Shown piece after piece: positions 1 through 64,000 of a DNA stretch of 64,000 bases. Position 1 is the stretch's first letter, and each line of letters begins with the position of its first letter. A program made the position numbers and the translations under genes. The notes below the pieces were generated by a model, which ran no database searches, was not told where the DNA came from, and saw only the letters and a program-made list of their open reading frames with translations. The stretch lies in contig JBCBUK010000002.1 of NCBI GenBank assembly GCA_039818205.1, positions 256,001 through 320,000 of the forward strand, in the 5' to 3' direction. The DNA comes from Verrucomicrobiota bacterium (lineage in GTDB: Bacteria; Verrucomicrobiota; Verrucomicrobiia; Opitutales; Cerasicoccaceae).

Positions 1-432
1 GGTGACCCGTTCGCCCTCCGACTTGATGCCGAAGAAGTCGACCGCAGACTTACTAAAATCAATTCCGCCTGACCCAAAACCGCGGCCAAGGCCAGTTCCC
101 GTTCCAGTGCCGGTTCCCACGGCTACTTTGGAGTCGATCGTGGGAATATCCACGTTGAGCTCGGGCAAATTCATTTGGGTTGGATTGTTGATAACAATCC
201 GACTTTTGGGCCGGGAGCTGTTTTGCAGGGACTTCTTCAGTCGAACTTTCTGCTCCTGCTGCTCGACGGGAGCCTCAACGACAGGTGGCGCTTCAAGCTC
301 CGGCTCCTCGGGCTTCATGGCGGTCCAGATATTGATACCTCCGAGGACCAGCAGCGCCAACACATGTAGCACTAGGCTGACAATGATAACTTCAATGAGC
401 GGAAGATTCGCTTTTCTTTTCTTACGTGGCAT
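1..432 (-). CDS. Membrane-anchored protein, N-terminal part only (runs off the window); probably leads into a vWA-like domain
   Basis: Not in ORF track. Hand translation from ATG at 432: MPRKKRKANLPLIEVIIVSLVLHVLALLVLGGINIW (basic N-terminus + TM), Pro/Glu linker, GTGTGTGTGLGRGFGSGG, then DFFGIKSEGERVT; open to position 1. vWA continuation is inferred from similar PVC-phylum proteins. Confidence 0.8.
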   Translation of the reverse strand, partial: MPRKKRKANLPLIEVIIVSLVLHVLALLVLGGINIWTAMKPEEPELEAPPVVEAPVEQQEQKVRLKKSLQNSSRPKSRIVINNPTQMNLPELNVDIPTIDSKVAVGTGTGTGTGLGRGFGSGGIDFSKSAVDFFGIKSEGERVT

Positions 433-612
433 GGAGTACGATAATTACGGTGCTGTGATAACTTGGGGGACCGCAGATTTAAGCGGTACTATACCACTGA
501 TGTCCAGTGGATTTTATCGTAAAGCAAAGCAAAGCCTCCCCAGGGATTACGTAAGTTCCTGGTAGCAAGAGATATGGGGGTATTTGTGGCGAGGGATCAA
601 CCGCTTCCACAC

Positions 613-647
613 GAAAATAAAACCAAACTTTCGCCTTCGGGTAAAGT
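613..647 (-). terminator. Possible intrinsic terminator of hom
   Basis: Minus strand ACTTT-ACC-CGAA-GGC-G-AAAGT hairpin followed by TTGGTTTTATTTT, about 20 nt after the hom stop. Confidence 0.45.
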
Positions 648-668
648 GGAAATGTATAATCTGGTAGT

Positions 669-2003
669 CTATTCCGCTTCGAAAATCCGAAGATTAAATG
701 GAGTTTCTAAACAAAAGTCCATGTCTTGGATCAGCGAAAGGGCCCTGCTGATTTTTGCTTCACTGGCCTGATGGGTTGTGAAAATCAGGGATGCACTGGA
801 GGAGTCCTTCTCCTCGAGTTGGATCATACTGGCGACCGAGATCTCGTTATCGGCAAAAATTTGAGTGATCTGGGCAAGGACTCCCGGTTGGTCCTTAACA
901 TGTAAACGCAGGTAATACGGACAGACCATATGCTCTGGGCCTGCGAGTTGGACCTCCTCAGCCAGTGCGCGGTAAGTATCCTCATCTTCCTCGGAGATGA
1001 CCGGTGGGGGAGCACCAAGTAGCGCGACAACGGCGTCGGCAATGTCGCTGATGACTGCGCTTGCGGTCGCATCTTGTCCGGCGCCACGACCAACCAGGAC
1101 CGTGGTTCCAACGACATCACCGGTTAGGCTGATGCCATTGAAGACTTCGTCAACTTGAGCAATCAACTCCCCCTTCGCAATCAGCGCGGGGTGTAGTCGA
1201 ACCGATACCGTGTTGTTATTAAAGTCCCGGCGAATGACGGCCAGCAGTTTGATCTTGTAGCCCAAATCCTTGGCGTGGGCGATGTCTGCGGTGGTAATCT
1301 CGCGAATTCCTTCGACAACCATGTCATCCAGTTTGACCCATTTTCCGTGGGCAAGGAAAGCGAGGATAACGGCCTTGTGGGCTGCATCCCATCCGTCGAG
1401 GTCGAGCGATTCATCTGCCTCAACATAGCCGAGCGCGCGGGCGTCGTCTAAGGTTGCCTCAAAACTCAGACCCTCGCGTTCCATCCGGGTCAAGATGTAG
1501 TTGGAGGTGCCGTTGAGGATGCCGAAAATGAGCGGGAACCGATTGGCCACGAGGCCTTCGCGCAATGATTTGATGATTGGAATGCCGCCGGCGACGGAGG
1601 CTTCGAAGAAGTAGTGAGCTCCTGAGGCGCGGGCAGTAGCGAAAATCTCTTCACCGTGATCGCAGATCAGTGCCTTGTTCGCGGTGACTACGGTCTTACC
1701 GGACCTGAGCGCCTTTAGGGTGAGTTCCCGGGCAAGTGTGGTTCCACCGATCAGCTCACAGATGATGTCGATCGATGGATCGTCGACGATTGAAAACGGG
1801 TCATCAGTGAGCTTGTCAGTCCCTGGATTGACGTCGCGGGCCTTCGTTAGGTCGCGGGCTGAGGCGCGAACGAGTTCGAGTTTTGCGCCCAAGCGATACT
1901 CCAAGGCAGACATGTCTGCTTCCAGGTGTTTCCAGACTCCCTGCCCAACGGTTCCGAAGCCGAGCAGTCCGATACGAATAGTGCGTTTACTAGTCACGCT
2001 CAT
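669..2003 (-). CDS. hom: Homoserine dehydrogenase with C-terminal ACT domain
   Basis: GLLGFGTVG, VTANKAL, FEASVAGGIP, GILNGTSNYIL, GRGAG, ACT start YYLRLHVKDQPGVLA; ATG at 2003 preferred over 2033. Confidence 0.96.
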   Translation of the reverse strand: MSVTSKRTIRIGLLGFGTVGQGVWKHLEADMSALEYRLGAKLELVRASARDLTKARDVNPGTDKLTDDPFSIVDDPSIDIICELIGGTTLARELTLKALRSGKTVVTANKALICDHGEEIFATARASGAHYFFEASVAGGIPIIKSLREGLVANRFPLIFGILNGTSNYILTRMEREGLSFEATLDDARALGYVEADESLDLDGWDAAHKAVILAFLAHGKWVKLDDMVVEGIREITTADIAHAKDLGYKIKLLAVIRRDFNNNTVSVRLHPALIAKGELIAQVDEVFNGISLTGDVVGTTVLVGRGAGQDATASAVISDIADAVVALLGAPPPVISEEDEDTYRALAEEVQLAGPEHMVCPYYLRLHVKDQPGVLAQITQIFADNEISVASMIQLEEKDSSSASLIFTTHQASEAKISRALSLIQDMDFCLETPFNLRIFEAE

Positions 2004-2261
2004 AGGGAAGTGGTGCTGCCCTTGGTTTGGCAACGCAAAATCGCTGACCTTGTGGATTCAGCGCATCGTAAAAACCGGGTAAATGAATCAGTGAAGTTAC
2101 GCTGGAGTCACAGTACTGTTCATATGGTGACAGACAGATAAGGATTAATCACTTTCATAAACACCTGGCGATTAATGATTGCCAGATTTACTTAATCTGC
2201 TTTAGGGTCCATATCCTACTTTGGTAGTACTGCTATTTAAAACTCCAACCTGCTATCCAAA

Positions 2262-2984
2262 ATGAGCGACGGAACCAATGAGGGCGATCTAGTCGATCGT
2301 CTGATCGATGAACTCCAAACCGCCCAGCGCGACCGACGCAATGCCCGAAATATCATGACGGCTTTGATTGCGATTGTTGTGGTGGTTTTTGTTTTCTTGG
2401 GAATCCAAGAAGTTAGCCAATTTCAAGACGAAGAGCTTGATAAGTTTGCCGAGGCACTTGCGATCGAAGCGACGGACCTCGGGCCTCAGATTGGGGAGGA
2501 CATCAGCCAGGCATTCAATCGCCTTGGGCCGGTATACGAAAAAGCCTTTGTCGATGTGTTTCAGCGCGATGAGGAACAATACTACACGGTTCTCTCCGAT
2601 GAATACATTGGATTGCAGCAGCACGCTCAATCGAGCTGGCCGAAAATTGAGGAAGCCTTGGCGGAGCTCGTTGTCACTCAGGAAGACACTGCTCGCACCG
2701 AGCTCGCTAAGTTCGTTGATCGCGAGAAGCTTGCCGACTTGAGCTACCATTACAATCAAGCGCTTCAGGACTATCTCTCCAAATACATGGAGGGGCGTTT
2801 TGCGGTGAACTTGGAGGTCAGCGAAGATATCGTGAACAAGCTGAACCAAATTGCTGAGGACGAGAAAGATATGTCTCCTCCCGATACGAAATACACGATT
2901 GGGTTGATGCTTGAGCTGCTAGGTCTTGAGATGCAGGAAGCCGCCGAAATTGAGTTTGAATCTGAAAATGGGACAGGAGCATAG
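2262..2984 (+). CDS. Hypothetical single-TM, acidic alpha-helical protein
   Basis: 240 aa; one TM (IMTALIAIVVVVFVFLGI) then a long acidic helical region; 2 nt from the next gene. Confidence 0.8.
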   Translation: MSDGTNEGDLVDRLIDELQTAQRDRRNARNIMTALIAIVVVVFVFLGIQEVSQFQDEELDKFAEALAIEATDLGPQIGEDISQAFNRLGPVYEKAFVDVFQRDEEQYYTVLSDEYIGLQQHAQSSWPKIEEALAELVVTQEDTARTELAKFVDREKLADLSYHYNQALQDYLSKYMEGRFAVNLEVSEDIVNKLNQIAEDEKDMSPPDTKYTIGLMLELLGLEMQEAAEIEFESENGTGA

Positions 2985-2986
2985 TC

Positions 2987-3694
2987 ATGAGCGACGCTGA
3001 TCAAAAACTTATCGATTTTATGCGGTCTGAGATCGCACGCACTCGCAAGGGTGTCAGCCAGACTTATCTCTTAGGTATCATTGTCGCAGTCCTGGTGGCT
3101 GGCTACATGACCTTCATTTTGTCCATGGTTCGCCAAGCGACTGACGGCCAGTTCTTGGCCAGCGCGGTTCGCATGCAGGTGGAAGCCGCAGTTCCCGAAA
3201 TGATTGATAGCGGGGAGCAAGCCTTGGCGCAGAAGGCAACGGGCATGGCCGAGACCATGAGCCGTCGTTTCATGGAAGGCGTTCCGAAGTTAGTCAATCA
3301 GGGTAAGGCTCAAATTGATGAAACCCACGAGGTTATTATCCCTTATCTCTCGAATGAATTCTCTGAGGTGGTTCGACTCTATGTCCTTTCTAATCAAGAG
3401 GAGTTGACAGCGTTTGCTGACCAGCACAATAGCCAGGAGTTTGCGACTGAGTTCACCGACCAGATGATGACGGAGTTTGCTGTTCAAATCGATGCCCGGA
3501 TGTCCGACGCAACCGATGGTGAAGGTCTGGCCTATTTCAACGAGAACCTGCTGACCTCATTGGTTGCCATGGATACCAAGTTGGACGAGTTGGTTTCGAA
3601 GCCCGTTGATGAGCTTACGCAGCGCGAGCGTTTGCAACGGCGTATTCTGGCTCGCCTAGTGTCCAGCGTGACTTCCCACGAGAACGCGCAATAG
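2987..3694 (+). CDS. Hypothetical single-TM alpha-helical protein
   Basis: 235 aa; SD-like AGGAG upstream; TM YLLGIIVAVLVAGYMTFIL; followed by a terminator. Confidence 0.8.
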   Translation: MSDADQKLIDFMRSEIARTRKGVSQTYLLGIIVAVLVAGYMTFILSMVRQATDGQFLASAVRMQVEAAVPEMIDSGEQALAQKATGMAETMSRRFMEGVPKLVNQGKAQIDETHEVIIPYLSNEFSEVVRLYVLSNQEELTAFADQHNSQEFATEFTDQMMTEFAVQIDARMSDATDGEGLAYFNENLLTSLVAMDTKLDELVSKPVDELTQRERLQRRILARLVSSVTSHENAQ

Positions 3695-3735
3695 GTTCTA
3701 ATCGCGACTTCCTTATCACCATTGCAATTGTTTGG

Positions 3736-3763
3736 GCTCCCTGGAAACGGGGAGCTTTTTTTT
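3736..3763 (+). terminator. Intrinsic terminator
   Basis: GCTCCC-TGGAAACG-GGGAGC followed by T8, between convergent genes. Confidence 0.8.
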
Positions 3764-4985
3764 AACTCGTTTTGCGGAATCGATCGTTACGCCAGAGGGC
3801 GGCGAACATAACACTGGATAGAAGTGCGGCGAGGGCTGCCATCAGGCCAACGCCCGGTGGAGAAAGCATTGCAAGGACCGTGTATCCGATAAACGGAGCA
3901 AAGATTCCGCGAATTCCTGTAAAGGCGGTATGGACGCTCATATAGGCGGAAACTTTTTCCGGTGGAGCGATCTTTGTGACCCACAAGGTCCAGCCAATCA
4001 TTCCGCCTCCCATGCCAAATCCAATAAATGCGGCCCCGGTGTAGATGATGGTGAGCGAGTCCCCATAGAAATAGAGCAGCATCCCAACAACAAAGCAGCT
4101 GTTCACGCAGATACGCCAAACGATGAAGTTGATGCGATCAAATAGGGCGCCCCAGAATTTGCCGCTGATGATGCGGGCGATTGCGGGGATGATCACGTTG
4201 GCGAGTGCGACTTGTTCGTTTGTCGCGTCGATTCCGTAGTCGGGGTTCGCGAGGATCTCAACCCGGATGGGCATTGTCATCAGATTGGCGATCCCAATCA
4301 TCATCCAGCTTGCTAGCAACCATCCGAAGAGCTTGTCGTCCCAAGCCAGCCTCAGGTTTTTAAGGGGGTTGGTGGTTTGTTCGGACGCGAGGGGCGTAGA
4401 TGGGATCTTGAGCAAAATTCCTGCATTGACCAAGCAACCAAAGGCCATGGCGAATAAGATAACCGGATACCAACTGAAATCCCAGTCGAGGAGTTTTCCT
4501 CCAAGGAAGGAAAAAATGCCGGTTCCTGCGGCGACCATTACCATCACCGTGGAGACCTTTTGTCCACGCTCCTGGGGGGTGTAGTTGTGGGCGTAGGTGT
4601 GAATAACGAGCGGCGTTGGCTGGGCATAGATCACGTTCCCGATGACAAACAGCGCCGTAAAGGTAAGCAGGTCGTCAACGAGGGCGGACGCGATCAGGAG
4701 GATACTTGCAGACACCAAGTAGAGTGAGATGACTTTGGTTACGCGCAGCCTAGTTGCCCGCGCGACCCACAGCGAAATGGTGTTTAGTAGTAGCCCGATA
4801 AATCCCGCTGCGGGGATCAGTCCTTTGATGAATTCGGATCCGCCAGCAACGTCGTCGGCCCCGTAGCCGCGAATCACAATGAGTAGGCCAAAGGTGATCC
4901 AGCTGCCTTCGGCGAGACCCAAAAAAAGCGCCCGCATACAGTCGTATCGGTAGGTTAACTTGGCTCTCTGAATCTGCGATTCCAA
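3762..4985 (-). CDS. MFS transporter
   Basis: 407 aa, about 12 hydrophobic segments, WGALFDR motif-A-like loop, PQERG and APPEKVSAY loops. Confidence 0.85.
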   Translation of the reverse strand: MESQIQRAKLTYRYDCMRALFLGLAEGSWITFGLLIVIRGYGADDVAGGSEFIKGLIPAAGFIGLLLNTISLWVARATRLRVTKVISLYLVSASILLIASALVDDLLTFTALFVIGNVIYAQPTPLVIHTYAHNYTPQERGQKVSTVMVMVAAGTGIFSFLGGKLLDWDFSWYPVILFAMAFGCLVNAGILLKIPSTPLASEQTTNPLKNLRLAWDDKLFGWLLASWMMIGIANLMTMPIRVEILANPDYGIDATNEQVALANVIIPAIARIISGKFWGALFDRINFIVWRICVNSCFVVGMLLYFYGDSLTIIYTGAAFIGFGMGGGMIGWTLWVTKIAPPEKVSAYMSVHTAFTGIRGIFAPFIGYTVLAMLSPPGVGLMAALAALLSSVMFAALWRNDRFRKTS

Positions 4986-5063
4986 GAGCTGATATACTCA
5001 CCTTGTGGGTCCGGGCACAATCCTTAATCAGATGCGCCGCAGGTGCCTATAGGGGTCGAGTAT

Positions 5064-6008
5064 CTATATAGGCTTTGTAATGCAAAGTAGAAACGTTGCA
5101 ACACAATGGTCATCAATGCTTATTGAGCGAAGTTCAGGACAAAATTTTGGGCGTTCGCTTTCGACCAATTGTCTGGCCACGTTCCAGGCGGGTTCTGGTA
5201 CCGATTCTGGCGGAATATCTCCCAGTGCTTTGTTAGTCCCAACCAGGTGGCGAATTAGGAATTCATATTCTGCCCCAGAATTCTCGGCCCATTCTCGGTA
5301 TTGGTTGAATCGAATGCGGTTGGGGCGTCCGGTGTTCTGAACCATCATGCGATGGCAAGCAGGAGAGGTTTGTAGCCACGCCAATTCCCCCCAGGATTTG
5401 AAAAGCCCTAGGCAACGGAGATCGATGACGTGTAGCATCCGGCCGCCGGGTCTGAGCCGTTCATAGCATAGTTCCAGTAGCGGCATTGGGTCGAGAACGT
5501 GTTGTAATACGCTGTTGCTTAGAATCAGGTCATACTCGGAGTCGTCTACTCTGAGGTGGTCCTCGGCTGGGACTCCCTGGACGAGTCGAAAGGCATCGTA
5601 GGTGGTCGCAATTGCTTCGCTTGGCAGTGCTGCCTTTCCGGTTCGTTTTTCTTCGCGCTCTTTTAAAATCTGGGCGACTTGCAGTTCCTTCTCGCGATCG
5701 TGGTGGGATTGGAATCGTTCGAAAAAGGTCACGGAATCGGCACCGCGTGCCCGCATCAGATACCCACCCGCGAGGGAATCGCCTGGGCCGAGCTCACAGA
5801 CATCACCGCGGTAAGCGTTAGGTCCGCTCAGCAGCTGCTCAAACAAGCCGACATACCATTCGGCATAGTCGGCCGACTTTTCTGCGGAATAGCGTTGATG
5901 TCGCTTTCCACTGCCGAAACTACCAATGCCGAGTCGTGTGCAAATCCCAAGGACGCTGTCCGTTGCGATATAGTATGCTCTGGTAAGTGATTTAGCGATG
6001 GCGGCCAT
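5064..6008 (-). CDS. Class I SAM-dependent methyltransferase
   Basis: VCELGPG motif I, YDLILSNSVLQHV, RLRPGG; directly downstream of wzt. Confidence 0.85.
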   Translation of the reverse strand: MAAIAKSLTRAYYIATDSVLGICTRLGIGSFGSGKRHQRYSAEKSADYAEWYVGLFEQLLSGPNAYRGDVCELGPGDSLAGGYLMRARGADSVTFFERFQSHHDREKELQVAQILKEREEKRTGKAALPSEAIATTYDAFRLVQGVPAEDHLRVDDSEYDLILSNSVLQHVLDPMPLLELCYERLRPGGRMLHVIDLRCLGLFKSWGELAWLQTSPACHRMMVQNTGRPNRIRFNQYREWAENSGAEYEFLIRHLVGTNKALGDIPPESVPEPAWNVARQLVESERPKFCPELRSISIDDHCVATFLLCITKPI

Positions 6009-6068
6009 GATCTTTACCGGCTGTGTGACGAATCGAGATCATGCCAACCTAATTAGCGCTTGGCGAGA

Positions 6069-6884
6069 TCACGAGGCTTTCCGCGCCTCAGACTCCAATA
6101 ATTCCAGCCCTGCATTGACGTCGGTCGTATCTGAAAGCACCTGTCCACTCTTCAGCACAATGACACGCCCACAGAGGTTTCGAATCTTCTCGGAATCGTG
6201 GCTGACAAAAATGATCGTGCGATCCTCCTCTTGGGTTAGCTCGCGCATCTTCTTGAGGCTCTTGGCCTGAAATTCTTTGTCACCGACCGCGAGCACCTCA
6301 TCGACGATCAATATCTCAGAATCTAGATGAGCGGCGACCGAAAACGCTAGCCGGACATACATGCCCGATGAGTAGCGCTTAACGGGTGTGTCGAGGAAGC
6401 GCTCGACTCCGGAGAACTCAACAATCTGATCAAACTTCAGGCCAATTTCCTTTCTGGGCATGCCCAAAATGGACCCATTGAGGAAGATGTTTTCGCGCCC
6501 GGTGAGCTCCGGGTGAAAACCGGTGCCAACCTCGAGCAGACTGGCGAGTCGCCCTTGGATCGTCATCTTGCCGGTTGAAGGGGTGACGATCCGGCTCAGC
6601 GTTTTTAGGAACGTCGATTTCCCTGCGCCGTTTCGGCCAATCAGCCCAATGCGTTCGCCCGGATGGATGGTGACATCGATATTCTTGAGCGCCCAGAAGT
6701 CTTCATCGGTTTCGGGTTGGTGTGTCTCATGAGCTTTCTTGGAAAGAAACTTGAAAGGCGATTTTAACAGCCGAGTAACGTCCTCATTGATCCGCGAGTA
6801 GCCCGGCATCTTTTGCCCGTTGGGCAAGTGATGTATTCGGTATTTCTTACCGAGGTTTTCGACTTTGATCGCAAAATTGTCCAT
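6069..6884 (-). CDS. wzt: Polysaccharide ABC exporter ATP-binding subunit (Wzt/TagH/RfbB family)
   Basis: Walker A GRNGAGKST, GFHPELTGRENI, signature YSSGM, Walker B ILIVDE, VSH. Confidence 0.93.
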   Translation of the reverse strand: MDNFAIKVENLGKKYRIHHLPNGQKMPGYSRINEDVTRLLKSPFKFLSKKAHETHQPETDEDFWALKNIDVTIHPGERIGLIGRNGAGKSTFLKTLSRIVTPSTGKMTIQGRLASLLEVGTGFHPELTGRENIFLNGSILGMPRKEIGLKFDQIVEFSGVERFLDTPVKRYSSGMYVRLAFSVAAHLDSEILIVDEVLAVGDKEFQAKSLKKMRELTQEEDRTIIFVSHDSEKIRNLCGRVIVLKSGQVLSDTTDVNAGLELLESEARKAS

Positions 6885-6929
6885 GTGCTTCGTGCTGCCG
6901 GTATCAGGTCCCAGTTGTCGTGCTTTAGG

Positions 6930-7817
6930 TTAGATGATGTCCGCGAACCAGGATTCGCTACTACGGAAGAAACGGATGCCAAACCAGCAGACGGCCACCG
7001 TCGCGACCATTGAGACCACCAGACCCGGTAGGTAGAGTGTTGCGCTATCCAAGATGGCCCAGCGGAAGCCATCGACAACGCCGACCATCGGATTGAGCGA
7101 ATAAATGAAGCGCCAGGCTTCCGGCACCTTGTCGCTGCTGAATCCCACTGGTGTTATGTATAAGCCAATCTGAATGACGAACGGCAGGATATGTTTGAAA
7201 TCACGATAGCGAACGTTCAACGCGGCGACCAAAACCCCAACGCCAAATGAGAGCGTGCCGGCGAGCAAAAGCAACGGCAGTAGGCAGATCAGCCTCCAGG
7301 TGAAGGAGACGTCAAACAACAGCATCAGCGCAAACAGCAGCACCAAGGATATAACAAAGTCGACCAGGCTGACCAGGAGTGAGCTGGCAGGTAATATTAA
7401 TCGCGGAAAATAGATCTTCGCGACAATACTGGTGTTGTTCGTCATCGATAGGGCGACATTTGTCAGGCCCTCGGAAAAGAACTGCCAAACAATCACGCCA
7501 GAGAAAACCATGACCGCATACGGATAGGGAGCGTCCTTGGCCAATCCAGCGACGTAGCCAAAAACGATCGTCATCACGGCCATCATCAGGATGGGTCGCA
7601 AAACTGACCAAAAGATGCCGACTGCCGTTTGCTTGTAGCGGACTATAAAGTCACGCCAGGCTAAGAATCCGAAGAGTTCGCGGAAGCGCCAGATCTCGTC
7701 CCAGGGGACCATCGCGAACTTGGCGGCATCTACTTCAACCCGATGGTTCTTGTACCGATCAGGCAATGGCTGATTGGCGTAGTCCTGTGGTGTGTCGGTG
7801 GTCTTAGCTTCTGACAT
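6930..7817 (-). CDS. wzm: Polysaccharide ABC exporter permease (Wzm/TagG/RfbA family)
   Basis: RDFIVRYKQTAVGIFW, KIYFPRLILP, LNVRYRD, LNPM, FADII C-terminus. Confidence 0.93.
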   Translation of the reverse strand: MSEAKTTDTPQDYANQPLPDRYKNHRVEVDAAKFAMVPWDEIWRFRELFGFLAWRDFIVRYKQTAVGIFWSVLRPILMMAVMTIVFGYVAGLAKDAPYPYAVMVFSGVIVWQFFSEGLTNVALSMTNNTSIVAKIYFPRLILPASSLLVSLVDFVISLVLLFALMLLFDVSFTWRLICLLPLLLLAGTLSFGVGVLVAALNVRYRDFKHILPFVIQIGLYITPVGFSSDKVPEAWRFIYSLNPMVGVVDGFRWAILDSATLYLPGLVVSMVATVAVCWFGIRFFRSSESWFADII

Positions 7818-7976
7818 TCGTGTGCATCAACGCAGTTAATCCTCCGAAAGGTAATTGGGTGCCAGCCTTGGTGGCGACAATTTTTCCTTGGCGTATGCGG
7901 TTGGGAGGATCACCTCGGTAATTGATAGTATCCGGATTCGTCCGTGGAGGAGGCGAACGGATTCAGCGGGTGCTCG

Positions 7977-8990
7977 CTATGGACGAGCACCTTCCGGATA
8001 AGGTTTGCCTTGGAGGAGATCCATGTCGGCTTCGACCATGATCTTGGCGAGGCCCTTCATGCGAGTCTGTGGTTCCCAGCCGAGCTTCTCCTTCGCCTTG
8101 GAGTAATCGCCAATCAGCAGGTCTACTTCAGCTGGGCGGAGGAACCGCTCGTCAAAGTCCACGTAATCCTTCCAGTCGAGATCCACGGCTTCAAACGAGG
8201 CATCAAGGAAATCACGGATCGAATGTGTTTCGTTGGTTGCGAGCACGTAGTCGTCAGGCTCGTCTTGCTGAAGCATGCGCCACATGCCTTCGACGTATTC
8301 CTTAGCAAAGCCCCAGTCGCGCTTGGAGTCGAGGTTGCCGAGGAAGAGCTTGTCTTGCTTGCCGAGCTTGATGGCTGCGGCAGCGAGTGTGATCTTGCGC
8401 GTTACAAAGGTTTCACCGCGGCGTGGGGACTCGTGGTTGAAGAGGATGCCGCTGCAAGCAAACATGTCGTAGGACTCACGATAGTTGACCGTGAGCCAGT
8501 GGGCCATCACCTTGGCACAGGCATAAGGCGAACGTGGCCAGAACGGCGTCGTTTCCTTTTGTGGGATCTCTTGAACCTTGCCGAACATCTCGGAGGAGGA
8601 CGCTTGATAAAAGCGAACCTTTTTGCCGATTCCGGCTTCAACGATTGCCTCGAGGATGCGACCGGCTCCCGCACCGGTGGCGTCTACGGTGTACTCCGGA
8701 ATGTCGAAGCTGACCCGTACGTGGCTTTGGGCGGCCAGATTGTAGATCTCATCCGGTTGCAGTTGGTAGAGGAGTTTCACCAGGGCAACAGAATCGCTCA
8801 GGTCACCATAGTGTAGGTGAAGCTTCGCGTCTTCTCCGTGCGTCTGGTGGTTGAGGTGGTCAATTCGCCCACGGTTCATTGAGCTCGAACGGCGCACAAT
8901 GCCGTGAACCTCGTAGCCCTTAGATAGTAGCAGTTCAGCAAGATAAGAACCGTCTTGCCCGGTAATGCCTGTGATCAGTGCCTTCTTCAT
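7977..8990 (-). CDS. gmd: GDP-mannose 4,6-dehydratase
   Basis: [58 protein letters not shown]. Confidence 0.97.
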
Positions 8991-9005
8991 TGTAAAATTC
9001 GTCTA

Positions 9006-9995
9006 TTAGTTGCCGTGGTAGCGGTCCACTTGTGACTCGACGAGGCGTCGAACCATTTCCTCGAATCGAACGGTGTTCTCCCAGCCGAGTAGACGGCGGG
9101 CCTTCGAAGGATTGCCGCAAGGCGCGTAAGGTTCAACCGTTGTCACCAGGTCGGGATCATGCTTTACAAAGTCGCGCCAGTTCAAGTCCAAGCAATCAAA
9201 GGCGGTTGCGACGAGCGTCTCGACCGAGTGGAGTTTGCCGGTCGCGAGGATGAAGTCATCGACCGGGTCTGATTGAAGAATCGACCACATGCCGTTGACG
9301 TAGTCCGGAGCCCATCCCCAGTCGCGCTGCCCTTTGAGGCTGCCGAGCTGAAGGTCTTTCTGCTGGCCCAGTTTGATCCGAGCGGCTGCGCGAGCGATCT
9401 TCATGGTGACAAAGGTGTCACGCCGGCGGGGAGACTCGTGGTTGTAAAGGATCGCGGAGCAAGTCGGCAGACCATATGCCGTGCGATAAATGCGACCCAT
9501 TTCCTGGGAAAACGCTTTCGCAGCGCCGTAAGGCGTCGTCGGGTAGATCGGTGTCTGCTCGTCTTGAGGAGAGTGAGTGGGAGAGCCGAAGACTTCACTA
9601 CTCGAAGCGTAGAGGAAGCGCGGTGGCTCGTCCAGGTCGCGAATGATCTCCAAAAGGCGTAGGGTCGCCATGCCAACGCTCTCAACCGTGGTTTCCGGGA
9701 GCTCGAGGCTTAGGCGCGGGCTGGATTGGCCAGCAAGGTGGTAAAACTCCGACGGTTGAGCTTTATTAATGATGCGGCGTAGGTGGGTCGCATCTTCGAA
9801 GGCTCCCGTATGGAGGAAAAGCTTCTTCTTAAAGATTGATTCATCGTCAACCAAATGACGGATGTTGCCACTCTGCAGTGACTCCGGACGATGGACTAGT
9901 CCATGGACCTCGTATCCCTTCTCCAGCAGCAGCTCACACAGGTAGGATCCGTCCTGACCAGTGATTCCGGTAATAAATGCTGCCTGCTTGCTCAT
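9006..9995 (-). CDS. gmd: GDP-mannose 4,6-dehydratase paralogue (divergent)
   Basis: [41 protein letters not shown] at 9995 (MSKQAAF) preferred because the longer ORF adds a non-homologous leader. Confidence 0.85.
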   Translation of the reverse strand: MSKQAAFITGITGQDGSYLCELLLEKGYEVHGLVHRPESLQSGNIRHLVDDESIFKKKLFLHTGAFEDATHLRRIINKAQPSEFYHLAGQSSPRLSLELPETTVESVGMATLRLLEIIRDLDEPPRFLYASSSEVFGSPTHSPQDEQTPIYPTTPYGAAKAFSQEMGRIYRTAYGLPTCSAILYNHESPRRRDTFVTMKIARAAARIKLGQQKDLQLGSLKGQRDWGWAPDYVNGMWSILQSDPVDDFILATGKLHSVETLVATAFDCLDLNWRDFVKHDPDLVTTVEPYAPCGNPSKARRLLGWENTVRFEEMVRRLVESQVDRYHGN

Positions 9996-10153
9996 GTGCT
10001 TCGAAGTTTTTTCAAAAATAGGGGAGACGCTTCTGCAAAAGGCGAGTGTTATGATCAAGAGTTCGAGCCAATGCAAGCAATCCTTGCAGCTCTAACTACG
10101 GCTAAAATGGACTTGGCATTTTTGAGATTATGGTACAACTTCGGATCTCTAGC

Positions 10154-10915
10154 ATGAAAAACCCACAGTTTATTGCTCTTGGTGCCGGTATTGCTGCTAT
10201 CGCTGTTGCATTCATTTTTCTCCTCCCAGAGGGGGATGAATCGGCCCCTTCTGAAGGCGGTTCGGCGGAACATTCGACCAGCTCCCATTTAGAAAACGAG
10301 GAGGTTGCGGCTTCCGAGTGGATTGAGACTGAGGTAGAGCCGAAGTCGGAAGAGGCAGCGGACGCTAGCCTTGAAGACAAGGGCGAATTCATTGCGGCAA
10401 GCATTGATGGCCCAACGTCGCTTTCTCCTGCAATCCTCGATATGATCCAGCACGAGTATTACGGTATTGGTGACGTTCTTGATGTAATGCCATCCGAAGG
10501 ACCGGAACGTGTTGCAAACTTGATTGATGCTTATCGCGCCAGTGGTAATCGGCCGGGCCATTTTCAAGATGCGTTGATGAACGAGCTGTCCTATGAGGAC
10601 GAGGGCAATACCAATATTTATGCGCTCATGATCTCGGAATTGGTTAGTGGCGACCCGGAGGCTCGCCAGCGTTCCTATAACAATATCATGTATTATGAGG
10701 ATGAAGGCATCATCGAATACCTGGAAAAAGTGAAAATTCCGGATGGTGATTACGAGCTCGGTCAGATGTTGCATGAGCTGAAGGACTGGTTGAATACCCC
10801 AGGTTATTGGGAAGTTTATGGTGACAAGTACGCCAAAGCCAACGACGCAGAACGTCAGCAAATGTATAACGATTTGTTGAAGCAAGCGGAAGCAAACCGC
10901 ACCGATAAGCAGTAG
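10154..10915 (+). CDS. Hypothetical membrane-anchored acidic helical protein
   Basis: MKNPQF then TM, Glu/Ser-rich linker, helical C-terminal domain. Confidence 0.75.
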   Translation: MKNPQFIALGAGIAAIAVAFIFLLPEGDESAPSEGGSAEHSTSSHLENEEVAASEWIETEVEPKSEEAADASLEDKGEFIAASIDGPTSLSPAILDMIQHEYYGIGDVLDVMPSEGPERVANLIDAYRASGNRPGHFQDALMNELSYEDEGNTNIYALMISELVSGDPEARQRSYNNIMYYEDEGIIEYLEKVKIPDGDYELGQMLHELKDWLNTPGYWEVYGDKYAKANDAERQQMYNDLLKQAEANRTDKQ

Positions 10916-11125
10916 TTTTTTTGGTTAAGCACACGATTAATATATCGTCCTAATTTACAGCCGCCTATATGAATAATTCATTGAACCTCCGAAATTCGTA
11001 GCTCCTTATTCATAAATAATTTCCAATAAATAAACTTTACAGAAATTAATCTTAGGATAGCCTTTGACCAATTCCGAGCTTACCTCTTGGAATAGTTATT
11101 AACCAACAAAATAACCTACACGACG

Positions 11126-11986
11126 ATGAAACTGACTAAGTCGATTACCATCGCTCTCCTAGCAGGAGCGACATCTATCAGTGCGTTCGCCGCTGGTGGT
11201 AAGCACACCACCAACATTGCGACTCGCATTTTCGAAGACAACGGCCGTAACGGCTGGGTTGCAGTTCGCGCTACCCACCGTGACATCGCTCTCGCTTCTG
11301 CGTCAGCTCTTAACTTCTCTTTGAACAACAACGGCCGCCAGGCTCGCCTTGTTCTTTTTGAAGCACAGACTGGTGAGTTCACTTTCTTCTGCGTAGAAGA
11401 TGGTCCAGTTAACAACGCGACCTACTATGCCTTGGGCGGTACCTTCTCTCTCGACGCTGCCGGTGTCCCAGACGATACTGGACCTTATCCACGTCCGGAC
11501 GCACAAAACACTGACCCAGACATTCCGTTCGCTGGTAACATGAGTGTTTCCCTTGGAACCGAGGGCGAGTTCGTTGCTGGACCAGCAACTGGTAACGGTG
11601 TTGCTAACGAGCCAACTCGTGGTGGCCCTGGCTTGTTCACTCTTGGTAATACCAATTCTGGTGATCGTAATGTAACTGAAGGCATCTTCCAGTTCGATTT
11701 CACCCCATTCGGTAACATTGTTAGCGAAGAAGGTTTTATTTTCGGTGGTAATGTCTTCACCAATGGTCGCACCCTCCGTGTTGCTGGTTCCACAATCGTT
11801 ACTGCTTTCGGTGGCGCACGTGGCACTCGTCTTCCAGGTGTTCTGATCGACGTCAATGGCGCAACTCTTACCGGTTACCCAACTGAGTCGAACTTCACAA
11901 TGATTTCTCGTGCACTCACGGACGAAGATTTCAAGACCATCTACGACAACGCTACTTACAACAATCTCTTCGAGCTTCTTCCTTAA
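11126..11986 (+). CDS. Hypothetical secreted protein, likely highly expressed
   Basis: Sec signal peptide ending AFA; Gly/Asn/Thr/Phe-rich mature region; skewed codon use (GCT, GGT, CGT, TTC, AAC, ACT); own terminator. Confidence 0.88.
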   Translation: MKLTKSITIALLAGATSISAFAAGGKHTTNIATRIFEDNGRNGWVAVRATHRDIALASASALNFSLNNNGRQARLVLFEAQTGEFTFFCVEDGPVNNATYYALGGTFSLDAAGVPDDTGPYPRPDAQNTDPDIPFAGNMSVSLGTEGEFVAGPATGNGVANEPTRGGPGLFTLGNTNSGDRNVTEGIFQFDFTPFGNIVSEEGFIFGGNVFTNGRTLRVAGSTIVTAFGGARGTRLPGVLIDVNGATLTGYPTESNFTMISRALTDEDFKTIYDNATYNNLFELLP

Positions 11987-12020
11987 TCGAAGATTGTTGA
12001 AAGACGTTTAAGATTTCATG

Positions 12021-12050
12021 CCGGGACGCAAACGCGTCCCGGTTTTTTTT
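12021..12050 (+). terminator. Strong intrinsic terminator
   Basis: CCGGGACGC-AAAC-GCGTCCCGG followed by T8. Confidence 0.92.
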
Positions 12051-12116
12051 GTACGCATTTGCGAGCACGATCAGGTGTTGACGCCCCGGGTGTTGCGAGC
12101 CTGACTCTTCGGGATA

Positions 12117-13187
12117 ATGCTATATTACGACGCGACCAACAGTTTGCGTGCGAAGACGAAATCGGGTCTCCAGCGTGTGGCGCAGCGCCTTAGAGCCAGT
12201 TTGTCTCAGCAGATGCCGCTGGAGCCGGTGGTTTGGAGCAATCGCCAAGTCGGTTTTCTGGGCGCTGAGTCCAAACAGCGGATCTCATTTGGGGCGGGCG
12301 ATTGCCTCTTGGTCCCAGACTTGTTTTCGGAAGAGGATCGAGTTGGGTTCGGTGACTTTGTCAGCGGTTGCTCGGCATTTACCGTTGCGATATTTCATGA
12401 TGCTATCCCGCTCAAGTTCCCAGAGTTCACGTGGCCCCACTCAGTGCGGAAACATCCACGCTACATGAAAGACCTCGCCCGTTTTGACCGGGTGCTGGCG
12501 GTCTCCTCCCAAAGCCGAGATGAGCTCGTTGGCTATTGGCAGTGGACGGGCCTCGCTGACATGCCAAAGGCCGAGGTGGTCCCGTCTGGTGCCGACATAG
12601 ATGCCGATCGGCCGCGGAACCGGACGCCGCGCACGAACGTTGGTCGGCAGATTACTCAGATCGGTATTTTGGAGCCGCGAAAGAATCAGGTAGTTTCTCT
12701 GGCCGCAGCCCGCCTATTGAAGGCGCAGGGGGTCGATTTTGAGCTTGGTTTCATTGGCCGGGTTAACCCCCATTACGGAAAGCCGATCCAACAGGAGATC
12801 AAGCAAACGGCGAAAGCAGGTGTACCGGTGCGATACCATGGTCGGCTTTCGGATGCCGAGATGGCGGAGTTGATTAGTGCCACCCGATTGACGCTTTTGC
12901 CCTCTCGCGCCGAGGGTAATGGCCTGCCCGTATTGGAGTCGCTTTGGCAGGGCTTGCCGGTGATCTGTTCGCGTTTGCCGGTTGCGGTCGACTGGGCGAC
13001 GGGTGATGCGGTGCGCATCGTAGACCCGATGACTCCAGACGCACTGGCGGAGGCAATGCGCGAATGGCTCGAGGACGATGCTTCCTATCAGAAGGCGGTT
13101 CAAGCGGCATGCGCCATGGATTTGCCCACCTGGGAGGAATCTGCTACCGCGATTAAGGCCGTCGTCGAATGCGGCATCGCCGAATAA
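12117..13187 (+). CDS. Glycosyltransferase, GT4 (MtfB/WbaZ-like)
   Basis: SGLQRV, FHDAIPL, GILEPRKNQ, PSRAEGNGLPVLES (EX7E). Confidence 0.9.
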   Translation: MLYYDATNSLRAKTKSGLQRVAQRLRASLSQQMPLEPVVWSNRQVGFLGAESKQRISFGAGDCLLVPDLFSEEDRVGFGDFVSGCSAFTVAIFHDAIPLKFPEFTWPHSVRKHPRYMKDLARFDRVLAVSSQSRDELVGYWQWTGLADMPKAEVVPSGADIDADRPRNRTPRTNVGRQITQIGILEPRKNQVVSLAAARLLKAQGVDFELGFIGRVNPHYGKPIQQEIKQTAKAGVPVRYHGRLSDAEMAELISATRLTLLPSRAEGNGLPVLESLWQGLPVICSRLPVAVDWATGDAVRIVDPMTPDALAEAMREWLEDDASYQKAVQAACAMDLPTWEESATAIKAVVECGIAE

Positions 13188-13189
13188 GC

Positions 13190-14389
13190 TTAGATGCCGA
13201 CCTTCTTGGCGGCGTAGGCCATGGCTTCGGCGACGATCTCCAAGTCCTCCTCCGTATGGCGAGCCGACATGGAGGTGCGAATCAGGTCTTTGCCCGGAGG
13301 TACCGCTGGCGCAATCGACATGATCGAGAAAACGCCTTTTTCCAGGAGGGCTTGCCAGAAACGATAGGCCTTTTCCTTTTGCCCCATGATGATGGGCACA
13401 GCTGGGGTTTCCGATTCCCAGATGTCTAAGCCGAGTCCGCGGAGCAATTCCTTGTACCGCTTGGTGTTTTCCCAGAGTTGCTCATGGTGCTGGGGCTCGG
13501 TTTTCAAAATTTCGAGGGAGGCTGATGCTGCATAAGCCTGAGGGGGGCTTATGGCGGCAGAAAAGATGGTCTGCTTACTGTGCGTGCGCAGGTATTCGAT
13601 CACGTCTTTGGAGCCCGCGACAAAGCCGCCAGTGCTGCTCAACGACTTCGAAAAGCTGCCGGTGATAACATCGATTTCGTCTTCGAGGCCAAAATGCGCG
13701 GCGGTTCCGCGACCTCCGGGCCCAAGGACACCAAATCCATGAGCGTCGTCCATGACGTAAAAGCAGTTGTGCTCCCGACAAACGTCAACGATCTCAGGCA
13801 CGCGGCCAATATGGCCTTCCATGGAGTAAACGCCCTCAAATACAACGATTTTCGGCGTGTCGGGCTTCTCGAAGGAGAGCACTTCCTTGAGGTCGGTCGG
13901 ATTGTTGTGTGCGAATCGCTCGACCTGAGCCTGAGTCAGGCCGATGCCCGCCCAAAGTGACGAGTGCACATTCTTATCGACGACGATAATGTCGCCCTTC
14001 TGCGCAAAGGATTGAACCGACGACATGCAAGAAATGTAACCCGCGACGCTGATGTGGCAGGCTTCTTTGCCGATAAAGTCAGCGAACTTTTCCTCGAGTT
14101 CGATGTGGAACTTGCGGCTGCCGTTGGCCAGACGCGCACCGGTCGTGCTGCTGCCCCATTCCTTCAGACCCTTTCCGGCGGCTTCGACGACTTTGGGGTG
14201 ATTGCTCAGACCAAGGTAGTCATTGCTGCAAAGCATGACGTATTCCTTGCCGTCTCGGATCACACGGGAGCCTGCCTGACGCTCGAAGGTGTGGTAGTAG
14301 GGGTTGTAGCGCTTGCGCAACCGGGTTACTTCGTCGTCCTGGCAGCGTTTGACGATGGAATTCTTGGCTTTCGTGAAAATCGACAGCAT
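13190..14389 (-). CDS. PLP-dependent alpha-oxoamine synthase, serine palmitoyltransferase-like
   Basis: YNPYY, SNDYLGL, GSSTTGARLANGS, VHSS, EGVYSMEG, DDAHG, GSFSKS (PLP Lys), IFSAA, PAVP..DLIRTS. Family assignment is secure; Spt versus BioF/Kbl is inferred. Confidence 0.85.
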   Translation of the reverse strand: MLSIFTKAKNSIVKRCQDDEVTRLRKRYNPYYHTFERQAGSRVIRDGKEYVMLCSNDYLGLSNHPKVVEAAGKGLKEWGSSTTGARLANGSRKFHIELEEKFADFIGKEACHISVAGYISCMSSVQSFAQKGDIIVVDKNVHSSLWAGIGLTQAQVERFAHNNPTDLKEVLSFEKPDTPKIVVFEGVYSMEGHIGRVPEIVDVCREHNCFYVMDDAHGFGVLGPGGRGTAAHFGLEDEIDVITGSFSKSLSSTGGFVAGSKDVIEYLRTHSKQTIFSAAISPPQAYAASASLEILKTEPQHHEQLWENTKRYKELLRGLGLDIWESETPAVPIIMGQKEKAYRFWQALLEKGVFSIMSIAPAVPPGKDLIRTSMSARHTEEDLEIVAEAMAYAAKKVGI

Positions 14390-14554
14390 GAAACGTATAA
14401 AAGAAAAAAACCTAGTGGTTTTCTAGTCAGGTTAAAGTTAAAAGATTAGAGAATACTCCCCGTTTGCAAACATAGTCTGAGATTACTTTTGCTGTTTTGA
14501 GAACGCCGCGGATTAAAAAACGTTTCCATTTAGTCGGATTCTCCCAATTGTCCG

Positions 14555-15400
14555 ATGATGCCGGTTTGGTCGCGACTTGTCCCAGGAAAACAGTGGTCCC
14601 TCTTTGCAGGGAAGGTTTCGGGCATGCCAGCGAGCTTTGCGGACCTTCAAGAGCTGCGCCCTCCAGGGGATCGTTCCTGGGCTGACCCCTTTCCGATAAT
14701 TCGTGACGAGCGTTGTTGGATTTTCTTCGAAGAGGTCATCCACCACCCCAAAAAGGGGCGCCTCGCGGTAATGGAGCTGTTTGCTGATGGTTCGCTGGGA
14801 GCAATTGATGTCATTCTCGATAAACCATACCATCTTTCATACCCATTTGTTTTCGAATTCGATGGCGCCTGGTGGATGATTCCCGAGTCCCGACAAAATC
14901 GAACCGTGGACCTTTATCGCTGTGAGGAGTGGCCCGCAAAATGGGCCTACGAGAAAACGATCATCTCCGGCGAGGAGATTGTCGACGCAACCCTGTGGGA
15001 GCACGGGGGGTGCTGGTGGCTCTTTGGTGGGGTGCCGGAGCAAAAGGGGGGCAACGCCTCGGGTTTGTTGGATCTCTTTTGGGCGGATTCGCCGCTCTCG
15101 GATCAGTGGACGCCGCATCCTCAATGCCCAGTGATTGCGGGGAACGATTGCTCGCGGCCAGCGGGCAAAGTCTTTCGCCACGACGGCAAGTTGATTCGTC
15201 CAGCCCAGGATTGTTCGGTGCGCTACGGCTACGCGGTGAAAATGATGCAGATCGAGGAACTCACCCCCGATTGCTACCGAGAGACCGAAATCCAGACCTA
15301 CCTACCTGATTTTGCTCCGGGTCTCCGCGCCACTCACACCTTCAACCGCGCGGAAGACTGGCTCCTTGCCGACGGTGCCCGCCGCATCTGGCCGGGCTAG
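14555..15400 (+). CDS. GINT1 N-terminal-like five-bladed beta-propeller (GH43/GH32-type fold)
   Basis: WADPF, IFFEE, HLSYPFVF, WMIPES, VDATL, WTPHP, RPAG, RPAQDC..RYG repeats as in the N-terminal domain of glucosamine inositolphosphorylceramide transferase-family proteins. Confidence 0.75.
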   Translation: MMPVWSRLVPGKQWSLFAGKVSGMPASFADLQELRPPGDRSWADPFPIIRDERCWIFFEEVIHHPKKGRLAVMELFADGSLGAIDVILDKPYHLSYPFVFEFDGAWWMIPESRQNRTVDLYRCEEWPAKWAYEKTIISGEEIVDATLWEHGGCWWLFGGVPEQKGGNASGLLDLFWADSPLSDQWTPHPQCPVIAGNDCSRPAGKVFRHDGKLIRPAQDCSVRYGYAVKMMQIEELTPDCYRETEIQTYLPDFAPGLRATHTFNRAEDWLLADGARRIWPG

Positions 15401-16492
15401 TTAAATTGCGGTGCGACGCTTTTTGAGGAGGCGCTCGAAGAGGTCGAGGTAGCGGTCGGCGTTGTCGCCGGACTGGAATTTTTGCTGGGCAAATTGGCGG
15501 GCCCGCTGGCTCATATTGGCGCGGAGTCGCTGGTCGTCGACGAGTAGCCCAAGCTTGTCCCGGAACTCGTCGTCGTCGTTGAGCGGGACCGCGTAGCCGC
15601 TGAGGTCCGGCAGAAAGCACTCACGGACGCCTCCCGTACAATAAGCGACCACCGGAAGCGCGCACCATTGAGCTTCGACTAGGGCATTGGGCTGAGACTC
15701 TTTCTGCGAAGCGAAAACGGCGAGGTCTGCCGCACAAAGGAGTGGGAAGGGATCGGGGACGTTTCCGAAAAAGGTCACGTGATTTTCTAGGCCAAGTTCG
15801 CGGCAGGTGGACTCGCATTCACGGCGGGTGGGGCCATCGCCAGCTAGCCAGAGGCGCCAATTTTCGCTGGGGCGATAGGCGCCAAGGGCTTTGATGAGCT
15901 CGGCATGCCCTTTACCCGGCCGGAACGTGGCGACTTTGATGAAAATATTGGCGTCGCCAACCTCATGTTCGTCCCGGGTTTGTTCGCGAAGCTCGGCGCG
16001 TTTAGACCAGTCCCAGTTGCGGCCAACGGCGTTTGGGGCAACGAGCACACGGTCATGCGCGACACCGATTTCCTTAGCCCGCTCGGCGGTCCACTGCGCA
16101 TTGCAAACGACGGCGTCGTCGACACATAAACTTTTCTCGTAGGGGGGCGGGATAGCATTCCCCGTCCGCAGCGTGCCGACGATAACGGATTCCGGTGTGC
16201 GTTGTTTCAGGCGCATACCACGGCTGTTGGCAACCTTGCCCATCAGCAAAATAATGTCCGGTTTCTCGTTGCGTAGTGTCGTGGTTAGCCCCGGTGTCCA
16301 GATGTTGAGGTGGGTATCGACCGGCTGGAGCTCAATACGTCTGGCTTTGAGTCCTCCGCTGAGCGGACCGCCCGGGCGGAAGGTCACGACAAAGCAGTCA
16401 TGCCCCGCCGCCGCAAATCGGTTCGCCAAATGAACCGTATGTTTTTCAGTCCCGCCGGTGCGCAACCAATCCTGGAGAATCGCAATTTTCAC
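15401..16492 (-). CDS. Glycosyltransferase, GT4
   Basis: GGTEKH, FRPGKGH, SQKESQPNALVEA. Confidence 0.9.
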   Translation of the reverse strand: MKIAILQDWLRTGGTEKHTVHLANRFAAAGHDCFVVTFRPGGPLSGGLKARRIELQPVDTHLNIWTPGLTTTLRNEKPDIILLMGKVANSRGMRLKQRTPESVIVGTLRTGNAIPPPYEKSLCVDDAVVCNAQWTAERAKEIGVAHDRVLVAPNAVGRNWDWSKRAELREQTRDEHEVGDANIFIKVATFRPGKGHAELIKALGAYRPSENWRLWLAGDGPTRRECESTCRELGLENHVTFFGNVPDPFPLLCAADLAVFASQKESQPNALVEAQWCALPVVAYCTGGVRECFLPDLSGYAVPLNDDDEFRDKLGLLVDDQRLRANMSQRARQFAQQKFQSGDNADRYLDLFERLLKKRRTAI

Positions 16493-17298
16493 AGCTTGTA
16501 GTAAGCTCGCATCACGCGTTCGGTCAGGTTCCAGGTGCTGAGTCGGATTAGCAACGGAGCAATCGTTGCTTGAAAGAGGTCGCCACTAATCACGCTATCG
16601 CTTTTGCCCTTTGCGAGCGCTTTGCGCAGGTCGCGGGCGGCGCGATCGGGAGTCGGAGCCGCATTGAGATTCTTATCAACGCTTTCCCAGGCTTGAAGGA
16701 GGCGCCCGTCGAGGTCGGCGGGGCGTTTCGAGGCATTGTTGAACCCAGTTTTGTAGTCACCCGGTTGAAAATCTATCACCGCTACGCCGCTACCAGCGCA
16801 TTCGGTTTGCAAGCTGCGTGTAAAATTGGAGAGCCCCGCTTTTGCGGCATTATAGAGACTGAAGTAGGGCAGGGGAAACTCGCGAGCGAGCGATGCGACA
16901 TTCACGATGACACCGCTGCCGCGGGCAAGCATATGCGGGTAAAACTGGTGGCATAACGCGATCGGGCCATGTAAGAGCACCCGTAGCTGCTGGCCGATAT
17001 CGCCCGGGTCTATATCCTCAAATGCGCCAAAAACGCCGTTGCCCGCATTGTTTACCAGAATATCAAGTTCCTGGAAAAGTGGGCCCATACCGCGGGAAAA
17101 TGCTTCCATGCTGCGCCCATCGCCAAGATCCAGCGCGACGGGGTGCAGGTTTTCGTGCTCCGGTAGGCGGGTTCCATCACGGCTCGTTGCCCAGACCTCG
17201 ACTCCCTCCGCCAATAGCATTTCGGCAAACGCACGGCCCAGGCCTGAGCTCGCGCCCGTGACCAGTGCACTCTTATAGCGTTGTGACAAAGGTTGCAT
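16489..17298 (-). CDS. Classical SDR oxidoreductase (candidate 3-ketosphinganine reductase)
   Basis: TGASSGLG, LVNNAG, catalytic YNAAK, PGDYKTGF; ATG at 17298 avoids overlap with the divergent gene; 4-nt overlap with the downstream GT. Confidence 0.85.
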   Translation of the reverse strand: MQPLSQRYKSALVTGASSGLGRAFAEMLLAEGVEVWATSRDGTRLPEHENLHPVALDLGDGRSMEAFSRGMGPLFQELDILVNNAGNGVFGAFEDIDPGDIGQQLRVLLHGPIALCHQFYPHMLARGSGVIVNVASLAREFPLPYFSLYNAAKAGLSNFTRSLQTECAGSGVAVIDFQPGDYKTGFNNASKRPADLDGRLLQAWESVDKNLNAAPTPDRAARDLRKALAKGKSDSVISGDLFQATIAPLLIRLSTWNLTERVMRAYYKL

Positions 17299-17341
17299 AA
17301 ACGGGGGATGCTCCCCTAAGTTCCGCGACTGGTCAATCGTG

Positions 17342-18481
17342 ATGTCATCAACAAAATCCACACCCATATTACTGGTCACGCATGAGTTCTTTCCGAAGCG
17401 CGGGGGTATCGCCACCTATGCCGAAGAGATGGCATTGGCGGCTCAGGCAGAGGGACTTTCGGTCGACGTTTGGGCGTCGGCTCGCCCCGGCTGGGATGGC
17501 CGCGAGACATCCTTCGCCCTGAAGCCAATTTGGAATAATGGGCGCCTGGGTTGGCCCTGTCGACTGGCGACCGCGAAGGTGCTTCGTGCGGACGCGGAAC
17601 AGGTGCGTGAGAGCATTCTCTACCTGCCGGAACCGGGGCCGATGATGACGCTACTCTACTCATCGTTCCTTGGTTTGCCTGACCCTCGACGGTTGGTACT
17701 GACCTTGCATGGGACCGAAATTTTGCGTTTTGCGAGAACACCGCATCGACGCTGGTTGTTCGCGAAACTATTGAAGCGGGCGGATCGCATTGGCGTTGTT
17801 TCCGAGTTTAACGAGAATCTCTTGCGGGAGACGTTTCCCTCAGTGGAAGCCGAGAAAATTCGGGTAGTTCCGGGTGCGCTACGCCATGACTTCGCAGATC
17901 CGCCAAAGCGGAAACGTGCGGTGGATGATGGCAAGGTGCGAGTCATTACGGTTAGCCGAATTCACCCACGGAAAGGACAGCATTACGTGATTGAAGCGTT
18001 GGCAGGTATGCCGAAAGAGCTTCTCAAGAAAGTCGAGTACCACATTGTTGGCCCGATCGTAAAATCCTATTACGCGGATGAATTGAAAGCCAAGGCGCAA
18101 GAGGCCGGTTTCCCGGTGATCTTTGTGGGTGAGGTGAATGATGCCGATCTGCCGCAGCACTATGCCGATGCGGATATTTTCGCGATGACGAGTATCCAGA
18201 GCGGGATCAGTGTCGAGGGATTTGGCCTCGTTTATTTGGAGGCCGCCGTTTGCGGTTTGCCGGTCGTTGCCCACAGCACGGGCGGTGTTCCCGAGGCGGT
18301 GCGCCACGGGAAGAGCGGATTCTTGGCCGAGCCGGGCGATACTAAAACGCTGCAGAAGTATTTCGAAGACCTGATTGGCTCGGCTGACCTCCGGCAGTCA
18401 ATGGCCGATGCGGGAAAAGCCCGCGCGGCCGAACTTTCCTGGGCCTACAATGTGCGGGCACACTTCGACGGCTTGGATTGA
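17342..18481 (+). CDS. Glycosyltransferase, GT4 (PimB-like)
   Basis: HEFFPKRGGIATY, HGTEI, RIHPRKGQ, VEGFGLVYLEA, GGVPEAV. Confidence 0.92.
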   Translation: MSSTKSTPILLVTHEFFPKRGGIATYAEEMALAAQAEGLSVDVWASARPGWDGRETSFALKPIWNNGRLGWPCRLATAKVLRADAEQVRESILYLPEPGPMMTLLYSSFLGLPDPRRLVLTLHGTEILRFARTPHRRWLFAKLLKRADRIGVVSEFNENLLRETFPSVEAEKIRVVPGALRHDFADPPKRKRAVDDGKVRVITVSRIHPRKGQHYVIEALAGMPKELLKKVEYHIVGPIVKSYYADELKAKAQEAGFPVIFVGEVNDADLPQHYADADIFAMTSIQSGISVEGFGLVYLEAAVCGLPVVAHSTGGVPEAVRHGKSGFLAEPGDTKTLQKYFEDLIGSADLRQSMADAGKARAAELSWAYNVRAHFDGLD

Positions 18482-19497
18482 TGCTGGGATATCTGCTCCG
18501 CAAATCGCTTTTACTGCTGGTGCTGTTTTTGACGGCTAGCGGTCTGCTATTCGTGGCGAGTCGCGCGGCTCTGGGGGATGGTATTCTCTTGGCGCAGAAA
18601 GTGCCGGATCCCGAACGCGCTGCACAGATCGAAGAGGCGCTGGGATTAAATGATCCGCTGCCGATTCAATATATCGCCTATCTTCGCAATTTCGTGTCCG
18701 GGGCGTGGGGCGCCAGCCTAATCAACCAGCGGTCGGTGCGCGGGGAGGTGAGCCAGCGTTTGCCCGCGACATTGGAGTTGGCTATCTCCGCTTTGATCAT
18801 CGGCGTCATCGTGGGAGTCGGAACGACCTTGCTGGCGGAGGCCCTGCCGGGGACTTGGGTGAAGCGTCTGCCGGAGGCTTTGGGCGCTCTTGGGCTGACG
18901 GTTCCCATTTTTTGGTTGGGATTTCTTTTGATTATCGTTGGGGCGGTTTGGCTGGACTGGTTCCCGGCGTCGGGGCGCTTTGACTTTACGCTGAGTCGTC
19001 CCAGCGGGACAGGCTTTTTGATTATAGACAGCCTGGCCTCGGGAAGCGGCGAGGCGTTGCTGTCTGCCCTTAAACATTTAGCGCTGCCAGCGGTGTGTTT
19101 GTCGTTTTTTCCGGCGGCAGTGGTCAGTGGTTTGTTGCGGGCTCGATTGCAGGAGCCCCAGTGGCAGCGTTTGCAAATTGCGCTGCGAGCAAAGGGATTG
19201 TCTGCCTCGAGCATCTCGCTAAAGCATGGCCTTCGGCTGTTGGGGGCACCCCTGGTAATTGCTCTCGGGACGAGCGTCGGCCTTTTGCTGGGCGGGTCGG
19301 TGCTTACTGAAACCGTATTTGCCTGGCCGGGGATGGGACGCTATTTAGTGGGAGCGGTGCTTGATCGCGACCTATTCGTAATCCAGTATGCTTTGCTGCT
19401 GGTAATGCTGTTGATCTTTGCGTCCGTTTGGCTATCCGAGATTCTGGCAGCCGTTTTGAACCCTCGATTGACCCAGGGAGGTGGCGATGAAGATTAA
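18481..19497 (+). CDS. Peptide/nickel ABC transporter permease (DppB/OppB-like)
   Basis: LGLNDPLPIQY, RLPATLELA, PIFWLG, HLALPA, RAKGL, ETVFAWPGMG. Confidence 0.9.
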   Translation: MLGYLLRKSLLLLVLFLTASGLLFVASRAALGDGILLAQKVPDPERAAQIEEALGLNDPLPIQYIAYLRNFVSGAWGASLINQRSVRGEVSQRLPATLELAISALIIGVIVGVGTTLLAEALPGTWVKRLPEALGALGLTVPIFWLGFLLIIVGAVWLDWFPASGRFDFTLSRPSGTGFLIIDSLASGSGEALLSALKHLALPAVCLSFFPAAVVSGLLRARLQEPQWQRLQIALRAKGLSASSISLKHGLRLLGAPLVIALGTSVGLLLGGSVLTETVFAWPGMGRYLVGAVLDRDLFVIQYALLLVMLLIFASVWLSEILAAVLNPRLTQGGGDED

Positions 19498-20251
19498 CTA
19501 TTGGTTATTCGCCGTCGCACTCATTGCGTTGGTCGGTTTGGTTTGGACGCCCTATGATCCCTTGGCGCAGGAATTTCGCGATTTGCGACTCGGCGGTTTT
19601 TCGGTTGCTCATCCGGTGGGGGTCGATGGGCTGGGACGCGATGTCTTCAGCCGGCTCTGGCGAGGCCTCGGGAATACGGCGATGTTGTCGCTTGCGGCCC
19701 TTGCGTTGAACTTCCTGGTGGCGACGATAATCTTGGTTCTCGAGCGTTCGACTGGGCGGTTGGGGCGCGCGATTATTCCCCTGATTGCGGCAGTGTGGCT
19801 TGGCTTGCCGGTTATTTTTCTGAGTTTGATTTTGTTAGTCTTTTTGCCGCCAGGGGCTGCGACCTTGGTGTTGGCGGTTGCTTTGGGCAATACACCAATG
19901 ACTTATCGGCAGCTACGTATTTCGTGGCGAGAACAGCGTCGAGCCCAATACGTGGAGGCCAGTATGGCGCTTGGCGCACGTGGTTGGCCTATGTTTCGCC
20001 GGACACTTTGGCCGAACTTGGCACCTGATATCGCGGCTTTAGCTCGGTTGATTTTTGCGCTAGGTGCCTTGGAGTTGAGCGGCCTGGCCTTCCTTGGGCT
20101 GATCGGTGACCCGGACTTTCCGGAGCTGGGGGCCATGCTACGACAGTATCAGCCGTTTCTCAGTCAGGCACCATGGCTCGTGCTCGCGCCGGGTGTTCTC
20201 TTGAGCTCGCTCTTATTTGTCGTCCATCAGCGCAAGCCGGAGGAGCGTTAA
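19487..20251 (+). CDS. Peptide/nickel ABC transporter permease (DppC/OppC-like)
   Basis: HPVGVDGLGRDVFSRL, EAA-like YVEASMALGA, LAFLGL, PELGAML; GGAGG before ATG 19487. Confidence 0.9.
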   Translation: MKINYWLFAVALIALVGLVWTPYDPLAQEFRDLRLGGFSVAHPVGVDGLGRDVFSRLWRGLGNTAMLSLAALALNFLVATIILVLERSTGRLGRAIIPLIAAVWLGLPVIFLSLILLVFLPPGAATLVLAVALGNTPMTYRQLRISWREQRRAQYVEASMALGARGWPMFRRTLWPNLAPDIAALARLIFALGALELSGLAFLGLIGDPDFPELGAMLRQYQPFLSQAPWLVLAPGVLLSSLLFVVHQRKPEER

Positions 20252-20252
20252 C

Positions 20253-20738
20253 TTAGCCATGGCCATCCCAACCCATGTCTTTGTGGGCGATTGTCACTTC
20301 TTTCAGGCCGTCGAGCGGTCCCTTGTTTTGCGGCGTCCCAAAACGATGGATCAATGCGATGATGAGTAACACCCATTTCGGCATGCCGGAATGGTTTAGT
20401 TCGATCGATTGGGAAACACGGGTTGATTCCTTATTCAGAGGTTTCAGTTCGTAGCGCTCATCAATGTAGGTTTTCTTCTCACTGACGATATGGTGGCGAA
20501 CAACCAGGAGTTTCATGGCGTCCATTTCCAGGACTTCGCATTGGGCCTCGGTGGGCTTAGAATTGAGTTCGAAGGACGCATTAAACCGATCGCCTTTGCG
20601 CATGGGGCGTCCGAGCGCCTGGGCATTTTTGCAATGCGGGTTCCAAAGCTCCATGAGTTCCGGGTACTCGAGCGTGCTCCAAATATCGCTGGGTGGAAGC
20701 GGGATATCGATCTGGGAGTGGATCTTGGACGACAGCAT
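20253..20738 (-). CDS. SRPBCC/START-family protein
   Basis: IDIPLPPSDIWSTL..PELMELWNP pattern and TRVSQSIE strand; about 160 aa. Confidence 0.75.
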   Translation of the reverse strand: MLSSKIHSQIDIPLPPSDIWSTLEYPELMELWNPHCKNAQALGRPMRKGDRFNASFELNSKPTEAQCEVLEMDAMKLLVVRHHIVSEKKTYIDERYELKPLNKESTRVSQSIELNHSGMPKWVLLIIALIHRFGTPQNKGPLDGLKEVTIAHKDMGWDGHG

Positions 20739-20840
20739 GACGGAATTATGGCTTGCTAAGCCTTTGAGAAAACGATCTTCGTAGTCAGTCTTTCGAGCCC
20801 TATGCGGGGCCAAACTATTAGTGCAACCCTACGCCTCACC

Positions 20841-21371
20841 ATGCCTTTTTACGAGTTCTATTGCCCAACAAACCACACGGTTTATACTTTTTTTGCACGC
20901 AGTTTTAAGCATGCGGGCTCGGTTCCGCGTTGTCCGGATGATCCTGAGGCGCCAATGCAAAAGCAGATCTCGCAGTTCTCATTTGTTAAAGCTTTGGGCG
21001 TCGAAGGGGACCCGGCACTCGACGATGCGAAATACGATGATCCGCGCTACGAAAACGCAATCAATGAGCTGGAGCGCGAGTTTCAAGGGATGGATGAAAA
21101 CAATCTCGACCCGCAGCAGCTCGGGCACTTGATGCGTAAGGTTTCCGAGGTGACTGGGCAACGGCTGCCGGGGTCCTTGGAAGAAATGGCTAAGCGTTTG
21201 GAAAAGGGCGAAGATCCCGAAGCACTCGAAGACGAGTATGGGGACAACGAAGAAGAGTTTGATCCGATGGCGGGTGTTGAGGGCAGCGCTGGTAAGCGAT
21301 TGATCCGGCGGTTGAGGAGTGTTCCGCGTCAGGATCCCGGTGTCTACGAGATGGAAGACTATCTCGATTGA
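20841..21371 (+). CDS. FmdB-family zinc-ribbon protein with acidic helical C-terminus
   Basis: MPFYEFYC...PRCP N-terminus; RLEKGEDPEALE. Confidence 0.8.
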   Translation: MPFYEFYCPTNHTVYTFFARSFKHAGSVPRCPDDPEAPMQKQISQFSFVKALGVEGDPALDDAKYDDPRYENAINELEREFQGMDENNLDPQQLGHLMRKVSEVTGQRLPGSLEEMAKRLEKGEDPEALEDEYGDNEEEFDPMAGVEGSAGKRLIRRLRSVPRQDPGVYEMEDYLD

Positions 21372-21398
21372 TCGGCTTCGAGAATTGGTTGAGCAATT

Positions 21399-23387
21399 CT
21401 ATCGGCTTCGTTTTTTCGCGACCTTCTTGGGCATCACCGAACCTTTGGTTAGGTAGGTCTTTTGCTTGAGCATGTCGGTGTAGAGGTTGAGCAACCGGAT
21501 GCCTTCGCGTGGTTTGACGATGTCATTACGGGTGGCGGCATCGATTTGCTTCTTCATGGCTTTGGTTAGGTCGCCGCCTTTGTATTGGATGAAATCGAGC
21601 ACCTCGTCGGTCGAAAAGCCTTTGATGGTTTCTTCAATGTAGAACCCATCTTCCTCATCGTCTTCCAAGAAGATGTGCACTTCGTTGACCCGGCCAAACA
21701 GGTTGTGAAGATCGCCCATGATATCCTGATAGGCGCCGACCAAAAAGATTCCGAGGTAGTAGGGCTTGTCCTTCTTTAGTGGGTGAAGCCTAAGGCTGTG
21801 GCGGACGTCCTCGAGATCCACGAACTCGGACACCTTGCCGTCGCTATCGCAGGTAATGTCGACGAGCGTCGCTTCCACGGTGGGTTCCTCGTCAAGCCGT
21901 TGGAGCGGTGCAATGGGAAAGAGTTGGTCCAGTGCCCAATGGTCCAACAGACTTTGGAACACCGAAAAGTTGCAGACGTATTGTTCAGAGAGCAGCGAAT
22001 TGAGGCCTTCGAGTTCTTCTGGAATGTAGCCATCGGTTTTCAATCCCGCCTGAATGTCACGGCAGATCTGCCAGAAGAATGTATCGGCGCGGGCGCGCGT
22101 GGGCAGATCAAGGTAGCCAAGCGAAAACAGGTTCGCGGCTTCTTCCTTCTTTTGTTGGGCATCGTGAAAGCGTTCCAGTGCGCCATGCCCATCCTTGTTC
22201 TCGAGGATGTAGAGCATGTCTTGCAGCAGCTTGTGCTTGGGCTTCTTGGCTGAAGCCGCTCGCTTTTCCGCTTCTTCCGGAATCTTGGCGATGCGGTCTA
22301 CGGCCTCGACTACCAGGATCGAGTGGGGCGCGACGATGGCACGGCCGCTTTCAGAAATGATGTCTGGCGGTGAAACTTCGGCCTGTTCGCATACGCTCTT
22401 GATATTGAAGACGACGTCTCGGGCGTATTCCTCCATTGAATAGTTCATCGAACTCTCGAAATTTGTCCGACTGCCATCGTAGTCGATCCCGAGGCCGCCG
22501 CCAACGTCAAGATATCTCACCGGGAAGCCCATTTTGTGGAGTTCGCAGTAAAATCGCGCGGCTTCACCGACAGCCTTTTTAATGGTCAGGATGTTTGGGA
22601 CCTGCGAGCCGATGTGGAAATGCAAGAGTTGAACGCAGGTCATCATTTTGGCCCGCTTCAGTTTCTTGGATGCTGCTACAATCTCGGCCGCCGTCAGTCC
22701 AAACTTGGCGTTGTCTCCGGTTGATGTTGCCCACTTGCCTTCACCCGGCGCCGATAGCTTCACCCGAAACCCGATTACGGGTTCGATGTTCACATCGCGC
22801 GAAACTTTGATGATCGCGTCAACTTCGGAGAACTGCTCGACCACTAGAATGACCTCGCGCCCAAGGCGGATGCCCAAGAGGGCTGCGCGGATGTAGTCGG
22901 TGTCCTTGTAGCCATTGCAAATGAGCAGGTCGCCTTTTCGATCGAGCTGGGAGAGGGCAATGAGCAACTCAGGCTTACTGCCGGCCTCGAGCCCGAAATC
23001 GTAGTCGCGACCGGCATCCAAAATTTCTTCAACGACTTCCCGCAGTTGGTTGACCTTAATGGGGAATACGCCGCGGTAGTTGCCGGGGTAGGCCTCTTCC
23101 TCGATGGCCCGGCGGAAGGCCTCGTTGAGTTGCTCTACCCGACGCCGCAGCATGTCCTGGATGCGAATCGTCATCGGCGGGCGGAGGCCGTGTTCGGATT
23201 CGGCCTCAGCGATGATGTCCGCAATGCGGATCGATGGTCCATCTTGGCCGAGAGGCTGGACGCAGATAAACCCCTGCTCGTCCGCGGAAAAGTGGCCTTG
23301 GCCCCAGCGCTGGAGACCGTAGTAGTCAGCCGATTGTTTGGCGGTCCAGGGGGTGTAGGATTCTTGGTCTTGGGTACCAGTGGTCAT
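21399..23387 (-). CDS. speA: Biosynthetic arginine decarboxylase
   Basis: VFPIKVNQ (PLP Lys), GLEAGSKPEL, CNGYKD, HFHIGSQ, DVGGGLGIDYDG, ESGRA, DITCDSDG, GAYQDIMGDLHNLFG. Confidence 0.97.
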   Translation of the reverse strand: MTTGTQDQESYTPWTAKQSADYYGLQRWGQGHFSADEQGFICVQPLGQDGPSIRIADIIAEAESEHGLRPPMTIRIQDMLRRRVEQLNEAFRRAIEEEAYPGNYRGVFPIKVNQLREVVEEILDAGRDYDFGLEAGSKPELLIALSQLDRKGDLLICNGYKDTDYIRAALLGIRLGREVILVVEQFSEVDAIIKVSRDVNIEPVIGFRVKLSAPGEGKWATSTGDNAKFGLTAAEIVAASKKLKRAKMMTCVQLLHFHIGSQVPNILTIKKAVGEAARFYCELHKMGFPVRYLDVGGGLGIDYDGSRTNFESSMNYSMEEYARDVVFNIKSVCEQAEVSPPDIISESGRAIVAPHSILVVEAVDRIAKIPEEAEKRAASAKKPKHKLLQDMLYILENKDGHGALERFHDAQQKKEEAANLFSLGYLDLPTRARADTFFWQICRDIQAGLKTDGYIPEELEGLNSLLSEQYVCNFSVFQSLLDHWALDQLFPIAPLQRLDEEPTVEATLVDITCDSDGKVSEFVDLEDVRHSLRLHPLKKDKPYYLGIFLVGAYQDIMGDLHNLFGRVNEVHIFLEDDEEDGFYIEETIKGFSTDEVLDFIQYKGGDLTKAMKKQIDAATRNDIVKPREGIRLLNLYTDMLKQKTYLTKGSVMPKKVAKKRSR

Positions 23388-23462
23388 TGGAAGCAGGTCG
23401 GGAAAAGCGTGACACTATCGACGAGAATTCCAAATGGTCAATGACCAGAAATGCAAGAAGTG

Positions 23463-24362
23463 TTAAATATCTTGCTGGGGATTTTTAGCAGAAGGTCGGT
23501 GTTCGTCAAAATCTTCCTCGCAAAGCAGGTCAGGGTAGTGCTCCTGGCCGCATTCGGGGCACAAACTATGGCTGAACTCGGCCGGTGAATGCCGGCGGAT
23601 GAAGCTCTCGACCTCATGCCAGTAACCTTTGTCGTCCCGGACCTTTTTGCAATAGGCGCAGATTGGCAGGAGCCCCCGGAGGGTATCGATCTTTTCCAGG
23701 GCGACTTTCAACTCTTCATATGCGTCGCGCTGGTTTTGCCATTGGCGCAACTCGTCGATCCGCGTAAGGCGAATTCGCCAGCTGATGTAGGCGCCGCAAA
23801 TCGTCGCGACAGGAAATATCAACGCGGCTTCCCACCAGAGATGGTTGAATCCACCGTGCTGAAACAGCATTATCACATGAATGACGGTAAAGTAGACTCC
23901 AGAGATGATTTGATAGCTCAGGCGGCAGGGGACAAAAACGAAAATGGCGATGAGATACGCCAGGTCGGCCAACGATTGCTGATCTGCGTTGCTTGGAATA
24001 TACGAGTCTGCAACGACAAAAAGCGTACTCGTAATCATCATCCAGGCGAGGGTCCCGATTTGGAGATGGCTGACCTTCTTGAGATACCGGGCGGCGATCA
24101 CAAATACCAACGCGATCGCGAGGAGGGAAAATCGGACTGTGACCGTAAAGGGGCAAAGACCGCCGTCCGGGTTCATCTCACACTGGTCGACGATAAACCC
24201 AAAATTCACCATCCCGATCAGCAATACCGCGATATAGAGCATTCGCCGATCAGATGCCTCATGCCGCTGATCAATAGCGTCGTTCAATTCCCGCCAGGAT
24301 GGTGACGAATTCTCAGTATCGTTTGGCGGGCCTTTGGCTGATGAATGATGTTCAGTATGCAT
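23463..24362 (-). CDS. Polytopic membrane protein with C-terminal Cys/His zinc-binding-like domain
   Basis: About 6 TM, coiled linker, then LRGLLPICAYCKKVRDDKGYW...FSHSLCPEC. Confidence 0.85.
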   Translation of the reverse strand: MHTEHHSSAKGPPNDTENSSPSWRELNDAIDQRHEASDRRMLYIAVLLIGMVNFGFIVDQCEMNPDGGLCPFTVTVRFSLLAIALVFVIAARYLKKVSHLQIGTLAWMMITSTLFVVADSYIPSNADQQSLADLAYLIAIFVFVPCRLSYQIISGVYFTVIHVIMLFQHGGFNHLWWEAALIFPVATICGAYISWRIRLTRIDELRQWQNQRDAYEELKVALEKIDTLRGLLPICAYCKKVRDDKGYWHEVESFIRRHSPAEFSHSLCPECGQEHYPDLLCEEDFDEHRPSAKNPQQDI

Positions 24363-24379
24363 GAGCGACTAGATCGCAA

Positions 24380-24409
24380 AGCAAGGTCAGGACGTTTCAA
24401 GACCTTGCT
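24380..24409. terminator. Hairpin downstream of the pyrophosphatase gene (possible terminator or processing site)
   Basis: AGCAAGGTC-N12-GACCTTGCT perfect 9-bp inverted repeat; weak U tract. Confidence 0.4.
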
Positions 24410-24450
24410 ACTCCGCTTCGGTTGTGCAATCCATAAATTGATTCCCGATT

Positions 24451-26646
24451 CTAAAGAAGCTGGGCGCTGACGGTCAGGCCAGCCATTGCAATCGATACCA
24501 TACTCATCAACTTTATCAAAATGTTCAAGCTGGGGCCCGAAGTGTCTTTGAACGGGTCGCCAACGGTATCCCCGATCACAGTGGCTTTGTGCGCCTCAGA
24601 GTTCTTGCCGCCCATGTTGCCTTCCTCGACGTATTTTTTCGCGTTGTCCCACGCCCCGCCAGCATTCGCCATGAAGACCGCGAGGACAAACCCACTGCCT
24701 AATCCGCCAGCGAGGAGGCCAATCACGCCAGCCGGTCCAAAGATAACGCCCATGACTATCGGGACGATGACCGCGATTGCGGCGGGGAACTGCATTTCCC
24801 TCTGCGCGCCAAGGGTCGAAATCTCAACGCAGCGCGCGTAGTCAGGCTTTTCTTTTCCATCAAGGATCCCGGGCATCGCTTTGAACTGACGCCGAACCTC
24901 AGCGACCATTTCTCCTGCGGCCCGCCCGACTGCATTCATCGTTAAACCACAGAACAAGAACGCCATCAGTGAGCCTACAAAGATTCCGACCAGCACGCTT
25001 GGATTGAGCAAATCGATCTGGAAGTAGGCAATGAAATCCCAGTCATCTGCAACGCCGGGCAGGAGCTGGGATCCATCTGGGAAAACCATCATCTCGCCAC
25101 CTTCGCGAAGGGCGGCTTTCAATTGTTCGAGGTACGAGGCTAGGAGGGCCAGGGCGGTCAATGCCGCCGAACCAATGGCGAAACCCTTGCCAATGGCTGC
25201 CGTCGTGTTACCGAGAGCGTCGAGTGCATCCGTCCGTTCACGCACTTCCGGAGGGAGTTTACTCATCTCCGCATTGCCACCTGCGTTGTCCGCGATGGGT
25301 CCGTAAGCGTCGGTGGCCAGGGTTATGCCGAGGGTCGAGAGCATGCCTACGGCGGCGAAGCCAATACCATAAAGGCCCATGGGTAAGTTGCTGGTATCGA
25401 AGCCACTAGCGAACTGGAAACTCATGATAATTCCCAACGCGACGACGGCGACTGGAATGGTTGTCGAAATCATGCCAGTGCCGATTCCGGAAATGATGAC
25501 CGTGGCGGGTCCCGTTTCACCGCTTTCGGCGATTTTCTGGGTGGGCCGATGCGCGTGCGAGGTGTAATATTCGGTGGCTTTGCCGATGATGATTCCAACG
25601 ATGAGCCCAGTCACAACTGATCCCCATAGGCCAATGGCGTTGGGGAGACCGACCGCGAGCAGGATGATTAATGACCCGATTGCGACTAAAAAAGCGGCGG
25701 TGTTTATGCCTCGATCCAGCGAGTGCAGGAGTGCTTTTTGATCCGCACCGCTTTTCACTTTCACCTGAAATACGCCCCAAACCGAGAGCAGGGCGCCGAG
25801 GCCCGCAACGAGCATCGGCGCGACCATGGCCTTCATTTGCAGTTCTTGAAATCCGACAAATGCAGCAACCCCCAGGGTTGCGGTTGCCAGGATGGAGCCG
25901 CAATAGGATTCAAAGAGATCCGCGCCCATGCCCGCGACATCGCCCACGAAGTCACCAACATTGTCCGCAATTGTTGCCGGGTTTCGCGGGTCGTCCTCGG
26001 GGATGCTGTTCTCGACTTTGCCAACCAGGTCTGCGCCAACGTCAGCCGCTTTAGTATAGATGCCCCCACCAACACGCGCAAATAGAGCCTGGAGCGAAGC
26101 GCCCATACCGTAGAGCAGCATGGTTGTCGTGATAATCAGCATATTATCGGGCCCGTTGGGTCCGTCTATCGGATAGATCTTGGAAAGGATAAAAAAGCCA
26201 AGTGAGATTGCGAGAAGGCCGAGCCCAACCACGGAAAGTCCCATGACGGCGCCGCTGCGGAACGCTACACGAAGCCCCTGGTCCAATGAGTGCCGGGCAG
26301 CTTCGGCGGTTCGGCTGGCCGAGGCGGTGGCCGTTTTCATGCCGAAATAACCAGCGAGCCCGGAGAAGAATCCGCCCACGAGGAAGGCGAAGGGCGAGCC
26401 CTTGTTGATCAGATTGAAAAGGAAGGCCATTGCCAGAAACACCAGAAACAGGACGCCGAAAACGCGAATGACGGCCTTGTATTGCTGTTTGAGGTAGGCT
26501 CGGGCACCATCGCTTACGTAGGAGGCGATCTCGACCATTCGCGCATTCCCGGGCGGTTGTTGAATCATGCTGGCATAGAAGCGCCAGGCGAAAAACAGGG
26601 CGATGATGGCGGAAATGGGTGCGAACCAGAAGAAGGGGTAATTCAT
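24451..26646 (-). CDS. hppA: Membrane-integral pyrophosphatase, K+-dependent type (likely Na+-translocating)
   Basis: [52 protein letters not shown] (Ala marks the K+-dependent class), [23 protein letters not shown]. Confidence 0.95.
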
Positions 26647-26918
26647 CGTGTCTCTTGCGTTAATAGGTCCCACCGGCAATTCGACGATTGTCGTGCTGGC
26701 GGTTCTGTAGATTGCGGTTGGTCAGTTGCTTAGGAACAAACTAACGGCAAGGCCAAGTAGCCGCAAGAGTGTTTCTTGGGTGAGCCAAAAAATGTCCGGG
26801 TTTGCCAGATTCTGGTCGAATACTCGTGTTGATAAGCGCCTCTCATCGTATCTTTTAGTATCCGCAAATTTTTTAGAATTGGGTTGATCGATCGCAGTGC
26901 TTTCGCTCAACTCGCCGG

Positions 26919-27692
26919 ATGTTGTTTCGTTTGCTCGCTCCGCTTGTTGGGCTTTTCGCATTCCTGATGTCGGGTTGCGGGAGTTCCGAGGAGTCGGTAG
27001 ACAAGCAGGCGAACCAGCCAATGGACACGCAGCCGGCGGACAATAAAGTCAGCCGGGTGGCGTTTCTTCCGTCTCGCGACTTGAGCTATTTGCCGGAGCA
27101 CTCCGAGTTCCTTTATGGCGAATTGGATCGGCAATTGATGACGTGGATGAAGGAGAATGGCGTTGCCGTTACCTCGGCATCGGTCGTTTCGTCGATCATC
27201 CTCGCCAATAACTCGGCTCTGTTGCGTAGCCTGAAGTCCCCGAAGACTGGCGAGATGGAATCTGCTGTTGCCGAGATCATGAGTGAGATTCGGGAGGAAG
27301 AGCCGGTTGATTTCTTTATCATTCCGCAGGCGATGGTTCAGTCCGTCTTCTTGGATCCGCCGTACGCCTCGGCGGAACTGATGGGCGTCGACCGTGATTT
27401 CGTAACGTTTGGGGAGGCAGTTGGCTCGACACCCTTACAGTTGGACACGGCGGTCTTATTGGTCGTTGTTTGCAATGAACGGGGCAATCCGGTCTATTTT
27501 GGGAAAAGTGGCATCGACTTCTTGGAAAATGGTGTTCGCGCCGGCGATCACGTCTATACGTCGCCCAAGCAGCCTGGTCAGATTTCGGAGGATGACATTG
27601 ATGAGGCCATCTACCTGGCCTTCAAAGAGTGGCTGGAAGCAATCCGGCCAACGCGTGCTCCTCCAATGGGTTCCAATATCCGCCCGATCTAG
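26919..27692 (+). CDS. Hypothetical lipoprotein
   Basis: Signal peptide with lipobox-like LMSGC; alpha/beta domain starting VAFLP. Confidence 0.75.
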   Translation: MLFRLLAPLVGLFAFLMSGCGSSEESVDKQANQPMDTQPADNKVSRVAFLPSRDLSYLPEHSEFLYGELDRQLMTWMKENGVAVTSASVVSSIILANNSALLRSLKSPKTGEMESAVAEIMSEIREEEPVDFFIIPQAMVQSVFLDPPYASAELMGVDRDFVTFGEAVGSTPLQLDTAVLLVVVCNERGNPVYFGKSGIDFLENGVRAGDHVYTSPKQPGQISEDDIDEAIYLAFKEWLEAIRPTRAPPMGSNIRPI

Positions 27693-27818
27693 AGCCGCCT
27701 CGCTTGCAGGATGTATCCTGCGTTGTTCGCTGCTTTAGCAATACCGCAAAGCGCTGATTCGCGCTTGCTTTCCCGGGCACCATTCGTTTGTGTGCCCGCT
27801 TTTTCCGTTTTAAAGATC

Positions 27819-28193
27819 ATGCTCGACAACCTATTTAATCCAATCGCAATCATTACACTTGCCCAATCTGGGGGAGAGGGCGGCCTGCTCAGTATGCTGG
27901 GGCCGATGATCCTTCTGATGGCAGGTATGTGGTTTCTGCTCATCGCGCCGCAGCGCAAAATGCAAAAGCAGCACGACCGCTTGGTCGCCGAGCTGAAGAA
28001 TGGCGACGAGGTCTTAACTAAGGGCGGCCTTTATGGCACGGTGGTCAACGTTAAGTCTGACCGTTTCGTGATCAAAGTGTCCGAGAATACTAAGATCGAA
28101 GTCGCAAAACCGTTTATTCAATCAGTCGAAAAGAAAAAGGGTGAGAAGGCCAAGAGCGACGATTCCGCCGAGGGAAGTTCCAAGGGGAAATAG
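27819..28193 (+). CDS. yajC: Preprotein translocase subunit YajC
   Basis: MWFLLIAPQRK, LKNGDEVLTKGGLYGTV; directly upstream of secDF. Confidence 0.95.
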   Translation: MLDNLFNPIAIITLAQSGGEGGLLSMLGPMILLMAGMWFLLIAPQRKMQKQHDRLVAELKNGDEVLTKGGLYGTVVNVKSDRFVIKVSENTKIEVAKPFIQSVEKKKGEKAKSDDSAEGSSKGK

Positions 28194-28241
28194 TAACTCA
28201 GCGCCATCGCACTCGACCGACTCCCAGACTCAATTAATCCC

Positions 28242-30956
28242 ATGAAAAATTCCATCTTCTGGAAACTAATTTTGACCGCGGCTATTTTGGCTTGGGCGGT
28301 GCTTGGTTTGTTCCCGCTTAAAGACACGGACTTCCGTGATTACATTATCGGGCAATCCATCGCCGAGCGCGTCGAAGACGAGGGCAAGCAGCCCACCGTA
28401 AAAAAGATCGAAGATCGCTCCGAGTACGAGAAACTTCTCTCGGACGTGGATGCGGCAGTCGAATCCGGCAAGTATGATTCGTTCTTTATTGCCCTGCGCG
28501 AAACCGCCAACGAACAGGACATCGATTTGCACAGCAAGTTTTTCGCGGACATCCGCGTGGTCAACGAACCAAATCAGGAGCGCCGCAACGGCCTGATCTT
28601 GGATTATCTGTATGGCCAAACCCGGGGTAAACTTCGCCCCGGCCTTGACCTCGGCAGCGGTGTTTCCTTCACCCTTGCAATTGACGAGGAGCAGGATGCA
28701 AATGGCGCGGGCGATCGCCTCGAGAAGCTCGTTGAGATTCTCGATGGCCGGGTGAACTCCCTCGGTGTGGCCGAGCCAATTATCCAGCCGCGTCCACCAA
28801 ATCGCGTTGAAGTTCAGCTTCCAGGGGTCGACCTGCAACAGAATCCCGAGATTGTGGACATCATTGTTCGCCCAGCTCGTTTGGACTTCCGGACATCTCA
28901 TCGCTACCAAACACCGGGTCCGCAGGATGCCGTTGGATCGACAAAATCGCTTCAGATCAGTCCATCGAAGCCTCAAGAAGCACAATATGAGGTAATGGAA
29001 TATGAGAGCACCGATCGCCGCAGCGGTCAGACGAACACCTACAAGCTTTGGGTGAAGCGGATTCCTGAGGCGCACGGTAGCATCATTGAGAATTCCTACG
29101 CGACTTTTGACGGTGGTGGCCAGATCGTGGTCGGCTTCGATACGACCGACGAGGGTGCGGACGTCATGAAGAAGATGACCCAACGCATTTATGACCAAGA
29201 CAAGCAAACCGGCACACAGGAATCGCTCGTTGTGGTGCTTGACGGCGAAATTGAATCGGTTGCTGGGATCCAGAGCCCGATTGGTAACAGCGGTGTGATC
29301 ACCGGTAACTATTCGCAGACGGAGGTTCTCGAGCTGGTCAGTGCGTTGAACAATCCGCTCGAGTTTGGTCTTATCATCGAGCAGAAGCAAGAGGTCGGTC
29401 CTAGTCTTGCGGAAGACGCACGGGATGCCTCGGTTAAGGCGGCCATGTATGGTGCTGGCGCGGTTATTCTGTTCATGTTGGCTTACTACCTGTCCTCGGG
29501 TATCGTTGCGGTTCTTTCCGTCACGCTGAATTTGACGATTGTCCTCGGAGTTCTGGCCAGTGTTGGCGCAACGATGACCTTGCCTGGTGTGGCTGCGTTG
29601 GTCTTGACCATCGGTATGGCGGTGGACGCCAACATTCTGATTTTTGAACGGATACGAGAGGAAATCGTTTCCGGCAAGAGCATTAAGAATGCTTTGCAGT
29701 CGGGTTACGATAAGGCGTTTTCAACGATCGTGGACGCGAACGTTACCACGATGATTACGGCTGCGATTCTCTTTTGGTTGGGCACCGGTCCGGTCAAGGG
29801 TTTTGGTCTAACTTTGGCGATCGGTATTGGATCTTCGGTTTTCTCCGCGCTGATCATTAGCCGCGCATTCTTGGAGCTCCTTCTCGTGACTGGTCTCGCG
29901 AAGAAGCTCATTCCAGACTTCAGCCTTCAGCGTTCCTTGGGAATCTCTGAGCTGAACTTCCTTGGAAAGCGCAAGCCAGCGTTTATCGGATCCTGGGCGA
30001 TTGTTGCTGCGGGGGTTGTTGCGATCGCAATTTCATCGAGCTCGATTCTTGGTATCGATTTCCGTGGTGGTGCCGAAGTTCTGATGTCGTTCAACCAGGA
30101 AGCCAAAGGGGATCTGGAGATCACGAAGATTCTAGACGTTGCCGAACAGAATAATCTCGGCGAAGTGCAGCCGCTTTTCCAATCCGAAATCGGGCAGGGA
30201 GTTGAGCGTCTGCGCGTTCAAGTGGATGACGAACAAGGGCGCTCAGATCAACTGGTTGCTGCTCTGCAAACCGCATTTCCAAATGCGGAACTCGTCAAGG
30301 TTTCCGAAAGTATTATTGGAGCAACCGTTAGTACGACGATCGTGAAGAACGCGATTCTGTCAGTCCTTACCGCATTGGTGGGTATTCTTCTTTACGTGGC
30401 GGTTCGATTTGAGATCGGTTACGGTGTCGGAGCGGTGGTCGCGACGGTTCACGATATTATGATGTCGATCGGGGTTTACGTGATTCTCGGGCAGCTGCTT
30501 GGAATTGGCAGTGGCCAGTTTTCGGCACCGATGGTTGCGGCTATCCTGATGATTGTTGGTTATTCGATCAATGACACCATCGTTGTTTTCGACCGTATTC
30601 GGGAGGAGCTGGAATTGAATCCCGCCATGAAACTTTTCGACGTGGTCAACCTCGCGATCAGTCGGACGCTGAGTCGGACCTTGCTTACGAGTATCACGAC
30701 CTTTGTCGCGGCACTCGCCTTGTTCATCTTCGGTGTGGGCGTGGTTACCGACTTCGCGTTGGTCTTCCTGATCGGTATTTTGACGGGAACATTCTCCTCG
30801 ATCTTCATTGCGAGCCCCGTGTTCTTCTGGTGGCACAAGGGAGATCGGAAGCACGTTACCGATCATGAATTTGCCAAGCCAACCTATGAGTGGGAAGCTG
30901 GCAGCAAGCGGGCCAGCAAAGAATCCCAGGCCAAGGAACTTGGGGCCAAAACCTAA
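28242..30956 (+). CDS. secDF: Fused protein translocase subunit SecD/SecF
   Basis: GLDL, RVNSLGVAEP, TIGMAVDANILIFERIREE, GIDFRGG, GYSINDTIVVFDRIREE. Confidence 0.96.
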   Translation: MKNSIFWKLILTAAILAWAVLGLFPLKDTDFRDYIIGQSIAERVEDEGKQPTVKKIEDRSEYEKLLSDVDAAVESGKYDSFFIALRETANEQDIDLHSKFFADIRVVNEPNQERRNGLILDYLYGQTRGKLRPGLDLGSGVSFTLAIDEEQDANGAGDRLEKLVEILDGRVNSLGVAEPIIQPRPPNRVEVQLPGVDLQQNPEIVDIIVRPARLDFRTSHRYQTPGPQDAVGSTKSLQISPSKPQEAQYEVMEYESTDRRSGQTNTYKLWVKRIPEAHGSIIENSYATFDGGGQIVVGFDTTDEGADVMKKMTQRIYDQDKQTGTQESLVVVLDGEIESVAGIQSPIGNSGVITGNYSQTEVLELVSALNNPLEFGLIIEQKQEVGPSLAEDARDASVKAAMYGAGAVILFMLAYYLSSGIVAVLSVTLNLTIVLGVLASVGATMTLPGVAALVLTIGMAVDANILIFERIREEIVSGKSIKNALQSGYDKAFSTIVDANVTTMITAAILFWLGTGPVKGFGLTLAIGIGSSVFSALIISRAFLELLLVTGLAKKLIPDFSLQRSLGISELNFLGKRKPAFIGSWAIVAAGVVAIAISSSSILGIDFRGGAEVLMSFNQEAKGDLEITKILDVAEQNNLGEVQPLFQSEIGQGVERLRVQVDDEQGRSDQLVAALQTAFPNAELVKVSESIIGATVSTTIVKNAILSVLTALVGILLYVAVRFEIGYGVGAVVATVHDIMMSIGVYVILGQLLGIGSGQFSAPMVAAILMIVGYSINDTIVVFDRIREELELNPAMKLFDVVNLAISRTLSRTLLTSITTFVAALALFIFGVGVVTDFALVFLIGILTGTFSSIFIASPVFFWWHKGDRKHVTDHEFAKPTYEWEAGSKRASKESQAKELGAKT

Positions 30957-30980
30957 GTTGGGCTAAGAGAATTTTTTCGG

Positions 30981-31010
30981 AGCGCGTCCTTAACGGGGCG
31001 CGCTTTTTTT
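30981..31010 (+). terminator. Intrinsic terminator after secDF
   Basis: AGCGCGTCCT-TAAC-GGGGCGCGCT followed by a T tract. Confidence 0.85.
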
Positions 31011-31012
31011 GG

Positions 31013-31411
31013 CTACTGGTGAAACATGCGGAACGGATTCCCTTTGAATAGGAACTGCATCATGAGCAGATTTGCTAGGAGCCCGAGGCGAATTGCGGTT
31101 TCGATGGTCATGATCACGAGTGCCCACTTTATGCCCGAGATTCGCCGAAAGCCGAAGCCCGCGATCGATACCAGGAGCATTATTCCGCCCTGAAGGCCGC
31201 CACGCGGATCGAAGGCCATTGCAATCATGTAGAACCAGATCACCGTGAGGCTCATTAGCCAGATGAATATCAACGAGTTAGCTGGTTTCCTGTCTTGGTC
31301 GAGCGGGTGGAGACCCTTGCGAATTTGCTTCACTCCAATGTACCGCTCAGTCACCAGCAATTGCGTGATGTCGAACAGCATAATGATTGGAGCAATGAAG
31401 ATGAGAAACAT
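31013..31411 (-). CDS. Small hypothetical membrane protein
   Basis: 132 aa, about 4 hydrophobic segments; fills the gap between secDF and the TetR gene. Confidence 0.7.
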   Translation of the reverse strand: MFLIFIAPIIMLFDITQLLVTERYIGVKQIRKGLHPLDQDRKPANSLIFIWLMSLTVIWFYMIAMAFDPRGGLQGGIMLLVSIAGFGFRRISGIKWALVIMTIETAIRLGLLANLLMMQFLFKGNPFRMFHQ

Positions 31412-31565
31412 TCAGCCGGAGGATAGTAGGAATTATAAAACAGGCACAATTAGGTGAGTTTTTCACATGCGAAAAGCCTTTTGTTTGAGTTCCACGATTA
31501 GAAGCGCCCGGATGTAATAAAATACCTCGAAAAAAATGGGTTCGATCGTTTGACAATTTCGCCAA

Positions 31566-31583
31566 TTAAAACAATCGTTTGAA
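31566..31583. promoter_or_regulatory. Candidate TetR (PsrA-type) operator
   Basis: TTAAAAC-AATC-GTTTGAA near-palindrome 4 nt before the TetR ATG; second ATCGTTTGA at 31545-31553 overlapping TTGACA (31550-31555). Confidence 0.6.
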
Positions 31584-31587
31584 ACTA

Positions 31588-32235
31588 ATGTTGGAGACGG
31601 TCCAGGATACCCGCCAGCGGTTGTTGGAGGTTGCTGAGCAATTTTACGCGGAGCGTGGCTTTGAGGGTACTTCGTTGCGGAGCTTAACGGATGCAGCCGG
31701 GGTGAATCTGGCTGCGGTTAACTATCATTTCGGTTCGAAGAGAAACTTGATGTGGGAAATGTTCAGCGCGAGGATCGAACCGATTAACACGCAGCGCATG
31801 TTCTTGTTGGACAAGGTGCTCGCTGGTCCGGAGCTCCCGACCCTGGAAGGGGTTTTTGACGCCTTGCTTGTGCCGGTGTTTGACGTCGCCCAGGGGCCGA
31901 ACGGTGCCAATCTAATATTTTTACGGATGATTGGCCGGGTCTTCTCGGAGTCGGAAGAGTTTTGGCATCAATTGCACAATCAGTTTTTCGATGTTTTGTG
32001 CCGTCGATTCTTGGACGCAATTGTATTGGCCGAGCCCAAACTTTCTCCCGAGGAAGTGGCGTGGCGCTTTCATTTTTCCATTGCCACGATGCTGGGAGCA
32101 TTGGGGACGCACAAATCGCTGAACCGCAATTGCGCCTCTGTTCCGACCTTGAACGGTAATGACATGGATGAAACCTGTCTGCGTTTGCGTAACTTTATCT
32201 GCGCGGGCTTTCGAGGAGCCCAATTGAAGCCATGA
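31588..32235 (+). CDS. TetR-family regulator (PsrA/CerR-like C-terminus)
   Basis: TRQRLLEVAEQFYAERGFEGTSLR...AGVNLAAVNYHFGSK; EEVAWRFHF. Confidence 0.93.
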   Translation: MLETVQDTRQRLLEVAEQFYAERGFEGTSLRSLTDAAGVNLAAVNYHFGSKRNLMWEMFSARIEPINTQRMFLLDKVLAGPELPTLEGVFDALLVPVFDVAQGPNGANLIFLRMIGRVFSESEEFWHQLHNQFFDVLCRRFLDAIVLAEPKLSPEEVAWRFHFSIATMLGALGTHKSLNRNCASVPTLNGNDMDETCLRLRNFICAGFRGAQLKP

Positions 32236-33773
32236 GTCGCCCAAATCAACGATGGTCGGTGTTTGACCAATGGTTTCCGCTTGGCGGCCTTTTGCTCCTG
32301 GCCGGATGCGCGGAACCACCCGCCAGTGAAGTAGCGGATCTGCCAGCGAGCTACCCAGTGGGTTGGACGGCTGATGCCGTTGACGAAGAGACCAATTATG
32401 AGGGCACCCTTGAAGCTCAGTCGGGTGGATGGATTGATGATTTTGACGACCCGCAACTGCGCGAATTGGTGAACGAGGCGATCGCGCAGAACTACGATTT
32501 GCAAGCAACGGCCGCGAGCATTGGGATCATTTCGGCGGATGCGACAATTGCCGGGGCGGATCAATATCCGATCGTTAATGCCGACGGGGATGCCGCCCGC
32601 CAGAAGCAAAATATCGGCGGCAGCAATACCGAGTTCACCACGTTCATGATCGGGATTGGGGCAACCTGGGAAATTGATGTTTGGGGGCGACTCCGCGATC
32701 GGCAGAGCGCAGCCTTAGCCGATGTGCAAGCTCAGCTGGCGACCTTGCAGGGTGCTCGTCTTTCGTTGGCTGCTCGCACCGCCAATGCGTGGTTTCGTGC
32801 AATTGAGGCGCAGCAGCAATTGGAGCTCGCGGAAAGCACCTACCTCAGCTTCGACAGTGCGACCTCGGCCATTCAGGAGCGTTATGAGCGTGGCGTAAGT
32901 CCGGCGTTGGATTTGCGCCTTTCTTTGGCCCAGACTGCATCGGCGAAGGCGGCGGTGGATCAGCGGGGCCGCGACTTTGATTCCAGTGTGCGGGAGCTCG
33001 AAGTTTTACTTGGACGCTATCCTTCTCGAGAGTTGGGAATCACGCCGAATCTTCCGGTTTTGGTTCGCCCCGTACCCGTTGGATTGCCATCGGAACTTCT
33101 CGAGAGACGCCCCGATCTGGTGGTTGCTGAGCGTCAGCTGGCTGCCTCGGGGAAACGCGTCAGTGAAGCCCGTAAAGCAATGCTTCCGAGGATCAGCCTG
33201 ACCGGCAGCTACGGTTATTCGAGTGACGAACTTGCCAATATGTTGAGCAACAGTTTTTCGGTTTGGAGTATTGCGGGAAATGCGCTCCAGCCGATTTTTC
33301 AAGGTTTGCGTTTGAGCGCCGGTGTTGACCGAGCTCGCGCGGTTGCGCAGCAAAGCCTGGCCAATTATGGCCAGACCGCATTAGACGCTTTTCGTGAAGT
33401 CGAATCGGCCTTGGCCGCTGAGCGTTTTCTCGATCAGCGCGTCATCAATTTGGACGAGTCGGCCACCCAATCGATTGCGGCAGAAGATGCCGCCTGGGAG
33501 CGCTATCAGCGCGGCCTTTCGGATATCATCACGGTTCTTGAGTCCCAGCGCCGGGCCTTTGAATCGCGGACAGCATTGATTTCTGCTCGCACCAATCGAT
33601 TGGTTAATCGAGTAAACCTTTACTTAGCCCTGGGAGGTGATTTCGGCGAGAGTGAACCGAATGAAACCGAAGTTGATACTCCGTTCGGGCCTAAGCCTAT
33701 CGCTTTGCCAGAGAAAGTAGCTCTGCAGAGCAAAGCGAATGATATTAAAAATTCTGAGTCTGATGAAATTTGA
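32232..33773 (+). CDS. Efflux outer-membrane factor lipoprotein (NodT/OprM family)
   Basis: LAGC lipobox, FDDPQL, WEIDVWG, PSELLERRPD, LYLALGG. Confidence 0.94.
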   Translation: MSRPNQRWSVFDQWFPLGGLLLLAGCAEPPASEVADLPASYPVGWTADAVDEETNYEGTLEAQSGGWIDDFDDPQLRELVNEAIAQNYDLQATAASIGIISADATIAGADQYPIVNADGDAARQKQNIGGSNTEFTTFMIGIGATWEIDVWGRLRDRQSAALADVQAQLATLQGARLSLAARTANAWFRAIEAQQQLELAESTYLSFDSATSAIQERYERGVSPALDLRLSLAQTASAKAAVDQRGRDFDSSVRELEVLLGRYPSRELGITPNLPVLVRPVPVGLPSELLERRPDLVVAERQLAASGKRVSEARKAMLPRISLTGSYGYSSDELANMLSNSFSVWSIAGNALQPIFQGLRLSAGVDRARAVAQQSLANYGQTALDAFREVESALAAERFLDQRVINLDESATQSIAAEDAAWERYQRGLSDIITVLESQRRAFESRTALISARTNRLVNRVNLYLALGGDFGESEPNETEVDTPFGPKPIALPEKVALQSKANDIKNSESDEI

Positions 33774-33782
33774 GTTCTGGTC

Positions 33783-35063
33783 ATGAAAACCGCAAACGAT
33801 CCAGTTGGGAAAAAGAAAGATCCACCGCCCGTGCCGAGTCAGCAGGAGATTGATCGGGCTGCGGCCGTAGCCACCACGCCGACAGCCACGCGCCGACCGT
33901 TTTCGCCGTGGAAGATTATTCTGCCTCTCCTGATTTTGGGCCTAGCCGTGACAGGCGCCAAGGTCATCGTGAACACCAAGCCGGTTCCGACGGCAAAGGA
34001 GACGCCTGAGCGGGTTGAAGCGGTCGAGATCATTGCTGTTCAGCCGCAGACGGTCACGCTTTCAGTTGCATCCCAAGGAACCGTGCGTCCAAGGATTGAA
34101 ACTCAGTTAACCGCCGAGGTTGTTGGCCGGATCGAAGAGGTTTCGGAGAACTTTCGCCCCGGTGGTTTTATTCGCAAAGGAGAGATGTTGATCCGGATTG
34201 ACCCGGTGAATTACGAATCCGCAGTTGCGACCGCCCAAGCGAACTTGGCGCAAGCTCGCTTGGTGTTGGCTCAGGAAATTGCCTTAGCTGAACAGGCCGA
34301 AGCGGATTGGTCGGACTTGGGGCGCGGCGATCCCAATGATTTGGCTTTGCGCAAGCCGCAGCTCGAGCAAGCGCAGGCGGTGCTGATTAGTGCTGAAGCT
34401 GAATTACGACGGGCAGAGCGCGACCTTGAGCGAACTGAAGTGCGGGCGCCCTACGATGGCCGTGTCCGTCAGCAGGGAGTTGATTTGGGGCAGTTTATTG
34501 GCAACAACATGCAGATCGGAGTGATCTATAGCACCGACATCGCTGAAGTCTTCTTGCCCTTGGATGATTCGGAAGTTTCTCGATTGATCTTGCCCGAGGC
34601 AATTGATGGCCCCGATGTCGATGGTCCCGCCGTTCGTTTGTCCGCGACTTTCGGTGGACAGCAGTATCACTGGGAAGGGCATCTCGTGCGGACTGGTGCG
34701 GCCTTTGATTCACGAAGCCGATTGCTTGATGCTGTGGCTGAGATCCACGACCCACTAGCGAAGGATCCCGAGCAACCAGGACGCCCGGTGTTGAAGCCTG
34801 GGATGTTCGTTGAGGCAGAGATCGTTGGACGTGAGGTGAGCGACAGCTACGTCATTCCGCGAATTGCCTTGCGGGAGAATAATACCGTGTTGGTTGCACA
34901 GGAGGACAATACACTCGAGCGCCGCGAGGTGGAGGTTGTCCAGGCTAACACCAAGCAAGCGATTATTCGCGGAGGCTTGGAAACAGGGGATCGAGTAATT
35001 ACCAGCCCGATGGAGTATGTGATCATCGGAATGAAGCTCAAGGTAACTGAGAAAGAGTCATGA
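33783..35063 (+). CDS. RND periplasmic adaptor (membrane fusion protein)
   Basis: N-terminal TM, lipoyl halves (AEVVGRI, RAPYDGRV), coiled hairpin, LKPGMFV. Confidence 0.93.
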   Translation: MKTANDPVGKKKDPPPVPSQQEIDRAAAVATTPTATRRPFSPWKIILPLLILGLAVTGAKVIVNTKPVPTAKETPERVEAVEIIAVQPQTVTLSVASQGTVRPRIETQLTAEVVGRIEEVSENFRPGGFIRKGEMLIRIDPVNYESAVATAQANLAQARLVLAQEIALAEQAEADWSDLGRGDPNDLALRKPQLEQAQAVLISAEAELRRAERDLERTEVRAPYDGRVRQQGVDLGQFIGNNMQIGVIYSTDIAEVFLPLDDSEVSRLILPEAIDGPDVDGPAVRLSATFGGQQYHWEGHLVRTGAAFDSRSRLLDAVAEIHDPLAKDPEQPGRPVLKPGMFVEAEIVGREVSDSYVIPRIALRENNTVLVAQEDNTLERREVEVVQANTKQAIIRGGLETGDRVITSPMEYVIIGMKLKVTEKES

Positions 35064-38000
35064 TTAACTGGTTTGCCCGGAATGGCGTTGCTGCCAACCT
35101 ATTGGCCTTGGTTTTGGTGCTGGGCGGGTTGTTCTCCATGCTCAATGTCAAGATTGAGCTGTTTCCTCAGTTTTCGTTCGACACGATTAGTATTCGCGTT
35201 CCGTTTCGCGGGGCCGCCCCAGAGGAAGTTGAAGAGCAGGTCATCACGCGGATTGAAGAAAAGATACAGGACCTGGATGGCATTAAGGAGCTGCGGGCGA
35301 ACGCGATCGAAGGCGTCGGCGTGGTTACAGTCGAAGTCCAAAAGGGATATGATGTCCGCAAGCTGTTGGACGACATAAAAACCCGCGTTGATTCAATTGA
35401 TACTTTTCCGGAAGAGTCGGAACGACCCGTTATCGAGGAGAACTTGATCCGGCGTGAGGTGATGGCGATTTCGATTCGGGGTGATACCGACGAGAAGACC
35501 TTGAAGCGCCTGGCGGAAGAAGTGCGGGAGGACTTGCTGGCAACTGGCGAGGTGACCCAAGTCGACATTATTGGCGTCCGAGATTACGAGATCAGTGTGG
35601 AGGTCAGCGAGACAGCTTTACGTCGCTATGGACTTGCGTTTGAGGACGTCGTTCGTGCCGTCCGCGAGACTTCGATCGACTTGCCTGGTGGCGCGATCAA
35701 GAGCGATGGTGGAGAAATTTTACTGCGCACAAAAGGGCAGGCCTATGAGGGCAAGGAGTTTGAGGACATCGTATTGCTCACCCGCGAAGACGGCACTCGG
35801 GTTATGCTTGGCGAGGTGGCCAACATTAACGATGGTTTCACGGATGAGCCCTTGGCCATGATGACCGATGGCTTGCCGGGTGTTGATTTGGTCGTTTACG
35901 AAGTCGGCAACCAGAATCCCTTGGGCATATCGGCCAAGGTCAAAGAATACGTGAAGGAGAAAGAGAAGACGCTCCCGGATGGTTTCACGCTAAGCACTTG
36001 GCGTGACACCTCGTATTACCTTTGGGGCCGCCTCAACATGTTGATCGAGAATGGTGCCCTCGGTTTGGTCTTGGTCCTCACGGTCCTGACGATTTTCTTG
36101 CGACCATCATTGGCTTTCTGGGTCACGCTTGGTATCCCGATTTCCTTCCTGGGTACTTTTTTCGTGATGCCCTGGATCGATACCTCGGTGAACTTGATTT
36201 CGCTCTTCGGATTCATCCTGGTTTTGGGGATTGTGGTGGACGATGCCATTGTGGTGGGGGAAAGTGTCTTTACGGAATTTCAGCGAAGTGGTCCGGGGGT
36301 GGAGTCTTCCGTGCGTGGAACCCATGCGGTTGCGACTCCGGTGACTTTTGCGGTGTTGACCACCGCGGTTGCCTTTACGCCGCTGCTTATCCTTCCAGGT
36401 TTCGAGGGGAAATTTTTGAAGGCCATTCCGATGGTGGTCATTCCGACCCTCCTGTTCTCGCTGGTCGAATCGAAGCTGATTTTGCCCTACCACCTTTCCC
36501 TGTGTAATGTCGGTGGACGCGACCGAGGAAAGATCAATGCCTTCCAGCGATTCCAGCGACGAATCTCTGATGGGTTGGAGTACTGTATCGATAAATACTA
36601 TCGCCCGTTCTTGGCGTTGGCCTTGCACAACCGCTATGCCACGATTGCGGCCTTTGTTGGAATCCTGGCACTGACCTTTGCCTTGATCGGCGGGGGTCGA
36701 GTGAAGATTGTCCCGTTTCCAGCGGTTCCCAGTGATTACATTGGTGTGCTGTTTAAATACCCGGATGGAACACCGGCTTCAGTCTCCCAACAGGGCATTG
36801 ACCGCATCAACGCAGCGTTAGACAGAGTGATCCAAGATAGTATGGACGCAGGTCGCCCCAATCCGGTTGACAAGCATCAGACAGTAATTGGAGTGCAGGC
36901 ATTCGGGGGTGGCCCAGGTGGCTCGTCGTCGTCGTCGGTGCAGAGCCATCAAGGGCAGGTCGTTGTCGAGTTGCGCAAGTCGGAATTGCGGCAGGACGAA
37001 GACTCCGCCGTCCTGCTCGCTAATCGCTGGCGCGAGGAGGTCGGGCAGATTCCTGGCTTGAAGGAGATTTCCTTCGAAGCAACCGCTGCCGGTGGTGCCG
37101 GTGAGCCTGTCGATATCCAGATTAGCGGTGGGACATTGGCTGAGCTTCGACAGGTCGCCAATGAAGTAAAAGAAGTGCTTCGCAACTATGATGGCATCTT
37201 TGATATTCGCGATAACTTGGCCGATGGGCAGAAGGAGATTCAGCTAAAGATCAAACCAAGTGCGGAAGCGCTGGGACTGACCCAGGCGAGCTTGGGTCAG
37301 CAAGTACGCTCAGCATTTTTTGGTGCCGAAGCCCAACGAGTTCAGCGAGGGCGCGACGATGTTCGCGTGATGGTCCGCTACCCGCGCGAGGAACGGGAAT
37401 CGGTGGGCAATTTGGAACAGATGCGGATTCGGACTCCCGATGGTCGCGAAGTTCCGTTTAGTGAAGTGGCCGAGATTGAAGTCGGCCTTGGCTACGCCGC
37501 GATCAATCGCGTGGAACGCGAGCGAGTGGTTAACATTTTCGCTGATGCAGATAAGGGCCGAATCGATTTGGAGGCGGTTAAGGATAAACTGCAGGAAGAC
37601 GTGTTGCCCAAAGTTATTGAGAAATACGATGGGGTTACTTTTACCTTTGAAGGCGAATCCAAGGAAGTTGAAGAGGGTAATCGTTCCTTGATGACCAGCA
37701 CTTTGCTCGTGTTCTTTGTGATGTATGCGCTCCTGGCGATACCGTTCAAGAGTTACCTTCAGCCACTGATCGTGATGATGGTGATTCCGTTTGGTCTCGT
37801 TGGGGCGGTTTGGGGACACGTGCTGATGGGGCACAACTTGAGCCGTCTTTCGTTCTTTGGCATTATCGCCTTAGCTGGGGTTGTTGTGAATGACAGCCTC
37901 GTGTTGGTTGACTATATTAACCGCCAGCGGGCTAAGGGAGTACCCTTGTTGGACGCGGTTTGGGAAGCCGGCGCGGCTCGATTCCGTCCGATTTTGCTGA

Positions 38001-38251
38001 CCTCTCTGACAACCTTCTGCGGTCTGATGCCGATTTTGTTTGAGAAGAGCCTCCAGGCCCAGTTCCTGATCCCGATGGCAATCTCACTCAGCTTCGGTAT
38101 CCTTTTTGCAACATTCATCACACTGTTGCTGGTGCCTGCGACCTATTTGATTCTCGAGGATATCAAGCGGGCTGCTGTCATATCCTGGCGGTGGTTCTGG
38201 GGCAAGCCGCTCAGCTCGTCCACTTCTCCAGGTTCCCGGGTCGATGTCTAG
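35060..38251 (+). CDS. RND efflux permease (AcrB/AcrD/AcrF family)
   Basis: 1063 aa; GIVVDDAIVVGE, GVVVNDSLV, RFRPILLTS. Confidence 0.95.
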   Translation: MINWFARNGVAANLLALVLVLGGLFSMLNVKIELFPQFSFDTISIRVPFRGAAPEEVEEQVITRIEEKIQDLDGIKELRANAIEGVGVVTVEVQKGYDVRKLLDDIKTRVDSIDTFPEESERPVIEENLIRREVMAISIRGDTDEKTLKRLAEEVREDLLATGEVTQVDIIGVRDYEISVEVSETALRRYGLAFEDVVRAVRETSIDLPGGAIKSDGGEILLRTKGQAYEGKEFEDIVLLTREDGTRVMLGEVANINDGFTDEPLAMMTDGLPGVDLVVYEVGNQNPLGISAKVKEYVKEKEKTLPDGFTLSTWRDTSYYLWGRLNMLIENGALGLVLVLTVLTIFLRPSLAFWVTLGIPISFLGTFFVMPWIDTSVNLISLFGFILVLGIVVDDAIVVGESVFTEFQRSGPGVESSVRGTHAVATPVTFAVLTTAVAFTPLLILPGFEGKFLKAIPMVVIPTLLFSLVESKLILPYHLSLCNVGGRDRGKINAFQRFQRRISDGLEYCIDKYYRPFLALALHNRYATIAAFVGILALTFALIGGGRVKIVPFPAVPSDYIGVLFKYPDGTPASVSQQGIDRINAALDRVIQDSMDAGRPNPVDKHQTVIGVQAFGGGPGGSSSSSVQSHQGQVVVELRKSELRQDEDSAVLLANRWREEVGQIPGLKEISFEATAAGGAGEPVDIQISGGTLAELRQVANEVKEVLRNYDGIFDIRDNLADGQKEIQLKIKPSAEALGLTQASLGQQVRSAFFGAEAQRVQRGRDDVRVMVRYPREERESVGNLEQMRIRTPDGREVPFSEVAEIEVGLGYAAINRVERERVVNIFADADKGRIDLEAVKDKLQEDVLPKVIEKYDGVTFTFEGESKEVEEGNRSLMTSTLLVFFVMYALLAIPFKSYLQPLIVMMVIPFGLVGAVWGHVLMGHNLSRLSFFGIIALAGVVVNDSLVLVDYINRQRAKGVPLLDAVWEAGAARFRPILLTSLTTFCGLMPILFEKSLQAQFLIPMAISLSFGILFATFITLLLVPATYLILEDIKRAAVISWRWFWGKPLSSSTSPGSRVDV

Positions 38252-39015
38252 GTGTCCAAATCGGGATGATCGATCATCACGAGGCCCATCTTTGGTTTGC
38301 CTTTCATCGCTTCGTTAACGGACTTCGACAGTTCCAGTCTAAGATCGTGGTATTGCTTTTTCAGGCCGCTCATTTGCTGATTGATATTTGAGGCGGCAGC
38401 TTGTCTCTGAAGTCGTGCGGGGTCGCTCTGAGTGCGAATGATGCCAATAGGCGCGCCAATGCTTGCCCCCTGAGAGTGGGTTGCGCGTGTGGCGCGATTC
38501 TCCTGTTTCATTATTCGAAGTTGCGCCTGGTATTGTTGAAGCTGGTCTTCGATCGATTCCATCTGTGTTTTTACTTGTTTCGTCTTCGGATCGGTCAATT
38601 CGGCAATGTAAAAACGGGCGTCGCGAATAGCCGTGGTGGCGCAGACCTTTGCGACCGCTAGAGCAATGTCTTCACGTGGATTGGTTAGTGACAGCGTAAA
38701 AACGTGGCGTTCAGGATCGGGTTGGATGGTGAGCGCGCTGCGGATCGCTTGGCTGATCGCATCGGAATTGCGGGGATTATTGATGCCCACAGATCGACAA
38801 TACTCGTCTCGAGTCGTTGAGAGCCTCATGGTTACATCACGAACGTAATCGTCGGAGTTGAGGAAGTTTGTGGCTTTTTCCATCGCCTGATCGGGGTCGA
38901 TGCCCGCGATATCACCCGGCCAAATCAATTGGAGAGTTGTGGTCGCCGTTGCGGAGAAGGATTGGGAAGTGAACAGGCAGCCGAGGAAGGCTAGGAATGA
39001 CAATCGATGGAGCAT
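38248..39015 (-). CDS. Secreted protein resembling the periplasmic domain of Wzz/Wzc polysaccharide co-polymerases
   Basis: ATG 39015 gives signal peptide MLHRLSFLAFLGCLFTSQSFSA; FLNSDDYVRDV, LTIQPDPERHVFTLSL, DIALAVAK, long coiled coil, ends VMIDHP. Confidence 0.6.
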   Translation of the reverse strand: MLHRLSFLAFLGCLFTSQSFSATATTTLQLIWPGDIAGIDPDQAMEKATNFLNSDDYVRDVTMRLSTTRDEYCRSVGINNPRNSDAISQAIRSALTIQPDPERHVFTLSLTNPREDIALAVAKVCATTAIRDARFYIAELTDPKTKQVKTQMESIEDQLQQYQAQLRIMKQENRATRATHSQGASIGAPIGIIRTQSDPARLQRQAAASNINQQMSGLKKQYHDLRLELSKSVNEAMKGKPKMGLVMIDHPDLDT

Positions 39016-39119
39016 GCAATTGAGTCTGTCTAAGCTGCGAACCGCATTCAAGACCACAGTTCTGTTCACCAGATCGCGGTGTTTCTTGGTCCGGTCGCTT
39101 TGTTCAGGCAGTAGAATCT

Positions 39120-39137
39120 GTTCAAAAACTCTTGAAC
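39120..39137. promoter_or_regulatory. Inverted repeat, candidate operator of the GbsR-family regulator
   Basis: GTTCAA-AAACTC-TTGAAC 30 nt before ATG 39168; extra TGTTCA at 39063 and 39101. Confidence 0.55.
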
Positions 39138-39167
39138 TTTGGAGCAATCTCAGTTTCATACAACCCG

Positions 39168-39698
39168 ATGCCCCAATTGCCCGCAAAGTCAGCATCGACG
39201 CCGTCGGATCCCGAAAATTCAGCGGCGAATACGGTATTGGACGAATGGGAGCACGTAGTGATCGAGACCTTTGTTCATGCTGCACAGTTGATCGGCATTC
39301 CGAAATCGGTGGGTCAAATCTATGGACTCCTGTTTTGCCGAGAAGTGGCGCTGCCCATGGACAGCATTATGGAGACTCTTGGCATCTCCAAGGGCTCTGG
39401 GAGTATGGGTTTGAAAACACTGCGCCAAATTGGCGCAGTAAAGGTGGTTTTCGTTGTTGGCGATCGGCGCGATCATTATATCGCGGAGTTGAAGCTTCGA
39501 AAGTTGGTTTCCGGCTTTATTAGCGAGCAAGTGCGACCTCATTTGGATAGTGGTAGTGAGCGCTTGGATCACTTGGAGAAGCTTGTTGACGATCTACCGG
39601 AGGGGGACCGGAAGCTTGCGGAATCGCGTTTGGAAATATTGCGCTCGTGGCATGGGAAGACGGCGAAGGTGTTACCGGTCATTCAAAAGTTCCTCTGA
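39168..39698 (+). CDS. GbsR/MarR-family transcriptional regulator
   Basis: GIPKSVGQIYGLLF, LGISKGSGSMGLKTL, GDRRDHY. Confidence 0.9.
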   Translation: MPQLPAKSASTPSDPENSAANTVLDEWEHVVIETFVHAAQLIGIPKSVGQIYGLLFCREVALPMDSIMETLGISKGSGSMGLKTLRQIGAVKVVFVVGDRRDHYIAELKLRKLVSGFISEQVRPHLDSGSERLDHLEKLVDDLPEGDRKLAESRLEILRSWHGKTAKVLPVIQKFL

Positions 39699-39794
39699 TT
39701 TTCTTTTTCGGCAGTATTCGGCTGCTTTTTGGCCCTATGGGCAACCTGACAGTATTATTATTTCTATATTGGCTTTCTGTCTCCGACGGTCCCG

Positions 39795-39811
39795 GCCAAG
39801 GGCGGCAGCGT
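39795..39811 (+). promoter_or_regulatory. JUMPstart/ops-like element
   Basis: GCCAAGGGCGGCAGCGT versus enterobacterial GCCAGGGGCGGTAGCGT (15/17), 24 nt before gmhA; the key ops T is C here. Confidence 0.35.
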
Positions 39812-39835
39812 CTTTAGTTGCCAGACTTCGTATTG

Positions 39836-40408
39836 ATGAGTGCAAAAATTCAACATGAGATTGACGAGCTAGCGGCAGTGGTTGCTGATACGCGTCTCCT
39901 TGCGCCCGGAATTGAATCCTCGGGGCAGCGCCTGATTGATGTCTTGCGCGGCGGAGGCAAGATTTTGACCTGCGGTAATGGCGGTAGTGCTACCGATGCT
40001 CTGCATTTAGCCGAGGAGTTTGTGGGACGGTATAAAGGAGAGCGCCCGTCATTGCCGGCGATCTGCTTAAGTGCGGATGTTTCGGTGCTGACCTGCATTG
40101 CCAATGACTATGGGTTTGAAGCTGTCTTTTCTCGTGCAGTTGAAGGCTTGGGTAAGCCAGGGGATGCGTTAGTGGGAATATCCACAAGTGGAAACTCCGA
40201 GAACATATTACGCGCATTTAGCGTGGCTCGTCAGCGGGGGATGGTAACGATTCTCCTGAGCGGAAAATCTGGCGGCGCGGCAAAAGGGCAATGTGATTTT
40301 GAGCTGATTGTTCCGAGTGAAACCACTGCTCGAATCCAAGAAATCCACACACTTATCCTCCATTGTTGGTTGGAGATGGTAGAAGCGGAGAATTGGAGCG
40401 CGCAATGA
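39836..40408 (+). CDS. gmhA: D-sedoheptulose-7-phosphate isomerase
   Basis: CGNGGSATDALH, IANDYG, ISTSGNSEN, TARIQEIH. Confidence 0.93.
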   Translation: MSAKIQHEIDELAAVVADTRLLAPGIESSGQRLIDVLRGGGKILTCGNGGSATDALHLAEEFVGRYKGERPSLPAICLSADVSVLTCIANDYGFEAVFSRAVEGLGKPGDALVGISTSGNSENILRAFSVARQRGMVTILLSGKSGGAAKGQCDFELIVPSETTARIQEIHTLILHCWLEMVEAENWSAQ

Positions 40409-41403
40409 CACCTCGATTAAACGAGCTGATTCAGTCACTTCCTGATGTTCGAATTCTGGTGGTGGGAGATATCATGCTCGACCATTACATTTGGGGAGAC
40501 GCCACGCGGATTTCTCCCGAAGCACCCGTTCCAGTAGTCAACGTTTACGAGGATACTTGGCAGGCTGGAGGTGCCGCTAATGTAGCGCTAAATTTGACTG
40601 CCCTTTCTGTAAATGCCGGTATTGTCGGGGTGTGTGCCGAAGATGACGCGGGCGACAAGCTAAGAGCCATTTTCGATGAGCGGGGTGTCGACCGCAAGGG
40701 TCTTCAAATGACGAATGAAGCGCCGACGATTCGGAAGACACGCATCGTTGTCCAGAAGCAGCAAATTTGCCGAGTCGATCGTGAATCGTCTACCAATCAA
40801 TACGCTCTGCCTGATCTAGCGGAGATTCAGCAGGCCTGTCGCGATGTTGATGCAGTGATCGTTTCCGACTACGCGAAGGGCGTTGTATCTAATGAATTGC
40901 TGAACTTGCTGGCTGGAGAGCGGGTCGATTCTCGGCCTTTGCTGGCGATTGATCCGAAACCGAAACGGCGTCTAGATTATGAAGGGGCTGATTTAATTAC
41001 TCCTAATCGCAGCGAAGCCCTGGAGCTGGCTGGAATCAGTATCGGTCATCATGATCCGTTTCCGGCGCGTGCCGTTTGTGATGCGATTTGGAAAGCCTAT
41101 CATCCCCATCGGCTTGTCGTAACCCTTGGAGCTGGGGGGATGCTGCTTGTCCGGGAGGGCGAGATTCTTGGTCGGTTACCAACGCGTGCTCGTGAAGTAT
41201 TTGATGTATCCGGCGCGGGTGATACCGTGATCTCGGTTTTAACGGCAGCGCTGGCGGCAGGAGCAACCCTGCTCGAAGCAGCGCACCTTGCCAATGCTGC
41301 TGCGGGAATTGTTGTGGCAAAATTTGGTGCAGCCACTGTTTCTCCCAATGAACTTCAATCTATTGACCTTGAGAGTGACCTCGAGTTAATCCAGGTCGAT
41401 TGA
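40405..41403 (+). CDS. rfaE1: Heptose-7-phosphate kinase (stand-alone HldE kinase domain, PfkB family)
   Basis: GDIMLDHY, RISPEAPVPV, GGAANVA, SDYAKG, TPNRSEA, DVSGAGDT; ATGA overlap with gmhA. Confidence 0.93.
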   Translation: MTPRLNELIQSLPDVRILVVGDIMLDHYIWGDATRISPEAPVPVVNVYEDTWQAGGAANVALNLTALSVNAGIVGVCAEDDAGDKLRAIFDERGVDRKGLQMTNEAPTIRKTRIVVQKQQICRVDRESSTNQYALPDLAEIQQACRDVDAVIVSDYAKGVVSNELLNLLAGERVDSRPLLAIDPKPKRRLDYEGADLITPNRSEALELAGISIGHHDPFPARAVCDAIWKAYHPHRLVVTLGAGGMLLVREGEILGRLPTRAREVFDVSGAGDTVISVLTAALAAGATLLEAAHLANAAAGIVVAKFGAATVSPNELQSIDLESDLELIQVD

Positions 41404-41417
41404 GAAAAATTAATCCT

Positions 41418-42395
41418 ATGAAACCTGAATACCAACTCGTTACCGGTGCCGCCGGTTTTATCGGCCAGCGCACAGCGATGCAGCTCCTTGAACGGGGGGA
41501 CAAAGTCGTTGGCATCGATAATATGAATGACTACTACGATGTCCGCCTAAAGCGGCATCGCCTTGAGCAGTTGGAGCAACACCCCAACTTTACCTTTCGC
41601 CAAATAGATATCGAAGACAAAGCGGCGGTGGATCAGTTATTTGATGAGTTCCCGATGAAAACGGTGTTCAACCTGGCGGCCCGTGCCGGGGTCCGCTATA
41701 GCATGGAGAATCCATTTATCTACCTGAGCACAAACTCGGAAGGGACGTTGAATCTCTTAGAAGCGATGCGAAGCCATGGACTCAAGAAAATTGTCCTCGC
41801 ATCGACTTCGTCGCTCTATGCAGGGCAAAAGATGCCCTTTACCGAGGACCTGCCGGTGAACACGCCATTGTCTCCTTACGCTGCCTCGAAGAAGGGCGCC
41901 GAGGTGATGGCCTATAGTTATCATCACCTCTATGGATTTGATGTTTCGGTGGTGCGGTATTTCACCGTTTTTGGCCCGTGCGGTCGCCCGGATATGAGTA
42001 TCTATCGTTTCATCAAATGGATTGATGAAGGTGTGCCCATTACCTTGTATGGAGACGGTGAGCAAAGTCGCGACTTTACCTTCGTTGAAGATATTGCGGC
42101 GGGGACCATTGCGGCAGAAAAGGAAGTGGGCTACGAAATTTTTAACCTGGGCGGTGGTCGAAATCCGATCTCTTTGAACACAATTATCTCTTGGATCGAA
42201 GAAGCGCTTGGAAAGAAGGTTAGCTATGATAGGCGGCCATTCCACTCGGCGGATATGATGGAAACCTGGGCCGATATCTCCAAAGCTGAGCGATTGCTTG
42301 GCTGGCAACCAACGGTTGATGTTCGTGACGGTTTGCAGCGATCCGTTGATTGGTATTTGGAGAACAAGGAGTGGTTGAAAGATGTCGAAGTCTGA
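41418..42395 (+). CDS. NAD-dependent nucleotide-sugar epimerase (UDP-glucuronate 4-epimerase-like)
   Basis: [43 protein letters not shown]. Confidence 0.9.
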
Positions 42396-43185
42396 GCCCG
42401 CATTGAAGTTGATTGCTGGCCCATGCGCGCTTGAGAGCTGGGACGTGTGTTCTCAAGTGGCGGAAAAACTATCGCAATGGCGAGACGCTTTTCCGTCGCT
42501 AAGTATCGTTTTCAAAGGATCCTTTGATAAAGCAAATCGAACGTCGCTGGAAAGTCCACGAGGACCGGGCTTGGAAGCTGGCTTGGCGATGTTGTTGCGA
42601 GTCAGGAAGGAATTCGGCTTTCCGGTTTTAACCGATTTTCATTTGCCCGAACAAGCAGCTCCAGTGGGAGAAGTCTGCGATATTTTGCAGGTGCCCGCAT
42701 TCCTTTGCCGGCAAACAGATTTATTGGTTGCCGCGGCCGAGACCGGCAAAGTTGTTAACGTGAAGAAGGGTCAGTTTTTGTCTCCCTTTGAGATGGAGTT
42801 TGTGGTGAACAAGCTGGAAGGCGCTGGCGCGAAGGAGATCTGGTTGACCGAACGAGGATCCACCTTTGGATACCAAAACCTCGTGGCAGATATGCGAAGT
42901 TTTTCGATTATGGGGCAGTGGGGGCATCCGGTTATTTTCGATGCCACGCACAGTGTTCAGATTCCTGGCGGTGCCGGTGGCAAGAGCGGCGGCCAGCGAG
43001 AATTTGTTTTCCCATTGGCTCGAGCAGCTTTGGCAGCGGGAGCAAATGGCCTATTTATGGAAACGCATCCTCAGCCGGATACGGCCATCTCGGATGCACA
43101 GAGTCAGGTGCCTTTGGATGCCCTCGAGAACGAACTTCCTAGATTTATTTCTCTTTGGAAAGCTCTGCAGGACAAAGTGAATTAG
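42382..43185 (+). CDS. kdsA: KDO 8-phosphate synthase
   Basis: [44 protein letters not shown]. Confidence 0.96.
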
Positions 43186-44165
43186 TGAGTCACCTAGAGA
43201 CAGCACAGCAGGTTTTTCGAGACGAGATTGCATCGTTGACGACGACGCTATCAAGAATTGAGGGTGATTTTGATCGGGCAGTTGAGCTAATAAGCTCGTT
43301 GCCAGGCAAGATTGTCGTCGCCGGACTTGGAAAGTCGGGTCTGATTGGCGCGAAGATTTCGGCGACACTGGCGAGTACAGGAACCTCTGCCATTTTTATG
43401 AATGCGTCGGAGGCACTTCACGGAGATCTAGGATTTGTTTCCAAGGGAGATGCAGTGCTCATGATCTCCAATAGCGGTGCGACCGTTGAGCTCGTAAAGA
43501 TGCTGCCCTTTTTGGAGCGGATGGGTATCCCAGTGATCGGCATTCTTGGCAATGTAGATACGCCGTTGGCTCAGCGGTGCCAGGTGGTTTTGGATGCGAG
43601 TGTCGAACGGGAAGCTTGCCCGTTAAACTTAGCCCCAATGAGCAGCACAACCGTTGCCCTAGTAATTGGGGATGCTTTGGCTGCTGCGCTCATGAAATTG
43701 CGCCAGTTTGGAGCTGATGAATTTGCTCTTCGCCATCCTGGTGGTGGGCTTGGTGTGCGCTTGTTGTTGAAGGTTGATGACTTAATGCACAGTGGTGATA
43801 CGCTTCCAACGATTAAGCCAGATGCCTCGTTCCGCGAGGTAATCGCTGAGTCAACTCGACCAAACCTTGGTGCGGCCTGTGTCGTCGAAGAAGGCGGCGT
43901 CCTCGCCGGAATAATCACGGATGGTGATGTGCGTCGGTCGTTACTTGATGTGAACGTGATGGGGGCGAGCGCAGCGGAGCTGATGACAAAAAATCCGGTT
44001 ACCATTAGTTCTGGTAGTTCGATTAGCGATGCGCTTGAGATTATGGAAGGGCGCAAGATTTACGTATTGCCAGTAATTGAGTCCGCGTCGCGCCGATTGC
44101 TTGGACTCTTGCGGATGCACGATATCATGGCCGATTTCTCTCCTGAACATGGCGCGACCCGTTAA
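43185..44165 (+). CDS. kdsD: Arabinose-5-phosphate isomerase (KdsD/KpsF/GutQ; SIS + CBS)
   Basis: GLGKSG, EALHGDLG, SNSG, EACPLNLAP, HPGG.LG, GIITDGD; GTG at 43185 overlaps the kdsA stop. Confidence 0.93.
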   Translation: MSHLETAQQVFRDEIASLTTTLSRIEGDFDRAVELISSLPGKIVVAGLGKSGLIGAKISATLASTGTSAIFMNASEALHGDLGFVSKGDAVLMISNSGATVELVKMLPFLERMGIPVIGILGNVDTPLAQRCQVVLDASVEREACPLNLAPMSSTTVALVIGDALAAALMKLRQFGADEFALRHPGGGLGVRLLLKVDDLMHSGDTLPTIKPDASFREVIAESTRPNLGAACVVEEGGVLAGIITDGDVRRSLLDVNVMGASAAELMTKNPVTISSGSSISDALEIMEGRKIYVLPVIESASRRLLGLLRMHDIMADFSPEHGATR

Positions 44166-45693
44166 GACAGTCGATTCGGCCGAACAGGTTTATGACCCGG
44201 TCGAAGCTTTCCGGCGCGCTAGCAACCCGGGGGCGGCAGGTCGTTCCACTATCGCGCCGCGCGAATGGATTATTATCTATGCGGCAGCTCCGGCACTAAT
44301 CGTTTCGCCGTTTCTACTTGGCGGCATGGTTTGGTGGGCGCAGGTCGCGATTGCAATCATGCAGGCCATTCCTTTCTTGCTCGTGTTGCTGCCGATTCCG
44401 GGGCCGATTGCTTGGAAAGAACGGATGGTTCGGCTATTGCGATTTCCGCCTTTCTGGCTCGGCGGAACGTTTGTCCTCTACGTGATTATTCAGGCGCTCA
44501 ACCCAAGTTGGGAGCAAGTCTACATTGATTCGACAAGTTACTATGTTGGTGAGCGTAAGCCGGAGTATTTTATCTCATGGCTTCCCACGAGTATGAATAC
44601 GAATTTCTATGTTATGAATCCCTGGAGGATGGTGGTTTTTTGGGCCGGAGCTTGGGCATTTGTATGTGCCCTTTGGGCCGGACTGAGAAGTCGCCGTGCT
44701 TGGCTCGCGATTGCCTGGATTGCGTTGGGAACGGGAGCGGTTTTAAGCATGGCAAGTATTGTGCACCACCTTTCCTCCAACGAATACTTATTCTGGATCA
44801 CGGAGTATAAGCGCAATATCAACGCCTTTGGACCGTTTGTTTACCGAAACCAAGGAGCGGCCTATCTGTATCTATCCATGGGAATTGGATTCGCCTTGTT
44901 CTTTCACCTGCTGAATCGAAATGGATTGCGATCGGGCCTTCCGTTAGTGGCGTTGATGCTGGCGTTCGTCTGTGGCCTGGGCGTGGCAATCAATGCATCT
45001 CGTGGTGGATGGATTGGGGGCGCATGCGTCGTGCTCGCATTCATCGTGTTTTTGCCGTTCGCAATTCGCTGGAGGGACGGTTTTTCATGGGGATCACTGG
45101 TTGGTTTTGCGGCCGTCTTGATCTGCATGGGAGGGATCGGCTTTTGGTATTCCTCCACGATGGACTTTAGCGAAATTGACGAGAAGTGGACCAAGATTAT
45201 GGAGGAGCGTGACGACGAGGCATCGATTGGCGCTCGGATTGTCCTAACTGAGATAACTTGGCAGATGTTTAAAGACAAACCGCTTACTGGTTGGGGAGGC
45301 GGGAGTTTTCATTACCAGTTCCCTTACTACGCTGCTGCTTATCCAGAGATATATTTTGTTGGTCGGAGTTGGTGGAGTCAGTATGGGAAAGTCCTTCGAA
45401 AGTACCGGCAGGCCCATAACGATATCGTCCAGTTTCTGTCCGATTACGGAATTATTGGCTGCTCATTTTTGTTTCTGTGCGGCCTGTATTGGTTCGTGAG
45501 GCCAATTCTCAGTCTTTCTTTTTCCGTAGAAGGCCTGATGGCACTGTCAGTTGCTTTCGCCTTTTTGGTTCACAACTTTGCTGATTTTTTTCTGCAAAAT
45601 TCAATCACGCTTCAGAGTTGGCTGATCTTACTGTTGTTATCTGCTGGCCTTAAAGTTTCGAATCGACCGCAACGACGATCGCGGTCGGCTTGA
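44149..45693 (+). CDS. O-antigen ligase (WaaL/Wzy_C) family membrane protein
   Basis: Many TM; FGPFVYRNQ, ASRGG, TGWGGGSF, AHNDIVQ..DYGIIG. Confidence 0.88.
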   Translation: MARPVKTVDSAEQVYDPVEAFRRASNPGAAGRSTIAPREWIIIYAAAPALIVSPFLLGGMVWWAQVAIAIMQAIPFLLVLLPIPGPIAWKERMVRLLRFPPFWLGGTFVLYVIIQALNPSWEQVYIDSTSYYVGERKPEYFISWLPTSMNTNFYVMNPWRMVVFWAGAWAFVCALWAGLRSRRAWLAIAWIALGTGAVLSMASIVHHLSSNEYLFWITEYKRNINAFGPFVYRNQGAAYLYLSMGIGFALFFHLLNRNGLRSGLPLVALMLAFVCGLGVAINASRGGWIGGACVVLAFIVFLPFAIRWRDGFSWGSLVGFAAVLICMGGIGFWYSSTMDFSEIDEKWTKIMEERDDEASIGARIVLTEITWQMFKDKPLTGWGGGSFHYQFPYYAAAYPEIYFVGRSWWSQYGKVLRKYRQAHNDIVQFLSDYGIIGCSFLFLCGLYWFVRPILSLSFSVEGLMALSVAFAFLVHNFADFFLQNSITLQSWLILLLLSAGLKVSNRPQRRSRSA

Positions 45694-45866
45694 ACCGTTT
45701 ACTGGGATGGTCACGCTTGAATATTAAGTTCCCGTTTAGCTGGATCGAGGTTGAATCGGCAGCTTTATCCGAATTTGGGAAACGCCGGGAGCTTGCGCTT
45801 TAGAAATCTCCGGAGTATTTCAGGCACGTATATTCTTTGGCTACTAGTCCAGTTTCCTAACGTTTC

Positions 45867-46913
45867 ATGTCTCAAATGACAAAATCAGAGACTCCTTTGT
45901 TTAGCGTCGTGATTCCGCTATATAATAAGCAGGATACGATACGGGACACGTTAGAGTCGGTAAGAAAACAGACCTTTGAAGAGTTCGAAGTGGTTGTAAT
46001 CGACGATGGATCAACCGACGGTAGTCCTGAGATTGTCCAAGATTTTGTTGTTAGCGATGCCCGGTTTCGAGTTTTTCGCCAAGAAAACGCCCATGTGAGC
46101 GCTGCTCGCAACCACGGGGTTCGCAGATCTTGTGGTCACCTTGTTGCATTCTTGGATGCGGATGATTTTTGGAAACCAGATCATTTAGAAAATCTTAAGA
46201 CACTTTATCAGAGCTATCCTGAAGCCGGGATGTATGGGACGGCTTACACGCGTCATTACACGAGCGGTGGCGCAGTGGCGATGGTGGTGGCTCAGTTTGA
46301 AGGCGCCCATGGTCTTATCGGTGACTATTTCAAGTTGGCGCAGGAGTGTCAGTTTGTATACACGTCGAGCATTGCAGTGCCAAAACGAGTTCTCGATGGA
46401 ATCGACGGGTTTTCTGAGAATGAGAAATCTGGAGGAGAGGATCTCGATGTTTGGATGCGTGTCGCGATTCATCACAAAGTAGCGTATTTTGGACAGAGTA
46501 CGGTCGTATATAATTGTGGTGTCCCGAATCAATTGACCCAAAAAACCTCTGAATCGAGACGGGTCGGAGTTCTTTACCTAAAGAATTTAGCAGAAGCGTA
46601 TGCCGCTAATCGATTCGTGGGAGACCAGGCGCGGAGCGTGAAACGCTATTTAGATCATCACTGTTTCAAGCTAATTGGCTTTCAATTTCGGCGAACTATG
46701 AGTCTTTCTGAGATTAAGAGCTTTCTGGAGCGCTCTGGCTATGACCGACTGGAGCCTTCTCCTGCGATCCGGATGGTCCTTCGGCTGCCGTATGCCCGTA
46801 TTTGGTCCTTCGTTTTTTTGGTTCGACGGTGCCTTCATTCACGACAATTAATTAAGCTATTTGGTGGCGCGATTCGACGAAATGGCATGCTTTACACTTT
46901 AAATATTTCCTAA
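45867..46913 (+). CDS. Glycosyltransferase, GT2
   Basis: SVVIPLYN, DDGSTD, SAARN.G, FLDADD, GEDLD. Confidence 0.93.
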   Translation: MSQMTKSETPLFSVVIPLYNKQDTIRDTLESVRKQTFEEFEVVVIDDGSTDGSPEIVQDFVVSDARFRVFRQENAHVSAARNHGVRRSCGHLVAFLDADDFWKPDHLENLKTLYQSYPEAGMYGTAYTRHYTSGGAVAMVVAQFEGAHGLIGDYFKLAQECQFVYTSSIAVPKRVLDGIDGFSENEKSGGEDLDVWMRVAIHHKVAYFGQSTVVYNCGVPNQLTQKTSESRRVGVLYLKNLAEAYAANRFVGDQARSVKRYLDHHCFKLIGFQFRRTMSLSEIKSFLERSGYDRLEPSPAIRMVLRLPYARIWSFVFLVRRCLHSRQLIKLFGGAIRRNGMLYTLNIS

Positions 46914-48379
46914 TGCTTGTTTTTACCCAGATCTTTCTTTGGTGCGTTCTATTGGTTTCCATAGCAATGCGCTTCATGGCACCGCTTGAGATGAACGGTA
47001 TTTTTCTCTCTGCGGTAGGCTTACTTGGACTGTTCAGTTACATTATTACCTGCTTCTACCTCCGTTACAACACGATTAGATTTAGTTGGGCGGGACTGTT
47101 CAATTTTTTCTGTGTCTCGTTCCTTATCGTGCATTTTCACAATATTCTAATTGTAGAAATCTATGACGATATTCGGATGAATATGAAGCTATGGTTTTCA
47201 CCCATGTATGCCTGTTCGAGCGCGGCCTTATCGCTGTCCGGTTTTACGTCCTTTTTGATAGTCTACAGCCTTTCCAAATCGAAAAACAGAATGCCGCTTC
47301 GAGAAAAAGCCACTTCAACGATCAACCCCGCTCGGTTGAAGTTGATCGTCTATATCCTATGTGTGGCGTCGGGCGTTCTCCTCCTTCTTTTTGTCGGTCT
47401 TGCAGGGAATAAATTTCGTAGTGGAGCGTATGCGGGTGGAGGTGATTATCTTGGCGGCGGAGCGAGCCATATTTTCATTCTATATAATGTCTTCTTTTTT
47501 AGTATGATCGTGTTCGATATATATCGAATGCGTGTCCTTTATGACCATCTGTCCCCAATCGGATTTCTTAGATGCGCGAACCCTTTCGTGCTTGGGAGCG
47601 CGGGAGTCTATCTCCTCATGAGTCTCTATGTTGGTGACCGTGGCCCGATTCTTCAGATGCTTATGCTTTATGCGGGAGCCTATAGTATCTTTTTCGGGAG
47701 AATACGGTTCTGGATGTTTGCTGGATGCATTGTTCTCGGAGTTATGACTATGGCTTTCATCGGTCGCTACCGGACATCCGATGCGGGTGTGTCGATGGAA
47801 GAGAAGATCGAAGAAGGAAAGTACAAGATGGGGGAGAGTAGTTGGTACCATACGACTGCTGAGCTTGGAGGTTCTTTTCGTTGTGTTGCGGCCTCAGAGA
47901 TGGTTGTTGAAGAACGCGGCTATTTTTGGGGGCTGTTTAAATTGAACAACTTTGTTAGCGCGGTTCCGTTTGCGAGTCGTTTCATGGCGCCTTACTTCGG
48001 CGCTCTTACTAGTGGTTTGACCTCTGGACAGTTCCTTACAGCGGTGATAATCGGTCCGAATTCAACTATTGGGGTTGGGACTACTATCATCGCGGATATC
48101 TATTTGGACTTCGGTTATGTGGGGGTTATAATCATGATGGGTATTTTGGGTTGGGGATTTGCATTTGTTGAGAAGCGGGCGCTTACCGGTTATAGTTTGA
48201 TGCATATCGCTTTGTTGCTCTTTATGTTGTCTGTGGCGTTCTATTGGCCTCGTTCGACTTTCGTCCCGCATGTCAAATTGATTGTGTGGGGGCTCGCGTT
48301 TATCAAGATCGTACATGTCTTCTATGGGAGAAACCTAAAGCTTTCGCGGAATGATATTTTGCGCCGCTATCGTGGATAA
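46913..48379 (+). CDS. wzy: Wzy-type polysaccharide polymerase
   Basis: About 11-12 TM; GDRG, G.G.TIIADIYLDFGYVG; located amid GT genes. Confidence 0.8.
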   Translation: MLVFTQIFLWCVLLVSIAMRFMAPLEMNGIFLSAVGLLGLFSYIITCFYLRYNTIRFSWAGLFNFFCVSFLIVHFHNILIVEIYDDIRMNMKLWFSPMYACSSAALSLSGFTSFLIVYSLSKSKNRMPLREKATSTINPARLKLIVYILCVASGVLLLLFVGLAGNKFRSGAYAGGGDYLGGGASHIFILYNVFFFSMIVFDIYRMRVLYDHLSPIGFLRCANPFVLGSAGVYLLMSLYVGDRGPILQMLMLYAGAYSIFFGRIRFWMFAGCIVLGVMTMAFIGRYRTSDAGVSMEEKIEEGKYKMGESSWYHTTAELGGSFRCVAASEMVVEERGYFWGLFKLNNFVSAVPFASRFMAPYFGALTSGLTSGQFLTAVIIGPNSTIGVGTTIIADIYLDFGYVGVIIMMGILGWGFAFVEKRALTGYSLMHIALLLFMLSVAFYWPRSTFVPHVKLIVWGLAFIKIVHVFYGRNLKLSRNDILRRYRG

Positions 48380-48412
48380 ACACACTTACTTCGAAGTGCC
48401 TTGGATTGAGCT

Positions 48413-48994
48413 ATGATAGCGCCAGATGAGTCGTTGAGAGATGCGTTGAAACAAGACGCTCTGTGGTTCAAGTGCGACCTCAAGCTAATCAATTTGACGC
48501 GAGCGATGCTTCTCCATCCTGGCTTTCGGATTGTGGTGGTTTCGAGAGTGCTTGGAGAGTATCGTGTTCGGCGTAAGATGAGGTTTCTGACCATTCCTTT
48601 GGTCGTCCTTCACCATATACTGCGGGAATTGTCGGGAATCCAAATTAGCTATGGAATGAAAGCAGGGGGAGGCTTTTACATGCCTCATTTCGGTTCGATC
48701 ATTATTAACCAGGATGCTACATTTGGCCGAAACTGCTATATCTCCCACAATATCACCGTTGGAAAAGTGCACGCTGGTGAGAAAATGGGGGTTCCGTCGT
48801 TTGGAGACGATGTTTATGTCGGTCCCGGCGCTGTCATTTTGGGAGCGTGCCGTATTGGAAACAATGTCGCCATCGCTGCAAACTCTGTCGTGATGTCTGA
48901 TATTCCAGACGACAGCTTCGTAGCCGGGGCTCCGGCAAAAGTAGTTTCCGATAAGGGGAGTAAAGAAATACTCGGGAGAGCTGATTCGGTATGA
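48413..48994 (+). CDS. Serine-acetyltransferase-like hexapeptide acyltransferase (WcaB-like)
   Basis: PHFGSIII, HNITVG, GDDVYVGPGA, ANSVV, AGAPAK. Confidence 0.88.
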   Translation: MIAPDESLRDALKQDALWFKCDLKLINLTRAMLLHPGFRIVVVSRVLGEYRVRRKMRFLTIPLVVLHHILRELSGIQISYGMKAGGGFYMPHFGSIIINQDATFGRNCYISHNITVGKVHAGEKMGVPSFGDDVYVGPGAVILGACRIGNNVAIAANSVVMSDIPDDSFVAGAPAKVVSDKGSKEILGRADSV

Positions 48995-49004
48995 TCCCAG
49001 GTTA

Positions 49005-49538
49005 ATGAAAAGTATGACAGGAATCTTAGAGCGTCTTTATCAAGTATACCTTCGTCGCAAGCGACCGATTGAGTATGCGCGTCGAATCGGTGTGAAGATG
49101 GGTAAGGACTGTAAGATTGTTGCACCTTCTGGGGGAACTTTTGGAAGCGAACCCTACTTGGTTGAGTTCGGAGATCACGTTGAAATTTCCTCCCAGGTTA
49201 CGTTCGTGACCCATGATGGAGGCGCTTGGATTTTCCGTGATGAGCATCCAGATTTGGATGTATTTGCACCAATAACGGTCGGTAATAACGTGTTCATCGG
49301 CCTTGGATCCACAGTCTTGCCGGGAACGGTGATCGGTGACAATTGCGTTATTGGAGCTAAATCTTTGGTTCGTGGGAAGTTGGAATCAGGAGGCGTTTAT
49401 GCGGGGGTTCCGGTCCGTTTTATCAAGCCAGTCGAAGACTATTTAGAAGGATTGCTCAAACGGGATGTTGGAACCAAAAGTTTTACTGCTTGTGAGAAAA
49501 GAAAGTTTCTAGAGAAACACTTTAGCGTTTCGCCGTGA
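49005..49538 (+). CDS. Hexapeptide-repeat acyltransferase
   Basis: FGSEPYLV, FVTHDGG, VGNNVFIG, GVYAGVP. Confidence 0.9.
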   Translation: MKSMTGILERLYQVYLRRKRPIEYARRIGVKMGKDCKIVAPSGGTFGSEPYLVEFGDHVEISSQVTFVTHDGGAWIFRDEHPDLDVFAPITVGNNVFIGLGSTVLPGTVIGDNCVIGAKSLVRGKLESGGVYAGVPVRFIKPVEDYLEGLLKRDVGTKSFTACEKRKFLEKHFSVSP

Positions 49539-50218
49539 GTGGATCACTAAAACATTTGTTTAGGGAAAGTGAGTGGGCATACGGCTTCTATGTCCGTCGA
49601 GCGAGCCGCATATCTACTGATTGGCCTAATGAGTCGACCGATTGCCATCAGACCGGTTTTCCGCGCTCCGCCAATACCTATAGCCGTTACTTGATCACGA
49701 ACTTTTTTCCCGAAAAGCGTTTTGTGACGCATATACATGCGGTTGCCTCGATCAAAGCTGCGTTGCGTAAAAGAGTTTTTACTCAGGTGATCGTACGCGA
49801 CCCTCAATCCAGCGTTTCTTCTTTGTGTATGAAATACTCACTTTCAGATACTAATGAAGCACTGATTGGTGAAACTTTAGAGTCTTACCTGAGATACCAT
49901 AGCTATGTCCTTCGTAGTCGTGACTCGCTAGAAGTTATTGATTTTTTGACGGTAACCACCGATCCAGAAGCGTTTGTTGCTCACATGGGCCGCGCCCTAG
50001 GAGTTGCGTTGGATCCGTCTGAAATCGGTCCAAAGATCGAGCAGCTTCAACAGGACTTTCGTGCGAAAGAGAAAACTAAGAAAGTCTCGGGTAGTTCGCT
50101 TCCAAACGATGAGCGGAATAAGGCGAAGGAGCGTTACCGTCTAACTATTGAATCGCACCCATTGTTTAACGGCGCCAACAACTGTTATGAGCAGCTAGTA
50201 TCTAAACGTGCGGTTTAG
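49535..50218 (+). CDS. Sulfotransferase-like protein
   Basis: GFPRSANTY (5'-phosphosulfate-binding loop-like) and IVRDPQSSVSS (3'-phosphate-binding-like). Confidence 0.65.
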   Translation: MSGSLKHLFRESEWAYGFYVRRASRISTDWPNESTDCHQTGFPRSANTYSRYLITNFFPEKRFVTHIHAVASIKAALRKRVFTQVIVRDPQSSVSSLCMKYSLSDTNEALIGETLESYLRYHSYVLRSRDSLEVIDFLTVTTDPEAFVAHMGRALGVALDPSEIGPKIEQLQQDFRAKEKTKKVSGSSLPNDERNKAKERYRLTIESHPLFNGANNCYEQLVSKRAV

Positions 50219-50247
50219 ACTCGATTGAATTTTATATCAGCTGATCT

Positions 50248-51348
50248 TTGAGTAAGAAAATAAAGCTTTGGATTGCGACCGGAAGCTTATCTGGGGGCGG
50301 CGCTGAGAGTCAGATTCATCTGTTGGCCAGTCATCTTGATCCAGGCCGGTTTGACATTCGAATCGGGTATTTAACCAAGAATGAGTCGGATCCGACCTTT
50401 CCCGAGCACGTTTCTTTGATCCACCTGTCGCGAGAAAAAACCTGGCAATGGCACCGGGTATGGTCGGGCATCCAGGACGACTTCCGATTGTTCAAACCAA
50501 ATCTGGTGCATGTTTGGTTGCCCGACACGATAATTATACCAGCGGCGGTTGTCTCGAAGATGCAGGGGCATCCAGTTATTTCGTCAATTCGTCGTTCGAC
50601 TTTCAAGGGAATCAGCAGAAGCTATTTCCCCCGGGAAGCAATGGGCCTACTGCCGCACCTGTTTTCGAGCCGGATCGTTTCGAATTTTCCCATTACCGAA
50701 GAACCGTGGATCGTGAAACGGCTGTGTTCCTGGCGCGGAAATATGGTCATACCAAACGGAGTGGATACTCGACGGCAAGCTGGTCCGCATGAGGCTAATT
50801 CCGATAAGCTGCGCCTGATGTACGTCGGACGATTCGCGCGCCAGAAGAATCTTCCGTTTCTTATTCGGGTGCTTGGTGAGATTAAGCGCCGAGGGAATGT
50901 CTCCTGTCATTTATCAATTTTTGGAAAAGGCGTTCACGATCAGAAAGCGGTTTTGGAGAAACTTATAAAGGAAGTTGGACTTTCCGGTGACGACGTTGCC
51001 TTTGAAGGATACCGCACTGATTGGAGACGTGAAAGTGGTCGTTTCGACTATATGGTATTTCCTAGCTTATCCGAAGGAATGCCTAATGTCGTTGCCGAGG
51101 CTATGGCTGAAGGTGTTCCAGTAATCGCCTCAGATATTGTCGAGACGGCACCGTTGGTCATAGCCGGAGAGAATGGTTTTCGTTTTGATCCAACGATCAG
51201 CCATGAATTGATCGAGATCATTGAGTCAGTTCCCCGAGGTGACGAGCATTGGAATAAGCTTTCCCATTCGGCAGCCAACAAGGCCAATGAATATTCGATC
51301 ACTCAGATGGTTGCTACCTACGAACAGTTGTACGAGAGAATTGCATGA
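50248..51348 (+). CDS. Glycosyltransferase, GT4
   Basis: GGAESQ, IPNGVD, GRFARQKN, SEGMPNVVAEA. Confidence 0.92.
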   Translation: MSKKIKLWIATGSLSGGGAESQIHLLASHLDPGRFDIRIGYLTKNESDPTFPEHVSLIHLSREKTWQWHRVWSGIQDDFRLFKPNLVHVWLPDTIIIPAAVVSKMQGHPVISSIRRSTFKGISRSYFPREAMGLLPHLFSSRIVSNFPITEEPWIVKRLCSWRGNMVIPNGVDTRRQAGPHEANSDKLRLMYVGRFARQKNLPFLIRVLGEIKRRGNVSCHLSIFGKGVHDQKAVLEKLIKEVGLSGDDVAFEGYRTDWRRESGRFDYMVFPSLSEGMPNVVAEAMAEGVPVIASDIVETAPLVIAGENGFRFDPTISHELIEIIESVPRGDEHWNKLSHSAANKANEYSITQMVATYEQLYERIA

Positions 51349-52538
51349 CCGGAAATCAGGATAGTTCAGGTGTTGCTACAAAAGTGGCTCTTTTGACTCA
51401 TTGTCTGGATCGTTCTGCAGGGGGGCTGTATTTTAGTGTTCCTGCGCTGGGCCGAGCTCTATCTCGCAACGATGGTTGCAAGATATCTGTGTTTGCCCCG
51501 GGTAGCTACACGGAGCAAACGATGGAGCATTGGCGGCCCCTTCAAACGCTTGCGCATCCTGTTCGTGGGCCAAAGGATTATCTTTTTGCTCCGGGGATGG
51601 AGAAAAGCCTGCGCCGTTTTTCTCCGCAGGTGATTCATTTGAACGGGATTTGGACGTATAATTCACGGGTTGTGAACAAGCTTTCTAACCGCTACCGCAT
51701 CCCATTCATCATTAGCCCGCGTGGTATGTTGAGCGATTGGGCCCTAACGGTTTCCGCCTGGAAGAAGTGGATAATGGGTAACCTTCATGAGAAGCGTTTC
51801 CTGAAGACGGCCAGCTGTATGCATGCCTTGAATCAGCAAGAGGCCAGACAGTTTCGAAAATATGGACTGGAACAACCCATTTGTGTCATTCCCAATGGCG
51901 TTGATTTACCGGTGATTGATAGTGCGACCCAAGGAAGTCGCGATGGGATACAGCGCATTCTCTATATCGGTCGTTTCCATCGGATCAAAGGGCTCACCAG
52001 TCTGATTCGTGCCTATTCTGACATCTGGAGAACGAATCCAGGTTTTCGGAAAAAGTGGCGGCTCGTGCTAGCTGGGTTTGATGACGGCGGTCACCTGGAG
52101 GATTGCCAGGAACTGGCCCGCAACAAAGAATGTTACGACGGTATCGAGTGGCCTGGAACTGTGTACGGCGAGGACAAGACAGCGTTGATCAATCAGTGCC
52201 AGTGGTTCATTTTGCCAAGCCATAGTGAGGCGATGCCGATGGCAGTCCTCGAAGCGTTTAGCTATGGATTACCGGCAATCCTATCGCGGTATTGTAACCT
52301 GCAGGATGCCTTCAACGCGAACGCTGCAATCTGTGGTAATCCTGAGGAAGATAGCATGAAGGCAGCATTGCTGAAGGCGGCTGCGATGCCAGAGACTGAA
52401 CGCAAGGCTATGGGGGGCGCGGCCAGAAAGCTGGTTGAATCAAAGTATACGTGGGATAAACAGGGCCTGGCGATGTTTGAGGTTTATGAATGGCTTCTGA
52501 ATCGCCGGGAACGACCTTCTTGTGTCGTGCTTGATTGA
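51345..52538 (+). CDS. Glycosyltransferase, GT4
   Basis: SPRGML, IPNGVD, GRFHRIKG, SEAMPMAVLEA. Confidence 0.92.
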   Translation: MTGNQDSSGVATKVALLTHCLDRSAGGLYFSVPALGRALSRNDGCKISVFAPGSYTEQTMEHWRPLQTLAHPVRGPKDYLFAPGMEKSLRRFSPQVIHLNGIWTYNSRVVNKLSNRYRIPFIISPRGMLSDWALTVSAWKKWIMGNLHEKRFLKTASCMHALNQQEARQFRKYGLEQPICVIPNGVDLPVIDSATQGSRDGIQRILYIGRFHRIKGLTSLIRAYSDIWRTNPGFRKKWRLVLAGFDDGGHLEDCQELARNKECYDGIEWPGTVYGEDKTALINQCQWFILPSHSEAMPMAVLEAFSYGLPAILSRYCNLQDAFNANAAICGNPEEDSMKAALLKAAAMPETERKAMGGAARKLVESKYTWDKQGLAMFEVYEWLLNRRERPSCVVLD

Positions 52539-52541
52539 TTT

Positions 52542-53774
52542 TTGAATTCGGTCGTGCGTTTTCTTTTTAATACCGGTGTTTACAAGCCTGCTGCGGTTTC
52601 GAGTGGACCGATCCATTCCGTGTCTGGCCTGGCTGAAAAACTTGTTAGCCGAGGTCATTCAGTCACGGTAGTCGCGAGCCTTATTGAAGGGGCATACGGT
52701 GCCGAGGTGAAATCAGGCACTCGGCGCAATATCGCAGGGGTTGATGTGATCTATTTTCGAACGGAGCCCTATATTTGGCAACGACTACCGATCCGGCGCT
52801 TAAAACGATTAAGCGTCTTTACCATGGAGCCCGCATTCTTGAAATGGCTGAACACGCTGCCAACGGATTACGACATTGTTGATTCTCAACTTGGTTTTCT
52901 GTGTAGTAATGGACCCCTGTCCAAGTGGGCGAAAAAGAACCGAATCGGTTACTTCTACCATCAGCGGGGTAACCTGGATCCGATACGGTTCGGAGCGAAT
53001 TCATTGTTCAAAAAGATTTACATCAAGCTAGTTGAAGCGCGCATCCTGCGAAGGAGCAACCGCCTGGTCGCTTTGTCTCGCAAAGAAGGAGATGTGTTTG
53101 AAAAATGGGCGCCCGGCCAACCAGTCAGTATTGTTCCCAACGGGGTCCATGTTGACGATTGGAGGGATCAGGCGGTGTCCTCGGAGATAACGGCTTCAAT
53201 CGCTTCTAGGGGTGACGAACCGATGATTCTTTGGTTCAGTCGCTATAATCGACTCAAGGGACCATTTTTGTTTATTGATGCAGTTAACCAATTGAGGAAA
53301 CGGCATTCAGATTTTTTTGCGGTTATGGCGGGCACGGATGAGAACGGACTCCGCGAGGCTTGTATTGAACGTATCGATGAACTTGGTCTCAATGATGTCA
53401 TCGAAGTCTTGCCCGCGTTAGGTGGAGAAGACCGCCGCTACATTTTGCAGCGAGCCGAAATATTTGCTCTACCGACAAGTGGCGAAGGATTTTCTATGGC
53501 AATTCTCGAGGCAATGGCCACCCGTTGTGCGGTTGTGACCACCACCGAAGCAAATTTTCCAGAGCTAACGGAGAACGGTGCAGGTGAGATCGTGCCCTTG
53601 GAATCTGAGGCGTTCGCCGATGCTTTCGAAAGGCTTCTGACGAAACCCGCCATGAGGCAGTCGATGGTCGAGCAAGCCGAGCGATTAGTTTGCGATCGAT
53701 ATGATTGGGATATGATTGCCACTCAATACGAATCAATTGCAGAAACAGTTGTTGGTGAGTTGAAGTCAGCATGA
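52542..53774 (+). CDS. Glycosyltransferase, GT4
   Basis: RGNLDP, VPNGV, SRYNRLKG, EGFSMAILEA. Confidence 0.92.
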   Translation: MNSVVRFLFNTGVYKPAAVSSGPIHSVSGLAEKLVSRGHSVTVVASLIEGAYGAEVKSGTRRNIAGVDVIYFRTEPYIWQRLPIRRLKRLSVFTMEPAFLKWLNTLPTDYDIVDSQLGFLCSNGPLSKWAKKNRIGYFYHQRGNLDPIRFGANSLFKKIYIKLVEARILRRSNRLVALSRKEGDVFEKWAPGQPVSIVPNGVHVDDWRDQAVSSEITASIASRGDEPMILWFSRYNRLKGPFLFIDAVNQLRKRHSDFFAVMAGTDENGLREACIERIDELGLNDVIEVLPALGGEDRRYILQRAEIFALPTSGEGFSMAILEAMATRCAVVTTTEANFPELTENGAGEIVPLESEAFADAFERLLTKPAMRQSMVEQAERLVCDRYDWDMIATQYESIAETVVGELKSA

Positions 53775-53796
53775 GGTTTTTGTCTCCAAAATCTTG

Positions 53797-55002
53797 ATGC
53801 GAATCTGGGTTGTAAATCCTTTTGATGATGTTCCTGGAGAGGGAGCGCAGCAGCGGTATCCAACTATTTGTTCTGAGCTTGCTCGCCGTGGACACGAAGT
53901 TACTTGGTGGACCTCACGATGGAGTCATCGAAGAAAGCAATGGCGTAATCTCAAATCGGATTCTGTCGACTATGAAATCGTATTGGTCGATGTCCCTGAG
54001 TATAAGAAAAATGTCAGTTTGGCACGTATACGGAATCATCGACAGTTTGCGCGCAATCTACTGGATCTTGGGCACCGCCGTATCTTGGATGATCAAGAGC
54101 CGGATTTGGTTCTTTTTAGTTGGCCGCCGGTCGAAGCTTCCGAATCAGTGCTATCTTGGCGAGAGGCCTGTGGCTGCGATGTGGTCATCGATTTGATGGA
54201 TGTCTGGCCAGACAATTTTCTTTTTCTCGCCCCGAACAACCCAGTTGCTCGATCGGTCGTGAAGCTGTTGCTCAAGCCCTGGGATGATCAGGCGAACCGT
54301 ATTTGCCAAACTGTCGATCGCGCGTCGGCGCAGTCGCATACCTTCGCTGATTTTGTCCGCAAACGCGGTGGTCCGGAGAGTGTCCACGTCTGTTATCTTG
54401 GAGGGCAGGATCGTTTTCTGGCAAAGGATTCGTTGGAGAAAAACTCGGGTGAGCTGCGCCTCGTATATATCGGTGCGCTTGGGAAGGTCTATGATCTCGA
54501 GACTCTGATTCATGGAATCGCCCAGCTCAAGATGGCTGGCCAAACCGTTTACCTAGACATCTGTGGACAAGGCGAAAAGGAGGCTGATCTGTTGTCGCAG
54601 ATCGAGCAACTTGAAGTCGGCGAGTTGGTGAGATGCCATGGTTACCTGCAAGGAGCAGACTTTTATAAGCAGCTCTCGAAAGGCGATGTCGGTGTTATTC
54701 CAATGTTCCCCGATTCCCAGGTGGCAGTCCCCTATAAAGCGGGTGATTACTTTAGCGCCGGTCTCCCGATTATCAATAGCTTGCCGGGAGAGATGCAGGA
54801 ACTATTGGAGCAGAACAACTGCGGCATTAGTTATTCGGCTGGTGATGTCGCTTCCTTCGTTGAAGGGGTTCGCGTCTATCTTAGCGATCATGACCGTTTG
54901 GTTGATGAGTCAGGCAATGCGCGTCAACTATTTACTGATCGATTTGATCGTTCGAAGACTTACTGCGATTGGGCTGAGTGGTTGGAAGGCAATGTGTCTT
55001 AA
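53797..55002 (+). CDS. Glycosyltransferase, GT4 (WbuB-like)
   Basis: GHEVTW, DLMDVWPD, YIGALG, PYKAGDYFSAGLP. Confidence 0.88.
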   Translation: MRIWVVNPFDDVPGEGAQQRYPTICSELARRGHEVTWWTSRWSHRRKQWRNLKSDSVDYEIVLVDVPEYKKNVSLARIRNHRQFARNLLDLGHRRILDDQEPDLVLFSWPPVEASESVLSWREACGCDVVIDLMDVWPDNFLFLAPNNPVARSVVKLLLKPWDDQANRICQTVDRASAQSHTFADFVRKRGGPESVHVCYLGGQDRFLAKDSLEKNSGELRLVYIGALGKVYDLETLIHGIAQLKMAGQTVYLDICGQGEKEADLLSQIEQLEVGELVRCHGYLQGADFYKQLSKGDVGVIPMFPDSQVAVPYKAGDYFSAGLPIINSLPGEMQELLEQNNCGISYSAGDVASFVEGVRVYLSDHDRLVDESGNARQLFTDRFDRSKTYCDWAEWLEGNVS

Positions 55003-55006
55003 TAAA

Positions 55007-56020
55007 ATGGATGACGCAAACAAGGAGCTTGAAGTCAACTTCATCTACCGGACCAAGGGGATTGCCTACAGCATTGAGCGAGTTTTTGATGACGTTCGGA
55101 AGGAGCTCGGCCAAGCAGTTTCTCAAAGCGATTTTTACACGCCGTTTCGGAACCCAGGATCAAATCCCAAAAGCTTCTTTGGCAATCTCCGCGCCGCTCA
55201 GAAAGCAGCAGTTCAGGGAGTGAATCATATTACCGGGGATTGCAACTACTTGGCGCTTGGCCTTCCAAAAAAAGGCTTGGTAGTTACCGTTCATGACTGT
55301 GGGCATATTAACGTTTTGACCGGCTTAAAACGTCAGATCTTTCGGTGGCTTTGGTTTCAATTGCCAATCCACCGAGCAGAAGCAGTGACTTTTATTTCCG
55401 AGTATTCGAGACAAGATCTGGAAACGGCTCTAGGTATAAAGATCCCGAATGCGCGGGTGATACCCGATCCGGTTTCTGAGTCTTTTTTCGAGGTGGAGAA
55501 ACCGTTCCCGACCTCGATGCCTCGCATTCTCTTTATTGGTACTAAGGCAAATAAGAATTTGGAGCGCTTTGTTGAGGCGATCAATGGATTGGACGTCGAG
55601 CTTCGCATTGTCGGCCGCTTGAGTGATGACCAGAAAAATGCTTTGGAGAAGAACAAGATTCGTTATTCGCAAGTCGCCGATCTCTCCCATGCGCAAATAG
55701 TTGCTGAGTATCAAGAGGCAGATATTGTTTCGCTAGTGTCAACCTTCGAGGGCTTCGGTCTTCCAATTGTGGAAGGACAAGCGACCGGCCGTCCGGTTAT
55801 TACCTCGAATGTCTGCTCGATGCCCGATGTGGCAGGTGATGCGGCTTTATTGGTCGATCCATTTAGTGTTAGCGATATGCGAGAAGGGATCGTTCGTCTA
55901 TGTAGCGATGAGGAATTACGTGCTGATCTGGTAGAGAAAGGCCGAATCAATGTGAAGCGCTTCTCGGCAAAACGAGTCGCTGAACAGTATTTGGATCTTT
56001 ACCGTGAATTGCATCCATAA
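55007..56020 (+). CDS. Glycosyltransferase, GT4
   Basis: SIERVF, TVHDCG, NKNLER, FEGFGLPIVEGQ; start 55007 chosen (the ORF-track extension to 54638 overlaps the previous gene). Confidence 0.9.
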   Translation: MDDANKELEVNFIYRTKGIAYSIERVFDDVRKELGQAVSQSDFYTPFRNPGSNPKSFFGNLRAAQKAAVQGVNHITGDCNYLALGLPKKGLVVTVHDCGHINVLTGLKRQIFRWLWFQLPIHRAEAVTFISEYSRQDLETALGIKIPNARVIPDPVSESFFEVEKPFPTSMPRILFIGTKANKNLERFVEAINGLDVELRIVGRLSDDQKNALEKNKIRYSQVADLSHAQIVAEYQEADIVSLVSTFEGFGLPIVEGQATGRPVITSNVCSMPDVAGDAALLVDPFSVSDMREGIVRLCSDEELRADLVEKGRINVKRFSAKRVAEQYLDLYRELHP

Positions 56021-56069
56021 TCAGTTTCAACTCGTGCAGGACTTTGAACAATCTAACTAAGATACTTTG

Positions 56070-56621
56070 ATGGAGTCATCAACTACCTATCAATCAGAGT
56101 TGAGCTTGGCCAACCGGTTGGTTCGCCTGCTTTGGGGGATCGTTTCAATGGTCTTGTTCCGGCCAACGCCGCGAGTATTCCACGGATGGCGTTGCTGGTT
56201 ATTACGTTTGTTTGGTGCGAAGATTGGGCGAGGAGTAAAGATCTATGCTTCGACGCGTGTCTGGGCTCCGTGGTTGTTAACCGTTGAGGATCGGGCAATC
56301 ATTGGCGATCACGTTGATTGTTACTGTGTGGCCCCGATACTGATCAAGCAAGCTGCCGTGATCAGTCAGGGTTCGTCCCTCTGCGCTGCAACCCATGACC
56401 ATCGTAGCCGCGATTTTACCCTTATCCCCAAGCCGATAACTATTGGTCGCGAAGCTTGGGTAGCCGCACGGGCATTTGTCGGCCCTGGAGTTACGGTCGG
56501 AGACGAAGCAGTCGTCGGTGCTTGCTGTGTCGTGTTTCGAGATGTGAAACCAGGCAACGTTGTCATAGGAAATCCGTCTCGTGTTGTGGCTGAGAGCCGG
56601 TGGAAGACAAACGAAGCCTAG
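56070..56621 (+). CDS. wcaF: WcaF-like acetyltransferase
   Basis: LFRPTPR, LLRLFGAKIG, WAPW, ISQG..LCAATHD, AFVGPGV, GNP. Confidence 0.88.
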   Translation: MESSTTYQSELSLANRLVRLLWGIVSMVLFRPTPRVFHGWRCWLLRLFGAKIGRGVKIYASTRVWAPWLLTVEDRAIIGDHVDCYCVAPILIKQAAVISQGSSLCAATHDHRSRDFTLIPKPITIGREAWVAARAFVGPGVTVGDEAVVGACCVVFRDVKPGNVVIGNPSRVVAESRWKTNEA

Positions 56622-56668
56622 GTATACAGCAAGGTCTTGATTTTCAAACTGAGCTTATAGACGATTTC

Positions 56669-57877
56669 ATGCGCTTATTAATGATCAGTCAGGTTTATGT
56701 GCCGGATCCTGCAGCGGTCGGGCAGTATATGGCGGAAGCAGCGGAGGCCCTAGCCGAACGTGGTTGGGAGGTTAAGGCATTGACCGCTGATCGTGGGTAC
56801 GACGATCCGAGCCAACGCTTTCCGTCTCGCGAAAACTTGAGAGGCGTGGATGTCCAGCGATTGCCATTCTCGTCGTTAGGCAAGCAAAGCTTGAAACAAC
56901 GCTTGGCTGGTCAGCTATCGTTTTGTTTCCAGTCGATTCTGCACGGTGTGTTTGGACCAAAGCCGGACGCGGTTCTCGTAACGACTTCGCCGCCGATGGG
57001 CGGGATCGTTGGCTGGGCAATCAGTCTCCTGCGAGGTGTTCCGCTCAAGTATTGGGTAATGGATATCAACCCCGACCAAGCATTGATATTGGGCAAAGTA
57101 TCTTCGACCTCGCCCATGACGCGGTTGCTGGAATGGGGTAATCGCAAGATCCTCGGGCGAGCCTCTGATGTTATTGTGCTCGATCGCTACATGGAGGAAA
57201 CTATGCGTCGCAAGCTTCCGGCAAGTAAGGCCCGATTTTACGCTATGCCGCCGTGGCCAATGGAAAACCGTTTGGAGCGCGTCGAACATGAAAGCAATCC
57301 GTTTCGGCAAGAGCATCAGTTGGATGGAAAGTTCGTGATAATGTATAGCGGCAATCACTCCATTGCGCACCCGCTTGATACAGTGATCGATACCGCCTAT
57401 CGGATGGGTCGTGATCCAAATATTGCGTTCCTGTTTATTGGTGGAGGCATCGGAAAAGACGAGTTGGACGAGCGCTTGAAACAGGATCATCCGGAACAGA
57501 TCGTTTCATTGCCCTATCAGCCATTTGATCGGATAAAGTTTTCATTGTCTGCCGCTGACGTCCATTTGGTATCAATGGGCCAGGAGATGGCAGGCATTGT
57601 TCATCCGTGCAAATATTACGGGGCAATGGCCTTGGGTAAGCCCATCGTGTTGCTAGGGCCACGCAACTGTCATATCGCTGACGTTTTAGAACGATATGAG
57701 TGTGGTTGGCGGGTTGATCACGGAGACCTCGAAGGGGCCGAACGGCTGTTTCGCGAGCTTGCGACTATGCCGCGTGAAGAACTTGAGCGAAAAGGAGAAG
57801 CAGGGCGCCAGGCTGTTCGAGAAGAATTAAGCCGGGACAAAATCGTTGCGGAGTTTGCGGAGGTTATTAAGTCATGA
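56669..57877 (+). CDS. Glycosyltransferase, GT4 (WcaI/WbuB-like)
   Basis: SQVYVPD, TTSPP, WVMDINPD, MYSGN, VHPCKYYG. Confidence 0.9.
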   Translation: MRLLMISQVYVPDPAAVGQYMAEAAEALAERGWEVKALTADRGYDDPSQRFPSRENLRGVDVQRLPFSSLGKQSLKQRLAGQLSFCFQSILHGVFGPKPDAVLVTTSPPMGGIVGWAISLLRGVPLKYWVMDINPDQALILGKVSSTSPMTRLLEWGNRKILGRASDVIVLDRYMEETMRRKLPASKARFYAMPPWPMENRLERVEHESNPFRQEHQLDGKFVIMYSGNHSIAHPLDTVIDTAYRMGRDPNIAFLFIGGGIGKDELDERLKQDHPEQIVSLPYQPFDRIKFSLSAADVHLVSMGQEMAGIVHPCKYYGAMALGKPIVLLGPRNCHIADVLERYECGWRVDHGDLEGAERLFRELATMPREELERKGEAGRQAVREELSRDKIVAEFAEVIKS

Positions 57878-58866
57878 TTAGTCCAGACGACATAGTATTG
57901 GTTGCAGGTGGCGGCGGGTTTATCGGTGGGCACTGGGTGAAACGCCTTCGAAACGCTGGCTTTACGCAGATTCGGGCGGTCGATTGCAAGCCCATCGACG
58001 AATGGCATCAGCGCTATGACGATGTCGAAAATATCCAGTTGGACCTTCAGCGACTGGACGCATGTGAGGATGCGGTTCGTGGGTGCCGCTCGGTTTACAA
58101 CCTAGCTGCTGACATGGGCGGAATGGGTTTCATTGAGAACAATCGAGCGCTATGCATGTTGAGTGTGCTCATCAATACGCACCTGCTTCTAGCGGCCAAG
58201 AATGCTGGCTCCAAAGAGTATTTCTACGCATCGTCTGCATGTGTTTATGCCGCGGCCAAGCAACGCGATACCAACAATCCGGGACTACGAGAAAGCGACG
58301 CCTATCCTGCAGAGCCCGAGGACGGCTACGGCTGGGAGAAATTGTTTAGCGAGCGGATGTGTCGACACTTCTATGAAGACTTCGGATTGGATGTCCGAGT
58401 GGCTCGTTTCCATAACGTCTATGGGCCTTATGGTTCCTTTGATGGAGGTCGAGAGAAAGCTCCTGCGGCAATATGCCGAAAGGTTGCCGCAGCGAAACTA
58501 AGCGGTGATCTCCAGATCGAGATTTGGGGTGACGGCGAACAAACGCGATCGTTTACCTACATCGATGATTGCGTTGAAGGTATCGACCGACTCATGAAGA
58601 GCGAAGTGGTGGATCCCATAAATTTGGGCAGTGACGAAATGGTGTCCATCAATGAGTTGGTGAGCATTGTTGAGACGATCGCAGGTGTTAAGCTGAAACG
58701 GCACTATAAGCTCGATGCACCTAAAGGAGTTCGTGGACGTTGTAGTGACAATACGATGATCCAGAGACTCCTTGGCTGGGCGCCATCGACCAAGCTATAT
58801 GATGGCCTTATGTTGACCTACGCTTGGATTGAAAACGAAATGCGCGAAGGGCACATTTCTCGATGA
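57874..58866 (+). CDS. GDP-mannose 3,5-epimerase
   Basis: GGGGFIG, LAADMGGMGFI, SSACVY, YGWEK, GGREKAPAAICRK, GVRGR: the GME signature set. Confidence 0.88.
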   Translation: MISPDDIVLVAGGGGFIGGHWVKRLRNAGFTQIRAVDCKPIDEWHQRYDDVENIQLDLQRLDACEDAVRGCRSVYNLAADMGGMGFIENNRALCMLSVLINTHLLLAAKNAGSKEYFYASSACVYAAAKQRDTNNPGLRESDAYPAEPEDGYGWEKLFSERMCRHFYEDFGLDVRVARFHNVYGPYGSFDGGREKAPAAICRKVAAAKLSGDLQIEIWGDGEQTRSFTYIDDCVEGIDRLMKSEVVDPINLGSDEMVSINELVSIVETIAGVKLKRHYKLDAPKGVRGRCSDNTMIQRLLGWAPSTKLYDGLMLTYAWIENEMREGHISR

Positions 58867-61394
58867 TGGGAATGCCGCATCGTTGGCAATTGGGCTTTGT
58901 GTTGCTGACGGCACTAGGTTTGATTGCAGTGGCTGATGGCCGGCAACGATCAATATCGAGCAAGCCTTCGAAACGGCTAGTCATTGTTTGGAGCGAGCGT
59001 TCGATTATCGGGCCGATCTATTTTCCGGCTTCGGAGGAGGAGGACTCGCCGGTTCGATTGGCCGCCGAGGACTTCGGCCGTATTCTCGGAAAGATGTCCG
59101 GACATGCATGGCCAGTGCTGCCGGAGCCATCTGGCCAAGTATCCGACAACGGAATCTTTGTTGGCCGCACGATCCGAGCTAAAATCGACGGTGTCGGTGC
59201 TGCCGATCCCTACCGCCCTGCGACTACGCCGAAGTCGGAAGCAATCGTCGATGCGGAACGCTGGGATCGCACCGAAGTTCGGATTCGCCCGGATCGATTG
59301 GTAATCAACGGTACAACCCCCGAGGCAACTCGCGCGGGTCTTTATCGCTTTTTGAGTGAGGAAACGGATGCGATGTGGGTTCAACCCGGCCCCCATGGAG
59401 AGGCTTTGCCATCGCTACCGCGATTTTCCCTTCGCCAAGGAGACCGTGTATACACGCCCGATTTTCTTGATCGCCGTTTTCTACTTGGTGGCCGATTGAA
59501 TGCCGATCGCAGCGATGACCAATGGGCAATTCGCAACAGCGCTAGTCGACACCTGGAGTTTAACCATAATCTTTTTCGAGTTTTCACACCAGAGGCGATG
59601 GCGGCGGAGGTCGAATGGCGAGGGGAGCGATTTGGAGAAGTGCCAGCTCCCGAGGCATTTAGTGCTGTTGGTCATCATCCCGATTTTCTAAATCCAGAGG
59701 TGGTTGGTGCCACCGTCGACCATATCTCTGCGAGAATGCGAGCATTTCCGAACCAGCTGAGCTTTTCTCTCGGAACGAATGATTCGACTTTTTACGATCA
59801 CTCGCAAAGGACTCAGGATTTTCTGATGCCCTGGGAATACTATCGAGGTAAACCCAACTATTCGAAACTCGTCTTTAGCTTTTCCGATGCAGTTGCTCAG
59901 GGAATTGAGACAGCGAGTGAAGATGCGGCCATAGGAAATCGCTTTGACCCGCCGGCATACTTAACCCAGTTGGCCTATATGTGGGCCGAGCAACCGCCAG
60001 ATTTTTCGCTGAATCCACGGATTATGCCTTATCTATGTTCTGATCGGAGTCAGTGGTATGATCCAGATTTCCGAAAGGAGGATATGGAACTCGTAAAAGC
60101 CTGGAGTTTGGCCGGACCAGAGATACTCGGAACCTGGGAATATTATCAGGGCCAACCGTATCTAATTCCCCGCTACTTCCCAACTATCGAGAAAGAGAGT
60201 TTAGCCTGGTTTTATAAGCACAAGGGGCGCGGAGTATTTTTCTCTGGAAAGCCTGCGTGGGGATACGATGCGCCGAAGTACTGGTTGGCAGGACAGCTCG
60301 GGTGGGATATCAGCCAAGATCATCGAGAGCTTCTCGATCACTATTTCTCGCGTGCCTATGGTCCCACCAGCGAATTTATGGCTAGGTTTTTCGCGCTGTG
60401 CGAATCAGCTTGGATGAATCAACCGGGAAAGGCTGTTTGGCTCAAATACTGGAACAATCCCGATCAGTTTGCACTTTTCCCCCGTGCGCTGCGTGATGAG
60501 ATCTCGCAGCTTTTGGATGACGCTATTTCTCAGGCCACGACTATCTCGGATGAGTCGATGAGGGAGACAATATCGGCTCGCATTGATGTGACCCGGCGTG
60601 CGTGGGCTGTCACGACTGCCGCTGCCGATCTCTACGATGCGTGGTGCGCCATCCCCTACCTAGAATGGGGGGATTTGTTTTCGGCTGAAGTTCCTACCGA
60701 GGCATTGGCAGACTTTGATAAAGCGCGTAAGGCCTGGATGGCTGTTGATAAAACACCGTTTCCCCACGCGAAGACGCTCATTAAAATTATGGGACAGCTA
60801 GACCCAGCTGCTCGATGGGAGGACACGCGATCTCCGGCCAAGTGGCAGGCAGCATTTCGCGAAGACTTCGAGCGTGAAGTGGTCGAAAATGACCTACATG
60901 GAGTCGGCCCCGAAGAAATCCCCCCCAACACCTTTCGCAACGGATGGATCATGTATTCTCTGCACGCGGAAGATTTCTCTTTTCGACGCCTGCCGAATGG
61001 CCCTGAAGGGCCTTCCCGCATCCGAGTCGCCGGCGCCGACAATGTGAATCTCTTTCGCTGGTTTGATTTTGATGCCAATCTGTCTGGTGATTTTCGGGTG
61101 ACCGCGTGGGTTCGTGGCCAGATTAGTCCTGGATCAAAAGTCAATTTGCGGCTCTTGTATATGAATGAAGATCAGAAGCTCATTGAGCCAACACGTCGCG
61201 ACCGACTTTTTCCAGGTGAGTTCCCTTCCTGGATTCAGCTCTCGGCAATGAGCACTTTGCCGGAGGACGCCTCAAGAATTGGTGTCGGATTGCGGATTGT
61301 TGAACAATTTGAAGGAGATTGGTTGGAGGTTTCGACCATTATGTTGCAATTCGACGAGTCCTCCGATTCGGTTGACGCTCGGTCGGAATACTGA
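58863..61394 (+). CDS. Secreted DUF4838-like glycoside-hydrolase-type protein
   Basis: Signal peptide; AAEDF...LVINGT...GLYRFL..W..PG (GH20/67-type N-domain); NHN, SLGTND, LAY, W.YY, LGWD..D..ELLDHYF; C-terminal CBM-like sandwich. Confidence 0.7.
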   Translation: MMGMPHRWQLGFVLLTALGLIAVADGRQRSISSKPSKRLVIVWSERSIIGPIYFPASEEEDSPVRLAAEDFGRILGKMSGHAWPVLPEPSGQVSDNGIFVGRTIRAKIDGVGAADPYRPATTPKSEAIVDAERWDRTEVRIRPDRLVINGTTPEATRAGLYRFLSEETDAMWVQPGPHGEALPSLPRFSLRQGDRVYTPDFLDRRFLLGGRLNADRSDDQWAIRNSASRHLEFNHNLFRVFTPEAMAAEVEWRGERFGEVPAPEAFSAVGHHPDFLNPEVVGATVDHISARMRAFPNQLSFSLGTNDSTFYDHSQRTQDFLMPWEYYRGKPNYSKLVFSFSDAVAQGIETASEDAAIGNRFDPPAYLTQLAYMWAEQPPDFSLNPRIMPYLCSDRSQWYDPDFRKEDMELVKAWSLAGPEILGTWEYYQGQPYLIPRYFPTIEKESLAWFYKHKGRGVFFSGKPAWGYDAPKYWLAGQLGWDISQDHRELLDHYFSRAYGPTSEFMARFFALCESAWMNQPGKAVWLKYWNNPDQFALFPRALRDEISQLLDDAISQATTISDESMRETISARIDVTRRAWAVTTAAADLYDAWCAIPYLEWGDLFSAEVPTEALADFDKARKAWMAVDKTPFPHAKTLIKIMGQLDPAARWEDTRSPAKWQAAFREDFEREVVENDLHGVGPEEIPPNTFRNGWIMYSLHAEDFSFRRLPNGPEGPSRIRVAGADNVNLFRWFDFDANLSGDFRVTAWVRGQISPGSKVNLRLLYMNEDQKLIEPTRRDRLFPGEFPSWIQLSAMSTLPEDASRIGVGLRIVEQFEGDWLEVSTIMLQFDESSDSVDARSEY

Positions 61395-61468
61395 GTTTCC
61401 GCTTGCTAGTACCTCCTCCGCCAAGCTATTCCAGTCCCTCTTACCATTTCCTACGCGAGCAAATATCA

Positions 61469-63433
61469 ATGAACGACCTGAGCAAATACCTGATTGTTTT
61501 CGGGATCTCATTTTTTCTATCTTTCCTGTTAACCCGAGTGATGATCCGGCTTGGGCCTCGTTTTGGTATGATTGATATCCCGGATCAGCGGCGTATTCAC
61601 AAAACGCCAATCCCGCGAGCAGGCGGAGTCGCAGTCTTTATTGCGTTCCACGTTACTGCGTTTATTTTCTATTTATTCGTTTGGCCGAGTTTTTTCCCTT
61701 CGCCGCTAAATTTTGATTGGTGGCTAAGTTTCTTAGTGGCCTCGTCTATTCTCTTTGCCGTCGGGGTCTGGGACGACATCAAAGGCGTTCGGCCGATCGT
61801 CAAGCTATCCGGTCAGGTCTTAGCGGCAGCGACACTGTTTTTCCTCTCTGGAAAGGGCTTTGACAGTATTCTGGGATTTAAAGACATCCCAATGTTCATT
61901 AACTTGCTGTTAACGATAATTTGGTGTGTTGCTCTCATCAACGCCTTTAATCTCATCGATGGCATGGACGGCCTTTGTTCCGGCCTTGCAATCATTTCCT
62001 CGTTGGGAATTGCCGCTGCTTACATTTTGCGCAGCCAGCCAGCGGATTCTTTGATCGTTTTGGCCCTAATTGGTGCGGCATTTGGATTCCTTCGCTACAA
62101 TTTTCACCCAGCTAAGATATTCCTTGGAGATAGTGGCTCCATGTTCTTGGGTTTTACGTTGGCGGCGTTTGCACTCTTTGGCGCTGGTAAGTCAACGGTA
62201 ATGGTGAGCGTTGGTATTCCTTTCATCGCCGCAGGAATCCCCATTATGGATACCGTTCTGGCAATCTGGCGCCGCTCGGCTCGACGTCTGTCGGCTAAGA
62301 TGGAGGGGGATGACGATGGCCCGCATATTATGGGTGCGGACAAAGAACACTTGCATCATCGCCTGCTCGAAGCTGGATTTTCCCAGCGCAAAGTCGCCGT
62401 TATTCTCTACATTGGGAACTTCGCGATGGTGACGGTGGGCCTTTTCTCAGTTTTCATGAGCAAGGCTCTCGTCGGCCTCTTCCTGATTATATTTATCGCT
62501 GGAGTATATGTGGTTGTCCGGCATGTCATTCATGTTGAAATCTGGGACACTGGGCGCTTGATCGCTCAAGGAATTCGTCGCCCTGGACGCGCGCTGTTAG
62601 GCATGATCGTTTACCCGGTTTGGGATTTGATCTGGCTATCGGTTGCGTTGATCACTGCGATGCTTCTGGAGGATCCTAAGTTGGGCTCTCTAATGGACGT
62701 CGGATCTTGGGCGCGCTTGTTACCTGTATGGATTTCTCCGGTGTTCCTAATGCTGGTCCTGGGGAATACCTACTCCCGAGTTTGGTCGCGAAGCAATTTC
62801 CGCGACTATCTGATCCTCTTCTTTTCGTTGATTTCCGGTATTCTCCTGACCTTGGCGTTTTTCTCGGCTGCCGAAGCTGATATTCGGATGGCAAACGTAC
62901 GCGTTAGCATCACCTTCGCTTTCCTTGGTATGATCGGAATTTTTGGCATCCGCGTGATTCTCCAGACATTTCGAGAGTGGATGCTCATTGCTTCGTTCGA
63001 TGATCGCCTAGGCAGCAGATATCTCGTGAAGCATATCCTCCTTTACGGAGCGGGTAATCGCGGCGCACTCTATTTGCGTGAACTTCGCTTGATTCATCCC
63101 GACGAAATGGCCACGCGCAAGATTATCGGTTTCCTCGATGACAACACGAATTTACGCCAGCGCTTTCTTCATGGCGTGCGCGTCATGGGTTGTTTAGACG
63201 AGTTAGAACACATCATCAGTGAAAATGACATCGATGAAATCGTCATTACTGCAGATCTCTTATCCGCACATGAGACTCGTCTAAAGGAGATTGCGGCGCG
63301 ACACGAAGTAGCGGTTAGCGAATGGAAAACCCATTTGAGCGAGGTCGATTTGAGTAATCTTAAGTCGCGAGCAATTGACGATATCGCATCGAGCACGAAG
63401 GAACACACAGAAAAGACTGCCTCCGAGGATTGA
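61469..63433 (+). CDS. WecA/MraY-family phosphoglycosyltransferase fused to a 4-TM plus Rossmann (CoA-binding-like) module
   Basis: DIPDQRRIHKTPIPRAGG, GVWDD, NAFNLIDGMDGL, IFLGDSGS, DKEHLHHRL; then extra TMs and ILLYGAGNRG...IIGFLDDN. Confidence 0.9.
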   Translation: MNDLSKYLIVFGISFFLSFLLTRVMIRLGPRFGMIDIPDQRRIHKTPIPRAGGVAVFIAFHVTAFIFYLFVWPSFFPSPLNFDWWLSFLVASSILFAVGVWDDIKGVRPIVKLSGQVLAAATLFFLSGKGFDSILGFKDIPMFINLLLTIIWCVALINAFNLIDGMDGLCSGLAIISSLGIAAAYILRSQPADSLIVLALIGAAFGFLRYNFHPAKIFLGDSGSMFLGFTLAAFALFGAGKSTVMVSVGIPFIAAGIPIMDTVLAIWRRSARRLSAKMEGDDDGPHIMGADKEHLHHRLLEAGFSQRKVAVILYIGNFAMVTVGLFSVFMSKALVGLFLIIFIAGVYVVVRHVIHVEIWDTGRLIAQGIRRPGRALLGMIVYPVWDLIWLSVALITAMLLEDPKLGSLMDVGSWARLLPVWISPVFLMLVLGNTYSRVWSRSNFRDYLILFFSLISGILLTLAFFSAAEADIRMANVRVSITFAFLGMIGIFGIRVILQTFREWMLIASFDDRLGSRYLVKHILLYGAGNRGALYLRELRLIHPDEMATRKIIGFLDDNTNLRQRFLHGVRVMGCLDELEHIISENDIDEIVITADLLSAHETRLKEIAARHEVAVSEWKTHLSEVDLSNLKSRAIDDIASSTKEHTEKTASED

Positions 63434-63468
63434 GCAGTCCTGAGAAACTTTATACGAAGATTTTTGAT

Positions 63469-64000
63469 ATGACTACTACACCTATTGAACAACGCCCTAT
63501 TGTTGTTATCGGACTCGGCTATGTTGGATTACCATTAGCCTTGTGCTTCGCTCGAAAGTTTAAAGTGACTGGATTTGATGTTCGGGCAGAACGTGTCCAG
63601 CAGCTTGAGTCTGGATTTGATGCCACGGGTGAGGCAAGTGAAGAAGACTTGCGAGCAAGCTCTCTCCAGTATTCTACGGATCCTGAGAGTTTGAAAGAGT
63701 CCGATGTTTTTGTAGTCACGGTTCCAACACCAATTGATGCACACCGGCGGCCAGACCTTGCTGCGGTGCGTGCCGCGAGCAGAACCGTTGGCAAAGCCCT
63801 GCGGCCAGGGGCTGTTGTTGTGTACGAATCAACGGTTTATCCTGGCCTCACTGAAGAGGTCTGTGTGCCCATCCTTGAGGAGTGCAGTGGCTTAAAATGG
63901 AAGAAAGACTTCTTCGTCGGTTACTCACCTGAACGCATCAATCCAGGAGATCGTGAGCACACGGTAGACAAGATTATCAAGGTGGTATCCGGTGACACTC
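63469..64000 (+). CDS. Nucleotide-sugar 6-dehydrogenase (TviB/WbpO-like), truncated by the window end
   Basis: Not in ORF track. Hand translation: MTTTPIEQRPIVVIGLGYVGLPLA..., TVPTPID, YESTVYPGLTEE, GYSPERINPGD. Confidence 0.93.
   Translation, partial: MTTTPIEQRPIVVIGLGYVGLPLALCFARKFKVTGFDVRAERVQQLESGFDATGEASEEDLRASSLQYSTDPESLKESDVFVVTVPTPIDAHRRPDLAAVRAASRTVGKALRPGAVVVYESTVYPGLTEEVCVPILEECSGLKWKKDFFVGYSPERINPGDREHTVDKIIKVVSGDT

Follow-up and report, generated by a model that had tools for sequence, protein, structure and literature searches.

The locus analyzed here lies in a window of 64,000 nucleotides (the whole stretch of DNA that was examined) from a member of the Cerasicoccaceae (Verrucomicrobiota, Opitutales), probably a Cerasicoccus, and raises the question of whether a group of adjacent genes for an alpha-oxoamine synthase, a reductase and several glycosyltransferases could serve the biosynthesis of a glycosphingolipid or a related lipid. 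All six open reading frames described in the initial annotation were present, separated by gaps of exactly 2, 165, 0, -4 and 43 nt. They encode the glycosyltransferase GT4a (12117..13187, + strand; Pfam GT4), convergent with the synthase gene; the core enzyme, an Spt-like PLP-dependent alpha-oxoamine synthase of 399 aa from a verrucomicrobial clade (13190..14389, - strand; Pfam Aminotran_1_2); a stand-alone GINT1_N beta-propeller of 281 aa (14555..15400, + strand; PF24793, 150 bits); GT4b (15401..16492, - strand; Pfam GT4), which overlaps the stop of the SDR gene by 4 nt; a classical SDR of 269 aa, counted from an ATG at 17298, that is a candidate 3-keto long-chain-base reductase (16489..17298, - strand; adh_short, 137 bits); and GT4c (17342..18481, + strand; Pfam GT4), divergent from the SDR gene. 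Instead of the four transcription units proposed before, five direction blocks should be counted, because the strands alternate (+,-,+,-,-,+) and a terminator-like hairpin with a T run (12020..12050, + strand) precedes the first gene, between the upstream gene and GT4a. This hairpin (12020-12043; 10 pairs, 8 of them G-C) is a consensus match only, from a scan that returned 13 sites vs 9.7 expected in shuffled sequences, and a promoter scan of the window gave matches at chance level only. A polysaccharide locus (Wzm/Wzt-Gmd by Pfam, 5064-10076) neighbors the block.

The central enzyme was found to be Spt-like, and neither BioF nor Kbl, as had been suggested from its YNPYY start and its TTGARLANG and PAVP..LIRTS motifs, all of which were found in the translation. 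Its best match in PDB was the SPT of S. multivorum (SmSPT; 283.6 bits, next 242.5) and its best NCBIfam profile was SerpalmtaseCFB (NF047600; 367 vs a cut-off of 640). It should be noted that it scored below every NCBIfam Spt equivalog cut-off tested (367/640, 328/500 and 260/670), which controls from Parabacteroides, Roseomonas and Pseudomonas passed. BioF (TIGR00858, 328/426) and Kbl (306/460) were rejected, as were trees that joined the clade to either of them (p-AU 4e-4 and 2e-11, respectively). The genome encodes only two alpha-oxoamine enzymes of this kind, the other one lies in a full bio operon on contig C8, and no Tdh was found above the cut-off genome-wide; thus, the synthase does not appear to be a housekeeping enzyme, and bio and tdh genes are indeed lacking nearby. 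Maximum-likelihood trees placed it inside known Spt, together with a Rubrobacter enzyme of the Spt-bCerS-CerR type (UFBoot 100) and then with proteobacterial Spt (89), while a position outside, as sister to all Spt references, was also compatible with the data (p-AU 0.16). The label of Bacteroidota-type Spt did not hold as a statement of kinship, given the low score on NF047600 and a p-AU of 0.016 for sisterhood with Bacteroidota Spt. Judged by its sequence, the synthase represents a clade of its own among or beside the serine palmitoyltransferases.

Among orthologues (62-65 sequences per site), N56, H142, S189, D214, H217, K248, S277, A278 and R371 were invariant, and the catalytic and PLP-binding set of Spt was conserved (Asn52, His138, Ser185, Lys244 and Ser273 of SmSPT, together with the conserved Asp, His and Arg). 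On the other hand, the site of SmSPT Ser81 was Ala in 51 of 62 orthologues and Ser in the remaining 11, and Cys121 occupied, in 63 of 63 orthologues, a site at which 12 of 13 reference enzymes have Asn; the pocket for the amino acid or for the acyl chain may therefore be different. In SmSPT, Ser81 is described as reaching the substrate carboxyl through water and the serine hydroxyl as binding the PLP phosphate (PMC10196870), so that Ala at this site is compatible with serine. Like the synthase of the sulfonolipid (capnine) pathway, SulA/CapB, the enzyme would be an acyl-ACP-using alpha-oxoamine synthase; however, SulA is reported to have a diagnostic Lys (281) where Spt has Ala (PMC9304779), and this site, located by its distance of 30 residues from the PLP lysine, was Ala278, the Spt state, in all 65 orthologues. 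A cysteate synthase (TIGR03844) was not found, and the sulfonolipid type was rejected. An Spt look-alike of Nostoc that grouped with BioF homologues is reported to have made no sphingolipid (PMC8895605).

To see which genes accompany the synthase, 41 genomes were surveyed, 23 with it (carriers) and 18 without; the genomes are related, so the following counts should not be read as independent events. An MGDG-synthase-like GT28 (contig C4, 181250-182410) was present in 23/23 carriers vs 0/18 non-carriers, and a further GT4, GT4x (contig C18, 6865-8046), in 21/23 vs 0/18. For the SDR, the near-core GT4c, a FumI-like aminotransferase and the accessory GT4a family (7 of its 13 at 40% identity or more), the carriers numbered 20, 19, 15 and 13 of 23, respectively, with none among the 18 non-carriers, which bears out the proposed tie of the SDR and glycosyltransferases to the synthase. 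GT4a abuts the synthase in eight loci. GT4b, a common accessory, lies downstream of the SDR in six loci and was detected in one of five genomes tested, and in none of the three without the synthase; the GT4c-SDR-GT4b triplet recurs in several families. The SDR, ketosynthase (KAS) and ACP/dehydratase genes were within 10 kb of the synthase in 10 of 55 named loci, and GT4x and KAS were near it in six of seven loci of one family. In one genus, the synthase, GT4x, GT28, SDR and GT4c were all missing, and two of its genomes retained the syntenic site without these five genes. Conversely, a genome of another order possessed the synthase, ACP-dehydratase (ACP-DH), KAS, SDR, GT4c, GT28, GT4x and aminotransferase; GT4b was not found there.

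These six genes were not conserved as a locus: three congeners have the synthase without adjoining SDR and GT4 genes, its partners are scattered, and the tightest-linked of them (GT28, GT4x, ACP-DH and KAS) all lie outside the window. The block is a fragment of a larger, scattered, co-inherited gene set, found as single copies throughout the order. Five genes of the window probably belong to a dispersed pathway for an envelope glycolipid, which the Opitutales share with one or more other orders of the class.

While no ACP is encoded in the window, as noted initially, a genome search identified a dedicated one on contig C6 (248034-250258), where a FabZ-like ACP-DH and a FabB/F-like KAS are encoded; these genes flank the synthase in many relatives. 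The ACP is extended at its N-terminus by three helices, and is often fused to the dehydratase and paired with the ketosynthase. A Foldseek search with the ACP model gave no match with an E-value of 0.001 or lower; those weaker than this were ACPs. Modeling of the synthase dimer with the ACP gave a weak pass (0.35 vs 0.07 for the best control; runs 0.49, 0.12 and 0.35), at a level (0.60 or below) at which 18 of 157 solved complexes reached the mark, as did both mismatches that gave a pass; contact agreement was at least 92% and partner pLDDT at least 81. ACP-DH was also present in 6 of the 18 genomes without the synthase, with KAS alongside in the three of these examined, so the module also functions independently of the synthase. 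Its role as an obligatory source of unsaturated fatty acids was rejected, as desaturases were present in all five genomes tested and three genomes of one family lacked the module. In the rhizobial AcpXL-FabZXL-FabFXL system, a dedicated ACP likewise has a dehydratase and a ketosynthase as partners and provides a very-long-chain acyl group for one lipid, but it feeds a lipid A acyltransferase and not an alpha-oxoamine synthase. In the capnine pathway, an SDR reductase, CapC, follows the synthase. The SDR described here has intact TGxxxGxG, NNAG and S..YxxxK motifs, scored 111 vs a cut-off of 400 on the KdsR model (KDSR BT_0972 type, NF049977), which ranked fourth among SDR models, and went undetected in two carriers of 97% completeness.

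With regard to the glycosyltransferases, GT28 matched structures of MGDG synthase and diacylglycerol beta-glucosyltransferase, which hints at a lipid acceptor, and GT4x scored best on EPS models. Genes for an ABC/MFP/TolC exporter were close to the cluster in five loci; the permease was also found in one of four non-carriers tested. The FumI-like class III aminotransferase and an SCP2-like gene (contig C4, 182407-184427) lie beside GT28. The closest solved relative of this aminotransferase is the aminopentol aminotransferase FumI of Sphingopyxis (PDB 6hbs; 354 bits vs 158), which is described as stripping the 2-amino group from a 2-amino-3-hydroxy, 1-methyl chain, an analogue of sphinganine (PMC3136697). 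FumI serves catabolism and has a derivative of a fungal toxin as its substrate, whereas the present gene is placed beside GT28 and an SCP2-like gene. FumI-like enzymes about 42% identical also occur in unrelated amine-catabolic clusters. The SCP2-like protein (Atlas 0.95, SCP2 in 74% of the cluster; no Pfam match) adjoined the aminotransferase wherever loci were inspected, and had no match among plasmids or metagenome contigs. Searches of 8 of the 23 carriers yielded no aminotransferase, which thus appears dispensable for the basic product. All 20 carriers that were at least 90% complete had the SDR or the aminotransferase, including two without the SDR that had the aminotransferase.

No GNAT ceramide synthase (YghO-like bCerS) was detected in a six-frame search of this genome with an HMM of four references (no match at E 0.01), and one query across the 41 genomes returned a single weak match (27% identity); thus, glycosylation of ceramide is unproven. 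The best match to CerR in the genome (contig C2, 231145-232137; 140 bits) lies about 37 kb away from the synthase gene and might simply be an epimerase-like protein of a general type, and a sphingosine-kinase-like DAGK was not found in this genome. DUF374, considered as an N-acyltransferase, adjoined the cluster once but is not specific, because it was present in two of four non-carriers tested. An MBOAT gene lies near the cluster in one locus. Replacement of LPS as in Sphingomonas was not supported (LpxC in 38 of 41 genomes). The beta-propeller gives no evidence for sphingolipids, and the argument built on it fails: GINT1_N was above the cut-off in 6 of 41 genomes only, all of the host's genus, and adjoined the synthase in three of these. 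Stand-alone, without a glycosyltransferase domain and with bacterial clusters in the Atlas (0.97), it is not a plant GINT1-type enzyme, and would be a genus-specific passenger or accessory. Of the proposed glycosphingolipid locus, the Spt-like synthase, co-inherited SDR and GT4s and a dedicated ACP thus stood, whereas the conserved block, the GINT1_N argument, Bacteroidota kinship and ceramide did not.

On balance, we favor a glycosylated long-chain-base lipid made independently of bCerS, a reading predicted from genes alone and held with somewhat better than even confidence. The gene set, its co-inheritance and its intact catalytic motifs were observed directly, and from them we infer the following steps. 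KAS and the dehydratase would make an acyl chain, or lengthen one, on the dedicated ACP, and the synthase would join this acyl-ACP to a small amino acid, L-serine being the likeliest, in a condensation that yields a 2-amino-3-keto long-chain base. The SDR would reduce the 3-keto group directly, like the eukaryotic and Bacteroides KDSR, and not by the bCerS-then-CerR route. GT28 might add the first sugar to a lipid hydroxyl, and GT4x together with GT4c, GT4b and GT4a might extend a lineage-variable oligosaccharide, in an order guessed from family chemistry. The amine could be free, acylated by another enzyme, or altered by the aminotransferase and its SCP2-like neighbor, and the ABC/MFP/TolC set may export the product.

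It seems unlikely that the backbone is not serine-derived. In that case, the synthase would form 1-deoxy bases from alanine or glycine, or the aminotransferase would convert the amino-ketone to a 2,3-diamine or take off its amine, leaving a glycosylated long-chain diol or triol. BioA converts the product of BioF to a diamine. The Ala and Cys changes in the synthase, the missing bCerS, the action of FumI on a sphinganine-like chain (PMC3136697) and the presence of the SDR or the aminotransferase in every near-complete carrier would fit such a backbone, but the aminotransferase is missing from about a third of carriers, some orthologues keep Ser at the Ser81 site, and the contacts reported for SmSPT make Ala there compatible with serine. 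A type II fatty-acid or polyketide mini-synthase, with the SDR as ketoreductase of the ACP-KAS-DH cycle and the synthase releasing the chain as an exported glyco-aminolipid surfactant or signal instead of a bulk membrane lipid, is quite unlikely: the SDR directly follows KAS in many clusters and exporter genes lie near several of them, but it was found in none of the six genomes keeping ACP-DH without the synthase and so tracks the latter, and scattered single copies across the order would better fit envelope housekeeping. A chance meeting of a housekeeping enzyme, similar to Kbl or BioF, with glycosyltransferases of the neighboring Wzm/Wzt-Gmd locus, as the unstable block, that locus and the EPS scores of GT4x might suggest, is very improbable and largely refuted by strict co-inheritance, by synteny that recurs across families and into another order, and by the BioF elsewhere, no Tdh above cut-off and the rejected Kbl and BioF groupings.

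The favored bCerS-independent pathway resembles the rhodobacterial ceramide pathway (Spt, dedicated AcpR, acyl-ACP synthetase AasR, bCerS and CerR, described for Caulobacter and the spt locus of E. coli BL21; PMC9386255) in having an Spt-like enzyme of identical catalytic residues and, linked to it, a dedicated ACP and glycosyltransferases. It differs in that no bCerS was found, the cluster holds a classical SDR and no CerR-type reductase or acyl-AMP ligase, LpxC is mostly retained, and the extended ACP comes with dehydratase and ketosynthase, so that the chain seems to be built on the ACP and not loaded from free fatty acid. The Bacteroidota, with Spt, KDSR BT_0972 and the GT4 alpha-galactosylceramide synthase BF9343_3149 (PMC9278070, PMC11087976, PMC9692976), provide the best profile and PDB matches of the synthase, a classical SDR as candidate KDSR and, at family level, ceramide glycosyltransferases of GT4; however, both equivalog cut-offs were missed, the synthase is not sister to Bacteroidota Spt, and the tightest partner here is GT28. 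The reduce-first (KDSR) order is described as unproven in bacteria (PMC11087976), and the present gene set is a candidate in vivo case.

No description was found in the literature on sphingolipids or aminolipids of Verrucomicrobia/Opitutales or in bCerS surveys, among whose Spt-like sequences the clade may be; surveys using Spt, bCerS and CerR together would miss the set, which would therefore add both a lineage and a route. Its enzymes are also candidates for the synthesis of environmental amino-glycolipids that have yet to be explained. We regard as unlikely a third bacterial sphingoid-glycolipid route without bCerS and CerR, with a long-chain base from a purpose-built chain on the extended ACP, glycosylated as a non-ceramide and remodeled by the FumI-like enzyme to a diamino or deaminated backbone; if true, a lineage widespread in waters and soils would have membrane lipids of a new class, and a native function would be suggested for the FumI family of fumonisin detoxifiers. 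The carriers include three named, cultured and harmless marine Cerasicoccus species, which, with related lineages lacking the set, are open to comparative lipidomics.

On the basis of current results, the window carries a rearranged fragment of a real, co-inherited and uncharacterised pathway, plus one passenger gene. The six ORFs at 12117..18481, their families and the gaps between them (2, 165, 0, -4 and 43 nt) were as initially annotated: GT4a (12117..13187, +), the Spt-like synthase (13190..14389, -), a stand-alone GINT1_N propeller (14555..15400, +), GT4b (15401..16492, -), the SDR (16489..17298, -) and GT4c (17342..18481, +). The four proposed transcription units were not confirmed: given the alternating strands and a terminator-like hairpin upstream of the first gene, five direction blocks were counted instead. 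No strongly hydrophobic 19-residue window could be observed in any of the six proteins (maximum 1.6). Judged by the identity of the synthase to its nearest named orthologues (89% for Cerasicoccus arenae, 86% for C. frondis and C. maritimus), the host is probably a Cerasicoccus, order Opitutales. The suggestion that the six genes form a conserved locus failed in these congeners. Within the loci read, none of the five window neighbours lay beside the synthase in C. frondis, C. maritimus or a third genome (G002), and the propeller was the sole neighbour kept near it in C. arenae; the GT4c-SDR-GT4b genes were located away from the synthase.

The class of the synthase was examined using profiles, residues and trees. 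Its top solved relative was the S. multivorum SPT (SmSPT, 283.6 bits; runner-up 242.5), and the top NCBIfam model was that of Bacteroidota Spt, whose cut-off of 640 was not reached (367); it also scored below the cut-offs of BioF (328 against 426), Kbl (306 against 460) and both proteobacterial Spt models. PLP-binding and catalytic residues (SmSPT numbering of PMC10196870, mapped by alignment to SmSPT) were invariant in 62-65 orthologues. The Ser81 site holds Ala in 51 orthologues and Ser in 11; a position that is Asn in 12 of 13 reference enzymes was Cys in all 63 orthologues. According to PMC9304779, Lys281 of SulA marks cysteate enzymes; the equivalent site was Ala in 65/65 orthologues, and no cysteate synthase was found in our search. 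The verrucomicrobial synthases formed a single long-stemmed clade (support 1.0 in FastTree with 184 sequences, 100 in IQ-TREE with 43), in trees not known to include Sphingomonas-type or Caulobacter Spt, SulA or the eukaryotic LCB1/2 subunits. In IQ-TREE this clade was sister (100) to a Rubrobacter enzyme whose gene is flanked by bacterial ceramide synthase (bCerS)-like and ceramide reductase (CerR)-like genes, and both were nested in a group with E. coli BL21, Roseomonas and Pseudomonas Spt (89). Topology tests, run as fast constrained searches with 2000 replicates (a low number), did not reject a placement immediately outside the Spt references taken together (p-AU 0.16) and disfavoured sisterhood with Bacteroidota Spt (0.016), so a kinship behind the initially noted likeness to Bacteroidota-type Spt is not supported. 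Joining the clade with BioF (4e-4) or Kbl (2e-11) was rejected. This genome has two enzymes of the family, the second of which sits on another contig (C8) among bioA, B, D and C, identified from translation and gene order, and no Tdh match exceeded the cut-off. Thus, the proposed Spt-like rather than BioF/Kbl identity was supported.

We then measured the distribution of chosen genes in a fixed set of 41 genomes, using strict per-gene E-value thresholds of our own choice. A synthase orthologue (at least 59% identity) was carried by 23 genomes and absent from 18. An MGDG-synthase-like GT28 occurred in 23/23 carriers, a further GT4 from outside the window (GT4x) in 21, the SDR in 20, GT4c in 19, a class III aminotransferase in 15 and the GT4a family in 13, all against 0/18 non-carriers, whereas an extended ACP with a FabZ-like dehydratase (ACP-DH) occurred in 22/23 and 6/18, respectively. 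GINT1_N exceeded its cut-off in six carriers, all of a single genus, and in 0/18 non-carriers. When restricted to the 35 genomes with a completeness of 90% or more, the count for both GT28 and GT4x was 20/20 versus 0/15. It should be noted that these counts come from kin genomes rather than independent events, and no p-value is attached to them. More weight is carried by a loss and a distant presence. First, synthase, GT28, GT4x, SDR and GT4c were missing from all five genomes of one genus in the window's own family (g5); in two of these (G009 and G012) the syntenic site, recognised by flanks 67-76% identical to those of G008, retained ACP, dehydratase and ketosynthase, with the others gone. 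Second, G077, from another order, had a synthase (51%), a GT4c/ACP-DH/ketosynthase/SDR block, GT28, GT4x and the aminotransferase. Of 150 genomes drawn from the phylum, 12 contained the clade (11 within the order, plus G077), including 8/8 of family f22 and 0/15 of family f27; four further genomes had 39-41% relatives, one of which (G122), when placed in the tree, grouped with Bacteroidota Spt. ACP, dehydratase and ketosynthase also persist without synthase or glycosyltransferases in g5 and in G017 (L144:7344-9508, L145:8056-10870, L146, L147). In two loci of other Verrucomicrobiota (L178:8090-10999, L183:8081-10256) the Spt-like enzyme is of another kind and a CerR-like gene comes after it; no bCerS occurred in the 20 kb that were read.

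At least one partner family was present in 19 of the 55 named loci, at least three in 13, and SDR, ketosynthase and ACP/dehydratase together in 10; these loci span 2-21 kb and include some near-duplicates. GT4x and ketosynthase adjoined the synthase in 6/7 loci of f22. The fullest clusters (L046, L081, L095, L184) comprised ACP-DH, a FabB/F-like ketosynthase, SDR, GT4x, GT4a/b/c and frequently GT28, and all of these members are present but scattered in this genome: ACP-DH and ketosynthase at C6:248034-250258, GT28 with an SCP2-like gene and the aminotransferase at C4:181250-184427, and GT4x at C18:6865-8046, with two GT4a paralogues elsewhere and an ABC/MFP/TolC set on C13. A dedicated ACP is encoded on C6 rather than in the window. 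A GT9 gene adjoined the synthase in 7/55 loci and had no match in this genome. In seven loci (L075, L079, L081, L088, L065, L068, L103), pathway genes have a heparinase II/III-like gene no more than three genes away. In both C. arenae and G077, the latter of another order, the synthase gene is convergent with the ATP synthase operon (L057:10001-16724, L177:9396-17450), an arrangement that is either ancestral or a coincidence.

The phosphopantetheine serine of the ACP is invariant, and its N-terminus is longer by about 40 residues, among which a near-invariant Cys occurs in an L-x-R-C motif (alignment A2; L120:2034-2447). The predicted ACP model was confident (pLDDT 86) and all helical, with weak structural matches to ACPs; it is fused to the dehydratase in this genome and separate in others. 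The ketosynthase retains its Cys-His-His motifs. A predicted complex of synthase dimer and ACP passed weakly (0.35 versus 0.07 for the control), a kind of pass more often wrong than right, and synteny is thus the preferred evidence for their link. GT28 resembled lipid-accepting enzymes. The best solved match of the aminotransferase was by far FumI (354 versus 158 bits), which takes the 2-amino group off hydrolysed fumonisin, whose chain resembles sphinganine, and passes it to pyruvate (PMC3136697). This likeness is an independent hint at sphingoid chemistry, though relatives of 42% identity in amine-catabolic clusters weaken it. The aminotransferase is present in both carriers that are 97% complete and lack the SDR. 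A four-sequence bCerS profile had no match in this genome, a single bCerS-like query gave one weak match across the 41 genomes, and no acyltransferase recurred next to pathway genes among the loci read; a ceramide product is therefore not implied, and a free-amine or otherwise modified base and one N-acylated by a further N-acyltransferase are equally open.

The verrucomicrobial set shares a dedicated ACP with the rhodobacterial Spt pathway (PMC9386255) and a classical SDR partner with the Bacteroides/eukaryotic route (PMC9278070; PMC11087976), and belongs to neither pathway as defined. GT4 ceramide glycosyltransferases are known (PMC9692976). Spt-like proteins have been reported in 22 Verrucomicrobiota MAGs by a study whose main text, as far as available, does not mention Opitutales (PMC11334938); the present clade may be among its supplementary sequences. 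The available part of the Coraliomargarita description lists unidentified lipids only (PMC11165907). No published description of the cluster was found in the literature searched, with most subscription papers outside the search.

Adjoining the block, a polysaccharide locus (5064-10076) comprises a Wzm/Wzt-type ABC pair, two GDP-mannose 4,6-dehydratase-family genes and a methyltransferase; it was not seen travelling with pathway genes. Two proteins (261 and 286 aa) without Pfam/NCBIfam match lie in a G+C dip (0.48) at 10130-11986. A DppB/DppC-like permease pair (18478-20251), with no binding-protein/ATPase gene beside it, overlaps the GT4c stop. Farther on, the genes at 39818-44165 presumably encode heptose and Kdo synthesis enzymes, and 45867-63433 holds what we take to be a long exopolysaccharide-type cluster, both named from translations.
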